Positions 1 through 61,540 of a DNA stretch of 61,540 nt are shown here, piece after piece. The position numbers and the translations under genes were made by a program. Below the pieces are notes generated by a model. It was not told the DNA's origin. It was given only the letters and a program-made list of their open reading frames with translations, and made no database searches. Source of the DNA: a virus (taxonomy: Duplodnaviria > Caudoviricetes); IMG/VR virus record IMGVR_UViG_3300031379_000001, positions 1-61,540 of that record. One strand, written 5' to 3'. The stretch's first letter is position 1. Each line of letters starts with the position of its first letter.

Positions 1-108
1 CCCATGCTATATAGGGTACTATATACACCCATGCTATATAGGGTACTATATACACCCATGCTATATAGGGTACTATATACACCCATGCTATATAGGGTAC
101 TATATAGA
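1..108. repeat. 27-bp tandem repeat (CCCATGCTATATAGGGTACTATATACA), about 4 copies; continues at window end
   Basis: Unit read directly; same unit and orientation at 61352-61540. Confidence 0.95.
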
Positions 109-234
109 CAGTACTATATAGATAGTACTACATACACACACACACATACACACACCACCATAGACAGTGGTTATAATAGAGCAAGTACAGAGCGTACCTT
201 ATAGTAAAGAGTTGATATCGTTTACTATGTATAC

Positions 235-263
235 ATTATATCATTGGTTAACATATATGTCAA
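235..263 (-). promoter_or_regulatory. sigmaA-type promoter TTGACA-17-TATAAT with extended -10, pointing across the end junction
   Basis: Minus strand reads TTGACA TATATGTTAACCAATGA TATAAT. Confidence 0.75.
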
Positions 264-499
264 TACATTATCATCAATTAATATTATTGTAATATAATTA
301 CGATTATGTTACACAAAAGTAACATTTGTTTACTTTTTATAAAATTTGATTTCTTATTACATTTATGTTACATGGTGTTACTCTGGGTGACAAAAATTCT
401 GACGTTGTCGTTTTTCCGCCCCAGTCCTACCCAAAAAAAATGTGCGATATATTTTTTACCAAGTTAACGTTGTCACACTTTGTTTATACAGTAATACTC

Positions 500-622
500 T
501 AGCAAACCATAGTTTACATAGTTTACATAGTTTAAATAGCAAACCATAGCAAACCATAGTTTACATAGTTTACATAGTTTAAATAGCAAACCATAGCAAA
601 CCATAGTTTACATAGTTTAAAT
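500..622. repeat. Compound tandem array of AGCAAACCAT / AGTTTACAT / AGTTTAAAT units
   Basis: 9-10 bp units with a higher-order period of about 47 bp. Confidence 0.9.
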
Positions 623-797
623 AAGTTTATAGAGTTAATCATGGTTGGTTGATGGTCGGTTCATGGTTGGTTGATGTTTTATAAGATATAAATGATAAAG
701 TTATAAAATTATTAAAAACATTAGATATAATTAATACAACTATTTGTATATACAATATGTTAATTACTTGATATAATGTATATGAGGTGATTAATTA

Positions 798-1022
798 ATG
801 TATTTTGAGGAAGTTAACAGATCGAAGCAAAAGACTCACACAGGATTTAGGTTAACATGGGAAACATTAGAACAATTAGAAGTATTGGTAAAAAAGTATG
901 AGAAATTATTTGAAGAAAATAATATGAAAGCAAATAGGACAAGTGTATTAGAGTATTTAATACATGAAGCTTTGACAGATCAAGAAAGGTGGGAAATACG
1001 TGAACGTTTTCGACAAAGATAA
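798..1022 (+). CDS. Small DNA-binding protein, ribbon-helix-helix-like
   Basis: GAGGTG RBS; TGFRL strand followed by two helices (NRTSVLEYLI). Confidence 0.55.
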   Translation: MYFEEVNRSKQKTHTGFRLTWETLEQLEVLVKKYEKLFEENNMKANRTSVLEYLIHEALTDQERWEIRERFRQR

Positions 1023-1314
1023 TAATTTTATAACCAAGTTATCATTAGATGTAGGGTTACAGCTAAAGGTATGTGATATCTTAGAGATTAACAATAATAC
1101 ATATATTGTTGAATCTATTATTTTAAACAATGTAAACAGTCAGCACATAGTATATGTTGACACACTATTAAATCACAAATTAAAGCATCATATCTTAACA
1201 TTCACTTATGATTATTACACACCTGAGGAAATTCAGCATCATTTAGACAAAATAGGATTAGAGATAAAATTAAAGGATGATATTGAGGAAAACAGTATAA
1301 AAAAGATCATCTAG
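1000..1314 (+). CDS. Hypothetical protein
   Basis: GTG start with AGGTGG upstream; co-oriented operon. Confidence 0.6.
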   Translation: MNVFDKDNNFITKLSLDVGLQLKVCDILEINNNTYIVESIILNNVNSQHIVYVDTLLNHKLKHHILTFTYDYYTPEEIQHHLDKIGLEIKLKDDIEENSIKKII

Positions 1315-1347
1315 AATTATTTTTTTAATTGAAATGGAGTGTAATAT

Positions 1348-1557
1348 ATGTTAATTGTGATTATTATATCTTTTTTAATCGTGGTTTACCTAACATCAAT
1401 TAGTATGTATTGGAATTTAATCAAGGAATACCAGAGGTATGTAGATATAGAATATAAAACGAGTTTACTTAATCTTATAATAATGATTTTACCTATTATA
1501 AATAGTATATATTGCTTAATATTATATTTTCAAATAAAGGAGAATACAGAATTATGA
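1348..1557 (+). CDS. Small membrane protein (2 TM)
   Basis: GGAG RBS; two hydrophobic segments. Confidence 0.6.
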   Translation: MLIVIIISFLIVVYLTSISMYWNLIKEYQRYVDIEYKTSLLNLIIMILPIINSIYCLILYFQIKENTEL

Positions 1558-1946
1558 ATGTTGATAATTATAGTGACAAAAGAATATTTAAGGTTAAGTT
1601 AGATTATGACTATTTCAGATTAAATAATTTAGGTTCTAAGGTAAGAGATACCTTAGAGCAAATTGAGGAAAACCAGTCTTTTTTAATTGTCTACACATTA
1701 GACAATGAGTTAAACGAGTTAAACGAGCCACTAGGGTATTACTTGTATAACACAAGAATCATTATATCACCATTGGCGATAAAGCAAAAGAAGGAGATAA
1801 CTAAGTCACTTGTTGAGCTTATTAAGAATAGTAAATTTGATGAAGAGATAAAAATTAATACAGATGATAATTTAGGTAAATTAGACAATGATGGTGTATT
1901 AATAGTTGAAGAGGATAAGAAAAAAATTAATAGTATAACTAGATAA
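1554..1946 (+). CDS. Hypothetical protein (start likely at MNVDNY)
   Basis: AAGGAG upstream of ATG at 1554, overlapping the previous stop. Confidence 0.6.
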   Translation: MNVDNYSDKRIFKVKLDYDYFRLNNLGSKVRDTLEQIEENQSFLIVYTLDNELNELNEPLGYYLYNTRIIISPLAIKQKKEITKSLVELIKNSKFDEEIKINTDDNLGKLDNDGVLIVEEDKKKINSITR

Positions 1947-1963
1947 GAGGTGTGAATTAAAAA

Positions 1964-2293
1964 ATGGATATACTTAATGATTTAATAGATGAAGAGTTAA
2001 AAAGTGCAAATGAGAAATTTCCATTATTTCAAACTATGCATGAAGCATATGGGGTAATGCGTGAGGAATTAGAGGAAACTAATGACGAATTTAAGGATAT
2101 TAAGCAAGCAATACTAATTGAATATTGGAACTTATGTAAAAATAGCAAAAAAGAGAATACTAAATATCTTAGTGGTAAATTATTAGATTCATTAGATAAC
2201 GCTATATTACATAATTTGAGGGAATTAATACAACTTGGTGCAATGGTTAGAAAAAGTAAATTGTTAAATAAAGGAGACCAATGTGATAAATAA
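1964..2293 (+). CDS. MazG-like nucleotide pyrophosphohydrolase-fold protein
   Basis: HEAYGVMREELEE...ELIQLGAM pattern of acidic helices. Confidence 0.5.
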   Translation: MDILNDLIDEELKSANEKFPLFQTMHEAYGVMREELEETNDEFKDIKQAILIEYWNLCKNSKKENTKYLSGKLLDSLDNAILHNLRELIQLGAMVRKSKLLNKGDQCDK

Positions 2294-3116
2294 TAAGTTT
2301 AATTATTGGTTAATATTATTAATTTCTATATTTTTTGGATATTTCGGTATTGATAGATTTATAATTGGTGATTATAAGTTTGGATTAATAAAATTATTTT
2401 CTTGTGGTGGTTGTGGTATTTTATGGTTAATAGATATTATTTTATTTGCAACAAAGACAAATAATAATATTGAATATACTACAAGTAAGAATAGTAAAAT
2501 AATTGGGATATCTATATTAGGATTTTTATGTTTTTATGGTTTAATATTTAATATTTCAAAGAGTTATGTTAAAAATAATAAAAAATTATCATCAAGTATA
2601 AGTACACCAATTAAATCTACTGATAACAATAAAGTAACATCAACATCAACACCAAATATTACAATTAACCCTACACCTACAAGAACATTGACACCAGAAG
2701 AAATAAAAAAACAAAAAGAAGCAGAAGAAAAACTTGATAAATATATAAAAGAATATGAAAATACAATTACACCAAAACCAACAAAAGAAACTGAAATTAA
2801 ATATGATTCTAAAATAACTTATAATAATTTATCAAGAAATCCAGAAAAATATAAAGGTAAAGGTATAGTATTTACTGGTAAAATCATTCAAGTTATAGAA
2901 TCAGATAGTGGTAGTACTTATAGAATAGCAATAAATTCAAATTATAATAATGTAATGGTAGCATATTATTTTATAAAAAATAATGAAAATAGACTTTTAG
3001 AAAACGATATAATACGATTTAAAGGATTATATACAGGTTTATATACATATAAAACGGTTTTAGGAGCAAGTCAAACTGTACCATCAGTTATAATTAATGA
3101 TGTTAAAATTCAATAA
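2283..3116 (+). CDS. TM2-domain membrane protein with Pro/Thr linker and C-terminal OB-fold-like domain
   Basis: LLISIFFGYFGIDRF...LWLIDII TM2 signature; RNPEKYKGK...FTGKIIQV C-terminal domain. Confidence 0.7.
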   Translation: MINNKFNYWLILLISIFFGYFGIDRFIIGDYKFGLIKLFSCGGCGILWLIDIILFATKTNNNIEYTTSKNSKIIGISILGFLCFYGLIFNISKSYVKNNKKLSSSISTPIKSTDNNKVTSTSTPNITINPTPTRTLTPEEIKKQKEAEEKLDKYIKEYENTITPKPTKETEIKYDSKITYNNLSRNPEKYKGKGIVFTGKIIQVIESDSGSTYRIAINSNYNNVMVAYYFIKNNENRLLENDIIRFKGLYTGLYTYKTVLGASQTVPSVIINDVKIQ

Positions 3117-3343
3117 TCTTATTGATATTAACAATTAAACATAGTATAATAGATAAGCAAGTATAGTCTACTTTTTTTAATTGTTATATTTAGTAATTAC
3201 CAATAAACCTATATAATATATCTTAATAATAAAACATTATAAGTACTTTCAAATTATAAGATATTTAAAATAAATTTCATGGTTAGTGATATAATAATAT
3301 ATAGTGATAATTAGTACTTTTAACTAATTATTTTCCCTTAATG

Positions 3344-3370
3344 AAAATAAGACATATGTCTTATTTTTTT
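3344..3370 (+). terminator. Intrinsic terminator
   Basis: AAAATAAGACAT/ATGTCTTATTTT inverted repeat followed by T run. Confidence 0.65.
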
Positions 3371-3566
3371 ATGATATTAATTATTTTATAGATAAATAAA
3401 TTTACTATTGATTTGTAATAATAAATTTATTATAATATATTAATGTAAAGCTTATAAGGCTAAGGATTGGGATAAATGGATAAATTTGATTACTAAATAA
3501 TGTTTCAAAGTTTCAAAAATTAACCCTTTTTTAAATTGTTTTTGTAAATAAATATACCAATATGTT

Positions 3567-3597
3567 AAAGCTATGATAGAGATATCATAGCTTTTTA
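3567..3597 (+). terminator. Intrinsic terminator
   Basis: AAAGCTATGATA-GAGA-TATCATAGCTTT plus Ts. Confidence 0.7.
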
Positions 3598-3700
3598 CTT
3601 TAGTTTTAAATATTTTTAATTTAGTTTATTTTCTAATAGGATTATTGAATCTTAATACAACATAGTGATAAAATGGTATTATACATAAGGAGGTATAGAT

Positions 3701-4000
3701 ATGAATAACAGTGAATTAAACAGTGAACTTAACAGTGAATTAAATAATGTAACAAATATTGAAACTATTAAATTAGAGGATTTAACTATATATTTACATA
3801 ATAATAATAAAATAAGTACGAATAATTATTTTATGTCTGTATTATCACTTAATATTTTTAATCATCCATTAAACACATCATGTATTGAGGTAGCAAGAAC
3901 TAAATGTATACAGCATCTTGAGCGATTATTACGTATAAGCATTAATAAATATCATGATAATCTAGTTATAATTAATAATATGTTAAAGAAAACTAATTAA
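3701..4000 (+). CDS. Hypothetical protein with N-terminal NSEL x3
   Basis: AAGGAGG RBS; upstream TTGAAT...TGATAAAAT promoter-like sequence. Confidence 0.7.
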   Translation: MNNSELNSELNSELNNVTNIETIKLEDLTIYLHNNNKISTNNYFMSVLSLNIFNHPLNTSCIEVARTKCIQHLERLLRISINKYHDNLVIINNMLKKTN

Positions 4001-4025
4001 CAAAAAGAAAGGAGTTGTTTTTTAA

Positions 4026-4712
4026 TTGGATAAGAAGAATATTAATGATCATAGTTATTACAGGGTAAGAATTCATAGGGCGAAGTGTCCTATATGTAGT
4101 TTTACCAGTAAGATAAAAGAATTTACTAATAAGAAGATACTTAGAGGTGATTCTATTGAATCTATAACAGACTATATTTTAAAAAAGCATCCAATATATG
4201 ATGAAGATGATAGAGAGAATTTTAATTTTATTATTAGATCACATGCTGAATATTTGGAATTATTATTAGAAGATATTTTGACTAAATCAATGTTTAAATC
4301 AATTAGAGAATCTTTGAAAGATGTAGATTTAGATGATTTAAAAATGAATGATAAGGTTAAACTTATTAAAAAGGTAGAAGAGGATATGTTAATAGAGTCT
4401 GATAATTTAGATGATGAAAAATTATCTATATCTAAGGCTTTACTTAACGATACTTTACCTCTTTTAATTGGTCGGTTCAATAAAGAGATTAAACAAGGTG
4501 GTCCACAGGGTATTAGATTATTATCTAATTCTTTAAGTATGACTTTAGATTCTATAACTGAATTGAATAAGAAACCTAAAGATACTTCTAAAACAAAAGA
4601 GGAAGATAAAGAGGTTGATGAAATGGAGTTGTTAGAAATTGACTCAAGTAGAAAAGAAAAAATTGTATCCTTATCCGACAGAATACAACAAGCAGTGGGA
4701 ACTAGAAACTAA
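4026..4712 (+). CDS. Putative terminase small subunit
   Basis: Directly upstream of and overlapping terL; N-terminal CxxC; helical; call is positional. Confidence 0.55.
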   Translation: MDKKNINDHSYYRVRIHRAKCPICSFTSKIKEFTNKKILRGDSIESITDYILKKHPIYDEDDRENFNFIIRSHAEYLELLLEDILTKSMFKSIRESLKDVDLDDLKMNDKVKLIKKVEEDMLIESDNLDDEKLSISKALLNDTLPLLIGRFNKEIKQGGPQGIRLLSNSLSMTLDSITELNKKPKDTSKTKEEDKEVDEMELLEIDSSRKEKIVSLSDRIQQAVGTRN

Positions 4713-6177
4713 TGCAGTTAGAGATATATTTTGGAACGCTAGTAAATCAGAGCGTAGACAATACGCTCTTTCAAATCCTTGTATATTTGGAGAACAATAT
4801 ATAAAACCTTATATCAGATTATGGAATACTAATACAGCAAAGCATCAGTATTATATGTTATATGAAGCGTTAACATATAATTCCATAATTATCCATGTAC
4901 CTATAGAACATGCTAAGAGTACTTGGTTCAGCTTAGTTCTTCCTTTGTGGTTTTTAATTAATGATCGTAATACACATGGTGCGATTATTTCAAATACTGC
5001 TACACAGGCATATGGTTTTTTATCTGCTATTAAATGGCATATTGAGTATAATGAGCGTTTAAATAAAGATTTTCCTGAATTAATGCCAGATTATAAATCT
5101 AAATGGTCTGAATCTGAGATAATGGTTGTTCGTGATAAAGATAAGCAATCTAAGGATTCATCTATTGTGGCTAAAGGTACTGGAAATGCCATATTAGGTG
5201 CTAGATTTGAATGGGTTATAGCAGATGATATATGTGATTTAGATAATACAGCTAGTGAAGCACAAAGAAATAAGACATTTAATTGGTGGAATGAAATAGT
5301 TGATTCAAGGGTAATTGAGGGTGGACGTAAAATTATACTTGGTACACTACAGCATAATAAAGACCTTTTATGTACTTTATCAGATAATGATACTTATAAA
5401 TATATAAATTTAAAAGGTTTAGATAAAGTAAATAATATTCCGCTATGGGAAGAGAAATGGTCGGTTAAAAGACTTTTAGACAAGAAAAAAGCAATAGGTA
5501 CTTTAGCATGGAATAAGACAATACAGAATGATAGAACATCAACTCAGAATAAAACATTAAATGCTGATTGGTTAAATTATTATGGTGAAACTGAACAATA
5601 TAATTTTAATATGTTTTCAGAAGATGTACAATGTTATATTGGGGTTGACCCTGCTATAGCAGATGATAGAGAGACAGCAGAGAAAAAAAGACTAGATAAA
5701 TTTGCTTTAGCTGTTGTAGGTTTTGATAAAATATCAAAACTAATGTTTTTATGGGAATATTACACAGGTTATTTAACATTTCCAGAGCAATTAAAGATCA
5801 TAGAGAAATATTATCTTAAGTATCAAGATAGTGGTGGAAATGTTAAGAAAATAGGAATAGAATTAGCAGCTTATCAAAAGGCATTGGCTCAATCGGCTTT
5901 TTTATTAGAATCATTACCACCAATTGAGGGCATAAAAACTGGGGGTAGTTCAAAGGCTGCTAAGATAGAATCTTTTGGTGTTTATTCGGAAACAAAAAGA
6001 TTTTGGATAAAAAGGTCACATGATGATTTTATAGATGAATTTATTGAATTTGAGCCGGGCGGTAAATCTCCAAATATTCTTGATGCTTGTACTGTATGTG
6101 TTGCAATGATAAAAGGTTGTGGCTCAGTATCAGATATTAATGTTTTTAAACGTCCAAGAATACATAATGTATGGTGA
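4639..6177 (+). CDS. terL: Terminase large subunit
   Basis: Deviant Walker A (VPIEHAKST), Walker B (WVIADD), LGT motif, nuclease YIGVDPA, C-terminal ILDA. Confidence 0.9.
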   Translation: MTQVEKKKLYPYPTEYNKQWELETNAVRDIFWNASKSERRQYALSNPCIFGEQYIKPYIRLWNTNTAKHQYYMLYEALTYNSIIIHVPIEHAKSTWFSLVLPLWFLINDRNTHGAIISNTATQAYGFLSAIKWHIEYNERLNKDFPELMPDYKSKWSESEIMVVRDKDKQSKDSSIVAKGTGNAILGARFEWVIADDICDLDNTASEAQRNKTFNWWNEIVDSRVIEGGRKIILGTLQHNKDLLCTLSDNDTYKYINLKGLDKVNNIPLWEEKWSVKRLLDKKKAIGTLAWNKTIQNDRTSTQNKTLNADWLNYYGETEQYNFNMFSEDVQCYIGVDPAIADDRETAEKKRLDKFALAVVGFDKISKLMFLWEYYTGYLTFPEQLKIIEKYYLKYQDSGGNVKKIGIELAAYQKALAQSAFLLESLPPIEGIKTGGSSKAAKIESFGVYSETKRFWIKRSHDDFIDEFIEFEPGGKSPNILDACTVCVAMIKGCGSVSDINVFKRPRIHNVW

Positions 6178-6181
6178 TAAT

Positions 6182-6379
6182 ATGAGAACATTTAATAAAG
6201 AGGGTACTATCTATGGTGTATATAATGGTTATTGGGTAGATACTGAATTAGGTGATGATTTAAATGGTAATGGTACTTTTGAAAAACCATTTAAATCATT
6301 AGATAAAATATTAGAATTATTACATGAATTGGCAAATATACATAATGAAATTAAAGATATATTAAAAGATATTGATTAG
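6182..6379 (+). CDS. Small protein with isolated beta-helix N-cap-like motif (WVDTELGDDLNGNGTFEKPFKSL)
   Basis: Motif resembles the N-terminal segment of pectin-lyase-fold proteins; start after the terL stop. Confidence 0.45.
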   Translation: MRTFNKEGTIYGVYNGYWVDTELGDDLNGNGTFEKPFKSLDKILELLHELANIHNEIKDILKDID

Positions 6380-6599
6380 AGAAAGGAAGTATAAAATGAT
6401 TGTATTTAAAACTAAAATGAAAGAGTTACCTAAGTCTTGTAATGATTGTGAATTATTCGATAAGATGTGTAAATTGTCGTTTAAAACATTGAGATATAAG
6501 AAAGAAAGATATAAATATTGTCCATTATTAGTAATGTTAGAACCAAAAGTTACATTAGATAACACATATAATGAAAATGAGAATTGGAATGATGATTAA
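6372..6599 (+). CDS. Cys-rich hypothetical phage protein
   Basis: ELPKSCNDC...C...CPL pattern; start may be 6395 after AAGGAAG. Confidence 0.6.
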   Translation: MIRERKYKMIVFKTKMKELPKSCNDCELFDKMCKLSFKTLRYKKERYKYCPLLVMLEPKVTLDNTYNENENWNDD

Positions 6600-6641
6600 A
6601 TAAAGAATAAAATAATAAATTATAAGGAGTAAAATAATAAA

Positions 6642-6881
6642 ATGAACTTACAAAAAGCTTTAGATATTATAGACACAGGTGAGAAATTACTCAAAATAGA
6701 TGATATAATTAATAGTATTCAATATATCGACAAAAACAAGAACTTAACTAATATATTACAAGAAGCAAAAAACGATATTATTATTGAAATGTTCAATCTT
6801 TATCAAAAAAAGTATAATATAAATACTAAGAGTAAAAGTAAAGCTAAAAGTGCTAATACCAATAGTACTAGATATCCATGA
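6642..6881 (+). CDS. Hypothetical protein
   Basis: AAGGAG RBS, ATG. Confidence 0.6.
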   Translation: MNLQKALDIIDTGEKLLKIDDIINSIQYIDKNKNLTNILQEAKNDIIIEMFNLYQKKYNINTKSKSKAKSANTNSTRYP

Positions 6882-7069
6882 TAATAATATACTTTAAAGT
6901 AGTATACTCGTAAGTATAATATTTGTAAGAATAATTAATATACTTATGAGTTTGCAAATTATAAGTATATTCTATATTAAACAATAATTGATAATGATTG
7001 ATAATATTCGATAATATTTAATGATAATTGGTAATGTATAAATCAATAAATGCAGAAAGGAGTATTTTG

Positions 7070-8794
7070 ATGACAAGACGTAGAGAATTGGGTTCAACAG
7101 GTAGGTCTAGCCGATCAATGTATCAATATACATTAGATACTGACGAATATTTATCATCATTAAAGCACCCTTCTAATATTCCTATATATGAAAGAATGGG
7201 AAGATCAGATTCACAGATAAAAGCAATTTTATTAATGTTAGAACTTCCTATAAGATCGACACAATGGTTTATTAAATCTTGTGATAATTCAGATAAAGCA
7301 AAAGAGATATCTAATTTTGTAAATGATTGTTTATTTGGTGATTATCCGAATGGTATTTTAAATGGTTTTGATGAATTTTTAAAAAACATATGTACTATGT
7401 TTCAATTTGGACATTCAATATTTGAAAAAGTATTTGAAGTAAAACAAGGTAAACTTAAATGGAAAAAATTCGCTGTTAGACCACAATCAACTATTTATGA
7501 TTTTTTATATGATAGTGTTGGTGATGTTAAAGGTATAACACAAACTTTAGTCAATCAAGGATTTAAAACAATAGATATAGGAATAAATAAGCTTTTGATA
7601 TTTACTCATGATAAACAGCAAGGAAATATTGAAGGTATATCGGCTCTAAGATCGGCTTATAAACATTGGTCAATAAAAGATTTTCTATATAAGATTTTAA
7701 ATGTAGGTGTTGAGCGTAATTTAGTTGGAACACCTGTTTTAAATTTACCAGAAAATTATACTCAAAATGATTTTAATTTAGCTAAAGAGATAGTTACAGA
7801 TTTAAGGTCTTCTGAATTTGGCGGTGTAACAATGCCAAATGATTTTGTATTAGAAATGTTTGAGGGTAAGAGGACATTAATAGATGTATTACCATATATA
7901 GAATATCAAGATAGACTTATTTCAAAATCAATATTAGCTCAATTTATGGATTTAGGTTCTAATAGTGGAAGTTTTGCTTTATCTTATGATCAATCACAAA
8001 TGTTTCTTATGATGCTAGAAGCAGCAGCAAAAAATATTTGTAATATTGTAAATTCACATGCTATACCTGAATTAGTAAATCATAACTTTTCTTCTGACTT
8101 ATACCCTAAGTTAACATTTAAACCTTTAAATTCTGGAAGATTAATAAATGTACTTAAAACATTAACAGATGGTGGATTAGTTGTACCAGATGAAGATTTA
8201 GAGAATTGGGTTAGAGATATGTTAGACCTTCCAGATAAAAAAGAGGAAGAAGATGAAATGTATAATCCAATGGAAAATCCAGATCAAAACATAGACGGAA
8301 ATCCAGATAGTGAAGCTAATGAGGAAAAAGCAGAAGATGATATTAAATCGGATGATGAAAAAGGTTCTACAGACAATGAAAATATAGCTAATAATGCTAC
8401 TTATAAAAATAGAATTAAAGACAATAACTTAAATAATACTAAGAAAATGAGTGAAAATTATAATATGAATTTATTTAAATGTAAGAATATTAAAGATATT
8501 ATGTTAAAGCAATTACATGATATGAATGAGAAAGTAATTAAACTTGAGACTTCTAAGTGGTGTACTATTAAACCTAGATATATAAAAGAATTAACTGAAA
8601 GTATATTTGATTATATGAAACATATTAAGTTAGATGAATCAAATAATTTATATCTTAGAGCATCATTAAAAGCATCAGATGTTACTAATAAATTAAAAAA
8701 TAATTTTTTAAATCAACAATTAAATAATGAAAATTGTATAATGAATTTTGAATTAATTGTCGATAATGTAATTAGAATATCAAATAGGTATTAA
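7070..8794 (+). CDS. Portal protein (Mu gp29/DUF935-like) with acidic linker and C-terminal extension
   Basis: FGHSIFEKV, GISALRSAYKHW, ISKSILAQF motifs; position after terminase; AAAGGAG RBS favours start near 7070. Confidence 0.85.
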   Translation: MTRRRELGSTGRSSRSMYQYTLDTDEYLSSLKHPSNIPIYERMGRSDSQIKAILLMLELPIRSTQWFIKSCDNSDKAKEISNFVNDCLFGDYPNGILNGFDEFLKNICTMFQFGHSIFEKVFEVKQGKLKWKKFAVRPQSTIYDFLYDSVGDVKGITQTLVNQGFKTIDIGINKLLIFTHDKQQGNIEGISALRSAYKHWSIKDFLYKILNVGVERNLVGTPVLNLPENYTQNDFNLAKEIVTDLRSSEFGGVTMPNDFVLEMFEGKRTLIDVLPYIEYQDRLISKSILAQFMDLGSNSGSFALSYDQSQMFLMMLEAAAKNICNIVNSHAIPELVNHNFSSDLYPKLTFKPLNSGRLINVLKTLTDGGLVVPDEDLENWVRDMLDLPDKKEEEDEMYNPMENPDQNIDGNPDSEANEEKAEDDIKSDDEKGSTDNENIANNATYKNRIKDNNLNNTKKMSENYNMNLFKCKNIKDIMLKQLHDMNEKVIKLETSKWCTIKPRYIKELTESIFDYMKHIKLDESNNLYLRASLKASDVTNKLKNNFLNQQLNNENCIMNFELIVDNVIRISNRY

Positions 8795-8811
8795 CGCTAG
8801 GGTATTAAATA

Positions 8812-8840
8812 TTGACGATAAGGTAATTTATTAGTATAAT
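8812..8840 (+). promoter_or_regulatory. sigmaA-type promoter upstream of head operon
   Basis: TTGACG-17-TATAAT. Confidence 0.7.
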
Positions 8841-9039
8841 TATTAAATAATAAAGTTATTTAAATGTCATAAAAAAGCTGATACACAAAGTACAGTATAT
8901 GAGTTTAAATAATGAGTACTTGTCTAATAAATAATACTATTAAGGTATTATATCGAATAAATATTATTACTCAATTTATAAATTAATAAATATATAAGAT
9001 TATTATTAATGTATTTTAATAATAAGAAAGGAGTAATAA

Positions 9040-9561
9040 ATGAACGTTGTTAGAAGAATAGACGGATATTATTCACGTTCTATTTGTGGAAGTTCATTAG
9101 CATCTATTACAAGACCAGATGATACTACACAATATACGGTTGGTGATGTTGTCGGTACTAGTCCAGCTACTAATATAGAGTTTGAAAATATATTACCAAC
9201 TGGTGTTAATGATGGACATTTTTATATAACTGATGCTAAGTTAGAAATTGAAAAATCGGCAGTACCAGCGAATATGAGTAGTTTTACATTACATTTATTT
9301 AGTGAAGCACCGACAGCAATAGCCGATAATTCAGCATGGACATTATTATTAGCTGATGGTGGTAAATATTTAGGTTCAATTGATTTCAATACACCAGAAG
9401 ATTTGGGAACAACATTAATTATGTGGGTTGAGAATATTAATATAAAACGTAAATTAGCCACAGATTCTACATCTATATATGGTCAATTAGTAACTAATGG
9501 TGATTTTACACCAGCAGCAGAGGATGTATTTAATATTCAATTAGAAACAGTAGGAGCGTGA
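9040..9561 (+). CDS. Putative virion-associated beta-rich protein
   Basis: AAAGGAG RBS; Thr/Asp/Gly-rich; within head module. Confidence 0.55.
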   Translation: MNVVRRIDGYYSRSICGSSLASITRPDDTTQYTVGDVVGTSPATNIEFENILPTGVNDGHFYITDAKLEIEKSAVPANMSSFTLHLFSEAPTAIADNSAWTLLLADGGKYLGSIDFNTPEDLGTTLIMWVENINIKRKLATDSTSIYGQLVTNGDFTPAAEDVFNIQLETVGA

Positions 9562-9565
9562 TAAA

Positions 9566-11215
9566 ATGCGTTCTACTATAAGAATTAAGAAAATGCATTT
9601 TTCAGGTGAACTTGATAAAAAAAGTATAGCAAAAAAAGCTACTACTATTTTTAGTCCTTTAAAAAGATTAACTAATAAATATAGAGGTAATCTTGTTAAA
9701 GTTTTAAGAAATAGTGATGATGCTCAAAAATGGTTTGGTTGTGATTTCAAAGGAAATATTAGATCAATTAAAATCCTTATTTGGTTAAATGGTAGTAATG
9801 GTTTAGTATCAGAGGTAACTAATCAAGCAAGACCAAATGATAATTTTAAACAAACAACTAAGGCAAATATGCCTTTAATTGTTAGTTCAAATACTTTTTT
9901 AAATTTTGGTTTATTATTTGATGGTACTAATGATGGATTTACATGTAATTCTGATGGACTAAATACTACTACTTTACAATTGTTTACAATATATGCTAAT
10001 GTGTTTCAGACTGCTATAGGTAACAAAAGAATAGTTACTAAAAATATAGCTGGAAATGATTATTCATATAGTTTAGGTTCACGTAATACAAATAATCATT
10101 ATTGGCATATAGTTAGGACTGAATTTGGATATAGTGGTTTAGCACCAAGCCCATTGATGCCAACAGTTATTAATTCACATGTTGAATTAATAATGATAAG
10201 AGATAGGGCAAATTCTGATACTAGAAGGATTAAGAATTTATTAGAATATGCTGCTAATTCAATTTCTGGTGCTGTTGATTATAGTACAAGTTATCCATTG
10301 TATATTTCTGGTGCTGCTCTTGGAGAATATTTTCAGGGGTATATGAAATATTTAGTTATACTTAAAAATTCATATCCTAAATTATCTTTAATTACAACTT
10401 CGAAATCATCATACATATTAGATGTAGATGATATGTACTATAATGTTATAACTGCTGTTAGTTTGAAACGTTTAACCAAATGGTATGATGGACCATGTAT
10501 TAAAATTAGAAGAAGTTCTGATGATGCAGAAACAGATATTTATTTTAATGGGTTAGATGTTGATACATCTGCTATAGAAACATTTTGTGGTGCTGGTGAT
10601 GGTTATGTAGTTAGATGGTATGATCAAGGAATTAATAGTAAATATTTAGAAGAAACAACTAAAGCTAATCAACCTAAAATATGTTCGTCAGGTAGTTATA
10701 TACAAAATGGTATTGAATTTACTGATAGTTCAGAAACAAGATTAAATAGACAAACTACTGGTAGGATTTGTAGAGGTATTTATATAAATTTCATAACTAA
10801 AACAGAAGTAACAACAAGTAGTTCATATAAAGTATCATGGAATATAGAAAATTTATATGGTGGTATAAAATTTGGAGATACGACAGGATATGCAACAAAT
10901 GAGATAATTAATATAGGTAATTATGGTCCAACACCAGAACGATCAAGTTGGTCGGATGCTTCTGCTGTTATTACAGCTAATACAACACATAAATTATTAT
11001 GTACATTTGATGCAGCTACACCTAAATGGAATATTAAATATGATGGTGATGATAAACCAATTACAACATATGGAACACCTGTAATATTGAATGCTGATGA
11101 TATCAGAATAGGTGGTCGTGGTGATGGTGCTAGTCAATGGTTTAATGGCTATTGTACTAGTTTCATAGTATTTGATACTGCAACATTGAATTATTCTGAG
11201 TTAGATAAAGTTTAG
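9566..11215 (+). CDS. Tandem two-domain lectin-like protein (arabinofuranosidase-B N-terminal / concanavalin A-like repeats)
   Basis: SLKRLTKWYDGPCIKIRRSSDDAETDI...VRWYDQ motif and a diverged N-terminal copy PLKRLTNKYRGNLVKVLRNSDDAQ. Confidence 0.55.
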   Translation: MRSTIRIKKMHFSGELDKKSIAKKATTIFSPLKRLTNKYRGNLVKVLRNSDDAQKWFGCDFKGNIRSIKILIWLNGSNGLVSEVTNQARPNDNFKQTTKANMPLIVSSNTFLNFGLLFDGTNDGFTCNSDGLNTTTLQLFTIYANVFQTAIGNKRIVTKNIAGNDYSYSLGSRNTNNHYWHIVRTEFGYSGLAPSPLMPTVINSHVELIMIRDRANSDTRRIKNLLEYAANSISGAVDYSTSYPLYISGAALGEYFQGYMKYLVILKNSYPKLSLITTSKSSYILDVDDMYYNVITAVSLKRLTKWYDGPCIKIRRSSDDAETDIYFNGLDVDTSAIETFCGAGDGYVVRWYDQGINSKYLEETTKANQPKICSSGSYIQNGIEFTDSSETRLNRQTTGRICRGIYINFITKTEVTTSSSYKVSWNIENLYGGIKFGDTTGYATNEIINIGNYGPTPERSSWSDASAVITANTTHKLLCTFDAATPKWNIKYDGDDKPITTYGTPVILNADDIRIGGRGDGASQWFNGYCTSFIVFDTATLNYSELDKV

Positions 11216-11226
11216 GAGGTGTAAAA

Positions 11227-12522
11227 TTGCCTTATACTAAAAAGAATATGCCTGAAAGAATAAAAAAATTACCAAGTAATGCTCAAGATATTTTTATTGC
11301 TGCTTTTAATAGTGCCTTTAAGCAATATGATGGTAATGAAGAAAAATCAAATGCGACAGCATGGGCAGCAGTTAAAAAGATGTTTAAAAAAGATAATATG
11401 GGTAACTGGATTAAAGCATGTGAAGGTTTTAATTATCTGGTATCTTTATCTGAAAATAGTAATCTAGTAGAAATTATGAGAACTGGTAACTGGAAACATC
11501 CTGAATATGGTGATTTAGTAATTACTGATAATACATTAGATAATATCATTATTAATTTTAATGATAGAGTTAGAGGTGTAGACATAGCCATAGATTTGGA
11601 ACATGGTGAATCTAGTTATAAGGGTGAAGCTGCTGGATGGATTAAGAGATTAGAAAAGAAAGATGGTCGATTATTGGCAGAGATCGATTGGACTAAATTA
11701 GGTAAAGAGAAATTAAAAGATAAGATATATCAATATTTTAGTCCTGAGTTTAAGTTTGTATATCAAGATGCTGAAACAGGTAAAATACATAATAATGTTT
11801 TATTTGGTGGTTCATTGACAAATAGACCGTTTATAAAGAAAATGAATCCTGTTATGTTATCAGAGGATATAAACACAAATCATTGTGAATATATAGAATT
11901 AACTAAAAAGGAGGATGAGAATAATATGAATCCAGAATTAATGAAAGTCTTAAAGCTAGATGAGAAAGCTACAGATAAACAAGTAATTGAAGCTATTAAT
12001 AAATTACAAGAATCTAGTGTTAAATTGGATGAATTGAATAAATCTGTAGAAACTTTGACTAATGATAATAATGAGTTGAAAAAAGAAAATGAAACTTTGA
12101 CTACTAAGTTATCAGAAGTTAATAAAACTAAATCTACAGTAGAAGAGGATAATATTAAATTATCTGAAAAGGTTAAAAATATTGAATCTCAATTATTAAA
12201 TGCAGAATGGGAAAAGGTATCTTCTATTGCTTTATCAGAAGGTAAACTTACTCAAAAAATGCTACCTGTTTATGAAAAAAGTTTCAAAGTTGATCCAGAA
12301 GCAACTAAAGAAATGATGAAAGTTTTAGAACCAGTCATAGACCTTAGTGAAAAAGGTTCATCTACTGGAAGTGAAGGAACAACTAATATTCAATTATTTG
12401 AACAAGAAGTTACAAAATATATGGGTGAGAACAAAGTAGATTATAATCAAGCAATTATAGCAGTTGAAAGAAATAATCCTCAATTGTTCAAATTATTTGA
12501 TGCAGAAAGGAGAGGTGTATAA
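11227..12522 (+). CDS. Prohead protease/scaffold (Mu gpI-like) with N-terminal ChaB-like domain
   Basis: IDLEH, AAGWI, IDWT, YFSPEF, LTNRPF protease motifs; MPY...AFNSA...AWAAVKK ChaB-like N-terminus; coiled-coil C-terminus. Confidence 0.85.
   Translation: MPYTKKNMPERIKKLPSNAQDIFIAAFNSAFKQYDGNEEKSNATAWAAVKKMFKKDNMGNWIKACEGFNYLVSLSENSNLVEIMRTGNWKHPEYGDLVITDNTLDNIIINFNDRVRGVDIAIDLEHGESSYKGEAAGWIKRLEKKDGRLLAEIDWTKLGKEKLKDKIYQYFSPEFKFVYQDAETGKIHNNVLFGGSLTNRPFIKKMNPVMLSEDINTNHCEYIELTKKEDENNMNPELMKVLKLDEKATDKQVIEAINKLQESSVKLDELNKSVETLTNDNNELKKENETLTTKLSEVNKTKSTVEEDNIKLSEKVKNIESQLLNAEWEKVSSIALSEGKLTQKMLPVYEKSFKVDPEATKEMMKVLEPVIDLSEKGSSTGSEGTTNIQLFEQEVTKYMGENKVDYNQAIIAVERNNPQLFKLFDAERRGV
11926..12522 (+). 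CDS. Nested in-frame scaffold protein
   Basis: Internal AAGGAGG then in-frame ATG (MNPELMK) at the start of the coiled coil. Confidence 0.7.
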   Translation: MNPELMKVLKLDEKATDKQVIEAINKLQESSVKLDELNKSVETLTNDNNELKKENETLTTKLSEVNKTKSTVEEDNIKLSEKVKNIESQLLNAEWEKVSSIALSEGKLTQKMLPVYEKSFKVDPEATKEMMKVLEPVIDLSEKGSSTGSEGTTNIQLFEQEVTKYMGENKVDYNQAIIAVERNNPQLFKLFDAERRGV

Positions 12523-12899
12523 TGGCTGGTGAAAATGCTATTCTTTGTAAAACTTATGAAGCAAATGGAGATTTGTCCGATTATCAATACAGATTTGTTA
12601 AATTAGAAGCTGCTGGAACGGTTGCTATTTGTGGTAATGGTGAAGTACCTCTAGGTATTCTTCAAAATGACCCAGAAGACGGAGAGCAAGCAAATGTTAT
12701 GTTAATGGGAATATCTAATTTAGTTGCTCATGCTGCTATATCTGCTAATGATAAATTAGGTTCTCAAGCATCAGGTAGAGCAGTAGCAGTTACAGCAGAT
12801 ACTAATACATATAATGCTATAGCTTTAGAAGCTGCTACAGCACAAGATGATGAAATTAAAGTTCTTCTAACTAGCGGAGTTCAATATATAGCTGGATAA
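12522..12899 (+). CDS. Capsid decoration/cement protein (DUF2190-like)
   Basis: Small Ala/Gly-rich protein between scaffold and capsid; ALEAATAQDDEIKVLL. Confidence 0.75.
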   Translation: MAGENAILCKTYEANGDLSDYQYRFVKLEAAGTVAICGNGEVPLGILQNDPEDGEQANVMLMGISNLVAHAAISANDKLGSQASGRAVAVTADTNTYNAIALEAATAQDDEIKVLLTSGVQYIAG

Positions 12900-12929
12900 T
12901 AATTAAAATTTAAAGAGAGGTGAATATAA

Positions 12930-13862
12930 ATGAGACCAACAACTAATAGTGTACATGTTGACCAAGTTTTATCAAAAATATCTATTAAATATAAAAATCA
13001 TATGTATATAGCGGATAACGTTGCCCCTTTAGTACCTGTTACTAATCAAAGTGATAAGTATTATATATTCAATAAGGCAGATGATTTCACAGATACAGCA
13101 GAATATAGAGCACCGGGTACAGCTTCAACTAGACATGGATTTAGAGTTTCAACTACTCCTTATATGTGTGAAGAAATAGCAGATGCTACAGTTCTTGAAG
13201 ATGAAACTAGAGATAATGCGGATTCAGTATTGAGAATTGAAACAGCTAAAACTAATTTTGTAACTAATAAGGTTCTTTTGAAACTTGAGAGACTAGTAGA
13301 ATCATTATGTATGACTACTGCTAACTGGGATAATTCTTCTACACCAAGTAATTTATGGGATGATTATGTAAATAGTGACCCTATTACTGATATTGAAACA
13401 GCTATTGATACAGTGGAAGACGGTACTGGTGCTAAAGTTAACAAGATGATAATTTCTAATGATGTATGGAAGAAATTAAAGCATCATCCACAAATTTTGG
13501 CAAGAAAACCAAATGATAGTTTTAGAGTTGCAAGACTTGAAGATTTAAAAGCAATCTTTGAAATAGATGATATTATGATCGGTAGAGCATCATATAATAC
13601 AGCTAATCAAGGTCAAACTGCTTCATTTTCAAGAATTTGGACAGGTGATGTATGGTTAGGTCATGTAACTAATTCACCAGCAATAGAAGAACCATCTGCA
13701 TTATATACTTTTGTATGGGGTAGAGATGGCGGTCAAATGCGTGGTGTAAGAAGATGGAGAGATGAAAATGTACATAGTGATATCATAGAAGCATTTATGA
13801 ACTTCGATTGTAAAGTTACTGCTTCTGATATGGGTTATGTATTAGAAGGTTGTATATCTTAA
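12930..13862 (+). CDS. Major capsid protein
   Basis: 310 aa, canonical position; VDQVLSKISI...VWKKLKHHP pattern; hairpin follows. Confidence 0.85.
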   Translation: MRPTTNSVHVDQVLSKISIKYKNHMYIADNVAPLVPVTNQSDKYYIFNKADDFTDTAEYRAPGTASTRHGFRVSTTPYMCEEIADATVLEDETRDNADSVLRIETAKTNFVTNKVLLKLERLVESLCMTTANWDNSSTPSNLWDDYVNSDPITDIETAIDTVEDGTGAKVNKMIISNDVWKKLKHHPQILARKPNDSFRVARLEDLKAIFEIDDIMIGRASYNTANQGQTASFSRIWTGDVWLGHVTNSPAIEEPSALYTFVWGRDGGQMRGVRRWRDENVHSDIIEAFMNFDCKVTASDMGYVLEGCIS

Positions 13863-13878
13863 TTAATAATATAAGTGT

Positions 13879-13901
13879 CCTACCACTAATATAGTGGTAG
13901 T
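13879..13901 (+). terminator. Hairpin/terminator after major capsid gene
   Basis: CTACCACTA-ATA-TAGTGGTAG. Confidence 0.55.
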
Positions 13902-13934
13902 GTTTCCCTTATCAAATATAAGGAGGTCTATATT

Positions 13935-15458
13935 ATGGGAATGAATGATTTTATTTATAACGGTAGAGTTGCAACATTTGATAAACTTAATGTAAAAGAA
14001 AGTTTATTAGTAGGAAACCAAGCAATTATAGCTAATCAAGGAACTACTTATTATGTTGATAGTGGTTCAGGTAGCTCAACTAATACTGGTAGATCGTGGG
14101 CAAAAGCTTTAGCAACATTAGATCAAGCAATTAATAAATGTACTGCTAATCAAGGTGATGTAATTATTGTTGCAGAAGGTCATAGTGAATCGTATACTAC
14201 TACAGGAGCAAAAGCGACATTTGATGTAGCTGGAATTACTGTAATTTGTCTTGGTCAAGGTTCAGACAGACCAACATTTTCATTTGGTCACACAGGTGCA
14301 ACATGGACTATTTCAGCAGCTAATATTAAAATTTATAATGCATTATTTGTTACAGCAGTAGACCAAGTTGTTACATATGGAACTATCTCAGGTGCGGATT
14401 GTGCTTTAATTAATTGTGAAACAAGGGATGTAACAGATAAAGAGGTAGTTAGTGATTTCACAATTACTGGTGATAGATTTGTAGCGATAAATCATTTTAA
14501 AAATGGTTATGTGGATGGTAATGCAAATGCTAGAGTATTTTCGTTGAATGGTGTAGATAATGCTTTAATCAAAAATTGTATTTTTATGACTAAAGTTACA
14601 ACTGCAATTGTAAACTTTGTTTCAAATGCTTGTACAAATATTTTAGTTAATGATTGTCAATTTTATGTTAAAGGTACAACTGATTTTACAAAAACTGTAG
14701 TAGATACTATTACAGGTTCTACATGGCAAGTTAATAGTGGTTTTGATTTAGGTGTTGGAAGTAAGTTTTCTGGTGGTTCTGGTGCTGCTTTAGCTGGTGA
14801 TGATGTTTCAGCAGTAAGTGCAGCAGTAGCAACATTGCAAGCTGAACTTTCAGGAGCAGCGGGTATAGCTAGTTTTCCAGCAGCAGCAGCACCAGCAAAC
14901 AATATTTCTATGGCAGAAGTACTAAGAGATATATGGGATGCCCTTAGAAATGGTACTGGTGGAAGTGAGCCAGCTACTAATTTATCAATAATTGATGAAA
15001 TTAGAAAAAATGCACTTACTTATAATAATGCTAATTATTTAACAGTAACAGCGGATTTAACTAGTGCTACATGGAATACTGCTGCCACACATGAATTATT
15101 CACAGTAACAGGTCTTGTGAGAATGAGAATAGTTGCAGAAGTTACAACAACTGGTGATGATACTAGTGGAAATACTGCAAATATTCAATTAGGTGTTGAA
15201 AATACTACAAATGCCTTTATTGCTGCTACTGAGGTTGATGATTTAGCTGCTGGTGAATTATGGTTTGATGCTACACCAACAGAAGTAACAAATGATACTT
15301 CTAGTGTTGTAATTGATAAGGTTGTAAATAGTGAAGATGTAGGATATGAAATTACTGGTGAAGCTGCAACAGATGGTGTTATTGTATTCCATTGTTGGTG
15401 GGAAGCATTAAATGCTACTGGTAATGTTGCTGCTGGTGACGGTTCTGCAATGGTATAA
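13935..15458 (+). CDS. Putative head fibre/spike with pectin-lyase-like beta-helix
   Basis: YYVDSGSGS...SWAKALATLDQAI...GDVIIVAEGH beta-helix N-cap; Gly/Ala/Thr-rich. Confidence 0.6.
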   Translation: MGMNDFIYNGRVATFDKLNVKESLLVGNQAIIANQGTTYYVDSGSGSSTNTGRSWAKALATLDQAINKCTANQGDVIIVAEGHSESYTTTGAKATFDVAGITVICLGQGSDRPTFSFGHTGATWTISAANIKIYNALFVTAVDQVVTYGTISGADCALINCETRDVTDKEVVSDFTITGDRFVAINHFKNGYVDGNANARVFSLNGVDNALIKNCIFMTKVTTAIVNFVSNACTNILVNDCQFYVKGTTDFTKTVVDTITGSTWQVNSGFDLGVGSKFSGGSGAALAGDDVSAVSAAVATLQAELSGAAGIASFPAAAAPANNISMAEVLRDIWDALRNGTGGSEPATNLSIIDEIRKNALTYNNANYLTVTADLTSATWNTAATHELFTVTGLVRMRIVAEVTTTGDDTSGNTANIQLGVENTTNAFIAATEVDDLAAGELWFDATPTEVTNDTSSVVIDKVVNSEDVGYEITGEAATDGVIVFHCWWEALNATGNVAAGDGSAMV

Positions 15459-15503
15459 GTTGATTAAATATTAATATTAAAAAAATGGAGGTGAAAGAAT
15501 AAT

Positions 15504-15947
15504 ATGGCATATACGACATATCAAGAAGTAGATAGATTGTTGAAATGGTTTAGTTTTTCAGCTAGTTCTAAGGTAACTATAACAGATGTAAATACTTATT
15601 TTATACCAGAGGTAGACGCAATTATTGACGGTTATATTGGTAGAGTATACGAATTACCTATAACTGATTCAGATGATTTATTAATACTTAAGTATATTGC
15701 AACAAGAATGGTTGCGTGTGAGATAGCACATGTATTAGTTTTACAGGCTAGTGGTGAAATTAGTCCTATTGTTCAAAGATGGTGTGATACTGCAAAACAG
15801 AAGTTAAAAGATATTTTAACTAGAGATTTACCATTAGAGAATTCAACATTGAAATCTACTGATAGACTATATTCTTTCACATCACATGGTAATAGTGAAT
15901 ATGAAGCACCAGACCCAAAATGGTACTTAAATGTAGAACAGTGGTGA
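15504..15947 (+). CDS. Head-tail adaptor (Mu gp36-like)
   Basis: MAYTT...IDGYIGRVYELP pattern and position. Confidence 0.7.
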   Translation: MAYTTYQEVDRLLKWFSFSASSKVTITDVNTYFIPEVDAIIDGYIGRVYELPITDSDDLLILKYIATRMVACEIAHVLVLQASGEISPIVQRWCDTAKQKLKDILTRDLPLENSTLKSTDRLYSFTSHGNSEYEAPDPKWYLNVEQW

Positions 15948-15951
15948 TAAT

Positions 15952-16422
15952 ATGTTACAAATAACAGTAAGTGGAATGAGTCAGGTTACACGTAATTTGG
16001 GAAGTATAGCTAAAGGATTTAAAAACTTTAGACCTGTTTTTGAAAAGATAAGTGATGATTTTAGGAAAACTCAATCTGCTGTTTTTAGATCGGAAGGTTC
16101 ATTTGAAGGTCGTAGTGGATGGGTTGCGTTAAGTCCTCAATATAGACTTCAAAAAGCTAAAAAATATGGTGGTAAACCTATATTACAGGCTACTGGTGCT
16201 TTAAGAAATTCATTTACTAGAAAAGGTGGGAATCATATTTGCCAGATATCAAATGATAGAATTATATTAGGTTCTCGTGACCCTAAAGGTGGTTATCATC
16301 AAAATGGTACATCTAAAATGCCAGCAAGACCACCTTTAACAGCTAGTAATACAACTAATAGAAGATGGGTAAGGATAGCACACAAGGAAATTATGAGTAA
16401 TATAAGAAAGGGGTTGATTTAG
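15952..16422 (+). CDS. Virion morphogenesis/tail completion protein (Mu gpG-like)
   Basis: WVALSP...ILQATGALRNS...YHQNGTSKMPARP motifs. Confidence 0.8.
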   Translation: MLQITVSGMSQVTRNLGSIAKGFKNFRPVFEKISDDFRKTQSAVFRSEGSFEGRSGWVALSPQYRLQKAKKYGGKPILQATGALRNSFTRKGGNHICQISNDRIILGSRDPKGGYHQNGTSKMPARPPLTASNTTNRRWVRIAHKEIMSNIRKGLI

Positions 16423-16423
16423 T

Positions 16424-16888
16424 TTGAATAGTGAATATGCATTAGACAATATAAAAAGTATGATGGAAACTTATTTAACTGCAATGCTTAGAACTATTGA
16501 AACTGAAGCATCTGCAACTACTCAAACTACTGACCCTCAAGAGTATGTTATAGGTGAACGTGATTTAGATATATTAACAATGTTTCCTTGTATACTAGTT
16601 TATGCTAAAAATTCGGCAGATAATGATGATGAATTTGGATATCAAGAGCGAATATTAACATATGAAATTGTCTCTTGGGTTGTTGAAAATGACCAAGAGA
16701 ATTTACATAGATTTGTAGTTAGATATGGTGATGCAATTGTAAGAATATTAAGAAAAGAAAATTATTGGGCAACAAACTTACATACACCTATTGTCAAGAT
16801 TTGTACCTTTACTGATTTATTTAAATCAAATATAGGTTATGCACAAGGTGTAATGGTTAGTGGAGAAATTAGATATATAATATCATAA
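16424..16888 (+). CDS. Putative tail terminator
   Basis: Position before tail tube; FPCILVY; acidic. Confidence 0.55.
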   Translation: MNSEYALDNIKSMMETYLTAMLRTIETEASATTQTTDPQEYVIGERDLDILTMFPCILVYAKNSADNDDEFGYQERILTYEIVSWVVENDQENLHRFVVRYGDAIVRILRKENYWATNLHTPIVKICTFTDLFKSNIGYAQGVMVSGEIRYIIS

Positions 16889-16903
16889 GGAAGGGGTGTA
16901 TAT

Positions 16904-17770
16904 ATGGGAACTCCAAGTAAAATACATGTAGGTGCTGGTAATATTAATTTAAATCCTGACTCTTCACCAATTGATTTAGGTTACACTAGTGAAGGTGGTA
17001 CACTTACATATAATGCAGAAATAGAACCAATTTCAGTTGACCAAGTTTTAGCACCAGTAGGATATTTTATTCCAGCAGAGGAATGTATGTTTGAATCAAT
17101 ATTAGATGAATCTGGTGTTGATACAATGCAATATACAGTTGTTGGAGGTACTAAAACAACTCAGGCAGCTGGAGCGGGAGATAAAGGATATGATAAATTA
17201 GAATTTGGTGGTCAATATATATTAACTGATTATGTTTTTGAATATTTTGCACCAAAAAGAAACGCATCTAATTTATATGTAAGAGTTAGATTATATAAAG
17301 TTAATATTAGTCCTAATTTAGAAACTGTATTTAAAAAGGATGGTAAAACAGGTTGGAAATTTACTTGTAAAGCTGCTGCCGATACAACTAAGGACGCTGG
17401 TAAACAATTAGGTTATTACTTAGAAGAAACAGCAGATTTAACAGGTACTACACCAACATTAGCAGTAAGTTCAACAGTACCAGCAGATGCAGCAGCAGCC
17501 GTCGCAGTTGATGCCACAATTGTTGTAACATTTAATAGAAATGTTCATCCAGAATCAGTAATACAAGGTAATTTCTTAATGGCAGAAGCGGACGGAACTC
17601 CTGTTAGTGGTACAGTTAGTCAAACTGATTCAGACGAAGTAACATTTACACCAGATGCTAATATGGATGGTTCAACAGTTCATATTTTTGCTATTAGTGA
17701 AAATGTAAGAGCTTTAGATGATTATTCACCTATGGCTGACAATGAGATCATTAATTTTACTACTGCATAA
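16904..17770 (+). CDS. Major tail tube protein with C-terminal Ig-like (Big_5-like) domain
   Basis: DLGYTSEGGTLTY tube motif; SSTVPADAA...IVVTFN...VTFTP Ig-like C-terminus. Confidence 0.8.
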   Translation: MGTPSKIHVGAGNINLNPDSSPIDLGYTSEGGTLTYNAEIEPISVDQVLAPVGYFIPAEECMFESILDESGVDTMQYTVVGGTKTTQAAGAGDKGYDKLEFGGQYILTDYVFEYFAPKRNASNLYVRVRLYKVNISPNLETVFKKDGKTGWKFTCKAAADTTKDAGKQLGYYLEETADLTGTTPTLAVSSTVPADAAAAVAVDATIVVTFNRNVHPESVIQGNFLMAEADGTPVSGTVSQTDSDEVTFTPDANMDGSTVHIFAISENVRALDDYSPMADNEIINFTTA

Positions 17771-17830
17771 TTTTGATATATAATATGATTATGGTAAAAT
17801 GATAATAATATTAATAACAGAGGTGAAATA

Positions 17831-18274
17831 ATGAATAAAAAGAATACTCTTAATAATGAACAAAAAAAGCAAGTTTTTGAGGTAGCTAAAAAAAGAAGTG
17901 AAAGAGATAAAATAGTAAACAAAGGAATAGAAGTACCATTCGGTAATGTTACAGTAACATTGACTGCATTAGACTGGGATGCATCAAATGAATTTGAAGA
18001 TACAATAGTAGAACTATCAAAACGGTTTAGTTTTTTAACTGGTAGCGATATTATGAAAACTGGAATTGATGCGTTAATTGAAGTAGTGGTATCAATATTG
18101 AGAGATGATTTAGTGAAATTATGTACTATAGCAACTAATGGTAAAATAACTATAGAATATATTAGGGAAGTAAAAGCTGTTAAAAATGATGTTATAACAG
18201 TCGTAATAAAAGCATTTGAAGCAAATTATAGTTATCTAAAAAACTTGATGACCCTAGCTCAAGGATTGAAATAA
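17831..18274 (+). CDS. Tail assembly chaperone (gpG-like)
   Basis: Between tube and tape measure; slippery A AAA AAC at 18238-18244. Confidence 0.75.
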   Translation: MNKKNTLNNEQKKQVFEVAKKRSERDKIVNKGIEVPFGNVTVTLTALDWDASNEFEDTIVELSKRFSFLTGSDIMKTGIDALIEVVVSILRDDLVKLCTIATNGKITIEYIREVKAVKNDVITVVIKAFEANYSYLKNLMTLAQGLK

Positions 18275-18540
18275 ATCAAAGAAATGTAGGCTGGGGTAAT
18301 ATTTTTGATGAAATAATGAGTGAATATAATATGTCAATCACAGATGTACGGAAATTGACAAGGGAACAAATGTTTTTGTTTATTGAAAAGATAAGAGATC
18401 GAAAAGAAGATGAATTAAAAAATGAAGTTCGTTTACATGGTGGAAAGTGGAAGACTAACGGATTAGATACAGATGGAGCAGTACCAATTGAGGATATAAT
18501 AGATTCTCAAAAGAAACTAGGTAAACAAACAACTATGTGA
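18238..18540 (+). CDS. Tail assembly chaperone extension (gpGT-like) via -1 frameshift
   Basis: -1 frame is open from the heptamer (KLDDPSSRIEINQRNVGWGNIFDEI-MSEYN...) into ORF 18316-18540. Confidence 0.75.
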   Translation, partial: KKLDDPSSRIEINQRNVGWGNIFDEIMSEYNMSITDVRKLTREQMFLFIEKIRDRKEDELKNEVRLHGGKWKTNGLDTDGAVPIEDIIDSQKKLGKQTTM

Positions 18541-18619
18541 TTTAACTTTTGTAACAAGTAGTAAGCCGATTTATAATTTTTTATAAATCGGCTTTATTAA
18601 TAGAAAGTGAGGTGATCTA

Positions 18620-21600
18620 ATGGCTACTATAGGTGATTTAATATTAAATTTACGAGTTGATGGTGGTAATCAAGCAGCTAGTACTATGACTAATCTTGGA
18701 AGTAGAATTCAAAAATTTGGAGCAAGTGTTAGTAATGTTGGAAGAACTTTAACAAATTCATTAACTAAACCAATTTTAGGTTTAATAGCACAATCAATTA
18801 AACTGGCAGTAACTTTTGAACAACAGATGTCTAGGGTGCAAGCTGCATCTAATGCTAGTGGTGTTGAGATAGAAACTTTAAGAAAATTAGCATTAAAAAT
18901 GGGTATAAATACAACTAAAACATCAACACAAGCAGCAGAAGCAATGGAACACATGGCAAAAGCTGGATGGGATGTTGGTAAAATTCAAAAAGGAATAGAA
19001 CCGATATTAAGAGCTAGTGAAGCTGGTATGATGGACTTAGGATTAACATCTAACTTAGTAACTAAATCTATGGGTGCATTGGGTATAGGTGTAAATGATA
19101 TAACACGTTATTTAGATATAGCAGCTAAAACATCATCAAATAGTGAACAAACTTTTAGAGAATTTTTAGAAGCAATGCAGATTGCTGGTGGTGTATTTAG
19201 TAATTTTAAAGTACCTTTAGAAGAATCTGCATCATTATTATCTACATTAGCTAAACGTGGATTTACAGGCACAAAAGCTGGTAATGCTTTAATATCTGTT
19301 TTAAATAATTTAACAGTTAAAACAGGTGCATCTGGTAAAGCTATGAAAGCATTAAATATTGAAGCGTATGATGCTCATGGTAATTTTAGAGGATTTACAA
19401 CAATATTACAGGATATAAATAAGAAATTTAGCACTATGACAGATGAACAAAAATTAACATACTTACAGATGTTAGGTGGTAAAAGAAGAACTAAAGAACT
19501 TGCAGCAATGTTAGAGGGTGCTAAAGGACAATTAAGCAGTTTTACAAAAGAACTTTATAATGCTGATGGTTCATTAAATAAAATGGCTAAAACTATGCAA
19601 TCTAATTTAGCTGGTGAAGTTACAAGATTAAAAAGTGTACTAGAAGGTATTGGAATTATGATAGGTGATAAATTTACACCTATAATTAAAGTTGTTGTTG
19701 ATGTTCTTAAAGATTTAGCAAATAAATTTTTAAATTTAGACCCAACAATTCAAAACATCATTTTAGGTGTTGGATTATTAGTTGCTGGAATTGGTCCATT
19801 ATTGACTATATTTGGTTTTTTAATTACATCAGTTGGTGCGGTTATTGCAAGTTTAGGAGTCATAGGCGGTGTAATATCGGCAATAGGTTTACCAATTACA
19901 ATTGTAATTGGTGTTATTGGTGCTTTAGTTGCTGCTTTTGTAGGTATGTTAGCTACTAGTGAAGATGTGAGATCAAAAGTTGTAACAGTATTTAAAGGTA
20001 TTGGTACAGCAATCCAACAGGCTGCTGGATTTATTAAAACACATATAACTGATATTAAAAATGCAGTCATAGGTTTTTTTAAAGCTATATCAAGTGGTGA
20101 TACAACAACATTTAAAGATGCTATGATGAATATGATTCCACCAGAATTAAAAGGTAAAATAGATGATATTGCTATAGGTTTACAAGATTTTTGGTTATTT
20201 GTAACTAAAGTTAAAGATGCAGTTATGGGTTTTATAAATGGTGCTATTAAAACATTAACACCAGCAGTTAACGAATTAATAGAAACATTTAAAAAATTTG
20301 ATATAAACACAATAGTAATGAGTTTTAATGAATTAAAAAGTTCACTTGGTCCAGTTTTAGAAATATTAGGTATGTTAGGTGCTGTTTTACTAGGTACTCT
20401 TATTGGTGCAATAACAGGGGTTGTTAATGCTTTAGATAATTTTATTGCTGGTATATTAAATGCAGTAGGTGTAATAGGTAGTGCTATTGGTTTAATATGG
20501 AATGTTTTAACTTTAAATTTTGAAGGTATCAAAGAATCATGGGATAGTTTATGGTCAAATATGGAAGGTCTTTTAGGTAATGCCATTCAAACAATTATTG
20601 ATTTAGTTGGTGGTTTTGTTAATGGTTTTGTAGAATTTTTTAATGGTTTATATGAAACACTTGTTGGTGGTTCAATCATACCAGATATGGTAAATGCTAT
20701 TATAGATTGGTTTAATACTCTTGTTAGTTTTGTAACTGGTATAGTACAAGGTTTTGTCAATATTGTTACAACATTATTTAATGCAATGAAAAATAATGCT
20801 AGTAATGTATTTAATGCAATGAAAGCAGTTATAACAACTGTAATTAATGTTATTAAAACAGTTATAACAACTGGATTCAATGCAGCTAAAACTATTGTAA
20901 CAAGTGTAGTTAATGCCATTAAATCAGTAGTAACAAGTGGATTTAATGCAGCTAGATCAATTATAAGTAGTGTAATTAATTCTATTAAATCAGTTATATC
21001 AAGTGGATTTAATGCAGCTAAGTCAATCGTAAGTAGTGTAATTAATTCAATAAGATCAACTGTGAGTTCTGGATTTAATTCAGCTAAGTCTACTATAAGA
21101 GGTGCTGTTAATTCGGCAAAATCAGCTTTATCTAGTGCTTTTAATTCTATGAGATCAACTGTTAGCAGTGTTGTAAGTTCAGTAACATCTAAAGTTAATA
21201 CATTACGAAGTAAATTTAGTAGTGCTGTTAGTGGTGCTGTTAGTGCCATAAAAGGTGCTGCCAGTAAAATGTTTAGTGCTGGTGCTAACTTAGTAGGTAA
21301 TTTAATAAGAGGTGTAACTAGCAAAATAGCAGCATTTAAAGCTAAAGTAGGTGAATTGGCACAAGCAGCTAAAAATTTAATAGGATTTTCATCACCAACA
21401 AAAGAAGGTCCGGGAAGAACAGCGGACAAATGGATTCCTAATCTAATTAATATGATGGTTGGTGGATTAGAAGATGGTGTATCTAGATTTAGTAAGGCAG
21501 GTGCTAATTTAGCTAAAGCATTACAAAGATCAACAATGTCTGGTATAGAAACTAATATAAATGCTAGAATACCTAATCAAATCGCAGCAGCACCAACTAA

Positions 21601-21703
21601 TGTAATGTTTAAAATAGATGCTTCACATATGGATGTAGATCAATTAGGAAGAATGTTAGTAAGCAAGTTTAGATCGTATGGAATAAGGTCACAAACAGAA
21701 TAG
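18620..21703 (+). CDS. Tape measure protein
   Basis: 1027 aa; FEQQMSRVQA...AAEAMEHMAKAG TP901-like core; hydrophobic middle; periodic F/W repeats. Confidence 0.95.
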   Translation: MATIGDLILNLRVDGGNQAASTMTNLGSRIQKFGASVSNVGRTLTNSLTKPILGLIAQSIKLAVTFEQQMSRVQAASNASGVEIETLRKLALKMGINTTKTSTQAAEAMEHMAKAGWDVGKIQKGIEPILRASEAGMMDLGLTSNLVTKSMGALGIGVNDITRYLDIAAKTSSNSEQTFREFLEAMQIAGGVFSNFKVPLEESASLLSTLAKRGFTGTKAGNALISVLNNLTVKTGASGKAMKALNIEAYDAHGNFRGFTTILQDINKKFSTMTDEQKLTYLQMLGGKRRTKELAAMLEGAKGQLSSFTKELYNADGSLNKMAKTMQSNLAGEVTRLKSVLEGIGIMIGDKFTPIIKVVVDVLKDLANKFLNLDPTIQNIILGVGLLVAGIGPLLTIFGFLITSVGAVIASLGVIGGVISAIGLPITIVIGVIGALVAAFVGMLATSEDVRSKVVTVFKGIGTAIQQAAGFIKTHITDIKNAVIGFFKAISSGDTTTFKDAMMNMIPPELKGKIDDIAIGLQDFWLFVTKVKDAVMGFINGAIKTLTPAVNELIETFKKFDINTIVMSFNELKSSLGPVLEILGMLGAVLLGTLIGAITGVVNALDNFIAGILNAVGVIGSAIGLIWNVLTLNFEGIKESWDSLWSNMEGLLGNAIQTIIDLVGGFVNGFVEFFNGLYETLVGGSIIPDMVNAIIDWFNTLVSFVTGIVQGFVNIVTTLFNAMKNNASNVFNAMKAVITTVINVIKTVITTGFNAAKTIVTSVVNAIKSVVTSGFNAARSIISSVINSIKSVISSGFNAAKSIVSSVINSIRSTVSSGFNSAKSTIRGAVNSAKSALSSAFNSMRSTVSSVVSSVTSKVNTLRSKFSSAVSGAVSAIKGAASKMFSAGANLVGNLIRGVTSKIAAFKAKVGELAQAAKNLIGFSSPTKEGPGRTADKWIPNLINMMVGGLEDGVSRFSKAGANLAKALQRSTMSGIETNINARIPNQIAAAPTNVMFKIDASHMDVDQLGRMLVSKFRSYGIRSQTE

Positions 21704-21717
21704 GAGGTGTTTTTTAA

Positions 21718-23166
21718 TTGGGATTAAGACATTTATATATAGATGGTATAGCTGGTGTTGGAACAGAAATACAAATAGGCAATTCATGGACTATAGAGCA
21801 AAAAATAAATGGTAAAGATACTTTTTCATTTACTGTAGAAGATACTAATGGTGCAACAATAGAACCATTAAAAGAAATATATTTTTATGATGATACTACT
21901 TATATATGGGGTGGAGTAATAAAAACAGTAGATATATCAAAAGTAAATCCTATTAGAGCGGTTTATTCAGTTAAAGCGGAGGATTTTACTGCTTTAATTG
22001 AAAGACCTTTAATTATTAGATCATATGAAGATAAAACAATTGCACAAATAGTAAGTAGTTTAATAACTACTTACTTTAGTGCTTATGGTATAACAGAAGG
22101 TACTAATACAATATCAACAGTTATAAAACTTATTACATTTAATTATGAAAATGGCGATAATGTAATGAATCAATTAAAGAATTTTGGTAATTTTCAATGG
22201 AATGTTGATAAAGATAAAGTTTTAAGTTTTACATTAATTAATGCAATAACTAGTACAACTGCATTAACTGATGAATTAAGCTTAACTAAGAATTTAAGTG
22301 CGGATAATTATCGTAATACTCAATATGCTAAAGGTAAAAAGAAAAGAACAATATATCAATCTGAAAAACCTATGACACCTAAACCAGATGGTAAGACAAG
22401 AGAATTCTTTTCAACTTATCCAATAGCAGAAGAACCATTAATAGAAACTAATGTCAATGGTGCTGGATGGGTTGAAAAAACTATAGGTGTCAGAGGGTTA
22501 CAAACTGATAAAGATTTTTATTGGTCATATAATGACACTCAGGTTTCACAGGATGATGCTGGGACTGTTTTAACTGATGCTAATCCTACAGATGATGAAA
22601 TAAGAATTAGTTATTATGGACTTATTCCATTATTAGTTGTATCAAAAGATACAGCAGAGGTAACAGAACATGGAGCAATAGAACACTATATTTATAATAA
22701 ACATCTTGAGAACTCAATAGATGCTAAGAATTATGTTATGACTTTATTAGATAAATACGCTAATGATGCCGATCAAATTAGTTTTACAATTCAAAGTAAA
22801 ATATACAATGTAGGTGAACAGATACCTATAACAGATTCATTATTAAATATATCTGGTGATTTTTTAGCTGAAAGTTGTCAATGGAGTCCAAGAGGTGTAG
22901 ATTCAATAAATTATACATATAAAGTATTAGATGGTGTTGCTCTTGGTGGATGGGAAGAATTCTTTAAAAACTTATTTGCACCAGAAGTCATTGAATTAAA
23001 TGATCAAGAAATAGTTATAAGAATTTATGATTGGGATGAGCCAACAAATCATGATGGTGAATATACTATAACTGTTTATTCTCCATTAGTACCAGAAACA
23101 ACATTATATCCAGAAGACACACGTTATCCAAATACTTATGTGAGTGATAGTACAGTTAATGATTAA
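21718..23166 (+). CDS. Tail tip/baseplate hub-like protein
   Basis: Directly after TMP; beta-rich; IWGGVI, AEDFTAL. Confidence 0.6.
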   Translation: MGLRHLYIDGIAGVGTEIQIGNSWTIEQKINGKDTFSFTVEDTNGATIEPLKEIYFYDDTTYIWGGVIKTVDISKVNPIRAVYSVKAEDFTALIERPLIIRSYEDKTIAQIVSSLITTYFSAYGITEGTNTISTVIKLITFNYENGDNVMNQLKNFGNFQWNVDKDKVLSFTLINAITSTTALTDELSLTKNLSADNYRNTQYAKGKKKRTIYQSEKPMTPKPDGKTREFFSTYPIAEEPLIETNVNGAGWVEKTIGVRGLQTDKDFYWSYNDTQVSQDDAGTVLTDANPTDDEIRISYYGLIPLLVVSKDTAEVTEHGAIEHYIYNKHLENSIDAKNYVMTLLDKYANDADQISFTIQSKIYNVGEQIPITDSLLNISGDFLAESCQWSPRGVDSINYTYKVLDGVALGGWEEFFKNLFAPEVIELNDQEIVIRIYDWDEPTNHDGEYTITVYSPLVPETTLYPEDTRYPNTYVSDSTVND

Positions 23167-23182
23167 AAGGAGGTGTTTTTAA

Positions 23183-23731
23183 TTGTATAGAATTTATAGA
23201 CCAACTAAAAAAATACATAGAGTTAAACCAAAAAGAATTAACCAAATAATTAATGAAGCTCATGGACACAGAGGAATAATGAGAGTATGGAAATTTAATG
23301 TAGATACTGGTGAAAAAGAATTAAGATTAAATAAACATAATTTAATTATGGATGATACATTTAATTATGATATGCAATATTTAAAAGGTGTAAATATTTC
23401 TAATGATGCTAAAATAATGCATCTTGGTATAGGTGATGATAATACAGCACCAACAGGAAGTGATACAGAATTAGGAAATGAGACTTATAGAGTACCTTTT
23501 GTATCACAAGTTGAGACAGGAACAGGCGAATTAACAACAGAGTTTTATATAACTGCTACAGAATTTACAGGAACAATTGAGGAATTAGGTATATTTGGTG
23601 GAATATATTCATATGATTATGATGGTGGTCTAGGTTTAGATAGTGGTGAATTATTAGCTAGAGTATTATATAGTGATACAAAAGGTAGTAATGAAGAATT
23701 GTTGATACAAAGAATAGATACATTTAGTTAA
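23183..23731 (+). CDS. Minor tail protein
   Basis: HNLIM...HLGIGDDNTAPTGSDTELGNE...IEELGIF...LLARV pattern of tail-fibre-associated proteins. Confidence 0.65.
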   Translation: MYRIYRPTKKIHRVKPKRINQIINEAHGHRGIMRVWKFNVDTGEKELRLNKHNLIMDDTFNYDMQYLKGVNISNDAKIMHLGIGDDNTAPTGSDTELGNETYRVPFVSQVETGTGELTTEFYITATEFTGTIEELGIFGGIYSYDYDGGLGLDSGELLARVLYSDTKGSNEELLIQRIDTFS

Positions 23732-23744
23732 GGGAGGTTTATAT

Positions 23745-24212
23745 ATGTTAAATTTTAATAGAGATTATGAAATTCCAGAGGATGGTATAACAGATCAATT
23801 TAAACTAAATTCATATGCCAGTTTTTCTATGGAATTATTAAATATTGTAAAAGATGAAAAAAAAATGATAACAGTATATGAAATCAAAGAGTGGGAAGGA
23901 GAAAAGGAATATACTGAATTTATAGATGTAACAGATGAAGATGGTAATATAACTAAAGCTGAAAAGAAATTTAAAAAGAATGTAATAAGTTATACAGCAG
24001 TAATGAATAGCAATATACAAGTTGTTATTAATGGCAAAAGAAAAGCTAAAAAACAAATAAGACCATTACCAAATCCGGATAAAAATAAAGATCAATCTGA
24101 TTCTGGTAAAGATGTCTCTAAAAAACCATCTCAGCCTACACCAGAACCAAAACCAAATAAACCTACTAAACCTATAGGTCACACAAAAGAACCAGTTAAA
24201 AATAAAAAATAA
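23745..24212 (+). CDS. Hypothetical protein with Pro/Lys-rich tail
   Basis: GGGAGG RBS; in tail operon. Confidence 0.6.
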   Translation: MLNFNRDYEIPEDGITDQFKLNSYASFSMELLNIVKDEKKMITVYEIKEWEGEKEYTEFIDVTDEDGNITKAEKKFKKNVISYTAVMNSNIQVVINGKRKAKKQIRPLPNPDKNKDQSDSGKDVSKKPSQPTPEPKPNKPTKPIGHTKEPVKNKK

Positions 24213-24224
24213 GGAGGTGTAGGT

Positions 24225-25994
24225 ATGTCGGTACATGGTAATTTTAACGAGTTAACTTTTGTTAATTCTACAACACCAGCAATTAACGCAGTTAATTTAA
24301 ATGCTATTGAAGCTACATTAAAAATAGCAGATACAGAGTTAGCACGTAGTTTAAGTTTTTCGTGGGATTTTTATAAAAAAATGTTTTTTAATTGTTCTCA
24401 AAAAACTATAAATAGATTCTTAACATATACTGATTGGGATAGTACTAATGGTCCAACTGTTAGTGAAGGTGGACAATCATCATCATTAATACATGGTAGA
24501 TCAGTTAAAATGCTTCAACCTAGTAATGATGAAGAAGAATTAGCTATATTTAATGCTTCACATACACAACAAGATTTAACAAAATTTGAATCAAATGATT
24601 CAGCTAATACAGATCAATTAATATGTTTACTTGTATATATATCTGATACAACTTATATAACAAGAATAACTGTAAGATTAGGAGAGGACACTAGTAATTA
24701 TTATTATTATAATTGGACTACAGGGTTAGTAAATGGATGGAATATACTTACTGTTGCTAAAAGTTCAATGAGTACAACAGGTTCACCAACTGGATGGACT
24801 GCAATAGACTATGTTGCTTACAGGGCATATTTTCAGGCTAATGCTGCAAATGAATATGTTTTATATAATCATTGTGCAATGGTTAGAGCAGATCAAACAA
24901 CAGCAACATTAATGAATCCTTTTGTTGGTAATGATTATAGTGATAATTGGGATGTTGATTTAATGACACCCAGTTCTCAATTTTTAATTTATCAAGATGC
25001 ACAATTTGAAGAAATAAGTTTACTTAGTTGTATGTTAAATGGTATTGCTTCAACTAGTCCAGATTTTATCGGTACAGGATTAATATGCTCTAGTTTTTCA
25101 GCATCATTTAGAGTAATAGCAAGAAATACAAAAGATACTCAAGGTATAATGTGGTATGTGGATGATGATAATTATTTATTATTTCATATAGATGATGCAG
25201 ATATAAACCTTAGTATAATGTACGGTGGCTCATTATCATATTATTATACATCTTATGCTAGTGATGCTTTATTAGTAGGTTCTACACTTAAATTAAATAT
25301 TGAAAAAATAGGTGGTAGTACTATTAGAATGATGTTAGAAGATGAATCTGGTAGTAATGAAACAATAGAGGTATCGGGTGATGCTTTATTATTTACAGAT
25401 ACAACAGAAGGTGAAGTGGGTATTGGTGCTTATACAACAGGTCAAAAATCATCTATACAAGATTTTGTTGTAACTAATAGAAGACCAGATAATATTAATT
25501 TACCTGAAATGAGAATAAATAATAATAAAATTTATCAATATATACAAAAGACTAGTGATGAATTAAGAGTTGCTAATACCACTTTAACAGATGATAATGA
25601 TCTACATGTAAGATTATTACCATATGGTGTATATAAAATAACTGCTAGATTTAGTTTTAGTGCCGGTCTTAATACGCCAGATTTTAAAAGTGCATGGGCT
25701 TATTCAACAGATATAACACCATTAACTTTTAAAAATATGATTGGTCCTACTGTACCTTCAACAGATTCCACAAATACATCTGTAAGGTGTACTGCATTAG
25801 CTATTGATGCAGTAACTAATTATGGTGCTGATGGAACTCATATATCACAAGCTCATGAAGAATTTATTGTATCAACTGGTAATACTGGTGGTATATTAAA
25901 ATTACAATGGGCTCAAAATACATCTATAGCTGCAACACTTACATTATATGAAGAATCTTATATGATAGTAGAAAAAATAGCAGATAATTTTTAA
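24225..25994 (+). CDS. Tail fibre/receptor-binding protein
   Basis: TPAINAVNLNAIE N-terminal anchor; beta-rich carbohydrate-binding-like domains; last tail gene. Confidence 0.65.
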   Translation: MSVHGNFNELTFVNSTTPAINAVNLNAIEATLKIADTELARSLSFSWDFYKKMFFNCSQKTINRFLTYTDWDSTNGPTVSEGGQSSSLIHGRSVKMLQPSNDEEELAIFNASHTQQDLTKFESNDSANTDQLICLLVYISDTTYITRITVRLGEDTSNYYYYNWTTGLVNGWNILTVAKSSMSTTGSPTGWTAIDYVAYRAYFQANAANEYVLYNHCAMVRADQTTATLMNPFVGNDYSDNWDVDLMTPSSQFLIYQDAQFEEISLLSCMLNGIASTSPDFIGTGLICSSFSASFRVIARNTKDTQGIMWYVDDDNYLLFHIDDADINLSIMYGGSLSYYYTSYASDALLVGSTLKLNIEKIGGSTIRMMLEDESGSNETIEVSGDALLFTDTTEGEVGIGAYTTGQKSSIQDFVVTNRRPDNINLPEMRINNNKIYQYIQKTSDELRVANTTLTDDNDLHVRLLPYGVYKITARFSFSAGLNTPDFKSAWAYSTDITPLTFKNMIGPTVPSTDSTNTSVRCTALAIDAVTNYGADGTHISQAHEEFIVSTGNTGGILKLQWAQNTSIAATLTLYEESYMIVEKIADNF

Positions 25995-26000
25995 TACAAT

Positions 26001-26037
26001 TAAAAAACCACTATATATTTTAATATAGTGGTTTTTA
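26001..26037. terminator. Bidirectional terminator between tail operon and endolysin
   Basis: AAAAACCACTATAT...ATATAGTGGTTTTT between convergent genes. Confidence 0.8.
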
Positions 26038-26094
26038 GGACAAAATTACTTATTAGTTATTTACTATTACCTAGTATAAGATATTAATATTATA

Positions 26095-26829
26095 TCATTT
26101 AGGATTAGTATAATAAAGTTTTTCAATTAAACCTTTCCAATTATGACCATCTTTATGAATAGTTTTTAAATCCTCTAGATAAACATTAGACCATTTTGAG
26201 ACTTCTTTTAATATGGTGTCATAATCTTTTTTAACTGGTGTATTATTAGTACCTTTGTATTTTATACCATACCATTTGCAAATTAATTTAACATAAGCTT
26301 GTACTTGATTATTAATGAATTTTTCGTAATTATTTTTAATATAATCTGCATTAGATTTATTAGTTAATACTGCTGCTTCACCTAATATGACACTTGCTTT
26401 TGTTTCTCTTATCATACCATAGTAATCAATACCAGAAGACCCTTTACGTTGCAATAAACCTCTATTCTTGAATCCACAAGATTTACACATTTCATTAACC
26501 CAATATTTAGCAAGGTCAATAGTTTTACTATTAGAAAATATAGAGCATAAAGCCATAGTACCATTAATATCTTTATTGTCATTACCATCATGATGAATAC
26601 TACATAATAAATAATTATTATTTGTTAGATTATTGTTATACCATGCATATCTATCTTGGATTTGACCATATATAGATATAACTTTGAATCCATAATCGTT
26701 TATTACTATTGGTCTAAGCCTTTTGTATACGTCCATGTTTAAGTCACGTTCTGATAGTCCATTAGCAACAGCACCAGTGTACACAGGATCGTCAATATGA
26801 CCTACATCAATACCGACAATTTTATCCAT
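26095..26829 (-). CDS. Endolysin, N-acetylmuramoyl-L-alanine amidase (Amidase_3-like)
   Basis: IDVGH, E (LSERDLN), SIHHD and LGE zinc/catalytic motifs. Confidence 0.85.
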   Translation of the reverse strand: MDKIVGIDVGHIDDPVYTGAVANGLSERDLNMDVYKRLRPIVINDYGFKVISIYGQIQDRYAWYNNNLTNNNYLLCSIHHDGNDNKDINGTMALCSIFSNSKTIDLAKYWVNEMCKSCGFKNRGLLQRKGSSGIDYYGMIRETKASVILGEAAVLTNKSNADYIKNNYEKFINNQVQAYVKLICKWYGIKYKGTNNTPVKKDYDTILKEVSKWSNVYLEDLKTIHKDGHNWKGLIEKLYYTNPK

Positions 26830-26845
26830 AAAAAACCCTCCTTTT

Positions 26846-27073
26846 TTAATTGTTACCTAAAAATATAGATATTATACCTATTAAACATATAATTACGCTC
26901 ACTAAAGAAGATATGACTAATGTAGTATTAGTTTTTAATGTTTTTCTTAGTTCGTCTATTTCTTTTTTTTGTTCATCATTTGAATATTTTAATAATTCAA
27001 TTTTAGTATTTAATTCTAGTATATATCGCAATTGATGGCAATCTTTACTACTATTATTTGATGTTTGAGTCAT
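26846..27073 (-). CDS. Coiled-coil plus C-terminal TM protein (XhlA/holin-like)
   Basis: Upstream of endolysin; single C-terminal hydrophobic helix. Confidence 0.55.
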   Translation of the reverse strand: MTQTSNNSSKDCHQLRYILELNTKIELLKYSNDEQKKEIDELRKTLKTNTTLVISSLVSVIICLIGIISIFLGNN

Positions 27074-27101
27074 AATAAAACCTTCTTTACATTAGTATGT
27101 C

Positions 27102-27193
27102 TACATTTTATCATACATTATTATTTATTATCAATAATGTATACAATATGGCATTATATTATTGATAGTAAATAATTTATATGATAAAATGTA
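27102..27193. promoter_or_regulatory. Divergent near-identical promoter pair (TTGATA...ATGATAAAATGTA)
   Basis: Minus ATTGATAATAAATAATAATGTATGATAAAATGTA; plus ATTGATAGTAAATAATTTATATGATAAAATGTA. Confidence 0.6.
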
Positions 27194-27288
27194 ATTAGAG
27201 TGATTCAAACTATTTTTACATACTAATTCACAGCATATCTTATTAACATAGATATGCTTTTGTTATTAGTATATGGAAGGGTGATTTA

Positions 27289-27489
27289 ATGTCTAACGAT
27301 ACTCAAAGTAGATTGAAAAGTAAAGTTTTATGGTTAGGTATATGTACACAATTAGGCATAATTTTAGTTACATTAGGAGTTTTCGATAATACAATGTTAG
27401 AAGATTATAAGATAGTAGTAAATGCGATATTAGCCATTTTAAGTGCCTTTTCAATAATTAATAACCCTACTTCCAAAAATACTCTTTAA
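27289..27489 (+). CDS. Holin
   Basis: QSRLKSKVLW...AFSIINNPT, two TM segments typical of small Firmicute phage holins. Confidence 0.75.
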   Translation: MSNDTQSRLKSKVLWLGICTQLGIILVTLGVFDNTMLEDYKIVVNAILAILSAFSIINNPTSKNTL

Positions 27490-27631
27490 GTAAATATTTA
27501 ATAATTGTTGATTCTATTTAGACTATTCTTAGTCTAATTTTTTTAATAATTAATAACATTATTAATTACTAATTGAAGTATCAATAATTAAATGATATCA
27601 TATAAATATCAGATAAACGGAGGGTATTTGT

Positions 27632-27898
27632 ATGTCAATTACAGTTAAAAACGAATATAATTTAAATCCTGTATATATTAGAAAATTGGTACAACAAAAA
27701 GGAATTAATAAAAACGATTTAATGCAGTTGTTTGGCAAAAGTCAAGCAGCAGTTTACGCTAGGTTAAGTGGTGCTAAAATTATGACAATCGAAGAAGGAT
27801 TTAAACTAGCTAATTTATTAAATATAGATATTCATAAGGTATTTGCACCAAGTCAACAAGATATAATAGATGTATTATGTAATAATAAGGTGGTATAA
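27632..27898 (+). CDS. XRE-family HTH regulator
   Basis: KGINKNDLMQLFGKSQAAVYARLSG...LANLLNI. Confidence 0.8.
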   Translation: MSITVKNEYNLNPVYIRKLVQQKGINKNDLMQLFGKSQAAVYARLSGAKIMTIEEGFKLANLLNIDIHKVFAPSQQDIIDVLCNNKVV

Positions 27899-28236
27899 TG
27901 AATAATTGTAGTGAAAAATCGATTACTGAAAATTCTTACTCTTCATTTAAAGATACGATTAATAAAAAATACTTTAACAGTGAGTTACATAAGATCGCAT
28001 ATGTTATAAATGGTAATGAATTAGTAAATAAAATTAGGGAAGAATTAAAAATAAATGATAAGTTATTATCTATTGGTGAATTAGATAATAATATATATGC
28101 AACTATTTTATATAATAATTCAATAATTTTCGATAAAATACCAAGCGATTACTTGAAACCTTTAAAAATTCATGAAGTTTACAATTGGTTATGTAATTTA
28201 TATATAAATGATAATATTAATAATGAATATTTGTGA
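27898..28236 (+). CDS. Hypothetical protein
   Basis: Translationally coupled; AAGGTGG RBS. Confidence 0.55.
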   Translation: MNNCSEKSITENSYSSFKDTINKKYFNSELHKIAYVINGNELVNKIREELKINDKLLSIGELDNNIYATILYNNSIIFDKIPSDYLKPLKIHEVYNWLCNLYINDNINNEYL

Positions 28237-28244
28237 GGTATAAA

Positions 28245-28484
28245 ATGATTAATAAGATTAAATATATGACAGATAAAGAATTAGCAGAATATCAAGCTAT
28301 ATGTGGATTAGTCTATTTAAAAGAAGATAAACATATAAATGTATTAGAATTAAAAGAGTTAATTATAGATTATGCTTCAAGATCGACAATGTCTTATCTA
28401 GAATGTCTTATATCATTCAGAATAGATATTTTTAAAAATAAATCTTATCAAGAAACTTTTAATAAATTCCTTAACAACAAATAA
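28245..28484 (+). CDS. Hypothetical protein
   Basis: GAGGT RBS before ATG; followed by terminator-like inverted repeat. Confidence 0.55.
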   Translation: MINKIKYMTDKELAEYQAICGLVYLKEDKHINVLELKELIIDYASRSTMSYLECLISFRIDIFKNKSYQETFNKFLNNK

Positions 28485-28510
28485 TAAATAGATTATTTAA
28501 AATCTATTTA

Positions 28511-28957
28511 TTATTCTAAAACTCTTGTTGCATATGGTATAAATCTAAAATCACCATTTTTCTTTTCTTTTTTACTTAATTTTATTTTAGATTCATCTGA
28601 GAACTCAAATGTTTGATTGTAATAACCTAGTACATTTTTTTCTAAATTTACACTCCTTACATTTTCATCAATTTCCTGTAATACATATATTACTGTTATA
28701 AAATCTTCATCAATCATATTATCAGTTTTTAACTTTTCATAGGCTTTATGTGCCATAGTATTTTTATCAATCTCTTTCTTTTTAATTGGTTTATTTGTAT
28801 TACTTGTTGATTTAACATTATTAGCTGCTTTTGTTTTAATTGGTTCATTTGTTTGTGAAGGTTTTTTATTATTCTTCATATCACCTAATAATGGTATACA
28901 AACTATTATAAAAATACATAATATAATTCCGTATGCTACTATTGAACTTATTTTCAT
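28511..28957 (-). CDS. Membrane-anchored extracytoplasmic protein
   Basis: N-terminal TM, Lys/Asn/Thr linker; AAAGGAG RBS. Confidence 0.65.
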   Translation of the reverse strand: MKISSIVAYGIILCIFIIVCIPLLGDMKNNKKPSQTNEPIKTKAANNVKSTSNTNKPIKKKEIDKNTMAHKAYEKLKTDNMIDEDFITVIYVLQEIDENVRSVNLEKNVLGYYNQTFEFSDESKIKLSKKEKKNGDFRFIPYATRVLE

Positions 28958-29118
28958 TTAAAAACACTCCTTTTAAAATATATTACTTAATAAATCCTTA
29001 AACCATTCAATGTTTCCACCTATGGTATAAGCTATGATAATAATCATAGCTAGTATTATAAAAAATATAAAACATATAAACATAAAGAAACCAAATATTT
29101 GATCGTAATCTTTATCGC

Positions 29119-29315
29119 TCATTTTTTAATATTATTCCTTTCATTTATAGATAATTTTATATATTTCTTAAATTCTTCTAAGTGTTTCCTAGATTTATCT
29201 ATATTTTCACTTTTAACATCATTGTCTATTAATTGTTTTAATTGTATATCAATAAACTCAATATATTCATCAATTTCATTGACATACTTATATATTATAT
29301 TTATTAGTTCTTCAT
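29119..29315 (-). CDS. Small coiled-coil protein
   Basis: In leftward operon; exact start uncertain (GTG at 29325 in the track). Confidence 0.45.
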
Positions 29316-29327
29316 AAATATCCACTA

Positions 29328-29594
29328 TTACACCAACTTATTATTACATTCATCACAGTAATGAAACATATTATCAACGTTATATATTGCACACTGTTGA
29401 CATAGCCTAATGCCACAATTTTCACATTCTCTATGGTCACTATAACATACAGTATCACTACATTCATCACATTGTAATGTGTGTTCTTTAGCACAATCTA
29501 AGCAATAATTACTAAAACAAGTATTACAAGTTTCATAGTCTCCATCTTCTTGTCTAACTGAATCAATCTTTTTATCGCAAATTATACATTTCAT
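29328..29594 (-). CDS. Multi-CxxC zinc-finger protein
   Basis: Eight paired-Cys motifs (mostly CxxC) in 88 aa; AAAGGTG RBS. Confidence 0.7.
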   Translation of the reverse strand: MKCIICDKKIDSVRQEDGDYETCNTCFSNYCLDCAKEHTLQCDECSDTVCYSDHRECENCGIRLCQQCAIYNVDNMFHYCDECNNKLV

Positions 29595-29596
29595 AA

Positions 29597-29749
29597 CTAT
29601 TCACCTTTCTTTTTATTTGCATTTTCTATGTATTTCTTCATCATCTTAATAATTTCATGTGACATATTTCTTCCATCACATGCAACTCTAAATTCTTCTT
29701 TTAACTGATCGCCTGTTATTACAACTAATCTAGCTTTATTCTTACTCAA
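29597..29749 (-). CDS. 50-aa ParG/Arc-like RHH protein (below ORF-track cutoff)
   Basis: TTG start after AAGGAG; MSKNKARLVVITGDQLKEEFRVACDGRNMSHEIIKMMKKYI; promoter at 29781-29809. Confidence 0.65.
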   Translation of the reverse strand: MSKNKARLVVITGDQLKEEFRVACDGRNMSHEIIKMMKKYIENANKKKGE

Positions 29750-30000
29750 TTTGATCACTCCTTATTTTTATTATGTATACATATTATCATAGATATTAAC
29801 CAATGTCAATATTTATATTAATTAATGTTAATAATTATAATAAGAAAACAAGGTATACGTAGGTGTATACCTTGTTTGCTTGAATGTACATTTAAGTACA
29901 TTTAGGCTTCTAATGTACTCATTAGTGTATATTCTGGATTTTAGTATAATTTTATGTTATAATGATAATGTAATTAATTTTTGATAATTTATTGTTAATT

Positions 30001-32346
30001 TCATATATTCAAAGTATCTTGATATTCTGCCAAAATATCTTGTTTAATTCTTAATCCAGCTAAACCTCTTGCCGTAGGTTTTTTTGTTTTAGGATTTATT
30101 AAATTTTTACTTTCTTTAATATCTTTAAACTTTGAAGATATTTCATTTCTTAATTGTACACCAGTTTTTTTACATTTAATATTTTCTTCATTACAATACA
30201 TTTTGTAATAGCTTAGTAAATCACTGCCAAGTATATAACCATTTTTAGTTACTTCACAATATTGATCAACAAAATCTACTACAGGACTATCTTGTTTAAT
30301 ATAGTCTTTTATAATATTTTCATTTTCTTTATTTGTAGTAAAGTTTAAATTATTTTTCATAAGTCTCAATAGACCTTCAAACATCCAATTAAAAATAGCA
30401 TCATAATTAAATTTTTCTAATAATTTCTTATCTTGTTTTTCTTTAGGTACAACATTATTAAATGGTATAATTATAAATCTATTAAAAAATTCTTGTGATT
30501 TATCATAAGAACTAGGTAAATGATTCATACTAAAATACATCCTAGCTTTATTGTATACAAATATAGAATCTCTACCTTTTTTCTCACATTTAAATTTATC
30601 ATCACCAGTTAATATTTTAATTGAGCTTGTGTCTTCTAATGGTGTGGCTGGTATGTCACCACACACATTTATTAATTTACCTAATAATGCGGAAGTATCA
30701 AATCTTGAATTTCTTCTTGTTAAATCTTGTAATGGTAATGCAGAGGTATTATCATCACCGATAACATTAGTAAGTATTCTAAGTACTACCGATTTACCAG
30801 TATCACCTTTACCATAGAAACCAAAAAACTTTTTTGCTCTATTGTTATTAATTAAAGCATATCCCATAATTTCTTGTAATAAAATTTGTTGATCTTTTGG
30901 TAATGTTTCATTTATAAATTTCTCAAAAACTTCACATTTAGCATCTGGATTATATGTGAATTTATATTGAATAGTATTTAAGTTATCTGGTGAATGTTCT
31001 TCTTTAGTAAATTCAGAAGAACCATATTTAACATTTAAAATACAATCATTTAAATTAATTTGTGTATCTGATGTATTGAATTTTTCAAACTTTATAAAAT
31101 GCCTTTGTAATTGTTTGTAAACTTCATCTACATAATGAGTGGATTTAAACTTATTTTTTTCATTATCTATCATATGATTTTCAATTAACTTTGTTAACTG
31201 TGGTTTTTCTATCTCATTATATGTACCATTTTTATAAATAAATGACCCAATTTCAGTATGTATAATATTATGTTCATTTGTTAAATGATTCCTTAATACA
31301 GTGAAATCTAATTGATATTTATCTTTATTGTTTAAATAAAACCATTCTTTCGATAAAGCTTTGTTTTGTGCTTCAAAGTCTATATTTAATTTAAACATAT
31401 CATTTAGTTTAACAACTGCTTTGAATGGTTCTATATCTTCCATTAAAGCAACAAAATCAATTACACTACCGCCTTTTTCACATCCAAAACAATTAAAACT
31501 ATTAGTTGTTTCATAAATACTCATACTTGGTGTCTTGTCTTCATGTTCTGGTAATGGGCAGTTAATAAGAGTGCCATTATAGTCAATTCCATATTTGTTT
31601 AAAAGATCAATTATATCAATTTCACTTTTAACATAATCAAATATATTACTAATATCTTCTTTGTTAGTTTCAGTGTTTCTATCATATTTAGTTTTTACTT
31701 TTTTTACATCTATCTTTTTTAATAGTTCGACTTTTTTGTATAGATTTACTATCGTCCTATTGGCTTCTGGTAGTTCATCACATTTATAATCTTCATATAC
31801 ATTGCCTGTTAATATCATACAATGTTTATTTATGAATACTTCTACACCGCATTTTTGTGGTAAATGTGAATATTTAGAATGTACTTTATGTAATTTAACA
31901 CTTTGATTATTCTTTTTATTAAATGATTTTGTTGTCTTATATATAATGTGTAAACCATAACCACTAATAGAGTATTCTATATATGGTCTAATATTTTCTA
32001 TATCTAAATCATTTAATATCTCTTTTGCCCAAGTATATAAATTTTTTTCTTCATCAAAGCATTTATCTAAATCAATGATTACATAGTCATTATCAAGAAA
32101 ATAACTATAATATAGGTTATTAGGATTATCAGTTATAACACTTACAAATGTCTTTAGATTATTTTTATTGGTCCAATCGACATTATAACCATTAACATCA
32201 ACTGGTGCTTTTTTAGAATTACCATATAACCATTGATTTTTATCTTTTATTTCTTTAGGTATATTATGTATTTTTGCATTATCAACGTTTAATACTTCTT
32301 TTAATTGATTATTCTGCATATTAGTTACATTATAAGCATTTTTCAT
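30001..32346 (-). CDS. Primase-helicase: AEP-like primase + CHC2 zinc finger + D5/P4-type SF3 helicase
   Basis: IIDLD and SISGYGLH primase motifs; CPLPEHEDKTPS...CFGC; Walker A GKGDTGKS; IKILTGDD; MNHLP; FFNRF. Confidence 0.9.
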   Translation of the reverse strand: MKNAYNVTNMQNNQLKEVLNVDNAKIHNIPKEIKDKNQWLYGNSKKAPVDVNGYNVDWTNKNNLKTFVSVITDNPNNLYYSYFLDNDYVIIDLDKCFDEEKNLYTWAKEILNDLDIENIRPYIEYSISGYGLHIIYKTTKSFNKKNNQSVKLHKVHSKYSHLPQKCGVEVFINKHCMILTGNVYEDYKCDELPEANRTIVNLYKKVELLKKIDVKKVKTKYDRNTETNKEDISNIFDYVKSEIDIIDLLNKYGIDYNGTLINCPLPEHEDKTPSMSIYETTNSFNCFGCEKGGSVIDFVALMEDIEPFKAVVKLNDMFKLNIDFEAQNKALSKEWFYLNNKDKYQLDFTVLRNHLTNEHNIIHTEIGSFIYKNGTYNEIEKPQLTKLIENHMIDNEKNKFKSTHYVDEVYKQLQRHFIKFEKFNTSDTQINLNDCILNVKYGSSEFTKEEHSPDNLNTIQYKFTYNPDAKCEVFEKFINETLPKDQQILLQEIMGYALINNNRAKKFFGFYGKGDTGKSVVLRILTNVIGDDNTSALPLQDLTRRNSRFDTSALLGKLINVCGDIPATPLEDTSSIKILTGDDKFKCEKKGRDSIFVYNKARMYFSMNHLPSSYDKSQEFFNRFIIIPFNNVVPKEKQDKKLLEKFNYDAIFNWMFEGLLRLMKNNLNFTTNKENENIIKDYIKQDSPVVDFVDQYCEVTKNGYILGSDLLSYYKMYCNEENIKCKKTGVQLRNEISSKFKDIKESKNLINPKTKKPTARGLAGLRIKQDILAEYQDTLNI

Positions 32347-32358
32347 TCTTATACCTCC

Positions 32359-32562
32359 TTATTTAACATTTGTTTTTCTACAATCACAATCATCTTTTAA
32401 TACTAATTTATCAAAATTATCTATTAAATACTCTAATACTGTTGTCATACTCTTACCTTGTTGTTTAGATATTTTTTCTAATTGTTCTATTGTTTTAGGA
32501 TAAAATTTGTAAGATACCATTTTTTTCTTAGGTTTATTTGAAACTATTTTTAAATAAGCCAT
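32359..32562 (-). CDS. RHH/CopG-like regulator
   Basis: VSYKF strand then QLEKISKQQGKSMTTVLEYLI; own promoter TTGACT-17-TACAAT at 32605-32633. Confidence 0.65.
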   Translation of the reverse strand: MAYLKIVSNKPKKKMVSYKFYPKTIEQLEKISKQQGKSMTTVLEYLIDNFDKLVLKDDCDCRKTNVK

Positions 32563-32922
32563 TTTTTGTTACCTCCATATATTTTATTATTTTTCGATAA
32601 TACTATTGTATATTAGTATATACTAAAAGTCAATAACATTCGAATGATATTTATCGTTAATACTTTAACAATTAGTGATATTGGTAATTACAAGAAATTT
32701 TATTATTACGTATTTACATTAATATAACTATATGATAATATATATTTATGATGAGTTTTCTAAAAAATCTTGATATGGTTATATAAAAAAAAGAAGATGG
32801 TTCTCTTCTTTTTTTTATTATTATACAAAAATATATTAAATATTCAGAAAAATTATGGAAAAATAGACAATAATGTGATAGTATAAATTAGTCAAAATAA
32901 TACAATAAATGGAGGAAAGAAC

Positions 32923-34134
32923 ATGAAAAAAGTCACAATATTGTTAACAATTGTTACATTATTAACTTTTAGTACTTCTGTTTTTGCTACAGATCAAAGT
33001 AATTCAAATACTAATAATCAATCCAATTCAAATACATATGGTACAACTAATCAATCTAATAGTAATAATAATGATCAAAGCAATAGTAATTCAGTTGGTA
33101 CAGCTAAACAAAGTAATGATAATAAAAACAATCAAGAGAACGAAAACAAATTTGGTAAAGCTAATCAATCTAATAAAAATAGTAATACCCAAGAAAATAA
33201 GAGCAAACTTGGTATAACTAATCAATCTAATAGTAATAATAATGATCAAAGTAATAGTAACTCATTTGGTAAAGCTAATCAATCTAATAGTAATAATAAT
33301 GATCAAAGTAATGTAAGTAAGTTTGGTAAAGCTAATCAATCTAATGAAAACAATAATGAACAAAGTAACACTAATATAGGCGGTAAAGTAAATCAATCTA
33401 ATGAAAATAGTAATACTCAAGAAAATAGTAACTCATTTGGTAAAGGTAAACAAACTAATAGTAATACTAATGAACAAAATAATACGAATAAAACATTATA
33501 TCTAAAAAAATATGAAGTAAAGAAAAATGATTTAAAAGTAGAAAAATTCAAAATAGAAACAATTAAAAAAGAAGGAAAAAAAGCTAAAGTATTCATTAAA
33601 TTATATGGTAAAAAATTTGGTAAATGTGTAATCAATAAAGATGTTAAATTAAAAAAAGGATTAAATAAAGTAAAGTATGAAGTAATAAAAGAAGGTCAAA
33701 AATATATTAATTATATTAATATATATTCAGATGTAGAAAATTTATTATGTAATGTTCAAACTAATATCAATGAAAACAATCAAACTAATGTAAACTATGG
33801 TTCTAATGTAACTCAGTCAAATTCAAATAGTAATAGTCAAAGTAATACAAATAATAGCTCAAGTTCAAATACAACAGTTAGTACAACTACAGGAACAGAA
33901 TCAACCACAGTAACAACTACAGGAAATGAAGAAAAAGAAGTAAAAATAGAAACAACTAATCTAAGTGCTAATGGTATTTTAGCAGATAAAGCATCAACAG
34001 ATGTTAAAACTGTTTCAAGTAATGATACATTACCAAAAACAGGTGATGAAGTACCAGTATTACCATTCGTTATAGGTTCTTTAATTTTATTAGGTGGAGT
34101 AAGTTTACTATTAAAAAAAGTTTTAATCAATTAA
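32923..34134 (+). CDS. Sortase-anchored surface protein with 19-aa Q/N repeats
   Basis: Signal peptide ending VFA; about 9 repeats like NQSNSNNNDQSNSNSFGKA; Ser/Thr stalk; LPKTG + TM + KK. Confidence 0.9.
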   Translation: MKKVTILLTIVTLLTFSTSVFATDQSNSNTNNQSNSNTYGTTNQSNSNNNDQSNSNSVGTAKQSNDNKNNQENENKFGKANQSNKNSNTQENKSKLGITNQSNSNNNDQSNSNSFGKANQSNSNNNDQSNVSKFGKANQSNENNNEQSNTNIGGKVNQSNENSNTQENSNSFGKGKQTNSNTNEQNNTNKTLYLKKYEVKKNDLKVEKFKIETIKKEGKKAKVFIKLYGKKFGKCVINKDVKLKKGLNKVKYEVIKEGQKYINYINIYSDVENLLCNVQTNINENNQTNVNYGSNVTQSNSNSNSQSNTNNSSSSNTTVSTTTGTESTTVTTTGNEEKEVKIETTNLSANGILADKASTDVKTVSSNDTLPKTGDEVPVLPFVIGSLILLGGVSLLLKKVLIN

Positions 34135-34163
34135 AAAAGACTTATTTATAAGTCTTTTTTTTT
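34133..34163. terminator. Bidirectional terminator
   Basis: AAAAAAGACTTAT-TT-ATAAGTCTTTTTT between convergent genes. Confidence 0.8.
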
Positions 34164-34168
34164 AATTG

Positions 34169-34486
34169 TTATATGTATGTTCCTATTATTTTTTTATCGT
34201 CTGTCTCATTTCTACCAATAAACCACATACATTCTGGAATATCATTTGTTAATTGTTTTATTGTTTTACTTATCATAATATATGGTGTACATTTATTATT
34301 AAAGAATAATCTAGCTACAAAGTACCCATAGTAATCTTTTGTTTCATTGTTATATATGGTTATTATGGGTATTTTAGATTCATAATTATATTTTTTAGTT
34401 AAATTGATTAACCTAAAATCTTTAAATGAATCTAATAAAATATCATCATCTTTCCTATAAGGGTTATAAAATTTTTTTAATATCAT
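34169..34486 (-). CDS. Hypothetical protein
   Basis: AAGGAG RBS. Confidence 0.6.
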   Translation of the reverse strand: MILKKFYNPYRKDDDILLDSFKDFRLINLTKKYNYESKIPIITIYNNETKDYYGYFVARLFFNNKCTPYIMISKTIKQLTNDIPECMWFIGRNETDDKKIIGTYI

Positions 34487-34500
34487 AATTAATTCTCCTT

Positions 34501-35787
34501 TTATTTTATTATTTTAAATTTATCTTTGTTATCTATTTGTATTCTTTCTAACCTTTTGTTTTCATTTAATTTAGCACTAGTTAAATTATTAATAATTTTG
34601 TCCTTCCATAATCTATCTTTTATATTGAACTCTTTTTTTAATTGTCCTACTTTTATTAAATCACCACTTTTATATTTAAGGACAATATATTCATCTATAT
34701 TTTTAATCAAGTCCTCAAGTCCTAAATTTATTTTGTCCTGTGTCCTAAGTTTAATTTTGTCCTCACTTATTATATGTCCTGAGACATTTTTATTTTGTCC
34801 TGTCTTCATGTCCTGTGTTTGTTCTTTAATTTTGTCCTGTGTCCTAAGTTTAATTTTGTCCTCACTTTGTCCTATGTCTTCACTTTTTTGTTTTGGTACG
34901 TCCTGAATACATTTAGGACTTTTAGATATATCTACCTTTTTAGTAATATTTGTATTAATAGGTTCTATGTTTTTACTTAATGGTTTTAAAGACTTACTAA
35001 GATTTACCACTTTATTATTTATAACTTTGTCCTGAGTTACTATATTATTTTTTTGTCCCAAGTTATTATTAGTTTGTCCCAAGTTATTATTAGTTTGTCC
35101 CAAGTTATTATTAGTTTGTCCCAAGTTATTATTAGTTTGTCCTAAGTTATTATTAGTTTGTCCTAAGTTTTTGTCCTCAATTATTCCTAACTCAATACAT
35201 TTGTTATCAATAAAACTTTTAGGATAATAAGTAACTAATTTAAATATTTTTACTAAGTAACTATTATTATTCAAATTAATTTTTTGTTTAGTAGATATTC
35301 CAGTTATCAAATCACTACCAATTGAAGGAAAATACATACTCATTAAGTCTATTACTATACATGATAACCATATAAGAGTCATATTAGTTAAATTATCTAC
35401 AAGCCATGTATTATTGTTAAGGTTTAAAAAAGGTATGCTATATAGTAAATCTTTTATTACATCTTTCCTTGCTAACTTATCAAACTGATTAAAAAATGAT
35501 ATAGTTGATAATACTGAGATTATAAAACATATATTGGTAAACCATACTATTTTAAAGTAATGTTGTGGTGTTCGTTGGTATACTATCCCTTTAACTATAG
35601 AACCAACTAACACCATAATTTGTAATAATACGATAAAACCAATTACAACTAAAGTCAAATTTTCATCAGTAGTAAGATTAGAAAAAAATGCTATAGATAA
35701 ACCAGTTGATACTACACTAGATAGGATTGATAATAAAATAATAATCAATCCAAAAAATATAGCCATAAACTTACTAAATTTATTCAT
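34501..35787 (-). CDS. Multi-pass membrane protein with low-complexity linker and basic C-terminal (possible winged-helix) domain
   Basis: About 4 N-terminal TMs; NNNLGQT repeats; EDKIKLRTQDKI x2. Confidence 0.75.
   Translation of the reverse strand: MNKFSKFMAIFFGLIIILLSILSSVVSTGLSIAFFSNLTTDENLTLVVIGFIVLLQIMVLVGSIVKGIVYQRTPQHYFKIVWFTNICFIISVLSTISFFNQFDKLARKDVIKDLLYSIPFLNLNNNTWLVDNLTNMTLIWLSCIVIDLMSMYFPSIGSDLITGISTKQKINLNNNSYLVKIFKLVTYYPKSFIDNKCIELGIIEDKNLGQTNNNLGQTNNNLGQTNNNLGQTNNNLGQTNNNLGQKNNIVTQDKVINNKVVNLSKSLKPLSKNIEPINTNITKKVDISKSPKCIQDVPKQKSEDIGQSEDKIKLRTQDKIKEQTQDMKTGQNKNVSGHIISEDKIKLRTQDKINLGLEDLIKNIDEYIVLKYKSGDLIKVGQLKKEFNIKDRLWKDKIINNLTSAKLNENKRLERIQIDNKDKFKIIK
35052..35170. repeat. 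21-bp tandem repeat within CDS (TTTGTCCCAAGTTATTATTAG), about 5.5 copies
   Basis: Read directly. Confidence 0.9.
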
Positions 35788-35805
35788 AATCTCACTTCCT
35801 TTCTA

Positions 35806-36255
35806 TTATCCGAATATCATATCTTTATTAGCTTTAATACATTCTTTCATGAAATCAATTAGTCTAAAATGAAAATCAGTTAATAAACTACTATGTAAGA
35901 ATTCTCTAAAATCAACTTTTTCTAACTCAGGTAAAATTAGTTTCATTTCGTTAACTGTTAGTTTACCTTCAACATCACTATGATTAATTAGATACTTTAG
36001 ATTATTTTTAACTGTATTCCAGCTACTCAATTTAGTACATTTATTACAATCACCATAACACATAATTTCTTTACAAAACCCTTGCATATTATGAATCCAT
36101 CTGTTATCAAATGTATTAAATAATATTGCTCTATATTCAAAAAATTTACCATAATGTATGCCTTTTTTCATACATTTTCTTTCATATACTTTACCTTCTT
36201 CCTCACATTCATATAACAATTTATCAGTGTTATAATATAAATCTAATCCCATCAA
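35806..36255 (-). CDS. Hypothetical phage protein (MGLD...HSD type)
   Basis: AAAGGAGG RBS; MGLDLY...LINHSDVEG. Confidence 0.65.
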   Translation of the reverse strand: MMGLDLYYNTDKLLYECEEEGKVYERKCMKKGIHYGKFFEYRAILFNTFDNRWIHNMQGFCKEIMCYGDCNKCTKLSSWNTVKNNLKYLINHSDVEGKLTVNEMKLILPELEKVDFREFLHSSLLTDFHFRLIDFMKECIKANKDMIFG

Positions 36256-36331
36256 AATTACCTCCTTTGTTCATATGCAAAACCATTGTTATAACTAAGT
36301 TTTGCTTAAAAAATACCTATTTTAGATCCCC

Positions 36332-36469
36332 TTAAAATTGTTCCTTTAAATATTCTTCAATCAATCTAGTTATTACCTTTGACATATTTTTGTCTTGAGA
36401 TTCACAAAATTCCTTGAATTTATCTTTCAATTCCTTAGTAACTAATACTCTTATTTGTTCTGTTTTCAT
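36332..36469 (-). CDS. 45-aa ParG/CopG-like RHH protein (below ORF-track cutoff)
   Basis: AAGGAGG RBS; MKTEQIRVLVTKELKDKFKEFCESQDKNMSKVITRLIEEYLKEQF. Confidence 0.75.
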   Translation of the reverse strand: MKTEQIRVLVTKELKDKFKEFCESQDKNMSKVITRLIEEYLKEQF

Positions 36470-36683
36470 AATAATAACCTCCTTTTGTAATATATTATAA
36501 TATTATATAAAACATTGCAATGTTTATAATAATCCATATAACATAAATACCTTTGACTTATGTGGTTATACTCACAAAATTACTATGTCTTTTGTGATTA
36601 CTTATTCATTTTAAATAAAATTATTGAAAAATATAAAAATTCTTAGTAAACTATAAATAGTATATTAATTAAGGGGAATTTGT

Positions 36684-37010
36684 ATGAATAAATTATTATT
36701 AGTTATAACCAATACATATATACCTGATGTAAATTTTAATGAAAATATGGAGAAATTTAATCCAAATTTTGCAATGGAATTATTAAGAGGGTTTATATTA
36801 CCTATAGGAATACTTATAATATTTGCAATTGTTATTATTAATAGTTGTAAATATTATAGTAGAAACTATATAAAAGGAATTATACAGAATATATTTATAG
36901 GTGCGGTATTAATTATATTACTATTGAAACCTACATTAATATTCCAGCTAGGAGAACAAATTATCAAGGTATTTAGTTATATAATAGGAGGATTTATTAA
37001 AAATGTTTAA
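36684..37010 (+). CDS. Small membrane protein upstream of FtsK-like ATPase
   Basis: AAGGGG RBS; 2-3 hydrophobic helices; coupled to next gene. Confidence 0.7.
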   Translation: MNKLLLVITNTYIPDVNFNENMEKFNPNFAMELLRGFILPIGILIIFAIVIINSCKYYSRNYIKGIIQNIFIGAVLIILLLKPTLIFQLGEQIIKVFSYIIGGFIKNV

Positions 37011-38748
37011 TAGGTTTTTACATCATATTAAAAGAGAAATAAAAAGTTTTAAAAGATCGCATATTAAACAATATGCGATTTATACTTTAGGGTATTTATT
37101 TGTGATTTATTTGTTGGAAGTTTATATTTTCTTTATTATAACACCTTTTATATACTTTGTAATAAAAAGTATACCTAGTTTTAGTAAAGAATTCTATTAT
37201 CATCTAAGGTATCTTAGTATAAGAAATATAAACGAAAAGTTAGCAATAATAAATGTTAGTAAACAAGATGATGAAATAAGATACAAGATGTTAACTTATG
37301 AGCCATTAGAACGGTTAGAAAAGATTAGATCACAGTTAGCAATATATTTTAATACTAATATCCTAGCAATAGAACAATCTAGCAGAAGTAAGAGAATAGC
37401 TTACTTAGTGACAGCTAAAACAGTTAAAAATAATAATAAGAATAAAACAAGATACATATTAAACCAGTTAGCAATACCTAATAATAACCTAGCAATTAAA
37501 GAGAATGATTTTATTAAGCAGATTTCTTTTAATTGCTATGATACTAAAAAGGTACTTAGCAATAAAGATAATATTGCTATGCTGCTAAATGTAGACCCTA
37601 GCAAACTTAGTATTAAACTTAGCAAAAATGTAATTCTAGAGGTTAGTAAGCAAAACGACAAGATATACTATTTACAAGATCATATAATTAGTTTGAATAA
37701 ACCTAACAAGGATTATCAATTTTTACTAGGTATCAATAAGTCTAATGGTGAGTTATTAATTGGTAACATTAAAGAATACCTTCATACACTCATATTTGGT
37801 GCTTCTGGCTCAGGTAAATCATGTTTTTTCAATGTTGTTCTGCAATCATTAATGTATTGGAATGATAAGATCGTATATTGTTTAATTGATTATAAGATAC
37901 TAGAATTTAAACGTTATGGACAGTTAAAAAACACACTATATATTTCAGATCATAATGATACCTTGATGCTATTTAAGGCTTTAATGGCTGAAATGAATAG
38001 ACGTTTTGATATATTCTCTAAACATGATGTTCTTGATATATATGAGTATAACGAAGAGATACAATATTTACCTATGATATTTGTGGCTATAGATGAAATA
38101 GCAGACTTAAGACTCACTAAATCAGATGTTGCAGAAGAAATTGAGGAAACATTTAAAAAACTTATGAATAAAGGTCGTGCCAGTGGAATAATATTTTGGG
38201 TAGCTTGTCAAAGACCTAGTCATGGACAGATAGACACAGATGTTAGGGCAAATTTAGATTCAAGAATAGCATTTAAGGTATCTGATAGTAAAGAAGCATC
38301 ATTGGCTAATGTACCAGATGCACATAATTTAATAAGGGCAAATGCTATTGTTAAATCACAGATAAGCACAAACCAAATAAAAGGTTTATTTATAGATAAG
38401 AAACATAACGAGGTTTTTAATGGGCTAAAAATGAGGGCATCATTTGGGCAACAGGGCAACGTTGTTAACCTAAGTAAAACACCATCAACCATAACTCACA
38501 GTAATGATTTAATTGTGCAACAATTAAAGAAAAACGTTGCCTTTAAACGTGAAGATCAAGCAAGTACTTATATTGACTTTAAGCGGTATATCTGGGATTC
38601 AACGCAATCTAGTGATACTATACCTAAGAACCAGATATATATTGATGCTCTAGGTCTAACAGATAAACAAGTAAGAACTATGAAAGAAAAGTGTCTCAAG
38701 GAAGGAATATTTGTCAAAAACAAGTCTGGTAGATATGTAAGAGTCTAA
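37003..38748 (+). CDS. FtsK/SpoIIIE-family DNA translocase
   Basis: HTLIFGASGSGKS Walker A, LIDYK, EMNRR, FVAIDEIAD Walker B, KGRASGI, ACQRPS, RIAFKV; N-terminal TM. Confidence 0.9.
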   Translation: MFNRFLHHIKREIKSFKRSHIKQYAIYTLGYLFVIYLLEVYIFFIITPFIYFVIKSIPSFSKEFYYHLRYLSIRNINEKLAIINVSKQDDEIRYKMLTYEPLERLEKIRSQLAIYFNTNILAIEQSSRSKRIAYLVTAKTVKNNNKNKTRYILNQLAIPNNNLAIKENDFIKQISFNCYDTKKVLSNKDNIAMLLNVDPSKLSIKLSKNVILEVSKQNDKIYYLQDHIISLNKPNKDYQFLLGINKSNGELLIGNIKEYLHTLIFGASGSGKSCFFNVVLQSLMYWNDKIVYCLIDYKILEFKRYGQLKNTLYISDHNDTLMLFKALMAEMNRRFDIFSKHDVLDIYEYNEEIQYLPMIFVAIDEIADLRLTKSDVAEEIEETFKKLMNKGRASGIIFWVACQRPSHGQIDTDVRANLDSRIAFKVSDSKEASLANVPDAHNLIRANAIVKSQISTNQIKGLFIDKKHNEVFNGLKMRASFGQQGNVVNLSKTPSTITHSNDLIVQQLKKNVAFKREDQASTYIDFKRYIWDSTQSSDTIPKNQIYIDALGLTDKQVRTMKEKCLKEGIFVKNKSGRYVRV

Positions 38749-38825
38749 CCGTATACTCTTAGCTTCATCTGTATACATTGCGACTAATGTAAAACACCAT
38801 TTTATATTAGTCGCTTTTTTATTAC

Positions 38826-39248
38826 CAATTAAAAAAAATACCATCATTTTAAAATAATACGACACCCTTTAGGCATCACTGCCAGAACGATTGGGCATAG
38901 GTCAGGTAAAATTCAGGCACTGTGTATCACTGTCTATAACTAACTTACATATACATTGGCATTTTAGGCTTATTTATTCCATTAAAAAATTATGAAAAAA
39001 AGATATATATAAATAAATAAAATATAAAAAAAATATAAAATATAAATATATATGAGAACTAAACCTTGCCTAAAACGCCCAAAATGCCTAAAGTAAACTA
39101 GTAGTTTAGATTCCAGAGATATTTTTTTGCCTGAATTTATCCACATTTTGCCTAAGTCAACTAGGAGTGATGCCTAGCTATGCCTGAAATTATTTATCCA
39201 CAAAGTTATCCACAGTTTATTTAATATGATGGTATTTTTTTTTAATTG
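38826..39248. other. Origin-like element: 22-bp terminal inverted repeats, AGGCA/TGCCT repeats around an AT-rich core, 3 DnaA boxes
   Basis: CAATTA8TACCATCAT (38826-38847) vs ATGATGGTAT9AATTG (39226-39248); TTATCCACA at 39137, 39194, 39206. Confidence 0.7.
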
Positions 39249-39273
39249 TTATGCAGTAAAAACCTTGTAACTA

Positions 39274-39320
39274 TTGTAATATGTGTTAACTTATGATAAT
39301 ATATACATATAAGTTAACAC
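39274..39320 (+). promoter_or_regulatory. Promoter overlapped by inverted repeat GTGTTAACTTAT...ATAAGTTAACAC
   Basis: TTGTAA-17-TAATAT with extended -10 TG. Confidence 0.6.
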
Positions 39321-39388
39321 TAAGTATTTAAATTAATGCAATGGGTATTACAGTAATGAAGGTTACAATAGATTAAAAGGAGGATATT

Positions 39389-39583
39389 ATGAATTTCGAT
39401 CGTAATGGTCAAATGATTATAGTAATACAGATATTAAAGCATGGTAGGAAAGTAAGTGAACTTAGTTACAATAATCGTATAAGTAATACTAGTATTTATA
39501 ACTGGATTAAGAAATATAAAGATGAAATTGAAAAGCCAGAAAACAAATGGATGTATGATGAACGTTATATTAATGAATTTTAA
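39389..39583 (+). CDS. Small HTH protein
   Basis: GRKVSELS...ISNTSIYNWIKKY; AAGGAGG RBS. Confidence 0.65.
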   Translation: MNFDRNGQMIIVIQILKHGRKVSELSYNNRISNTSIYNWIKKYKDEIEKPENKWMYDERYINEF

Positions 39584-39596
39584 GGAGGGTTAAACA

Positions 39597-41883
39597 ATGA
39601 TAAACAGAAGGAAAATAGATGAATTAAAGAAAGTCATTGAAGAATTATCACATGTAGGGTATCTGAATTGCAAGAATAATACAAATTTAAACATGATTAC
39701 AAGTAATAAGACTATGGTAGATTCCAACTTAATTGTATTAAGCCTAGAGAACACAAGATTGATTGATGAATACATTAATAAAAACATTCAGACTTTAATA
39801 AATCTAGCTTATTATTTGGAGGAAAAAGCTAATGGATAAGTTTGACAAAGATAAACTAAGGCATTTAGAGAACTTATTGATAGCAGATATCGTTTATTGC
39901 ACTATAGTATTTGCAATAATGATAGCACTATTAATAAAAATACTGAATAAATAAGGAGGACAAAGAATAATGAGTAATATAGTAAAATCAATAATTCAAA
40001 AGTATCATTTTAGAAAAGCAGTTAATTCAATAAATAATAAGTTAAATAATATGAATGATGAAGATAAAAATCAATATTTAGATCATATTAATAGATTAAA
40101 TAATATGAATGATGAAGAATTACAAGAATACTTAAGGAGGAAAAAGATAATGAATAATAAAAAAGATGAACAAGTAAAACCACATAAGAATAATATGGAT
40201 TTATTAGACCCACATGGATTTTGGGCAAAATTTTCAGAATTTGATGATGATAATCAAAAAAAACAGGAGGACAAAGAATAATGAGTAATATAGTAAACAC
40301 TTTAATTCAAAAAGGAATATTATATTTTGTTAAGAAAAATAAATATATATGCGTTTACAGAGATTGGCTTTTAATTATTGTAGGTACGGATGAAGAAAGA
40401 GAATTCCAGTTGTATTTTAAAAGTGTACTTATTAATACAGAGTATACGTGGAATGAAAAGTTTACTTATGAAACCAATGATTTTGAGGAATTACTAGATT
40501 ATATAGTTTATTAATTGGAGGGTTTAACAATGGAATTTAATCATTTAAAAAAAGAATTTCAAACAGATTTAGAAAAACTGATAAATAAACATAGTGTAGA
40601 TAATGATTTAAATTTATCAGATCGAATAATAGCAGAATATTTAATTCAAGAAATACATAATTTAAGATTATTAATTAGTAAGTACAATCGTGAAAACAAT
40701 GAATCACAGGATATGACTTTAAAAGAACTATGGAAAACTATATAAAGGAGGATTTATGGAATTTAACAATTTAAAAAAAAGAACATCAATGGGATTACTT
40801 AAATTAGCTATAAATAAAATAAATGCTAAATTAGAGAAAATGAGTGAAGAAGAAAGAGAACAATATATGAATGATGTAATTAAGAAATTGGAGGGTTCAG
40901 AGAATGTCAGATAAATTAGAGGACTTAAAAGATTATTTAGAACGACAATTAAAACAAGCTCAGGAATCAGTTTTAGAATGTGCTGAAAGGTTAGATAAAT
41001 TCACTAATAAAAAAGGTGAATGGGATGATATTTATGATCATATGTGCCAAGGAGAAATAGAGAAAGAACTAAGTTATAAAAGGGAAAAAGTAAACGATTT
41101 AAAACAAGAGATAGAAAGGTTAGAAAATGAATGAAAATAATATTGATATTTTAAAAAGTGATTTATTAATCGTTAAACAGCAGTATGAGGAATTAATTTC
41201 ATATGATAAAGGATTCAAGGATAAACAAGAGTTACAAGAGTATTATACAAAACTAGGAGAGCTAAGTATTACTATTAAACAATTAAATGAACAAATAGAA
41301 GAATTGGAAGGTGATAACAAATGAATAATAATATTGATTTAAAAGGTAAAACAATTAAAGATATGAAAGTTAAATATGATGATAATAAATTAATTTGTAT
41401 AATATTAGATTTCACAGATGATACAAATATATCTATATCACCTTATGATAATGATGATTTTTTATTTATCACAAAGTTATCAATATCATCCACGAAATTA
41501 GCTAATTTAGAAAAAAATTTATTAATACTTAAAGATCAATATATAAAAGATAGAGTTAAATATAATGATTTTGTTGATAGATCATACCCTGACAATATAG
41601 ATGATTTAAGATATAGAAGTCAATGGATTAGTAATTTAATGCAGCAACAAATTAAAATAGAAGACATAGAGAATCAAATAAAAGAGTTAGAAGGTGATAG
41701 TAAATGAATCTTGAAAAAATGGAAAAGTTATTATCTGAATCAATCAATAAATTAAAAGAATTAGATATTAATTATTTAGATTTAGAAAAAAGAGATATGA
41801 AAGATATAACTAATGAGGTGGTTATTGATTTAGTCGTTGTAATAATGGAAATACAAAATAAGTTATATTTTGAAAGGAAGTGA
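39597..41883 (+). CDS. Cluster of about 10 small, mostly coiled-coil hypothetical genes (39597, 39832, 39970, 40281, 40530, 40756, 40904, 41127, 41321, 41704)
   Basis: Tightly packed co-oriented ORFs with GGAGG/GGTG-type RBSs. Confidence 0.65.
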
Positions 41884-41888
41884 TTAAA

Positions 41889-42297
41889 ATGTGTCTAAAC
41901 CACTATATTATGGGTTTAGACCCTTGAGCTAGGTGGTTCAACGGGTTTTGTGGTAGTAAAGATTGAAACAAATGAGATCATGGAGTACAAAACATTAGAT
42001 GGTTACAAAGAGATATTTAATGAGCTAAAGCAAGCTAAAGGAAACTATCATATAGTATGTGAGGACTACAGGGCAAATATTAGAACTAAAGATCAATTAT
42101 ATGCTAATAAGCTTGTAGGATTCATAGAAGGCTATTGTATAGCAAATGGCATCAAGATTAAGACACAGATGCCAAGTGTTAGAAAGGGTTATTTAAATCA
42201 ATCTAAACAGACATTAAAAACATATGGGTGCAATATTAAGCATATTATTGATGCTTATGCACATGTGTTAAGATATATTAGAATGGAATTAAAATAA
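41889..42297 (+). pseudogene. RuvC-like Holliday junction resolvase with interrupted frame (pseudogene, error or +1 recoding)
   Basis: MCLNHYIMGLDP then TGA; the +1 frame continues GGSTGFVVV...IVCED...HIIDAYAH. Confidence 0.65.
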
Positions 42298-42317
42298 TTA
42301 ACAAAGGTGTTGATAAT

Positions 42318-42770
42318 GTGGATAAGGATTTAATGATATTAATTTTAGTTGGATTTTGTGTGATAATAGCTATTACTTGTACTGTTTTATGCATCTATAT
42401 ACTAAAGATAAACAATTTTAAAAAGCTTAAAAAAGATATACTTACATTTAGTAATACATTAGAATACTTAAAAACAGATGCAAGTAATAGCTATAATACA
42501 CTTCTATCTGATATAAGAGATACTAAAAAAGATTATATAACAACTTTAGCAACAGCTAAAGACAAAGCAAAAATAATGTCTAATAGATTAGATTTATTAA
42601 TCAAAGAATTAAATGCTATCTTAATCAATAATAGTAAAGTATCTAGGGATTACTTAATTAAAAAATACCCTGAAAATAGACCTAATTTTAATATAAAAGT
42701 AAGACCAAATCACCTAAGTGAAAAAGAAATAACTATAGGTGATTTAGTAAACAAAAATAATAAGGAGTGA
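42318..42770 (+). CDS. N-terminal TM coiled-coil protein
   Basis: Hydrophobic N-terminus; AAGGTG RBS. Confidence 0.6.
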   Translation: MDKDLMILILVGFCVIIAITCTVLCIYILKINNFKKLKKDILTFSNTLEYLKTDASNSYNTLLSDIRDTKKDYITTLATAKDKAKIMSNRLDLLIKELNAILINNSKVSRDYLIKKYPENRPNFNIKVRPNHLSEKEITIGDLVNKNNKE

Positions 42771-42902
42771 TTTTTTTTAAATGAAAAAAGAATCTAAAGA
42801 AGATCAAAAGCCAATAAGAAAAATAGAAGATAACACAAGTAAAATAGGTAAGCTTATTAAAAAAATATTATGGAAGATAGATTTATAAGGAGTGATTTTT
42901 AA

Positions 42903-43334
42903 ATGAATATTGTAAAAAATGTACCAATTAAAAGATTTCTAGAATTAAGTAATAAAGCAGAGATAGCAAGTGAAAAATTGAAACAATTAGAAAACACAAT
43001 TCATAATTGTTTTGAAATAAGAAGGAAAGACCCTGTAAAATATATGGATTCTGATAGATATTATGTATTTTTAGAAAATGAATTTGATTCTTTAATTGCT
43101 AAGTTTGATAGAGAAATAGTACTACAAGATAAATTTCGACCAGAGGTCGAAGAGTATCTAAATTATCAAATGGATGTAGATATAAAAGTCTACATGAATA
43201 TGGTCGAAACTGTAAACCAATATATAGACAAAAAACTCTACCATAAAACATTAGTCACCACAGAAGAAAAAGAAAAATACGCTCAATTCATGGTAGAAGG
43301 AATTAAGACTAAAAAAAATATAAATACGAGGTGA
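42903..43334 (+). CDS. Hypothetical protein
   Basis: AAGGAG RBS. Confidence 0.65.
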   Translation: MNIVKNVPIKRFLELSNKAEIASEKLKQLENTIHNCFEIRRKDPVKYMDSDRYYVFLENEFDSLIAKFDREIVLQDKFRPEVEEYLNYQMDVDIKVYMNMVETVNQYIDKKLYHKTLVTTEEKEKYAQFMVEGIKTKKNINTR

Positions 43335-43506
43335 TTTAATGAATATAGAAGAGTTAACTACTGATATTTTAAGCTATGATGATTATGTGGAAGTTAGAAT
43401 AAAACATGAAGGTAAAATATACAATATAACAAGAAAAGTAATAAAACCTAAAAAAGATAATGAATGTATTTATTTAACATTAAAAGAAATAAAGAATAAT
43501 AAATAA

Positions 43507-43535
43507 TTGATATGTATGTTAACACATGATACAAT
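43507..43535 (+). promoter_or_regulatory. Promoter of the shared TGTTAAC-spacer class
   Basis: TTGATA TGTATGTTAACACATGA TACAAT. Confidence 0.65.
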
Positions 43536-43583
43536 ATATACATTAATTAAACTAAATTAAAACAAAAAGGAGACTTATAAACA

Positions 43584-45284
43584 ATGTTAATTAAAAAGGG
43601 AAACAAATTAATCTTAGAAGGGACTAATTATCCAGAGCAATTAAATAGTGTACAGGGAGCGACTAGAATCAAAGGTGGATGGAGTTTTCCAATAGATTAT
43701 TTTTGTGTAAACAAAATAAGCACTATATTAGGTACAAGATTGACTTCTAGCGACGAGGTTAAAAAGTGGTACTATGAAGAAAGAGAACGCCAAATTTTAG
43801 CCAATAAGGTACTTAAAAACGATATTAAAGACATATCTAGTTTAAATAATATAAAAGGGTTAAATAAAGAATTAAAAGATTACCAGTTACAAGCAGTTAG
43901 ATTCTTCTTAGCTACTAATAGGTGTATGATAGCCTTTGATGCTGGATTAGGAAAAACACTTGTAGCTATTAATTGTATAAAAGCAATTAAAGCCAAAAAG
44001 GTATTAGTAGTTTGTCCTAGTTATCTTAAGTATAACTGGGAAGATGAAATAAACAAGTGGTCTAAATTAACATGTAGTGTTATTAATGGCACATCAAGTC
44101 AAAGGGAAGAAGGATTCAAAGATTATAAGTCTAATAATAAAAATGTACTTATAATCAACTATGAACAAATAAGATACAAAGTAACTAAAGGAGAGAATAA
44201 CAAGGTAATTAATAGAGAAATTAAGATACATAAGGATATCTTAGAACCAATATGGGATTTAATAATTATGGACGAATCCCATAGATTAAAAAGCAGAGAT
44301 TCACAGGTATCTGAGGGTATGTTAAAGCTTAAATCTAAGGGTAAATTAATGTTAACAGGTACACCAATTAATAAATGTGAAACAGAGATATGGAAACCAT
44401 TTAAAATATTGGATAAACAAAGGTTTACATCTTACTGGAAGTTTGCAAATTATTATTGTCATGTTGAAGATGGGTTTTATAGCAAAGAAATCAAAGGACT
44501 AAGGAATAAAAAAGAATATAATAAACTTCTTAGTCGTTACATGCTTAGAAAGAAAAAGGAGGATGTAATAGATTTACCAGATAAAGTTGTAAAAACGATC
44601 AAGATTGATTTAACAGGGAAACAATTAGCAATATATAAACAAGCTGAGAAAGACTATTTGAATCCTAAAGGTAAAATAATAGAGTCAGATGTAGAAAAGT
44701 TTATTAGAATCAATCAAATAGTGCAAAATCCAGCTATACTTGACGGTGAAAATGTATCTTGTTTAACCGATACAGCAATAGAAATATTAAATGATAAAGA
44801 GGAAAAATTTATTATAGGTTGTGTATACATTGGTATGTCTGAATTGGTATATGAAGCAATTAAAAAAAAGTTTCCTAAAAGAAACGTATTTCTTGTTAAT
44901 GGCACAATTAAAGTAAGAGAAAGATATGAAATAATCGAAGACTGGAAGAAAGCACGTAATAGTATAATTATAACAACAATTAAAGCTATGAGTGAAGGTT
45001 TAAACCTAGATATCTGTGATAATATGATGTATTTAGATTATGATTGGAGCAATTCAGCAAATTCTCAATTTAGCAATAGAATTCATAGAATGACAAGTAC
45101 TGAGATTAAATTCTATTATCATTTAATAGTAAGAAACACATGTCATGAATATAAGTATTATAAGCTAATGAATGAGGATAAAAGAATGTCTGAGGCTATC
45201 AATGATACACCAAGTAATATTAAGTATTTAGCAGAACAATATATAGACTATGTTAATAACAGCAAGGAGGTTGACCAATGTTAG
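43584..45284 (+). CDS. SNF2-family helicase/ATPase
   Basis: DAGLGKT, LVVCP, NYE, MDESH, LTGTP, SEGLNL, NRIHR. Confidence 0.9.
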   Translation: MLIKKGNKLILEGTNYPEQLNSVQGATRIKGGWSFPIDYFCVNKISTILGTRLTSSDEVKKWYYEERERQILANKVLKNDIKDISSLNNIKGLNKELKDYQLQAVRFFLATNRCMIAFDAGLGKTLVAINCIKAIKAKKVLVVCPSYLKYNWEDEINKWSKLTCSVINGTSSQREEGFKDYKSNNKNVLIINYEQIRYKVTKGENNKVINREIKIHKDILEPIWDLIIMDESHRLKSRDSQVSEGMLKLKSKGKLMLTGTPINKCETEIWKPFKILDKQRFTSYWKFANYYCHVEDGFYSKEIKGLRNKKEYNKLLSRYMLRKKKEDVIDLPDKVVKTIKIDLTGKQLAIYKQAEKDYLNPKGKIIESDVEKFIRINQIVQNPAILDGENVSCLTDTAIEILNDKEEKFIIGCVYIGMSELVYEAIKKKFPKRNVFLVNGTIKVRERYEIIEDWKKARNSIIITTIKAMSEGLNLDICDNMMYLDYDWSNSANSQFSNRIHRMTSTEIKFYYHLIVRNTCHEYKYYKLMNEDKRMSEAINDTPSNIKYLAEQYIDYVNNSKEVDQC

Positions 45285-45526
45285 ATAAAATAGTATTAAG
45301 AGGAAAATTAGATAATCTTGATAATGAGTGTGAATTTTCAAAGATTATGGATGAATTATTTAAAAAATCATCAGATCATATTTTAGATATTTGTATAAGA
45401 AAATTTGCAACAGCTAAAATATTAGACTTTGAATTTAAAACAATATCAAAAATAGGTATTATGGAATTAACTGTGTTTATTGAATTAACACAGTTACCTA
45501 ATGCAAGTAAAGTTTATTCTAATTGA
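45278..45526 (+). CDS. Hypothetical protein
   Basis: AAGGAGG RBS. Confidence 0.6.
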   Translation: MLDKIVLRGKLDNLDNECEFSKIMDELFKKSSDHILDICIRKFATAKILDFEFKTISKIGIMELTVFIELTQLPNASKVYSN

Positions 45527-45832
45527 AAGAGTGATAATATGGATTTGAAATTATATATTTCAGTATTTATAATTGCATTTATTATATCAATAGTTTTACA
45601 AAAATTATTAAATAAAATAAAGTAAAGAAGGTGTTTTTAATTGGAAAACAAAGATACACAGATATTAGATTTAAAAATGTTAGGAACATCTACAAAAGGA
45701 AACTACAGTATTAAAGAATCACTAGATATGATTAAGTTTTTAGTTATTTTAGATATAATATTCAATATAATAATATTTATAGCAATTGTTATTATATTAT
45801 CTATATATAAATTTTAAAGGAGTTGTTTTTAA

Positions 45833-46045
45833 TTGAATAAAGATTATTTTATTAAAAGTTTTAGTCACCAACAGCCTACAAATGACCAATTACGAAGAAT
45901 AGAGCATTTAAGACTATCATACAAGTTACTACTAAATGAGATATATGAGAACTGTATAGACTCAAGAGAACTAAGTTTAGCATTGAATAACCTTGAGAAC
46001 TCTCTAATGTATGCAGTTAAAAGCATAGTATTAGAAAAGAGATAG
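45833..46045 (+). CDS. Acb2/Tad1-like helical-hairpin protein (candidate anti-defence nucleotide sponge)
   Basis: F.H..P...Q..RI..LR...CIDSRELSLALNNLENSLMYAVKSI pattern recalled for this family. Confidence 0.6.
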   Translation: MNKDYFIKSFSHQQPTNDQLRRIEHLRLSYKLLLNEIYENCIDSRELSLALNNLENSLMYAVKSIVLEKR

Positions 46046-46059
46046 GAGTTGTTTTTTAA

Positions 46060-46308
46060 TTGGATAAGGTTAATAAAATTATCAAGTATCATCAATGTAT
46101 ATCTGATAGTATATTAAATAACCATTTAACCGACAAAGAGAACTACTATAATATAAAGAAGATATCAAGTAATTGTTTAGATAATGCTATATATAACTAC
46201 AATGAAAATCCTTTACCAATTAAAACAGTAAAGGATTTACTTTATAATACTAGGTTAAATGCAGTATATAAAGCCTTATATTATTATATACTATATATAA
46301 AAAAATAA
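46060..46308 (+). CDS. Hypothetical protein
   Basis: AGGAG RBS, TTG start. Confidence 0.5.
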   Translation: MDKVNKIIKYHQCISDSILNNHLTDKENYYNIKKISSNCLDNAIYNYNENPLPIKTVKDLLYNTRLNAVYKALYYYILYIKK

Positions 46309-46424
46309 ATTATCAAAAATCAATAATTTTTTTAAAATCTATTGACTTCTATGTACATAGATGATAATATATAAATGTACCAACGAGGTACACAAAAAAT
46401 AAACAATTAAAGGAGATTAAAAAA

Positions 46425-47180
46425 ATGGGAACAAAAACATCAAAAGGAACTAAATATATAAGTGGAAAGGTAGATTTAATTTTTCCAGCAATAGCAACAC
46501 CACAATATTATGTGGCTAAAGATAACAGATTCATAAAAATTGATAAAGAAGAATTATTAAAAACAGAATGTAAAAAAAATGACAAAGGTGTATGGTATAA
46601 AGTAATAAATGATGAAAAAGTTGATCTAGGTTATGTAATTACAGTATTGATACCAAAAAATTCAGCCGAAGCTAAAAAGATTAAACATGTAATAGATACA
46701 GAATGGGAAAATGGAAAAAAAGCTGGTATGATTACTAAAAAATCACTTTATCCATTGATTGATGGTGATGAAAAAGCAGACGAATTGGAAGCTAAAGATA
46801 AGAATGGAGAATACTATAGAGGATGCTATAGCATACAAGCAAAATCTAAGTATAAACCGATTATCGTCGAAGGTAAAAGAAAAATTAAGCCAACATCAAG
46901 TGAGTTTGATGTAGATCATAATGGATGGGTAGGAAGAGTGTCTATAACATGTAGACCATATCAGTTTGGAGCAAACTCAGGTGTAAGTATTAAACTTAAT
47001 CAAATATGTTTCTTAGAAGATAATCCAGATTTAGATTTTGGTGGTGGTTGTGACTTTGAGATAGAAGAGGAAGAAGAATCCACAGATTTTGGAAAAAATG
47101 CAAACAATGGATTAATTAATGAAAATATTAATGTACAATCTTGTTATGATGATGATGAAGAAGAACCACCAGCTATATAA
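46425..47180 (+). CDS. ssb: Single-stranded DNA-binding protein (T7 gp2.5/DUF2815-like)
   Basis: PLIDGD, IQAKSKYKP, GRVSI...NSGVSIKLNQI, acidic C-tail; upstream of polymerase; promoter at 46342-46370. Confidence 0.8.
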   Translation: MGTKTSKGTKYISGKVDLIFPAIATPQYYVAKDNRFIKIDKEELLKTECKKNDKGVWYKVINDEKVDLGYVITVLIPKNSAEAKKIKHVIDTEWENGKKAGMITKKSLYPLIDGDEKADELEAKDKNGEYYRGCYSIQAKSKYKPIIVEGKRKIKPTSSEFDVDHNGWVGRVSITCRPYQFGANSGVSIKLNQICFLEDNPDLDFGGGCDFEIEEEEESTDFGKNANNGLINENINVQSCYDDDEEEPPAI

Positions 47181-47197
47181 TAATTTTTACCTCATAG

Positions 47198-47230
47198 AAA
47201 AAAGAGATTTAATTTTAAATCTCTTTTTTC
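47198..47230 (+). terminator. Intrinsic terminator after SSB
   Basis: GAAAAAAGAGATTT...AAATCTCTTTTTTC. Confidence 0.7.
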
Positions 47231-47316
47231 ATACATAGGTAAAAAATAATGAATAATACCTACAATTATATCACGTAGGTAAAAATAAACTAAAGTTTAC
47301 TAAGGAGATTAAAAGA

Positions 47317-49980
47317 ATGGATATTAAAGATATTAAATATAATATTATAGATACTGAGTGTCTATATTATAAAAAAGAAGGTGTAAACACTGGATATTTT
47401 AGTTATCAGTATTTAACCGATGAAATGGAAAAAGCTAAAATATTCGAGTGTAGGGAAGATAAAAACTTTCATACACTTTATAAAGCACTGTCAAATACAA
47501 CTAGACCAATGTATTGTTACAGTATAGACTATGACAAACTTATGATTAACTGTCTTTGTAAGATGGTTGAAAAGGGTATAACTAATATTGCATGGAAACT
47601 AAGAAATATATCAGATTTTATGATAAATGGTGACGTAAATTTCTTTCAATTAAATAAAGAGTTTTGGGTTGATATTTACTTCAAGAATCAAGATTCTTTT
47701 GATGGTGATGATTTATATCAATGGTCACTAGACCGATTAAAAGAAAATAAATCTGATTATGAAATAGATTTTATTAATCGTTATGACTGGCTATTTGGTA
47801 AATCTCAGTTATTCAAGCGACTAAATATATTAGAGATTCCAAAAATTATGTATTATTACACCATAAGACAAGATAATAAACCAAGAATGAATATATCACT
47901 AAAGAAACTACAGTTATACTATGAGAACTATAATATAAAATTTGATTTCTCTAAGTATATGAATATGGCAGATATAGAGAAAGATGGATTATATGATGAA
48001 TTTACAAAGTATTCCTTAAATGATGTTGATTTCCTTAAACGTTTTTGGGATAAGAAACCTAAAGATGATATTATAAAAAGAATTTATGCAGTTAAAGCAG
48101 TTAAGAAACTAAAGCCAGAATTTGAAGTATCAGAACGTGCTATATATTCAGAAAATAATACACAGTTAATTAATGAGATACTAAAGATTGATAATCCTAA
48201 AAAGGATATTGAAATAAATTATCTAGATTATGTTAAAACTCCATATGATGATTTTAATCGTTTTGCCCAATTTGTAACAGATAATAAAGATATTGAAAAA
48301 GATTCACAATTAAAGAAGTTATATTGTGAAACTTATGAGAAACTATATGAAAATGATGATAAAAAGAAATATGAAGATGGACAAATAGAAACTATTGTTA
48401 ATACTATTGATGAATTAAATATCAATGATGTTATGGTTAAATATGGTCTTGGTGGTTTGCATGGTTCTAAAGAAAACTATATTCAAGATGATTTAATCCA
48501 TCTTGACTACAGGTCACAATATCCATCAATTATACTACAGTATAAAGAGTTATTCCGTAATATAATAAATGTTGAGTTGTATGAAGAAATATATAACATG
48601 CGTAATTTTGAGATCAAACCCAAGTTAAAAGAATTGAAAAAGGAATACAAACAATTGGACCAAGATATAAAAGATCAATTAGTTATAATTGAAAAAGGTG
48701 GTAATGATGGGGCAGATATAGCAGTATGTCAAGATTATTACAAAAGATTTGAAGAAATAGAGAAAGAGATCACAGAGTTAACAGAGTTGGAACAAGGTTT
48801 AAAACTTATATTAAATACTGCTTATGGTCTTATCAATAGTAACTTTAGATTACCAATAGCAAGTAAGAAACTAGGTCGATTGATTTGTTTAAAAGGTCAA
48901 TCAATGTTATTAAATCTTATGTATAAACTTGGTAAAACTGAGATAGCAAATGTTAACACAGATGGAATAATAATTAAAAATACTGAAAATCTAGATATAG
49001 ATCAAATTGTTAAAGATGATGAAGATGGGTATTTTGTATTAGGTGTTGATACCATTGAAAAACTTATACAAAAATCAGTAAATAGTTATATTAAGATATC
49101 TAATGGTTACATGAAAACTAAAGGCGAATTTAATATATCAATTAAAAATGTAATAAATAAACATGATAAATTTATAGGCTTACCGAATGCAATTAGAATG
49201 ATTGAGAAAAAAAGTAATGAAATATATCCTATTTATTTTAATCGTAAATATGTTGATATTCAAGGTCATGAAGATAGTTTCAAAGATAATGCATGGTATT
49301 TAACTGATAAAGAAAATGGTGCAATGGCAATTAAGAAAACTATAAGACCATTAATACTAGGTTGTGAAGGTGAAATTATGTATTTTACAGCAGACAAAGA
49401 AAAGGCAAGAATAGCAGAGTATACAAAATTTGCACAACTAACCTATAATAAAATCATGGAACATAGATTAAGTGATAGTTCTAAGAGTATTAAGTATTAT
49501 AAATACAAAATAGTACCAGATGAAGATCAAGAAATGATAAAAGAAAAAAGATCAATTAAAAGAAGATTAAGTAAAATACTTAATCGTGATGAAATAATGA
49601 TTACTGGTAAACTTGATATTAATAACAATAACAAAGATGTATTATGTATTGGTAATAATCCGATAAAAGAACTAAATAATTACACAATGAGCGATATATT
49701 AAAATCTAAACATGTTATTGGTTTTTATCTGGATAAAAATAGTTATCATATGCTTAGTACGGATAATTTAGAGCAACAAGAATATCTTGATAATTTTGAT
49801 ACATTAACAGTAACACATAAAAACGGTAGAAGGTGCTATATATTCAAAGAATTTGATAAAGAATATATTAATTGTTTTAAAGATGTTAAATATCAAAAAG
49901 GAATATCTATTCCTTTACATACATTAGATGAAACTTATATATCTAATTTCAATGAGTTACAAAGTTTAACTAGTTTGTAG
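47317..49980 (+). CDS. DNA polymerase, family B-like
   Basis: HLDYRSQYPSI (motif A), KLILNTAYG (B), NTDGII (C); IIDTE and YSLNDV exonuclease-like motifs. Confidence 0.85.
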   Translation: MDIKDIKYNIIDTECLYYKKEGVNTGYFSYQYLTDEMEKAKIFECREDKNFHTLYKALSNTTRPMYCYSIDYDKLMINCLCKMVEKGITNIAWKLRNISDFMINGDVNFFQLNKEFWVDIYFKNQDSFDGDDLYQWSLDRLKENKSDYEIDFINRYDWLFGKSQLFKRLNILEIPKIMYYYTIRQDNKPRMNISLKKLQLYYENYNIKFDFSKYMNMADIEKDGLYDEFTKYSLNDVDFLKRFWDKKPKDDIIKRIYAVKAVKKLKPEFEVSERAIYSENNTQLINEILKIDNPKKDIEINYLDYVKTPYDDFNRFAQFVTDNKDIEKDSQLKKLYCETYEKLYENDDKKKYEDGQIETIVNTIDELNINDVMVKYGLGGLHGSKENYIQDDLIHLDYRSQYPSIILQYKELFRNIINVELYEEIYNMRNFEIKPKLKELKKEYKQLDQDIKDQLVIIEKGGNDGADIAVCQDYYKRFEEIEKEITELTELEQGLKLILNTAYGLINSNFRLPIASKKLGRLICLKGQSMLLNLMYKLGKTEIANVNTDGIIIKNTENLDIDQIVKDDEDGYFVLGVDTIEKLIQKSVNSYIKISNGYMKTKGEFNISIKNVINKHDKFIGLPNAIRMIEKKSNEIYPIYFNRKYVDIQGHEDSFKDNAWYLTDKENGAMAIKKTIRPLILGCEGEIMYFTADKEKARIAEYTKFAQLTYNKIMEHRLSDSSKSIKYYKYKIVPDEDQEMIKEKRSIKRRLSKILNRDEIMITGKLDINNNNKDVLCIGNNPIKELNNYTMSDILKSKHVIGFYLDKNSYHMLSTDNLEQQEYLDNFDTLTVTHKNGRRCYIFKEFDKEYINCFKDVKYQKGISIPLHTLDETYISNFNELQSLTSL

Positions 49981-49988
49981 GTGATAAT

Positions 49989-50288
49989 ATGACATTTGAC
50001 GAATTAATAAATAAATTGATAGAAAACAAAATATGTCTTAAGTGTCTATACAATCCACAATGCATAAGCGATTGTAAGACATGTTACCATAGATTATTTG
50101 AAGAAACAGGATATAGTAAAATAATAAAAGCCATAGATCATAGGAGAAACCAATTGGATATTTTAAAATATTTATTAATAGTATATGATTCTAATTGTGT
50201 CAAACTTATCAAGGAAGATAAAGAAGATAATGAAGATAAAGAAGATAATGAAAATAAAGAAGATAATGAAAATACAGGTGATACCTAA
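49989..50288 (+). CDS. Cys-rich hypothetical protein with EDKEDN tail
   Basis: CxxC...C...CxxC; 18-bp repeats at 3' end. Confidence 0.6.
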   Translation: MTFDELINKLIENKICLKCLYNPQCISDCKTCYHRLFEETGYSKIIKAIDHRRNQLDILKYLLIVYDSNCVKLIKEDKEDNEDKEDNENKEDNENTGDT

Positions 50289-50306
50289 AATATCACCTGT
50301 ATTTTT
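50270..50306. terminator. Bidirectional terminator ending the rightward replication operon
   Basis: AAAATACAGGTGATA-CCTAAAA-TATCACCTGTATTTT. Confidence 0.8.
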
Positions 50307-50484
50307 TAATAAGAGCTAAAGACAAAAAACAATTGAAAACAACATATCTAATGAAGAACATTACAATATAAACAAAAAAAATAATTAAAAAGTCTTATTA
50401 TCACTATTATTTCTTAATAATTATATCAAATTTTAATATAATTTACTATTAAAAATCTTAGAAAAATCTTAGAAAAAATCCTAA

Positions 50485-50810
50485 GGAAAACCTCATGGAA
50501 TTCCTAGGGAAAACCTCATGGAATTCCTAGGGAAAACCTCATGGAATTCCTAGGGAAAACCTCAGGGAATTCCTAGGGAAAACCTCAGGGAATTCCTAGG
50601 GAAAACCTCAGGGAATTCCTAGGGAAAACCTCAGGGAATTCCTAGGGAAAACCTCAGGGAATTCCTAGGGAAAACCTCATGGAATTCCTAGGGAAAACCT
50701 CAGGGAATTCCTAGGGAAAACCTCAGGGAATTCCTAGGGAAAACCTCAGGGAATTCCTAGGGAAAACCTCAGGGAAAACCTCAGGGAAAACCTCAGGGAA
50801 ATCCTCAGGG
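50485..50810. repeat. 23-bp tandem array GGAAAACCTCA(T/G)GGAATTCCTAG x12 plus about 4 12-bp half units
   Basis: Full units at 50485-50760; T variant in units 1, 2, 3 and 9. Confidence 0.95.
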
Positions 50811-50878
50811 AAATTTACCTTACCAGTATTTTACATTGTCAATATCTTACATTACCAGTATTTTACATTACCAATATC

Positions 50879-51061
50879 TTACAATTCCATAATATTCCTT
50901 TGTCTAATTTCGTATTGAATTTTATGCATTATGGAATATAATTCCTCATTTGTATATAATGCGATAAATGCATCAATGAAAGTATTGTTATTTTTTTGTT
51001 CCCTCATTAATAGAAGCAATTCAAGTTCTTTTTGTTTCTTTTTAGTTACCTTGTTATCCAT
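50879..51061 (-). CDS. Hypothetical protein
   Basis: AAAGGAG RBS. Confidence 0.55.
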   Translation of the reverse strand: MDNKVTKKKQKELELLLLMREQKNNNTFIDAFIALYTNEELYSIMHKIQYEIRQRNIMEL

Positions 51062-51081
51062 TGTTTTAATTCTCCTTTCAG

Positions 51082-51678
51082 TTAAGAAAACATATCCGTA
51101 AATATTTTTGCCTTTTCTTTTAATTGGTTTAAGTATCCATCATTTAAAATAATATGGTCATAATTTATATCGTTAAATTTATTACTTTGATCTATATCGG
51201 ATAAATCAATATCATTTTGATTTAAATTAGGATTAACAACTAATACCTTTACACATTGCCCGTAATCTTTAAACTCGTTTTCCTCTCTTACATGTATGAA
51301 GTTTAACGTGTTTTCCCTAAGTCTACCATTAACATAATGTATGAAATAATTGGGATTATATTTTTTAATCATTCTTTTTAAATAATATAAAAAGTTTCTA
51401 TACTCTTTAGACTTATCAATACTTGGTGTATCATATTCATAATAAAATACCTGATTAGCTAAAAACCTTAATGAATCAATAGTACTTATATTATTACATA
51501 GTACATATTGAGAGCAATAATCAATAAAAGTATCTTTACCATTATTACATTTACCATTAATAATAATGTTATATGCTTTCTTTAGTGATCTTGGTAAACT
51601 ATTAGAACCATACAATTTACATATATCACACCACCCATCATTATTAATATCATTACCACAACGTTTACAATAATTCAT
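51082..51678 (-). CDS. P-loop nucleotide kinase-like protein (dNMP kinase-like) with N-terminal CxxC pairs
   Basis: IIINGKCNNGKDTF, FIHVRE, YDHIILNDG. Confidence 0.65.
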   Translation of the reverse strand: MNYCKRCGNDINNDGWCDICKLYGSNSLPRSLKKAYNIIINGKCNNGKDTFIDYCSQYVLCNNISTIDSLRFLANQVFYYEYDTPSIDKSKEYRNFLYYLKRMIKKYNPNYFIHYVNGRLRENTLNFIHVREENEFKDYGQCVKVLVVNPNLNQNDIDLSDIDQSNKFNDINYDHIILNDGYLNQLKEKAKIFTDMFS

Positions 51679-51868
51679 TTTGTTATCCTTTCTAACTAAG
51701 TTATAAATATGACTTTAAAAATATCAATGTTAATTTTAACCATATTAATGCATTAATTAAACCCACAATTAATATTATTAATAAAGTTTTCCAATTAGAT
51801 TTAATATTTAATTTCAATCCTTCTAATAGTTCGGATAGCTCTTTTTTATTCATTTATTTATATCCTTT

Positions 51869-52435
51869 CTAACTAATTGTATTTGGTTTGAAATCTATGT
51901 CTATATTAAATATGTTAGGTTTAACCAAACTATTGTTATCATAAATCAAAGTAACACCATTTATTTTTTGTTGGTCCTCATTATAGACATAGTATAATGA
52001 TATCTCTTTAACTATATTAGGTTTTATCTTATGGTCTTTATCATATTGGGTTATATGTTCACTTAATACCTTTTTGTTATCGGTTATACATCTAAATTCA
52101 CCAATGTATGTATTATAGTTACTATTATTTGTTATCTTAATATTTATCCTTAATATCTTATCATTTTCTTTTAATTGCTTATGGTCAATATTGGTTTTAA
52201 AGTTTTCATGAGTATCTAAAACCGTTAAAAATACATCTGGTAAGATTTCTATATTTTCACTAGGTTTATATATAGCCAAGTTATTAAAACTCTTTTTATT
52301 ATCAGTCATTTTATTTTTTTTAATCGGTTCATTTTTAATACTATCACGATAATAATTAACATGATTAGTTATAGACAATATAATAATTATAAATACAAAT
52401 ATTGCAAATATTACTTTTATCTTATTTGTTATCAT
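51869..52435 (-). CDS. Membrane-anchored Ig-like protein (DUF4352-like)
   Basis: N-terminal TM; LRINIKITNNS...IKPN...LYYVY beta pattern. Confidence 0.5.
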   Translation of the reverse strand: MITNKIKVIFAIFVFIIIILSITNHVNYYRDSIKNEPIKKNKMTDNKKSFNNLAIYKPSENIEILPDVFLTVLDTHENFKTNIDHKQLKENDKILRINIKITNNSNYNTYIGEFRCITDNKKVLSEHITQYDKDHKIKPNIVKEISLYYVYNEDQQKINGVTLIYDNNSLVKPNIFNIDIDFKPNTIS

Positions 52436-52763
52436 CTTTAACCACCTTTTTATAATTAAGATTTAATGGTTTTCCTCTGATAGCGGTTATTTTACCGTAT
52501 ATATCTATAAACATGATATCGCGATTTCTCATTTCTCTAATATCTTCTATTTGATATTTGATATCTCTATTAATCATATTGCAATCATTTAATAATTCAT
52601 CTGGTATTATTGCATGTACATATACACCCATGTGTGTCTTAATAATCATTTTAGTAAATTTTACCTGTTTTCCCTTCAATATTATAGTTGTCCCTATATG
52701 TAATGCCATTACTTGTTGAATTGGCATTCTAATAGATGCTATTTTTATAAAATCATCAATCAT
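52422..52763 (-). CDS. Hypothetical protein
   Basis: AAGGAGG RBS. Confidence 0.6.
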   Translation of the reverse strand: MIDDFIKIASIRMPIQQVMALHIGTTIILKGKQVKFTKMIIKTHMGVYVHAIIPDELLNDCNMINRDIKYQIEDIREMRNRDIMFIDIYGKITAIRGKPLNLNYKKVVKDDNK

Positions 52764-52909
52764 TTTTTTTCCTCCTTTTTCGACTCTTTTATTAAATTTG
52801 TCAACATATCGTTGACATAGTTACTCTCAGTTTTCCCAGCCTTTAAGGCTAAAACCTTAATACTTATAATTACATTTTCATCTAAAGAATATAATTTTCT
52901 TTTAGCCAT
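52760..52909 (-). CDS. 49-aa RHH-like protein (below ORF-track cutoff)
   Basis: AAAGGAG RBS; MAKRKLYSLDENVIISIKVLALKAGKTESNYVNDML. Confidence 0.6.
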   Translation of the reverse strand: MAKRKLYSLDENVIISIKVLALKAGKTESNYVNDMLTNLIKESKKEEKK

Positions 52910-53066
52910 TCCTTGTTATCTCCTTTCAATATGTTACGTTTTATACAATTGTAACATATGTATACATGGATAACAATTAAAAAAACTAACAAATCTAAAT
53001 TTGACAAATCATGATTTTACAAAAAAATAAACCGAATATATTCGGTTTATCTGTGGTTTAAATATA

Positions 53067-53393
53067 TTAAATAGTCTCTAAGTCGTTTATAGTTCTTAAT
53101 GCATTTATTATTTGTTTTCCCTTTTGAAAACTCATTTTGTTTAATTGGATTCTTTTAACTATATTTCTTGCTATTACTTTTAGTGCCTTGTTTAAATCTT
53201 CTTTTTTAATTTTACCAATTAATATATTATGCTCTATAGTCTTAATTTCTTGTGTTAACTTAGAGATATAAAAACCCGCTTGCTTTTTACTAAGTTTTCT
53301 AAGTTTTAAGATATTACTTGACGTTCCATACCTAATATACTTTAGGTTACTTAAGTATACGACTTGCTTTTCAGTTATTAAATAATTACTCAT
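53067..53393 (-). CDS. Basic hypothetical protein
   Basis: Shared AAACTAAAAGGAGACTAAAA leader; TEKQ..YL...LSKKQAG.YI. Confidence 0.7.
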   Translation of the reverse strand: MSNYLITEKQVVYLSNLKYIRYGTSSNILKLRKLSKKQAGFYISKLTQEIKTIEHNILIGKIKKEDLNKALKVIARNIVKRIQLNKMSFQKGKQIINALRTINDLETI

Positions 53394-53445
53394 AATTTTT
53401 TAGTCTCCTTTTAGTTTAATTTAGTTTTAATTTAGTTTCTTACTT

Positions 53446-53793
53446 TTAAAATTTGAATTTAAATTTAATTTCCTTAACCTGAGATTTAATTATTAATTTG
53501 TCATAATTGTTATATTCATCTACAATTAATATAATAATTTTCCTAGATTCCATTATTATTCCAGTTACCCACCTTTTAACCTTGTTACTATATCTAAAAG
53601 TCTCTAGTTTTTGAATTTTACTGTTATACTTTTGTAACAATGGTTTATGGCTAAATTTTACCTTGATACAATGATTTAATATTAAGGTCTTATCTTTTAT
53701 ATCTGTTATTTCTTTATCAACAATATAGCTTAAATCATACAATCTATTGTTATCATGTATTCTTTTGTAATCTTCTAATTTTAACCCATTCAA
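53446..53793 (-). CDS. Hypothetical protein
   Basis: GGAGGGG RBS, TTG start; promoter at 53857-53885. Confidence 0.6.
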   Translation of the reverse strand: MNGLKLEDYKRIHDNNRLYDLSYIVDKEITDIKDKTLILNHCIKVKFSHKPLLQKYNSKIQKLETFRYSNKVKRWVTGIIMESRKIIILIVDEYNNYDKLIIKSQVKEIKFKFKF

Positions 53794-54015
53794 CCTTTTT
53801 CCCCTCCGATCGGTAAGAATTTTTATATCGTTAATTTAATTATTTACTATATGATTATATTATCATACGTGTACATCTGTGTCAATTGTATTATTGAAAC
53901 TTAATAATTTTTTTGATATAATTGCATTGGTTATGATGTTTAGTTTTAAATTAATGTTTACCAATGTACATTTAAACATTGTAGATTCAAAAGAGGGTTT
54001 ATATAAACCCTCTTA

Positions 54016-55389
54016 TTAACTTAGTTTAGATAGTTTATATTCTAAGTAATCATGGTATAATTGTAAGTTATTATATATTTGTTTTACTTCTTCTTTATTA
54101 GTGAACATAATAGTATTAAAATATTTAAAAAGAAATTGACTTTCTTTTTGTTTTCTTAGATATACTCTAAATTTAAATGTTTCTGTTTTATCTTCTTTAT
54201 CTATATTATTACTTATCATTAATATATTAATAATTTCATCTTTAACCTTTTTAATTGATTCCTCTAATTTATTGATTTTTATAAATAAATTTAATATATC
54301 CTCAATATTACAATAGTCTCTATATGTTAATCTTGAGCTATCAATTAAAACATTTATATCATTATGTCTTAATTCATTATTTACTATATTGAATCTATTA
54401 TAGTAATCTGTCTCAGTTTCTAATGGTATATAGAAAGTTTTACCATGTATATTATTGTCTCTTAATAATCTTGATAGCCTTAATGTTATACTTTCTTTAA
54501 CATCTAAAGAATTTGAAATATTTAAATTTATCTCTTCTTTAACCCTATTATCCATAGTTTTTTTAGTCTCCTTTTCAGTAGCTTTTTTTTCTTCTTTCTT
54601 AACCTTTCCATCCCTACCATATGAAACTATTGGCAGTAATAAACATACTGGGTTATTATCAATTAAAATACTTAATCCCATATTACCCTTAATATCTATT
54701 AATTGGATAGTATAATTAAAGTTATCATACAGCTTTAACATATTTACATATAAAGTTTTATAATTGATTTTTTCGCCATCATATTCAATATACTTAGTAC
54801 CTTTAGAGTCTAACCTAGTACCATCATCAACAAAGGTTAATTCATTTTTGTCATATGTTGCTATGATACCATTAGAATTTTTTAATATGAACTCTGAAAA
54901 ATCAACTTTTTCCATTGGATGGTTTTTACTTTGTTTAACATATTTACATAATTCTTTAGGTATCTCATAGAATCCGCAACAATCACTTACATATCTATGT
55001 TTAATAAGTCCATTCTTGATAGTATCATTCTTGTTTAATGTACTATCAATATAATGATTAACTAGTCTTAAGTTTGATTTTAATTGATTACTGATACCTG
55101 TATTGTCTAGGTCTTTAGTAGATTTTACGGCGTTTTCCATAGCTTGAATACTTTTTTTCATTGATTCAATTGACGAATAATTCCAAAACTTTTTATTATT
55201 GTTATCAATTATAAAATTTAAAGGACTTATTTTATTTATATTTGTATATTTTTCTGTCACTTCTACCGATCTTTTGTCAAGCTGACTAAATAACTCATAT
55301 CCCCAAGACCTACCATTCTTATAAATACATACCGTATTATTACAACGCAATTCATACCTTACATATTTTGATAATTTAATAATATTCAT
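54016..55389 (-). CDS. Hypothetical protein (457 aa)
   Basis: Own promoter at 55441-55469 and shared leader. Confidence 0.75.
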   Translation of the reverse strand: MNIIKLSKYVRYELRCNNTVCIYKNGRSWGYELFSQLDKRSVEVTEKYTNINKISPLNFIIDNNNKKFWNYSSIESMKKSIQAMENAVKSTKDLDNTGISNQLKSNLRLVNHYIDSTLNKNDTIKNGLIKHRYVSDCCGFYEIPKELCKYVKQSKNHPMEKVDFSEFILKNSNGIIATYDKNELTFVDDGTRLDSKGTKYIEYDGEKINYKTLYVNMLKLYDNFNYTIQLIDIKGNMGLSILIDNNPVCLLLPIVSYGRDGKVKKEEKKATEKETKKTMDNRVKEEINLNISNSLDVKESITLRLSRLLRDNNIHGKTFYIPLETETDYYNRFNIVNNELRHNDINVLIDSSRLTYRDYCNIEDILNLFIKINKLEESIKKVKDEIINILMISNNIDKEDKTETFKFRVYLRKQKESQFLFKYFNTIMFTNKEEVKQIYNNLQLYHDYLEYKLSKLS

Positions 55390-55603
55390 AATTTTTTAAT
55401 CTCCTTTTTGTTTAGTTTATTTAATTTATCTTATGTATATATATTATCACCTATTAACATTGATGTCAATAGATTTTATATTACAGATAAATTACATGTG
55501 GTACAATTAAAAATAATATTGTTACTTCTATGATTTTGATTTTTAATTGTTTATTCATGGTTAACTAGGTTTATTTAGTTAACCATAGTAAGCAATTAAA
55601 AAA

Positions 55604-55882
55604 CTAATAGTTATATTTAAGAATTTTATATAAATGTCTGGTAACTGGTATAAACTTAATTTGTTTTAGTTCTTCTATATCAAACCTATTTAAAAATCTG
55701 TTATCATATAAACTATCATAACTAACATTTATCTGGATTAACTCAATATCTACAATATCATTATAATTATTAATGCTGGTATGGAGTTTATTAAATTGTT
55801 CTAAATATTCGTTATGGTCTATAGTTATACCTCTATTTAATGTTAACCCTTGTTTGTTCTTGATTTCTAATAAATACATCAT
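55604..55882 (-). CDS. Hypothetical protein
   Basis: AAAAGGAGATTAA leader. Confidence 0.65.
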   Translation of the reverse strand: MMYLLEIKNKQGLTLNRGITIDHNEYLEQFNKLHTSINNYNDIVDIELIQINVSYDSLYDNRFLNRFDIEELKQIKFIPVTRHLYKILKYNY

Positions 55883-56011
55883 AATATATTAATCTCCTTT
55901 TTTATTTGGTATAATTTAGTTGTTGTTTATTTGAAAAAAATCCTTTATACTAGTTAGAATTATTAGTGAATTATGATTAAGTTAATCATAATTCACTAAC
56001 TTAATTCGACA

Positions 56012-56728
56012 TTAATAAGTATTAAGTAAGTTTTGTAATGGTTCTCCACTAATATAAAACATTTCCCTTTTATATTTGAATCCGTCTACCTTTGTCAAAT
56101 CATACCTAGATAATGCCATTGTATACAAGTCTTCTAATTTTGACTTTGTTCCATCTGTTTTAATTATCCATACTGATTTTTTATTTTGAAACCATTTTAA
56201 AATCTGTATTAATTCCTTGTAATCCTCTGGTACTGTACCTATATCATACTGATACATGATTAACATGTTTCTAAGATCGTTATTTGGAATCAATGTATAT
56301 ATAAGTGGACGATTAAAACCACCATTTATTAAATCATACTCAATATGACTTTTAGTATCATAATTGCTTTTATTCCAATCGTATACAATAATTATACCTT
56401 CTAGTATTTTCTCATAGCTTATATTAATATTAACGTCCTCTATTGCCTTACTTGGAGTTTTAGGTATAGAATAGAATCTATTGTTATAATTGTTTTCAGT
56501 TTTGATATTAGTGTTTTTGTTAGATTCGAAATAATTTGATAATTCATTATCTAATTGAATTGATATTCTTTGTTCTATATACCTTCTAAAGTCTTGCATT
56601 TTATTAGCAGTATACCCAATAGCATACTTAATGTTATCAATGTTAATTGCTTCTATCTCTAATTTTCCGTCATGTGATACCTTATTGCTTAATTCTACTC
56701 TTATTCTATTTGATAATTTAATATTCAT
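56012..56728 (-). CDS. Hypothetical protein (start MNIKLSNR)
   Basis: AAAAGGAGATTAAAAGTT-ATG; N-terminus resembles that of 54016-55389 (MNIIKLSKYVRYEL). Confidence 0.7.
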   Translation of the reverse strand: MNIKLSNRIRVELSNKVSHDGKLEIEAINIDNIKYAIGYTANKMQDFRRYIEQRISIQLDNELSNYFESNKNTNIKTENNYNNRFYSIPKTPSKAIEDVNINISYEKILEGIIIVYDWNKSNYDTKSHIEYDLINGGFNRPLIYTLIPNNDLRNMLIMYQYDIGTVPEDYKELIQILKWFQNKKSVWIIKTDGTKSKLEDLYTMALSRYDLTKVDGFKYKREMFYISGEPLQNLLNTY

Positions 56729-56794
56729 AACTTTTAATCTCCTTTTAGTTGCTATGGTTAACATAAGTTAACCATAGACTTATTTTTTTTTTAT

Positions 56795-56938
56795 TTATTT
56801 TTCATACTCTGAAATATTTGTATATCCCATGCTTAACCATAGTTTTCTTATTTCCTCATACTCTTTTTTACTTTTGTAAACTGAATATGCTTTTTTACCT
56901 GTATTACTTATACCTGTTATTGATTTCTTGTTATCCAA
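56795..56938 (-). CDS. 47-aa hypothetical protein
   Basis: AAGGAGG RBS, TTG start MDNKKSITG... Confidence 0.55.
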   Translation of the reverse strand: MDNKKSITGISNTGKKAYSVYKSKKEYEEIRKLWLSMGYTNISEYEK

Positions 56939-56957
56939 TTAATAAAACCTCCTTATA

Positions 56958-57551
56958 TTATAATCGACAAAGTATTTCGTACCATTGATCTATGATACTA
57001 ATATTATTATTAATTTCTAAGTGTCCTAATAAATCAAAATTAGTTTCATCTTCACCATATAGAAAAACATAGGGCGATTGTATTCCATTGATGCAATATT
57101 TCACAAATGCATCAAATGGTAATGGATTGACAACTAATTTATCGTAAACATATGTATTCTCAATTTTTTCTACCTCTTTTTTTATCTCTTCATACTTAGC
57201 TAAATATGAAGAATATTTATTATTATTTATAAATCTTTCATTTCTTTCTAGAAGATATGTTATTATTTGTTCTCTGTATAAATGCTTTTTATACATTTTT
57301 GGCAATAATATAAATGTTTTTACTAATTTGTTACCTATGAAACTTGTTACCGCAAATTTTACCTTGTTTGTATCTAATCTTATACTTATTAAATCGTCTT
57401 TATCTTGTGCTATCTTATATGTACATTCGTTACTATTTGCCTTGTAGTTTCTATTAGTAACAAATGTTTTTTCTTGGATAATATCCTCTGTATTAAACAA
57501 ATAACCACCATAATTTTTTACCTCTTTTAATAATTTAGCAAATTTATTCAT
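56958..57551 (-). CDS. Hypothetical protein
   Basis: Own promoter at 57605-57633 and shared leader. Confidence 0.7.
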   Translation of the reverse strand: MNKFAKLLKEVKNYGGYLFNTEDIIQEKTFVTNRNYKANSNECTYKIAQDKDDLISIRLDTNKVKFAVTSFIGNKLVKTFILLPKMYKKHLYREQIITYLLERNERFINNNKYSSYLAKYEEIKKEVEKIENTYVYDKLVVNPLPFDAFVKYCINGIQSPYVFLYGEDETNFDLLGHLEINNNISIIDQWYEILCRL

Positions 57552-57777
57552 AATCTTTTAATCTCCTTTTTTTTATTATTTAATTTAATTTATCTTATGT
57601 ATATATATTATCATCTGTTAACATGTATGTCAATAAGTTTTTGAAATTTTTTTCTGATTTTTTAATAAAATTTTTTATGTTATAATTTATACAAGGTTAT
57701 TAATTTTTTTACTCATTAGATATTATTTGTTTAATTGCTAGGTGGCTATTATGCCACCTTAACAATTAAAATAAAGG

Positions 57778-57906
57778 TTATTTACTTAATTCAACTATCC
57801 ATGTATTACCACAATTACGACATGTATAATATATCTTACCGTCTTTAATTGTGCCTTTAACATTTTTACTATTGCATTTTGGGCAACTATTTATTTTTTC
57901 TGCCAT
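57778..57906 (-). CDS. 42-aa zinc-ribbon protein
   Basis: AAAGGAGGTG RBS; MAEKINSCPKCNSKNV...YYTCRNCGNTWIVELSK. Confidence 0.7.
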   Translation of the reverse strand: MAEKINSCPKCNSKNVKGTIKDGKIYYTCRNCGNTWIVELSK

Positions 57907-57950
57907 AGGATTTCACCTCCTTTCAATTAAAACAATAATATTTATAATTG

Positions 57951-58547
57951 TTAGGCTGATATTTTAATAAAATTCTTTTTTGGTTTCCTAGTTTTCTTTT
58001 TGCTCTTAGTGCTGTCATATATTGTCTTTTCACCATATTTATTAACTATCTCTTTTTTACTTCTTCCTCTTCTACCGTCTTTTTTAAAATTCTTACTATC
58101 TGGTAAAAACCATTCTTTTTTACCACTGGAATAAAAGAAACCTAATTGTTTTAATTGTTCTCTTATCTGGTAAGTATCGCCAGATATCCACATGTAGACA
58201 CCTCGCATTACTATTTTTATATTCTCTTTCTTTAATAAATCTATTATTGCCTGTTTGAATTTATCGTCTTTTAAATCATCTTCCTTGATATTGTCTTTAT
58301 CAAAAGAACTATTATACTTTTTAGCGTTCTCTTCCATATGAGATACTTTAAGTATCTTATAATAACTATCATAATCATTTGACATTTCCTTAAAATAGAT
58401 ATCTGATAAACCATGATTGACATCTGGATGTAATAACTTGGAAAATCTTTTAAATGCATTTTTTAATTCGCTCAAGTCCTTACAATTAGAAAAGAATTCT
58501 AAATTTAAAACACCTTTTTCTTTTAATACTACCTCATACTTTTTCAT
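57951..58547 (-). CDS. J-domain (HPD) protein
   Basis: ELKNAFKRFSKLLHPD...FKEMSNDY; C-terminal WISGDTY...LKQLGF...W domain. Confidence 0.75.
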   Translation of the reverse strand: MKKYEVVLKEKGVLNLEFFSNCKDLSELKNAFKRFSKLLHPDVNHGLSDIYFKEMSNDYDSYYKILKVSHMEENAKKYNSSFDKDNIKEDDLKDDKFKQAIIDLLKKENIKIVMRGVYMWISGDTYQIREQLKQLGFFYSSGKKEWFLPDSKNFKKDGRRGRSKKEIVNKYGEKTIYDSTKSKKKTRKPKKNFIKISA

Positions 58548-58658
58548 GTTTTTAGTCTCCTTTTTGTTTAATTTAGTTTAATTTAGTTTGTGTTAACTTA
58601 TGATAATATCTTATCATGTATTAACATTTATATCAATGTGTTTTATGTTACACTTTTG

Positions 58659-58769
58659 TTACCTAGTATACACTGGTAAATTATATTTAAATAAGTCCTC
58701 ATTTTTTACATTGTATCTCTTTTCAATCTCTGCTTTACGATTAAAAAAATTTCTTATTTTTTTTAACAT
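58659..58769 (-). CDS. 36-aa peptide
   Basis: Shared AAAAAGGAGACTAAAAGATT-ATG leader. Confidence 0.55.
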   Translation of the reverse strand: MLKKIRNFFNRKAEIEKRYNVKNEDLFKYNLPVYTR

Positions 58770-58843
58770 AATCTTTTAGTCTCCTTTTTGTTTTAATTTA
58801 GTTGCTATGGGTAACTTAGTTACCCATAGTATTTATACCGTTT

Positions 58844-59119
58844 TTATCCTCTAGTTTCCACTAGTATATTGCTTATACCTTTATTTTCATCTATTACGCA
58901 ATCTATAACCTTACTAGGTGTTTTTGAGTTCTTATAAATGTCTATGTTTATAAAATCTCTTAAATATTTTTTTGTTGTTCTCCAATCTCTCTTATACACT
59001 GTTATTCCGTGTATCTCTTGATTTAAATAAACCTTACCACATTTATAAACCTTAACCACCCATGTTTTACTTAAATTATACTTATCCTTCATTCTTATTA
59101 TTATCATTTTATTATTCAT
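58844..59119 (-). CDS. Basic hypothetical protein
   Basis: Own promoter at 59171-59199 and shared leader. Confidence 0.7.
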   Translation of the reverse strand: MNNKMIIIRMKDKYNLSKTWVVKVYKCGKVYLNQEIHGITVYKRDWRTTKKYLRDFINIDIYKNSKTPSKVIDCVIDENKGISNILVETRG

Positions 59120-59208
59120 ATCTTTTAATCTCCTTTTTGTTTAATTTGTTTTGTGTTAACTTATGTTAATATGTTATCATGTATTAACATCTATGTCAAT
59201 ACTTTTTT

Positions 59209-59304
59209 CTATTTTTTATTTTCGTTCTCTTTCTTACTATTGTCTACAACTGGAAAAAACTTTTCACCTTGTTTTTTCCTGTTTTCTATTATTCTTTTTA
59301 GCAT
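59209..59304 (-). CDS. 31-aa peptide
   Basis: AAAGGAGG RBS; promoter at 59357-59385. Confidence 0.5.
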   Translation of the reverse strand: MLKRIIENRKKQGEKFFPVVDNSKKENENKK

Positions 59305-59537
59305 AATATTTTCGCCTCCTTTTTTTAAATGTTAATGTATTGTTTACTATGTATACATATTATCATTAGTATTAACACATGTCAACACATATTAACATAT
59401 GTAATCTTATTGTAATATATGTTAATTAGTTACTATGTGTTACCAGTTAAAACAAAAGGCTTTAACGATTAAAAAAAAGAAAAGATCAAAACCGATTAAA
59501 AAAATAGAACGATTTTTAAAAATATTTGGTGTTCTTT

Positions 59538-59603
59538 TTGAAACCCTGTGATATCAAGGGTTTCAAGATGTGAATATAAAGCCATTGAAACCCTGTGATA
59601 TCA
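59538..59603. repeat. Inverted repeat TTGAAACCCT-GTGATATCA-AGGGTTTCAA plus a direct partial copy
   Basis: 59538-59566 and 59585-59603. Confidence 0.85.
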
Positions 59604-59781
59604 GTAGTTTTAATGGTATTATATTTATATCATTAATTTATAGCAATTCTATTTTTCAATTTTGAATAATGATAAGATAACTTTAAATAAAATAGCTAGA
59701 AATGAGTGATATATTTTACCTCTGTGTAACATCTGATAGCTGGCGTTATACCTTTGTAATTTTTATTGATTATATGTAAGT

Positions 59782-59962
59782 TTCTTAGTAACTGGCGTTA
59801 TACTATGGTTTTCAATAGAATTCTTAGTAACTGGCGTTATACTATGGTTTTCAATAGGTTTCTTAGTAACTTGTGTTGTTATTGAGAACTAAAGTATTAC
59901 TATGGTTTTCAATAGGTTTCTTAGTAACTTGTGTTGTTATTGAGAACTAAAGTATTACTATA
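59782..59962. repeat. Nested tandem repeats (39 bp x2, 58 bp x2) sharing a 31-bp core
   Basis: Core ACTATGGTTTTCAATAG(AA/GT)TTCTTAGTAACT at 59802, 59841, 59899. Confidence 0.9.
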
Positions 59963-60311
59963 GATACATAGTTTGCTTTAGTACTATTTAAAGCTTTATT
60001 TCCACTATTCCCAGTCTTTATTTAGATTTCTAAGTGTACCGATACAATTTATTGTTAACATATCGTTGCTTTTTGTAAAAACTCTGTAATATTATGTAAC
60101 CAAGTATCTAAATGACATTTTAATTAATAATGTTTCTAATTTTAATCATTTATGATAACTAATCTTACTAGGATATACTAGGTCAAAAGAGGTTTATAAT
60201 TATCTCTTCTGTGTTTATTTAAGTTATGAAAAGGTAAATTGTGTACATAATTGATAACTTTAGATTTGAAAATAGTTAGATAAAAGGTAACTTTTGTTCA
60301 CAACTGACTTA

Positions 60312-60695
60312 CAATTAAAAACAACTATCCACAATATACAGTTTAGGCATACGCAGGCATTCGATCAGGCACTCTAGAACCCTTCTCCCAGTTGAGAATA
60401 GGCGGCATGGCGTTTTAGGCATAGGAAAAATACTTATAATATATATAGTTTTTATATTTTTATAATATATATACATATGTATACTTATTTATATATTCCC
60501 TTTTTCATAATTTTTTATATTCCCACACTATGCCTAAATAGCCTAAAGTATATATAGAGTAGATATAAGAAGGGTTTTCGAGTGCCTGAATTTTGCCTGA
60601 CTAGGCATAATGGGCACTTTATGCATTTTTTTTAATTTTTATGCATACCTAAATTTTACATAGTTTTGAAAATGATGGTACTTTTCTTTTAATTG
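60312..60695. other. Second, inverted and diverged copy of the origin-like element
   Basis: Four blocks match the reverse complement of 38826-39090 in colinear order. Confidence 0.75.
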
Positions 60696-60837
60696 ATAAT
60701 AATTAATTAAAATTTAAAAATATAACTCTAAGTTTACTTTTAACGATATTTGATAATTTATTTATAATTTAGTTATAATTAAAACAATAAATATAAAAAT
60801 AAAAAAAAAATAATTTATTTTTTTTCTTGCCTAGTTT

Positions 60838-60913
60838 TGCCTGAATTATTTTTTTTGCCTGAATTATTTTTTTTGCCTGAATTATTTTTTTTTGCCTGAA
60901 TTATTTTTTTTTT
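60838..60913. repeat. TGCCTGAATTA(T)n tandem repeat x4
   Basis: Read directly; same TGCCTGAA motif as in the origin-like elements. Confidence 0.9.
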
Positions 60914-61049
60914 ATACCGCCGTAAACTAAAGGAAGCTAAGAACGTTCTTAGCTTCCTTTGTAAGCTGGTATTTTTTAATCGGCAACTGACATAAACTAA
61001 AAATACCGCCGTAAACTAAAGGAAGCTAAGAACGTTCTTAGCTTCCTTT
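60914..61049. repeat. Duplicated 47-bp unit containing a perfect 32-bp palindrome
   Basis: AAAGGAAGCTAAGAAC|GTTCTTAGCTTCCTTT at 60929-60960 and 61018-61049. Confidence 0.95.
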
Positions 61050-61054
61050 TATAT

Positions 61055-61318
61055 TTACCAGCTTAATATATTAAAGTGAAATAAATCATCTATATTATAA
61101 AGAACAAATATTAGATCGCCCTTTTTATAATTCTTGTCATTTGGTGTACAAAAGGTCTTATTGCCATCATTATCCATACACCATTTACCGTCGGCACTAT
61201 AGCCATCTACTTCCATTATTTCAAATTTTATTATACCGTCTTGTTCCAAATAAACCATTACACCACATACCACTAATATTACTAATATTACTAATATAAT
61301 ACTTATTATTTTAATCAT
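61055..61318 (-). CDS. Small N-terminal TM protein
   Basis: Shared AAACAAAAAGGAGATTAAAA leader; hydrophobic N-terminus. Confidence 0.7.
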   Translation of the reverse strand: MIKIISIILVILVILVVCGVMVYLEQDGIIKFEIMEVDGYSADGKWCMDNDGNKTFCTPNDKNYKKGDLIFVLYNIDDLFHFNILSW

Positions 61319-61351
61319 TTTTTTAATCTCCTTTTTGTTTTATTTTGTTTA

Positions 61352-61540
61352 ATAGGGTACTATATACACCCATGCTATATAGGGTACTATATAGGGTACT
61401 ATATACACCCATGCTATATAGGGTACTATATACACCCATGCTATATAGGGTACTATATACACCCATGCTATATAGGGTACTATATACACCCATGCTATAT
61501 AGGGTACTATATACACCCATGCTATATAGGGTACTATATA
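61352..61540. repeat. 27-bp tandem repeat, about 7 copies with one partial unit
   Basis: Same unit as 1-108. Confidence 0.95.

Follow-up and report, generated by a model that had tools for sequence, protein, structure and literature searches.

A possible DNA-translocation module built around an FtsK/TcpA-type motor and a four-helix membrane protein in a tailed phage

The stretch of DNA analysed here (the window; 61,540 nt) is the complete 61.5-kb record of a tailed phage, IMGVR_UViG_3300031379_000001, the sequence of which is present solely in metagenomes. A first-pass annotation, made from the sequence alone, had described it as a complete virion-encoding phage, and TerL, portal, protease, major head protein, tape measure and amidase were all found; the gene positions that it gave were all borne out in the list of open reading frames. 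The host is presumably a low-GC, sortase-bearing, unicellular Firmicute. The nearest cultured relatives of the major head protein are ~60-kb siphoviruses, with an identity of ~33%, a kinship that lends no support to lysogeny. Six-frame scans of the complete record yielded no integrase, serine recombinase, MobT, MobP relaxase or VirB4, and none of the ParA, ParB, ParM and TubZ partition families; PF00589, PF00239, PF02486, PF03432, PF13614, PF06406, PF00091 and PF02195 had no matches, and the sole match of PF12846 was the P-loop of the FtsK gene. The earlier claim that integrase, relaxase, VirB4 and ParA are missing is thus upheld for the families scanned, which for relaxases were MobT and MobP, and no such gene surfaced among the hypothetical ORFs. 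An integrase is also absent from all three relatives with a completeness of at least 90%; a further relative, which is 83% complete (G004), carries a tyrosine recombinase.

The genes of interest are preceded by a minus-strand gene for a P4/D5-type primase-helicase of 781 aa (30001-32346; TIGR01613 P4-family primase, 196.6 bits versus a cut-off of 108.7; DUF5906, Zn_ribbon_DnaG and D5_N; phrog_864, 2e-79), which itself is preceded by a CopG-like gene (32359-32562, minus strand), and by a plus-strand gene for an LPKTG sortase-anchored surface protein (32923-34134). A minus-strand operon then extends from a gene for an RHH (Arc/CopG-like) regulator at its head (36332-36469) through the genes for a Cys-rich protein of 149 aa (35806-36255) and a membrane protein of 428 aa with four transmembrane (TM) helices (34501-35787; the 4-TM protein) to a final gene for a 105-aa protein (34169-34486). 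Divergently from it, on the plus strand, lie the genes for a TcpD-like small membrane protein of 108 aa with two TM helices (36684-37010) and for a motor protein of 581 aa (37003-38748), the 3' end of the former overlapping the start of the latter. A terminator-like intrinsic hairpin with 15 pairs and a T run (38780-38814, plus strand) follows 32 nt past the motor stop codon, and an origin-like element (38869-39214) lies beyond it.

The annotation of an FtsK_SpoIIIE gene was correct (PF01580, 84.7 bits versus a cut-off of 24, E 8.6e-24), and its product is a membrane-anchored FtsK/TcpA-type ATPase, for which phrog_1358 is the best PHROG (3.2e-43) and of which an AF2 model had a mean pLDDT of 74. 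An N-terminal TM helix or hairpin is followed by two alpha/beta repeats and the motor domain (~nt 37738-38412), from which a linker leads to the winged helix at the C-terminus (~nt 38554-38742). The family profile matched FtsK (2IUS, 6.1e-40) and TcpA of pCW3 (6O1X, 3.8e-31) in the PDB, Foldseek retrieved the same two structures (1.9e-19 and 9.9e-18, respectively), and BLASTP aligned the protein with TcpA over the motor (3.9e-17) and over an N-terminal stretch (2.8e-4). In the phylogenetic tree the family forms a clade of its own, apart from TraB, TcpA and cellular FtsK, so that placement of the motor with TraB is not supported; with NCBIfam plasmid_TraB it scored 50 bits, versus a cut-off of 800. 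The small membrane protein gene, which had likewise been recognized beside the motor gene, encodes a protein that scored 23.6 bits (E 3.5e-5) with the NCBIfam model TcpD_dom, the cut-off of which is 24. The same domain was matched by small proteins encoded directly 5' of the motor gene in three of ten relatives scanned, with 25.6 bits (above the cut-off) in L011, 19.8 in L008 and 18.7 in L013. The TcpD of Clostridium perfringens (A6) can be aligned with the window protein; BLASTP gave no match between the two at E <= 1.

The 4-TM protein had been described as a multi-TM protein with a basic C-terminal domain, and it has indeed four hydrophobic helices (TM domain nt 35188-35787, modelled with low confidence by AF2) and a C-domain with a pI of 9.6, which includes a winged helix at ~nt 34543-34719. 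The linker is hypervariable and of low complexity, with six copies of a 21-nt repeat at 35043-35169. Eighteen relatives were found at 42-91% identity. A search of 1.84 billion proteins gave no more than 80 cluster representatives of the family at E <= 1e-3, and GenBank phages and PLSDB plasmids had no matches. Of 399 scored genomes drawn from the class to which its single carrier MAG belongs, only one contained the family, and thus stable carriage as a prophage or plasmid is unsupported.

The structure predictions that had been proposed as a check on the two C-terminal domains show that both proteins end in an H-b-H-H-b-b winged helix (pLDDT 80-87; residues 518-580 of the motor at 80-86 and residues 357-415 of the 4-TM protein at 83-87). 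An alignment of the two domain families with hhalign had a probability of 89.6% and an E value of 1.9e-6 over 57 columns, and on this comparison the C-domains are homologous. The motor C-domain is encoded in relatives by a separate gene for 117-173 aa directly 3' of the motor gene, and one variant of the domain shares 50% identity (E 2e-16) with the C-terminal end of a GIY-YIG endonuclease of L043, which would fit a portable DNA-binding module. The VVNLSK motif, on the other hand, which had been taken to connect the two proteins, is present in both linkers (motor residue 487, 4-TM residue 260) and is weak as evidence: when this protein pair was shuffled 5000 times, a common 6-mer arose in 124 cases, nine of 1225 ORF pairs of the window have one, and the motif lies in the hypervariable linker of the 4-TM family, where it is retained only in the closest relative, P0086. 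Over their whole lengths the two proteins have no BLASTP similarity (best E 0.29). Judged by these comparisons, the true tie between them is the common C-terminal domain and not VVNLSK.

Motor and 4-TM protein are found together in seven of nine related viral loci that were recovered via the motor: the 4-TM homologue was detected by BLASTP in four (L006, L007, L008 and L010) and by architecture and alignment in three more (L002, L003 and L005). Of the remaining two, L004 has no 4-TM homologue within its 13.5 kb, and L009 ends inside the motor gene. In each of the two loci recovered via the 4-TM protein, the gene immediately upstream encodes a motor, and a single MAG contains three motor and three 4-TM genes distributed over six short contigs. 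The divergent RHH gene was confirmed (RHH_9, 28 bits versus a cut-off of 23.4, E 2e-6; Arc-like repressor phrog_3180, 3.6e-7), and in both L043 and L044 a homologue lies immediately behind the 4-TM gene; no homologue was detected in L002-L010. A candidate for the RHH operator is AAACATTGCAATGTTT, a perfect palindrome of 16 nt in the region of the divergent promoters (36510-36525); the word TGCAATG occurs 11 times in the window versus 4.8 times expected. The LPKTG protein, with a signal peptide, about eight 19-aa repeats (57 nt at the DNA level) and an LPXTG anchor (TIGR01167, 19.8 bits versus a cut-off of 15.9; EF0750_LPXTG, 24.7 bits, under its cut-off of 47), is real, yet BLASTP found a homologue in none of 42 related loci, and by its distribution it is an accessory gene outside the conserved module. 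Neither the 149-aa nor the 105-aa protein has a family match or a homologue in the related loci. Co-occurrence therefore holds for the motor/4-TM pair and, in the nearest relatives only, for the RHH gene, and fails for the surface protein; as far as gene content can tell, the conserved core is narrower than, and partly different from, the module first proposed, and is made up of the TcpD-like protein, the motor and the 4-TM protein, plus the RHH regulator in the nearest relatives.

It should be considered whether these genes have a joint function at all, or are unrelated accessory neighbours, grouped as a by-product of mosaic phage genomes. The lack of conservation of the LPKTG, 105-aa and 149-aa proteins would be in line with this, as would the differences in gene order among relatives and the unequal divergence of the window and L043, in which the motors are ~30% identical against 56% for the 4-TM proteins. 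Nevertheless, the adjacency of motor and 4-TM genes survives rearrangement and deep divergence, and their C-domains are homologous, which makes such a chance grouping highly improbable.

The module might alternatively serve in defence, superinfection exclusion or host takeover, as a membrane complex that targets foreign or host DNA, for example, the injected DNA of a competitor phage, instead of the genome of its own phage. FtsK/HerA-type ATPase domains are known in defence systems, the motor matched the PADLOC models SspH (2.5e-28), mad8 (2e-17) and HerA, the PHROGs class of phrog_1358 is 'moron, auxiliary metabolic gene and host takeover', and in relatives the module adjoins lysis and regulatory genes, a frequent site of accessory genes. 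However, the PADLOC matches extend over the common P-loop motor and no further, none of the partner genes that belong to those systems turned up, and no PADLOC model was matched by the 4-TM protein, the TcpD-like protein or the rest of the module. Nor does a conserved nuclease or other effector accompany the module, so that a role of this kind appears unlikely.

The origin-like element that had been counted as part of the module is real. Seven TGCCTRA words at 38869-39187, two on the minus strand and five on the plus strand, are inverted round an AT-rich core (38984-39050), and three of the four exact TTATCCACA DnaA-box words of the window follow this core at 39137-39214. Since a paralogous copy is found at ~60296-60712, 21 kb away, where no genes like the motor/4-TM set lie beside it, the element does not qualify as a module part and suits the P4-type primase better; the primase-helicase is the probable user of both copies. 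Another reading is a membrane-anchored replication or genome organisation system, in which the 4-TM protein would tether replicating DNA to the membrane, as p16.7 does in phage phi29, the motor would untangle or move genomes, and both would belong with the adjacent origin and primase-helicase. The module does sit between these two, HTH_36-type winged helices were matched in 12 of 63 members of the 4-TM family, a primase homologue lies ~6-7 kb from the motor in L002, L003 and L005, and L043 has an analogous iteron element (TGCCAAA/TTTGGCA words flanking a TATATA core) 2.6 kb upstream of its motor gene. We nevertheless regard this reading as doubtful: in L006-L008 and L010 the module adjoins lysis and tail genes and the locus lacks a primase homologue, a strong terminator lies between the motor gene and the origin-like element, and the second copy of the element has no such genes at its side.

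The reading that we favour, tentatively and with less than even confidence, is that of a TraB/SpdB2-like, sequence-directed pump for dsDNA that handles the non-integrated phage genome. In a small family of uncultured phages that lack an integrase, the module may move the phage's own DNA or hold it at the membrane. It would work like TraB/SpdB2, assembled from Tcp-type parts of Firmicutes: the winged helices of the motor and the 4-TM protein would recognise phage DNA; the 4-TM protein would keep this DNA at the membrane and may form a passage; and the motor, presumably hexameric, would, with no need of a relaxase, drive dsDNA through a septal membrane or the membrane between two cells. The cargo would likely be the phage's own non-integrated genome, and the purpose likely inheritance, at septa formed in division or sporulation, or transfer to a neighbouring cell, with the RHH repressor probably holding the module under tight control.

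Among known systems, cellular FtsK/SpoIIIE shares the motor fold and gives the best PDB match, and the C-terminal winged helix of the window motor is placed where the gamma domain sits. In contrast, FtsK_alpha (PF17854), Ftsk_gamma (PF09397) and FtsK_4TM (PF13491), which cellular homologues carry, are absent from the motor at E <= 0.1, the clades are separate, and no dif-like site was found. The FtsK/SpoIIIE-like genes of phrog_1358 occur in Bacillus, Staphylococcus and Mycobacterium phages, and 272 phage records match the motor, all with identities under 60%. A 763-aa protein of the Bacillus cereus plasmid pBFR_2, the gene of which is preceded by genes for 2-TM and 5-TM proteins, aligns with residues 209-578, including the C-domain (3.1e-29). 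The phage and B. cereus-group plasmid proteins nevertheless fall outside the window motor clade.

With the Tcp system of pCW3 and Tn916/ICEBs1-type (MPF-FA) systems the module shares an FtsK-like motor with N-terminal TM helices and a small membrane protein of the TcpD family, the gene of which adjoins that of the motor. LPXTG adhesins and sortases go along with such systems, and in C. perfringens (L046) the tcp genes have a gene for sortase D in their vicinity. The module could serve mobilisation, with a TcpA-type coupling protein and a TcpD-like helper docking the phage genome onto a host-resident Tcp/Tn916-type type IV secretion system (T4SS). Besides the TcpA similarity and the TcpD_dom matches noted above, streptococcal integrative mobilisable elements (IMEs) speak for this, as 83 of 144 encode a TcpA-type coupling protein but no T4SS (PMC5357655, available text), and the pCW3 oriT is served by a winged-helix protein, TcpK (PMC6137059, available text). 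However, the IME TcpA is, in the available part of PMC5357655, always paired with a relaxase akin to rolling-circle initiators, and the window lacks matches to PF02486 and PF03432. In the tree TcpA stands apart from the window motor family, and we know of no counterpart of the conserved 4-TM winged-helix partner in Tcp systems; mobilisation by this route is, on balance, improbable. The module also differs from the Tcp system in gene content and order: TcpF/VirB4 is lacking, as is a relaxase among the families scanned, and TcpC, TcpE and TcpH had no BLASTP match in the window at E below 0.01. In L046, tcpD follows tcpC downstream of tcpA, whereas the TcpD-like gene of the window precedes and overlaps the motor gene.

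The TraB/SpdB2-like reading differs from the Streptomyces system in several respects. The TraB clade nests with cellular FtsK and the window motor lies outside; the carrier is a complete tailed phage, and its presumed host is unicellular, not a mycelium. DUF2637, annotated in the TraB-like operon of pSROS01, is present in none of 63 members of the 4-TM family, hhalign of the family with one DUF2637 protein gave a probability of 0.2%, and the lone link is a structural lead from the Atlas (TM 0.52, under the bar). No clt-like repeat was found, and a KOPS- or clt-like over-represented, strand-skewed word was not detected in the window outside tandem arrays and the two origin-like elements. Nor do relatives keep a DnaA-box or iteron cluster next to the motor. 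How closed circular dsDNA passes through a hexameric ring is, to our knowledge, unsolved even for TraB. From the earlier proposal of a TraB/Spd-like system, the motor/4-TM pair and the two winged helices, which are homologous, stand, and a place of the motor in the TraB clade does not, the nearest named part being Tcp-type (TcpD_dom). The available parts of the sources nevertheless describe a close parallel: Streptomyces TraB has a C-terminal recognition domain binding clt repeats, and SpdB2 has four TM helices, binds dsDNA, contacts TraB and also forms pores (PMC4447253, PMC12857230); the repeats bound by TraB are 8 bp long, and the TcpA hexamer is FtsK-like (PMC12857230). As far as these accounts extend, both systems combine a membrane motor of FtsK type that ends in a DNA-recognition domain (here a predicted winged helix), a four-TM-helix partner of ~400 aa that also has a DNA-binding part (here predicted), additional small membrane proteins and a repressor gene adjoining the operon, without a relaxase, and the available text of a further source describes minimal transfer units of the FtsK type whose membrane partners vary (PMC13492992).

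Comparison of related loci indicates that the conserved unit in the window consists of a TcpD-like protein (108 aa, two TM helices; 36684-37010, plus strand), a winged-helix motor of the FtsK_SpoIIIE family (581 aa; 37003-38748, plus strand) and a winged-helix 4-TM protein (428 aa; 34501-35787, minus strand), joined in near relatives by an RHH gene (36332-36469, minus strand). A search with the single motor sequence yielded no relatives, and these were retrieved with alignment-based profiles: the motor profile led to nine viral and 31 genome loci, and the 4-TM profile to a further two viral records (58 kb and 56 kb). Conservation was assessed from gene maps and from a BLASTP comparison of every ORF in the window with every locus. 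The recurring set comprises a small membrane protein encoded directly upstream of the motor, the motor, a C-terminal domain of about 80 aa that is either fused to the motor or encoded by a separate gene (117-173 aa) just downstream, and a 4-TM protein (315-415 aa) with a similar domain at its C-terminus. Four of the nine viral loci retrieved with the motor have a 4-TM homologue detectable by BLASTP (L006, L007, L008 and L010), and three have one recognizable by architecture and alignment only (L002, L003 and L005); L004 has none within its 13.5 kb, and L009 ends inside the motor gene. In both loci retrieved with the 4-TM protein (L043 and L044) the motor gene immediately precedes the 4-TM gene and an RHH gene immediately follows it, and these were the only two of the 42 loci in which RHH homologues were seen. 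Six short contigs of one Clostridiales MAG carry three motor genes and three 4-TM genes between them. That the module genes have no joint function is considered very improbable.

All genes named in the first-pass annotation were found where it had placed them, including the RHH gene (RHH_9, 28 bits; cut-off 23.4). The co-occurrence in relatives that it had envisaged holds for the motor and the 4-TM protein, but not for the LPKTG protein (32923-34134, plus strand), which lacks homologues in all 42 loci, as do the 105-aa (34169-34486, minus strand) and 149-aa (35806-36255, minus strand) proteins. The LPKTG protein and the origin-like element discussed below are set aside from the conserved unit. 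The LPKTG protein has the layout of an LPXTG sortase substrate, with a TM helix and a basic tail containing KK after the LPKTG motif, and the anchor was recovered by TIGR01167 (19.8 bits; cut-off 15.9), the match to Pfam Gram_pos_anchor being below its cut-off (13.9 versus 20 bits). To judge from this sequence, the protein would imply a sortase-bearing Gram-positive host.

The C-terminal domains of the motor and of the 4-TM protein are both basic (pI 9.4 and 9.6), and the guess that both are winged helices proved right in AlphaFold2 models, which predict an H-b-H-H-b-b winged helix for residues 518-580 of the motor (pLDDT 80-86) and for residues 357-415 of the 4-TM protein (pLDDT 83-87). A profile-profile comparison related the two domain families over 57 columns with a probability of 89.6% and an E-value of 1.9e-6, which refers to this single comparison. 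Pfam HTH_36 was found in 12 of 63 members of the 4-TM family, and the motor-type domain matched no Pfam family. In L043, the gene directly after the RHH gene of the module (11429-11893) encodes a GIY-YIG endonuclease (3.7e-11), the C-terminal domain of which is 50% identical (E 2e-16) to that of the 4-TM family member P0095, a match that would fit a portable DNA-binding module. The word VVNLSK, which had been put forward as a bond between the two proteins, is indeed present in both linkers (residues 487 and 260) but has little value as a link. A shared 6-mer arose in 124 of 5000 shuffles of this protein pair, such a 6-mer is common to 9 of 1225 pairs among the 50 window ORFs that reach 100 aa, and in the 4-TM family VVNLSK lies in the hypervariable linker and is kept solely by the closest relative. 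BLASTP of the full-length motor against the full-length 4-TM protein returned nothing, and the word was not even aligned. The motor and the 4-TM protein are connected by their common C-terminal domain, not by the linker word.

By analogy, the module might be a pump of the TraB/SpdB2 kind that handles the dsDNA of the phage itself; we favour this tentative reading but give it somewhat less than an even chance, taken as one share across septal segregation, loading into spores and spread from cell to cell. In it, an FtsK-type motor anchored in the membrane and bearing a domain for DNA recognition would operate together with a four-helix membrane partner that has the same kind of domain, and a further small membrane protein and a putative repressor, without a relaxase, would complete the parts list. 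This parts list matches the literature account of TraB with SpdB2 and other Spd proteins.

Membership of the motor in the FtsK/SpoIIIE superfamily is well founded, with a PF01580 match over residues 246-406 (84.7 bits) above the gathering threshold (24 bits). Sequence-profile matches in the PDB placed the FtsK motor (6.1e-40) before TcpA of pCW3 (3.8e-31) and EssC/EccC, and fold matches to FtsK (1.9e-19) and TcpA (9.9e-18) were about equal. The protein is not cellular FtsK/SpoIIIE proper: it scored 69.7 bits with NCBIfam FtsK (cut-off 1566), and the FtsK alpha (PF17854), gamma (PF09397) and 4-TM N-terminal (PF13491) domains were not detected in it at E <= 0.1. The equation of the motor with TraB was not borne out either. 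The score with NCBIfam TraB (NF041214) was 50 bits against a cut-off of 800, and an unrooted maximum likelihood tree of 42 motor-domain sequences (LG+G4, 1000 ultrafast bootstraps) had a split (support 97) with the window protein and every one of its relatives from phages and MAGs on one side and, on the other, two TraB-like plasmid proteins that grouped with cellular FtsK (UFBoot 94). TcpA grouped with one metagenomic protein, P0075 (UFBoot 93), outside the family of the window, and a Bacillus phage protein with one from a B. cereus plasmid (support 94). Five of the 28 weakly matching genome-locus proteins had been put into the tree, one of which was dropped for short coverage. Since the tree is unrooted and has TcpA and TraB-like proteins represented by only one and two sequences, respectively, it shows distinctness, not ancestry.

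Relatives of the motor comprise five proteins with 80-92% identity on short contigs, one with 41% on a 62.6-kb contig and a handful with about 30%, beyond which only cellular FtsK was found. The contigs encoding the relatives P0006 and P0087, P0101 and P0103 measure 62.6 kb and 58-59 kb, respectively. A word following the motor domain, G-V/I-x-N-L-S/E/D-K, is akin to VVNLSK and recurs in distant relatives (L006-L008, L010 and L011). On the B. cereus plasmid pBFR_2 (record positions 193337-197372), a 763-aa FtsK-like protein aligns to the motor through its C-terminal domain (3.1e-29) and is preceded by hypothetical proteins with two and five TM helices; this arrangement may represent a broader class, on Bacillus megaplasmids, in which membrane proteins accompany an FtsK that has a winged helix. 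FtsK-like domains also occur in the SspH, mad8 and HerA models, so that the module could be imagined as a device for defence, exclusion or takeover, but the partner genes of these systems were not found, and we regard such a role as unlikely.

The 428-aa protein, described in the first-pass annotation as having several TM segments, has four hydrophobic helices. It has 18 relatives, several of them on contigs of 38-59 kb, and in a set of 1.84 billion proteins the profile of its N-terminal domain matched no more than 80 cluster representatives, with zero matches in GenBank phages or PLSDB plasmids and no Pfam family. The domain was found in only one of 399 scored genomes, sampled from the class to which the MAG with this family belongs, and this near absence from sequenced genomes counts against a DNA pump. 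SpdB2 itself carries DUF2637, and a DUF2637 gene is part of the TraB-like operon on pSROS01, an actinomycete plasmid. In the ESM Atlas, a structural lead connected the 4-TM domain with DUF2637 proteins, some of which have C-terminal HTH domains, at a TM score of 0.52 that was flagged as under the bar. Homology to DUF2637 (PF10935) had no support from sequence: the domain was found in none of 63 family members, and hhalign gave a probability of 0.2% for one DUF2637 protein; a PDB fold search with the low-confidence 4-TM model (mean pLDDT 52) gave no match at E <= 0.001. Kinship with DUF2637 and Spd proteins would therefore be a structural lead only. The linker of the 4-TM protein (35043-35169; NLGQTNN x6) is a hypervariable low-complexity tract, and its length and repeat unit differ in every relative.

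The small membrane protein may be described as TcpD-like, a tentative family assignment. It scored 23.6 bits with TcpD_dom (NF040686), just under the cut-off of 24, and among ten small proteins of relatives that of L011 exceeded the cut-off (25.6), those of L008 and L013 reached 19.8 and 18.7, and the other seven had no match. Proteins encoded immediately before the motor gene can be aligned with one another and with C. perfringens TcpD; BLASTP to that TcpD found nothing. TcpD and TcpE are VirB3-like and essential for pCW3 transfer, according to a review (PMC12857230).

The origin-like element beyond the motor gene (38869-39214) is real, with an AT-rich run (38984-39050), three of the four exact TTATCCACA DnaA-box words of the window (39137-39214), and seven TGCCTRA words, two on the minus and five on the plus strand, around the AT-rich core. 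Its inclusion in the module could not be upheld, because a paralogue at about 60296-60712 aligns to it block for block. The two elements together hold 17 of the 20 TGCCTRA words of the window, and a strong terminator-like hairpin stands after the motor gene and before the first of them. The second copy lacks the three exact DnaA boxes, has no adjoining ORF of at least 35 aa, short unlikely ones aside, and is followed by four tandem copies of TTTTGCCTGAATTATTTT (60835-60911). The 2.4-kb non-coding stretch around it contains further long direct repeats (59782-59961 and 60914-61085), with units of 39 and 58 nt and an 89-nt unit (x1.9) holding the palindrome GGAAGCTAAGAACGTTCTTAGCTTCC.

In phage P4, ori and crr are two iteron clusters several kb apart, both bound by its primase-helicase. 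The gene at 30001-32346 (minus strand) encodes a P4-family primase-helicase, and in view of the second copy, the P4-like layout and this gene, the element is assigned to replication first, though the winged helices may also use it. L043 has the same origin-like design with a different word, TGCCAAA, and L002 and L003 have a 7-mer cluster adjoining a primase homologue. Iteron or DnaA-box clusters adjoining the motor are not conserved in relatives, the apparent ones in L011 and L013 being coding sequence of the separate C-domain gene. The module might alternatively serve membrane-anchored replication next to the origin, but in four relatives its neighbours are lysis and tail genes and no primase lies close to it, which makes this explanation doubtful. 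As to a pump of the TraB type, in which a winged helix recognizes clt repeats, a winged helix is predicted in the motor and TGCCTRA repeats lie 120 nt downstream of its gene, but they are duplicated elsewhere and fit an origin. KOPS- or clt-like skewed words were not found in the window, where the top k-mers were tandem arrays, and this absence counts against the pump.

The window of 61,540 bases is one whole IMG/VR virus record, classed as having direct terminal repeats, with a CheckV completeness of 100% and a GC content of 21-34% across the window. A 27-nt tandem array covers both record ends (1-106, 3.9 copies; 61387-61540, 5.7 copies; 100% identity), and because both ends fall inside it, the annotated repeat may be just this array and does not discriminate between circular and linear ends. 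A 23-nt unit TCCTAGGGAAAACCTCAGGGAAT (x14.5, 97% identity; 50479-50813) is found at the junction of convergent plus- and minus-strand gene blocks, where the sign of the GC skew also flips. The largest unexplained gene (47317-49980, plus strand) encodes an 887-aa protein with no Pfam, PHROGs or PADLOC match and a weak 272-aa homologue in L043, and a TM2-domain membrane protein (PF05154, 48 bits; 2283-3116, plus strand) is encoded upstream of the terminase. Rfam families and tRNAs were not found. A nucleotide search with 32001-40000 gave no match in GenBank phages or PLSDB plasmids; nine sequencing runs with the region were listed, all metagenomes and one near-complete (0.97 of words), with no RNA run among these matches.

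Phage-plasmids are recognized by virion genes and by partition genes or shown extrachromosomal carriage. The window encodes an amidase and a complete virion gene set (TerL, portal, head protease, major head protein and tape measure), the major head protein having about 33% identity to counterparts in cultured siphoviruses of about 60 kb, and no partition family was found in it. The reported absence of integrase, relaxase, VirB4 and ParA stood for all families scanned in six frames: Phage_integrase (PF00589), Resolvase, Rep_trans/MobT (PF02486), Relaxase/MobP (PF03432), AAA_31 (ParA), StbA_N (ParM), Tubulin (TubZ) and ParB_N were not found, the relaxase models covering MobT and MobP, and AAA_10 (PF12846, VirB4-like) matched solely the P-loop of the FtsK gene (15.7 bits). 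Pfam and PHROG scans of 40 further ORFs likewise revealed no integrase, relaxase, VirB4 or partition family, and the three relatives that are at least 90% complete have no integrase. Integration or dimer resolution by host Xer was considered, and a dif-like motif gave no match. With no integrase in the window and these three relatives and no partition system in the window, the genome would be free in the cell and would need a route of inheritance or passage. Weak signs fit carriage better than pure virulence, namely three RHH/CopG genes, a sub-cut-off XRE-like HTH (27632-27898, plus strand; 22.3 versus 23 bits), the surface protein and the DnaA boxes. The HTH gene lies among small divergent genes (26.8-29.8 kb) that adjoin the amidase and include an RHH paralogue (29597-29758), a block that is possibly a lysis/lysogeny switch. 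Counted against a pump are a tyrosine recombinase in one relative and the lack of any sign of lysogeny in the present data.

The motor could also act as a coupling protein through which the phage exploits a Tcp or Tn916-type system already resident in the host, in the manner of IMEs; however, such IMEs always carry a relaxase (PMC5357655), and none was found here among the models scanned, so that we think this improbable. Overall, the observations of the first-pass annotation are mostly confirmed and its interpretation is partly supported.

Annotated FtsK/SpoIIIE-like genes occur in hundreds of phage records, of which 272 matched the motor, and are already known at the annotation level; none has a tested function according to the literature consulted (PMC4113786). 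A four-part module with a common, putatively DNA-binding domain was not described in the partial texts of a limited collection on phage FtsK in clostridia, phage-plasmid conjugation and DUF2637. The module is a defined, clonable four-part set in which a fixed partner bears the same putative DNA-binding domain as the motor, and the role of phage FtsK genes thereby becomes open to ordinary experiments. Should it move the phage genome without capsids or load spores, this would be an added route of phage inheritance and would link phages to both Tcp-type conjugation of Firmicutes and actinomycete dsDNA transfer; a defence or replication device would still be a new membrane-bound use of an FtsK motor.

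The most far-reaching version of the pump, a tailed phage of a low-GC Gram-positive host with a self-sufficient, relaxase-free dsDNA transfer apparatus of TraB/SpdB2 logic and Tcp-type parts, is a long shot. If true, the same genome could exit in capsids or as naked dsDNA pumped into a neighbour cell or forespore, and the virus would count as a genuinely conjugative phage from beyond the actinomycetes. SpdB2 homologues on actinophages have been suggested to aid the spreading of phage DNA (PMC4447253), and minimal FtsK-type transfer units with variable membrane partners have now been reported from Firmicutes too (PMC13492992).

Among known systems, TcpA-type coupling proteins are strongly similar to the motor, yet TcpA, represented by one sequence in the tree, lies outside its clade, and TcpA-type (MPF-FA) proteins, FtsK-like motors with N-terminal TM helices, come with a relaxase (MobT, MobM or rolling-circle type) and with or near a VirB4-bearing T4SS, neither of which was found in the window with the MobT, MobP and AAA_10 models. 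SpdB2 is an oligomeric four-TM protein that binds dsDNA and contacts the motor; the 4-TM protein of the window has four predicted TM helices and a predicted winged helix.
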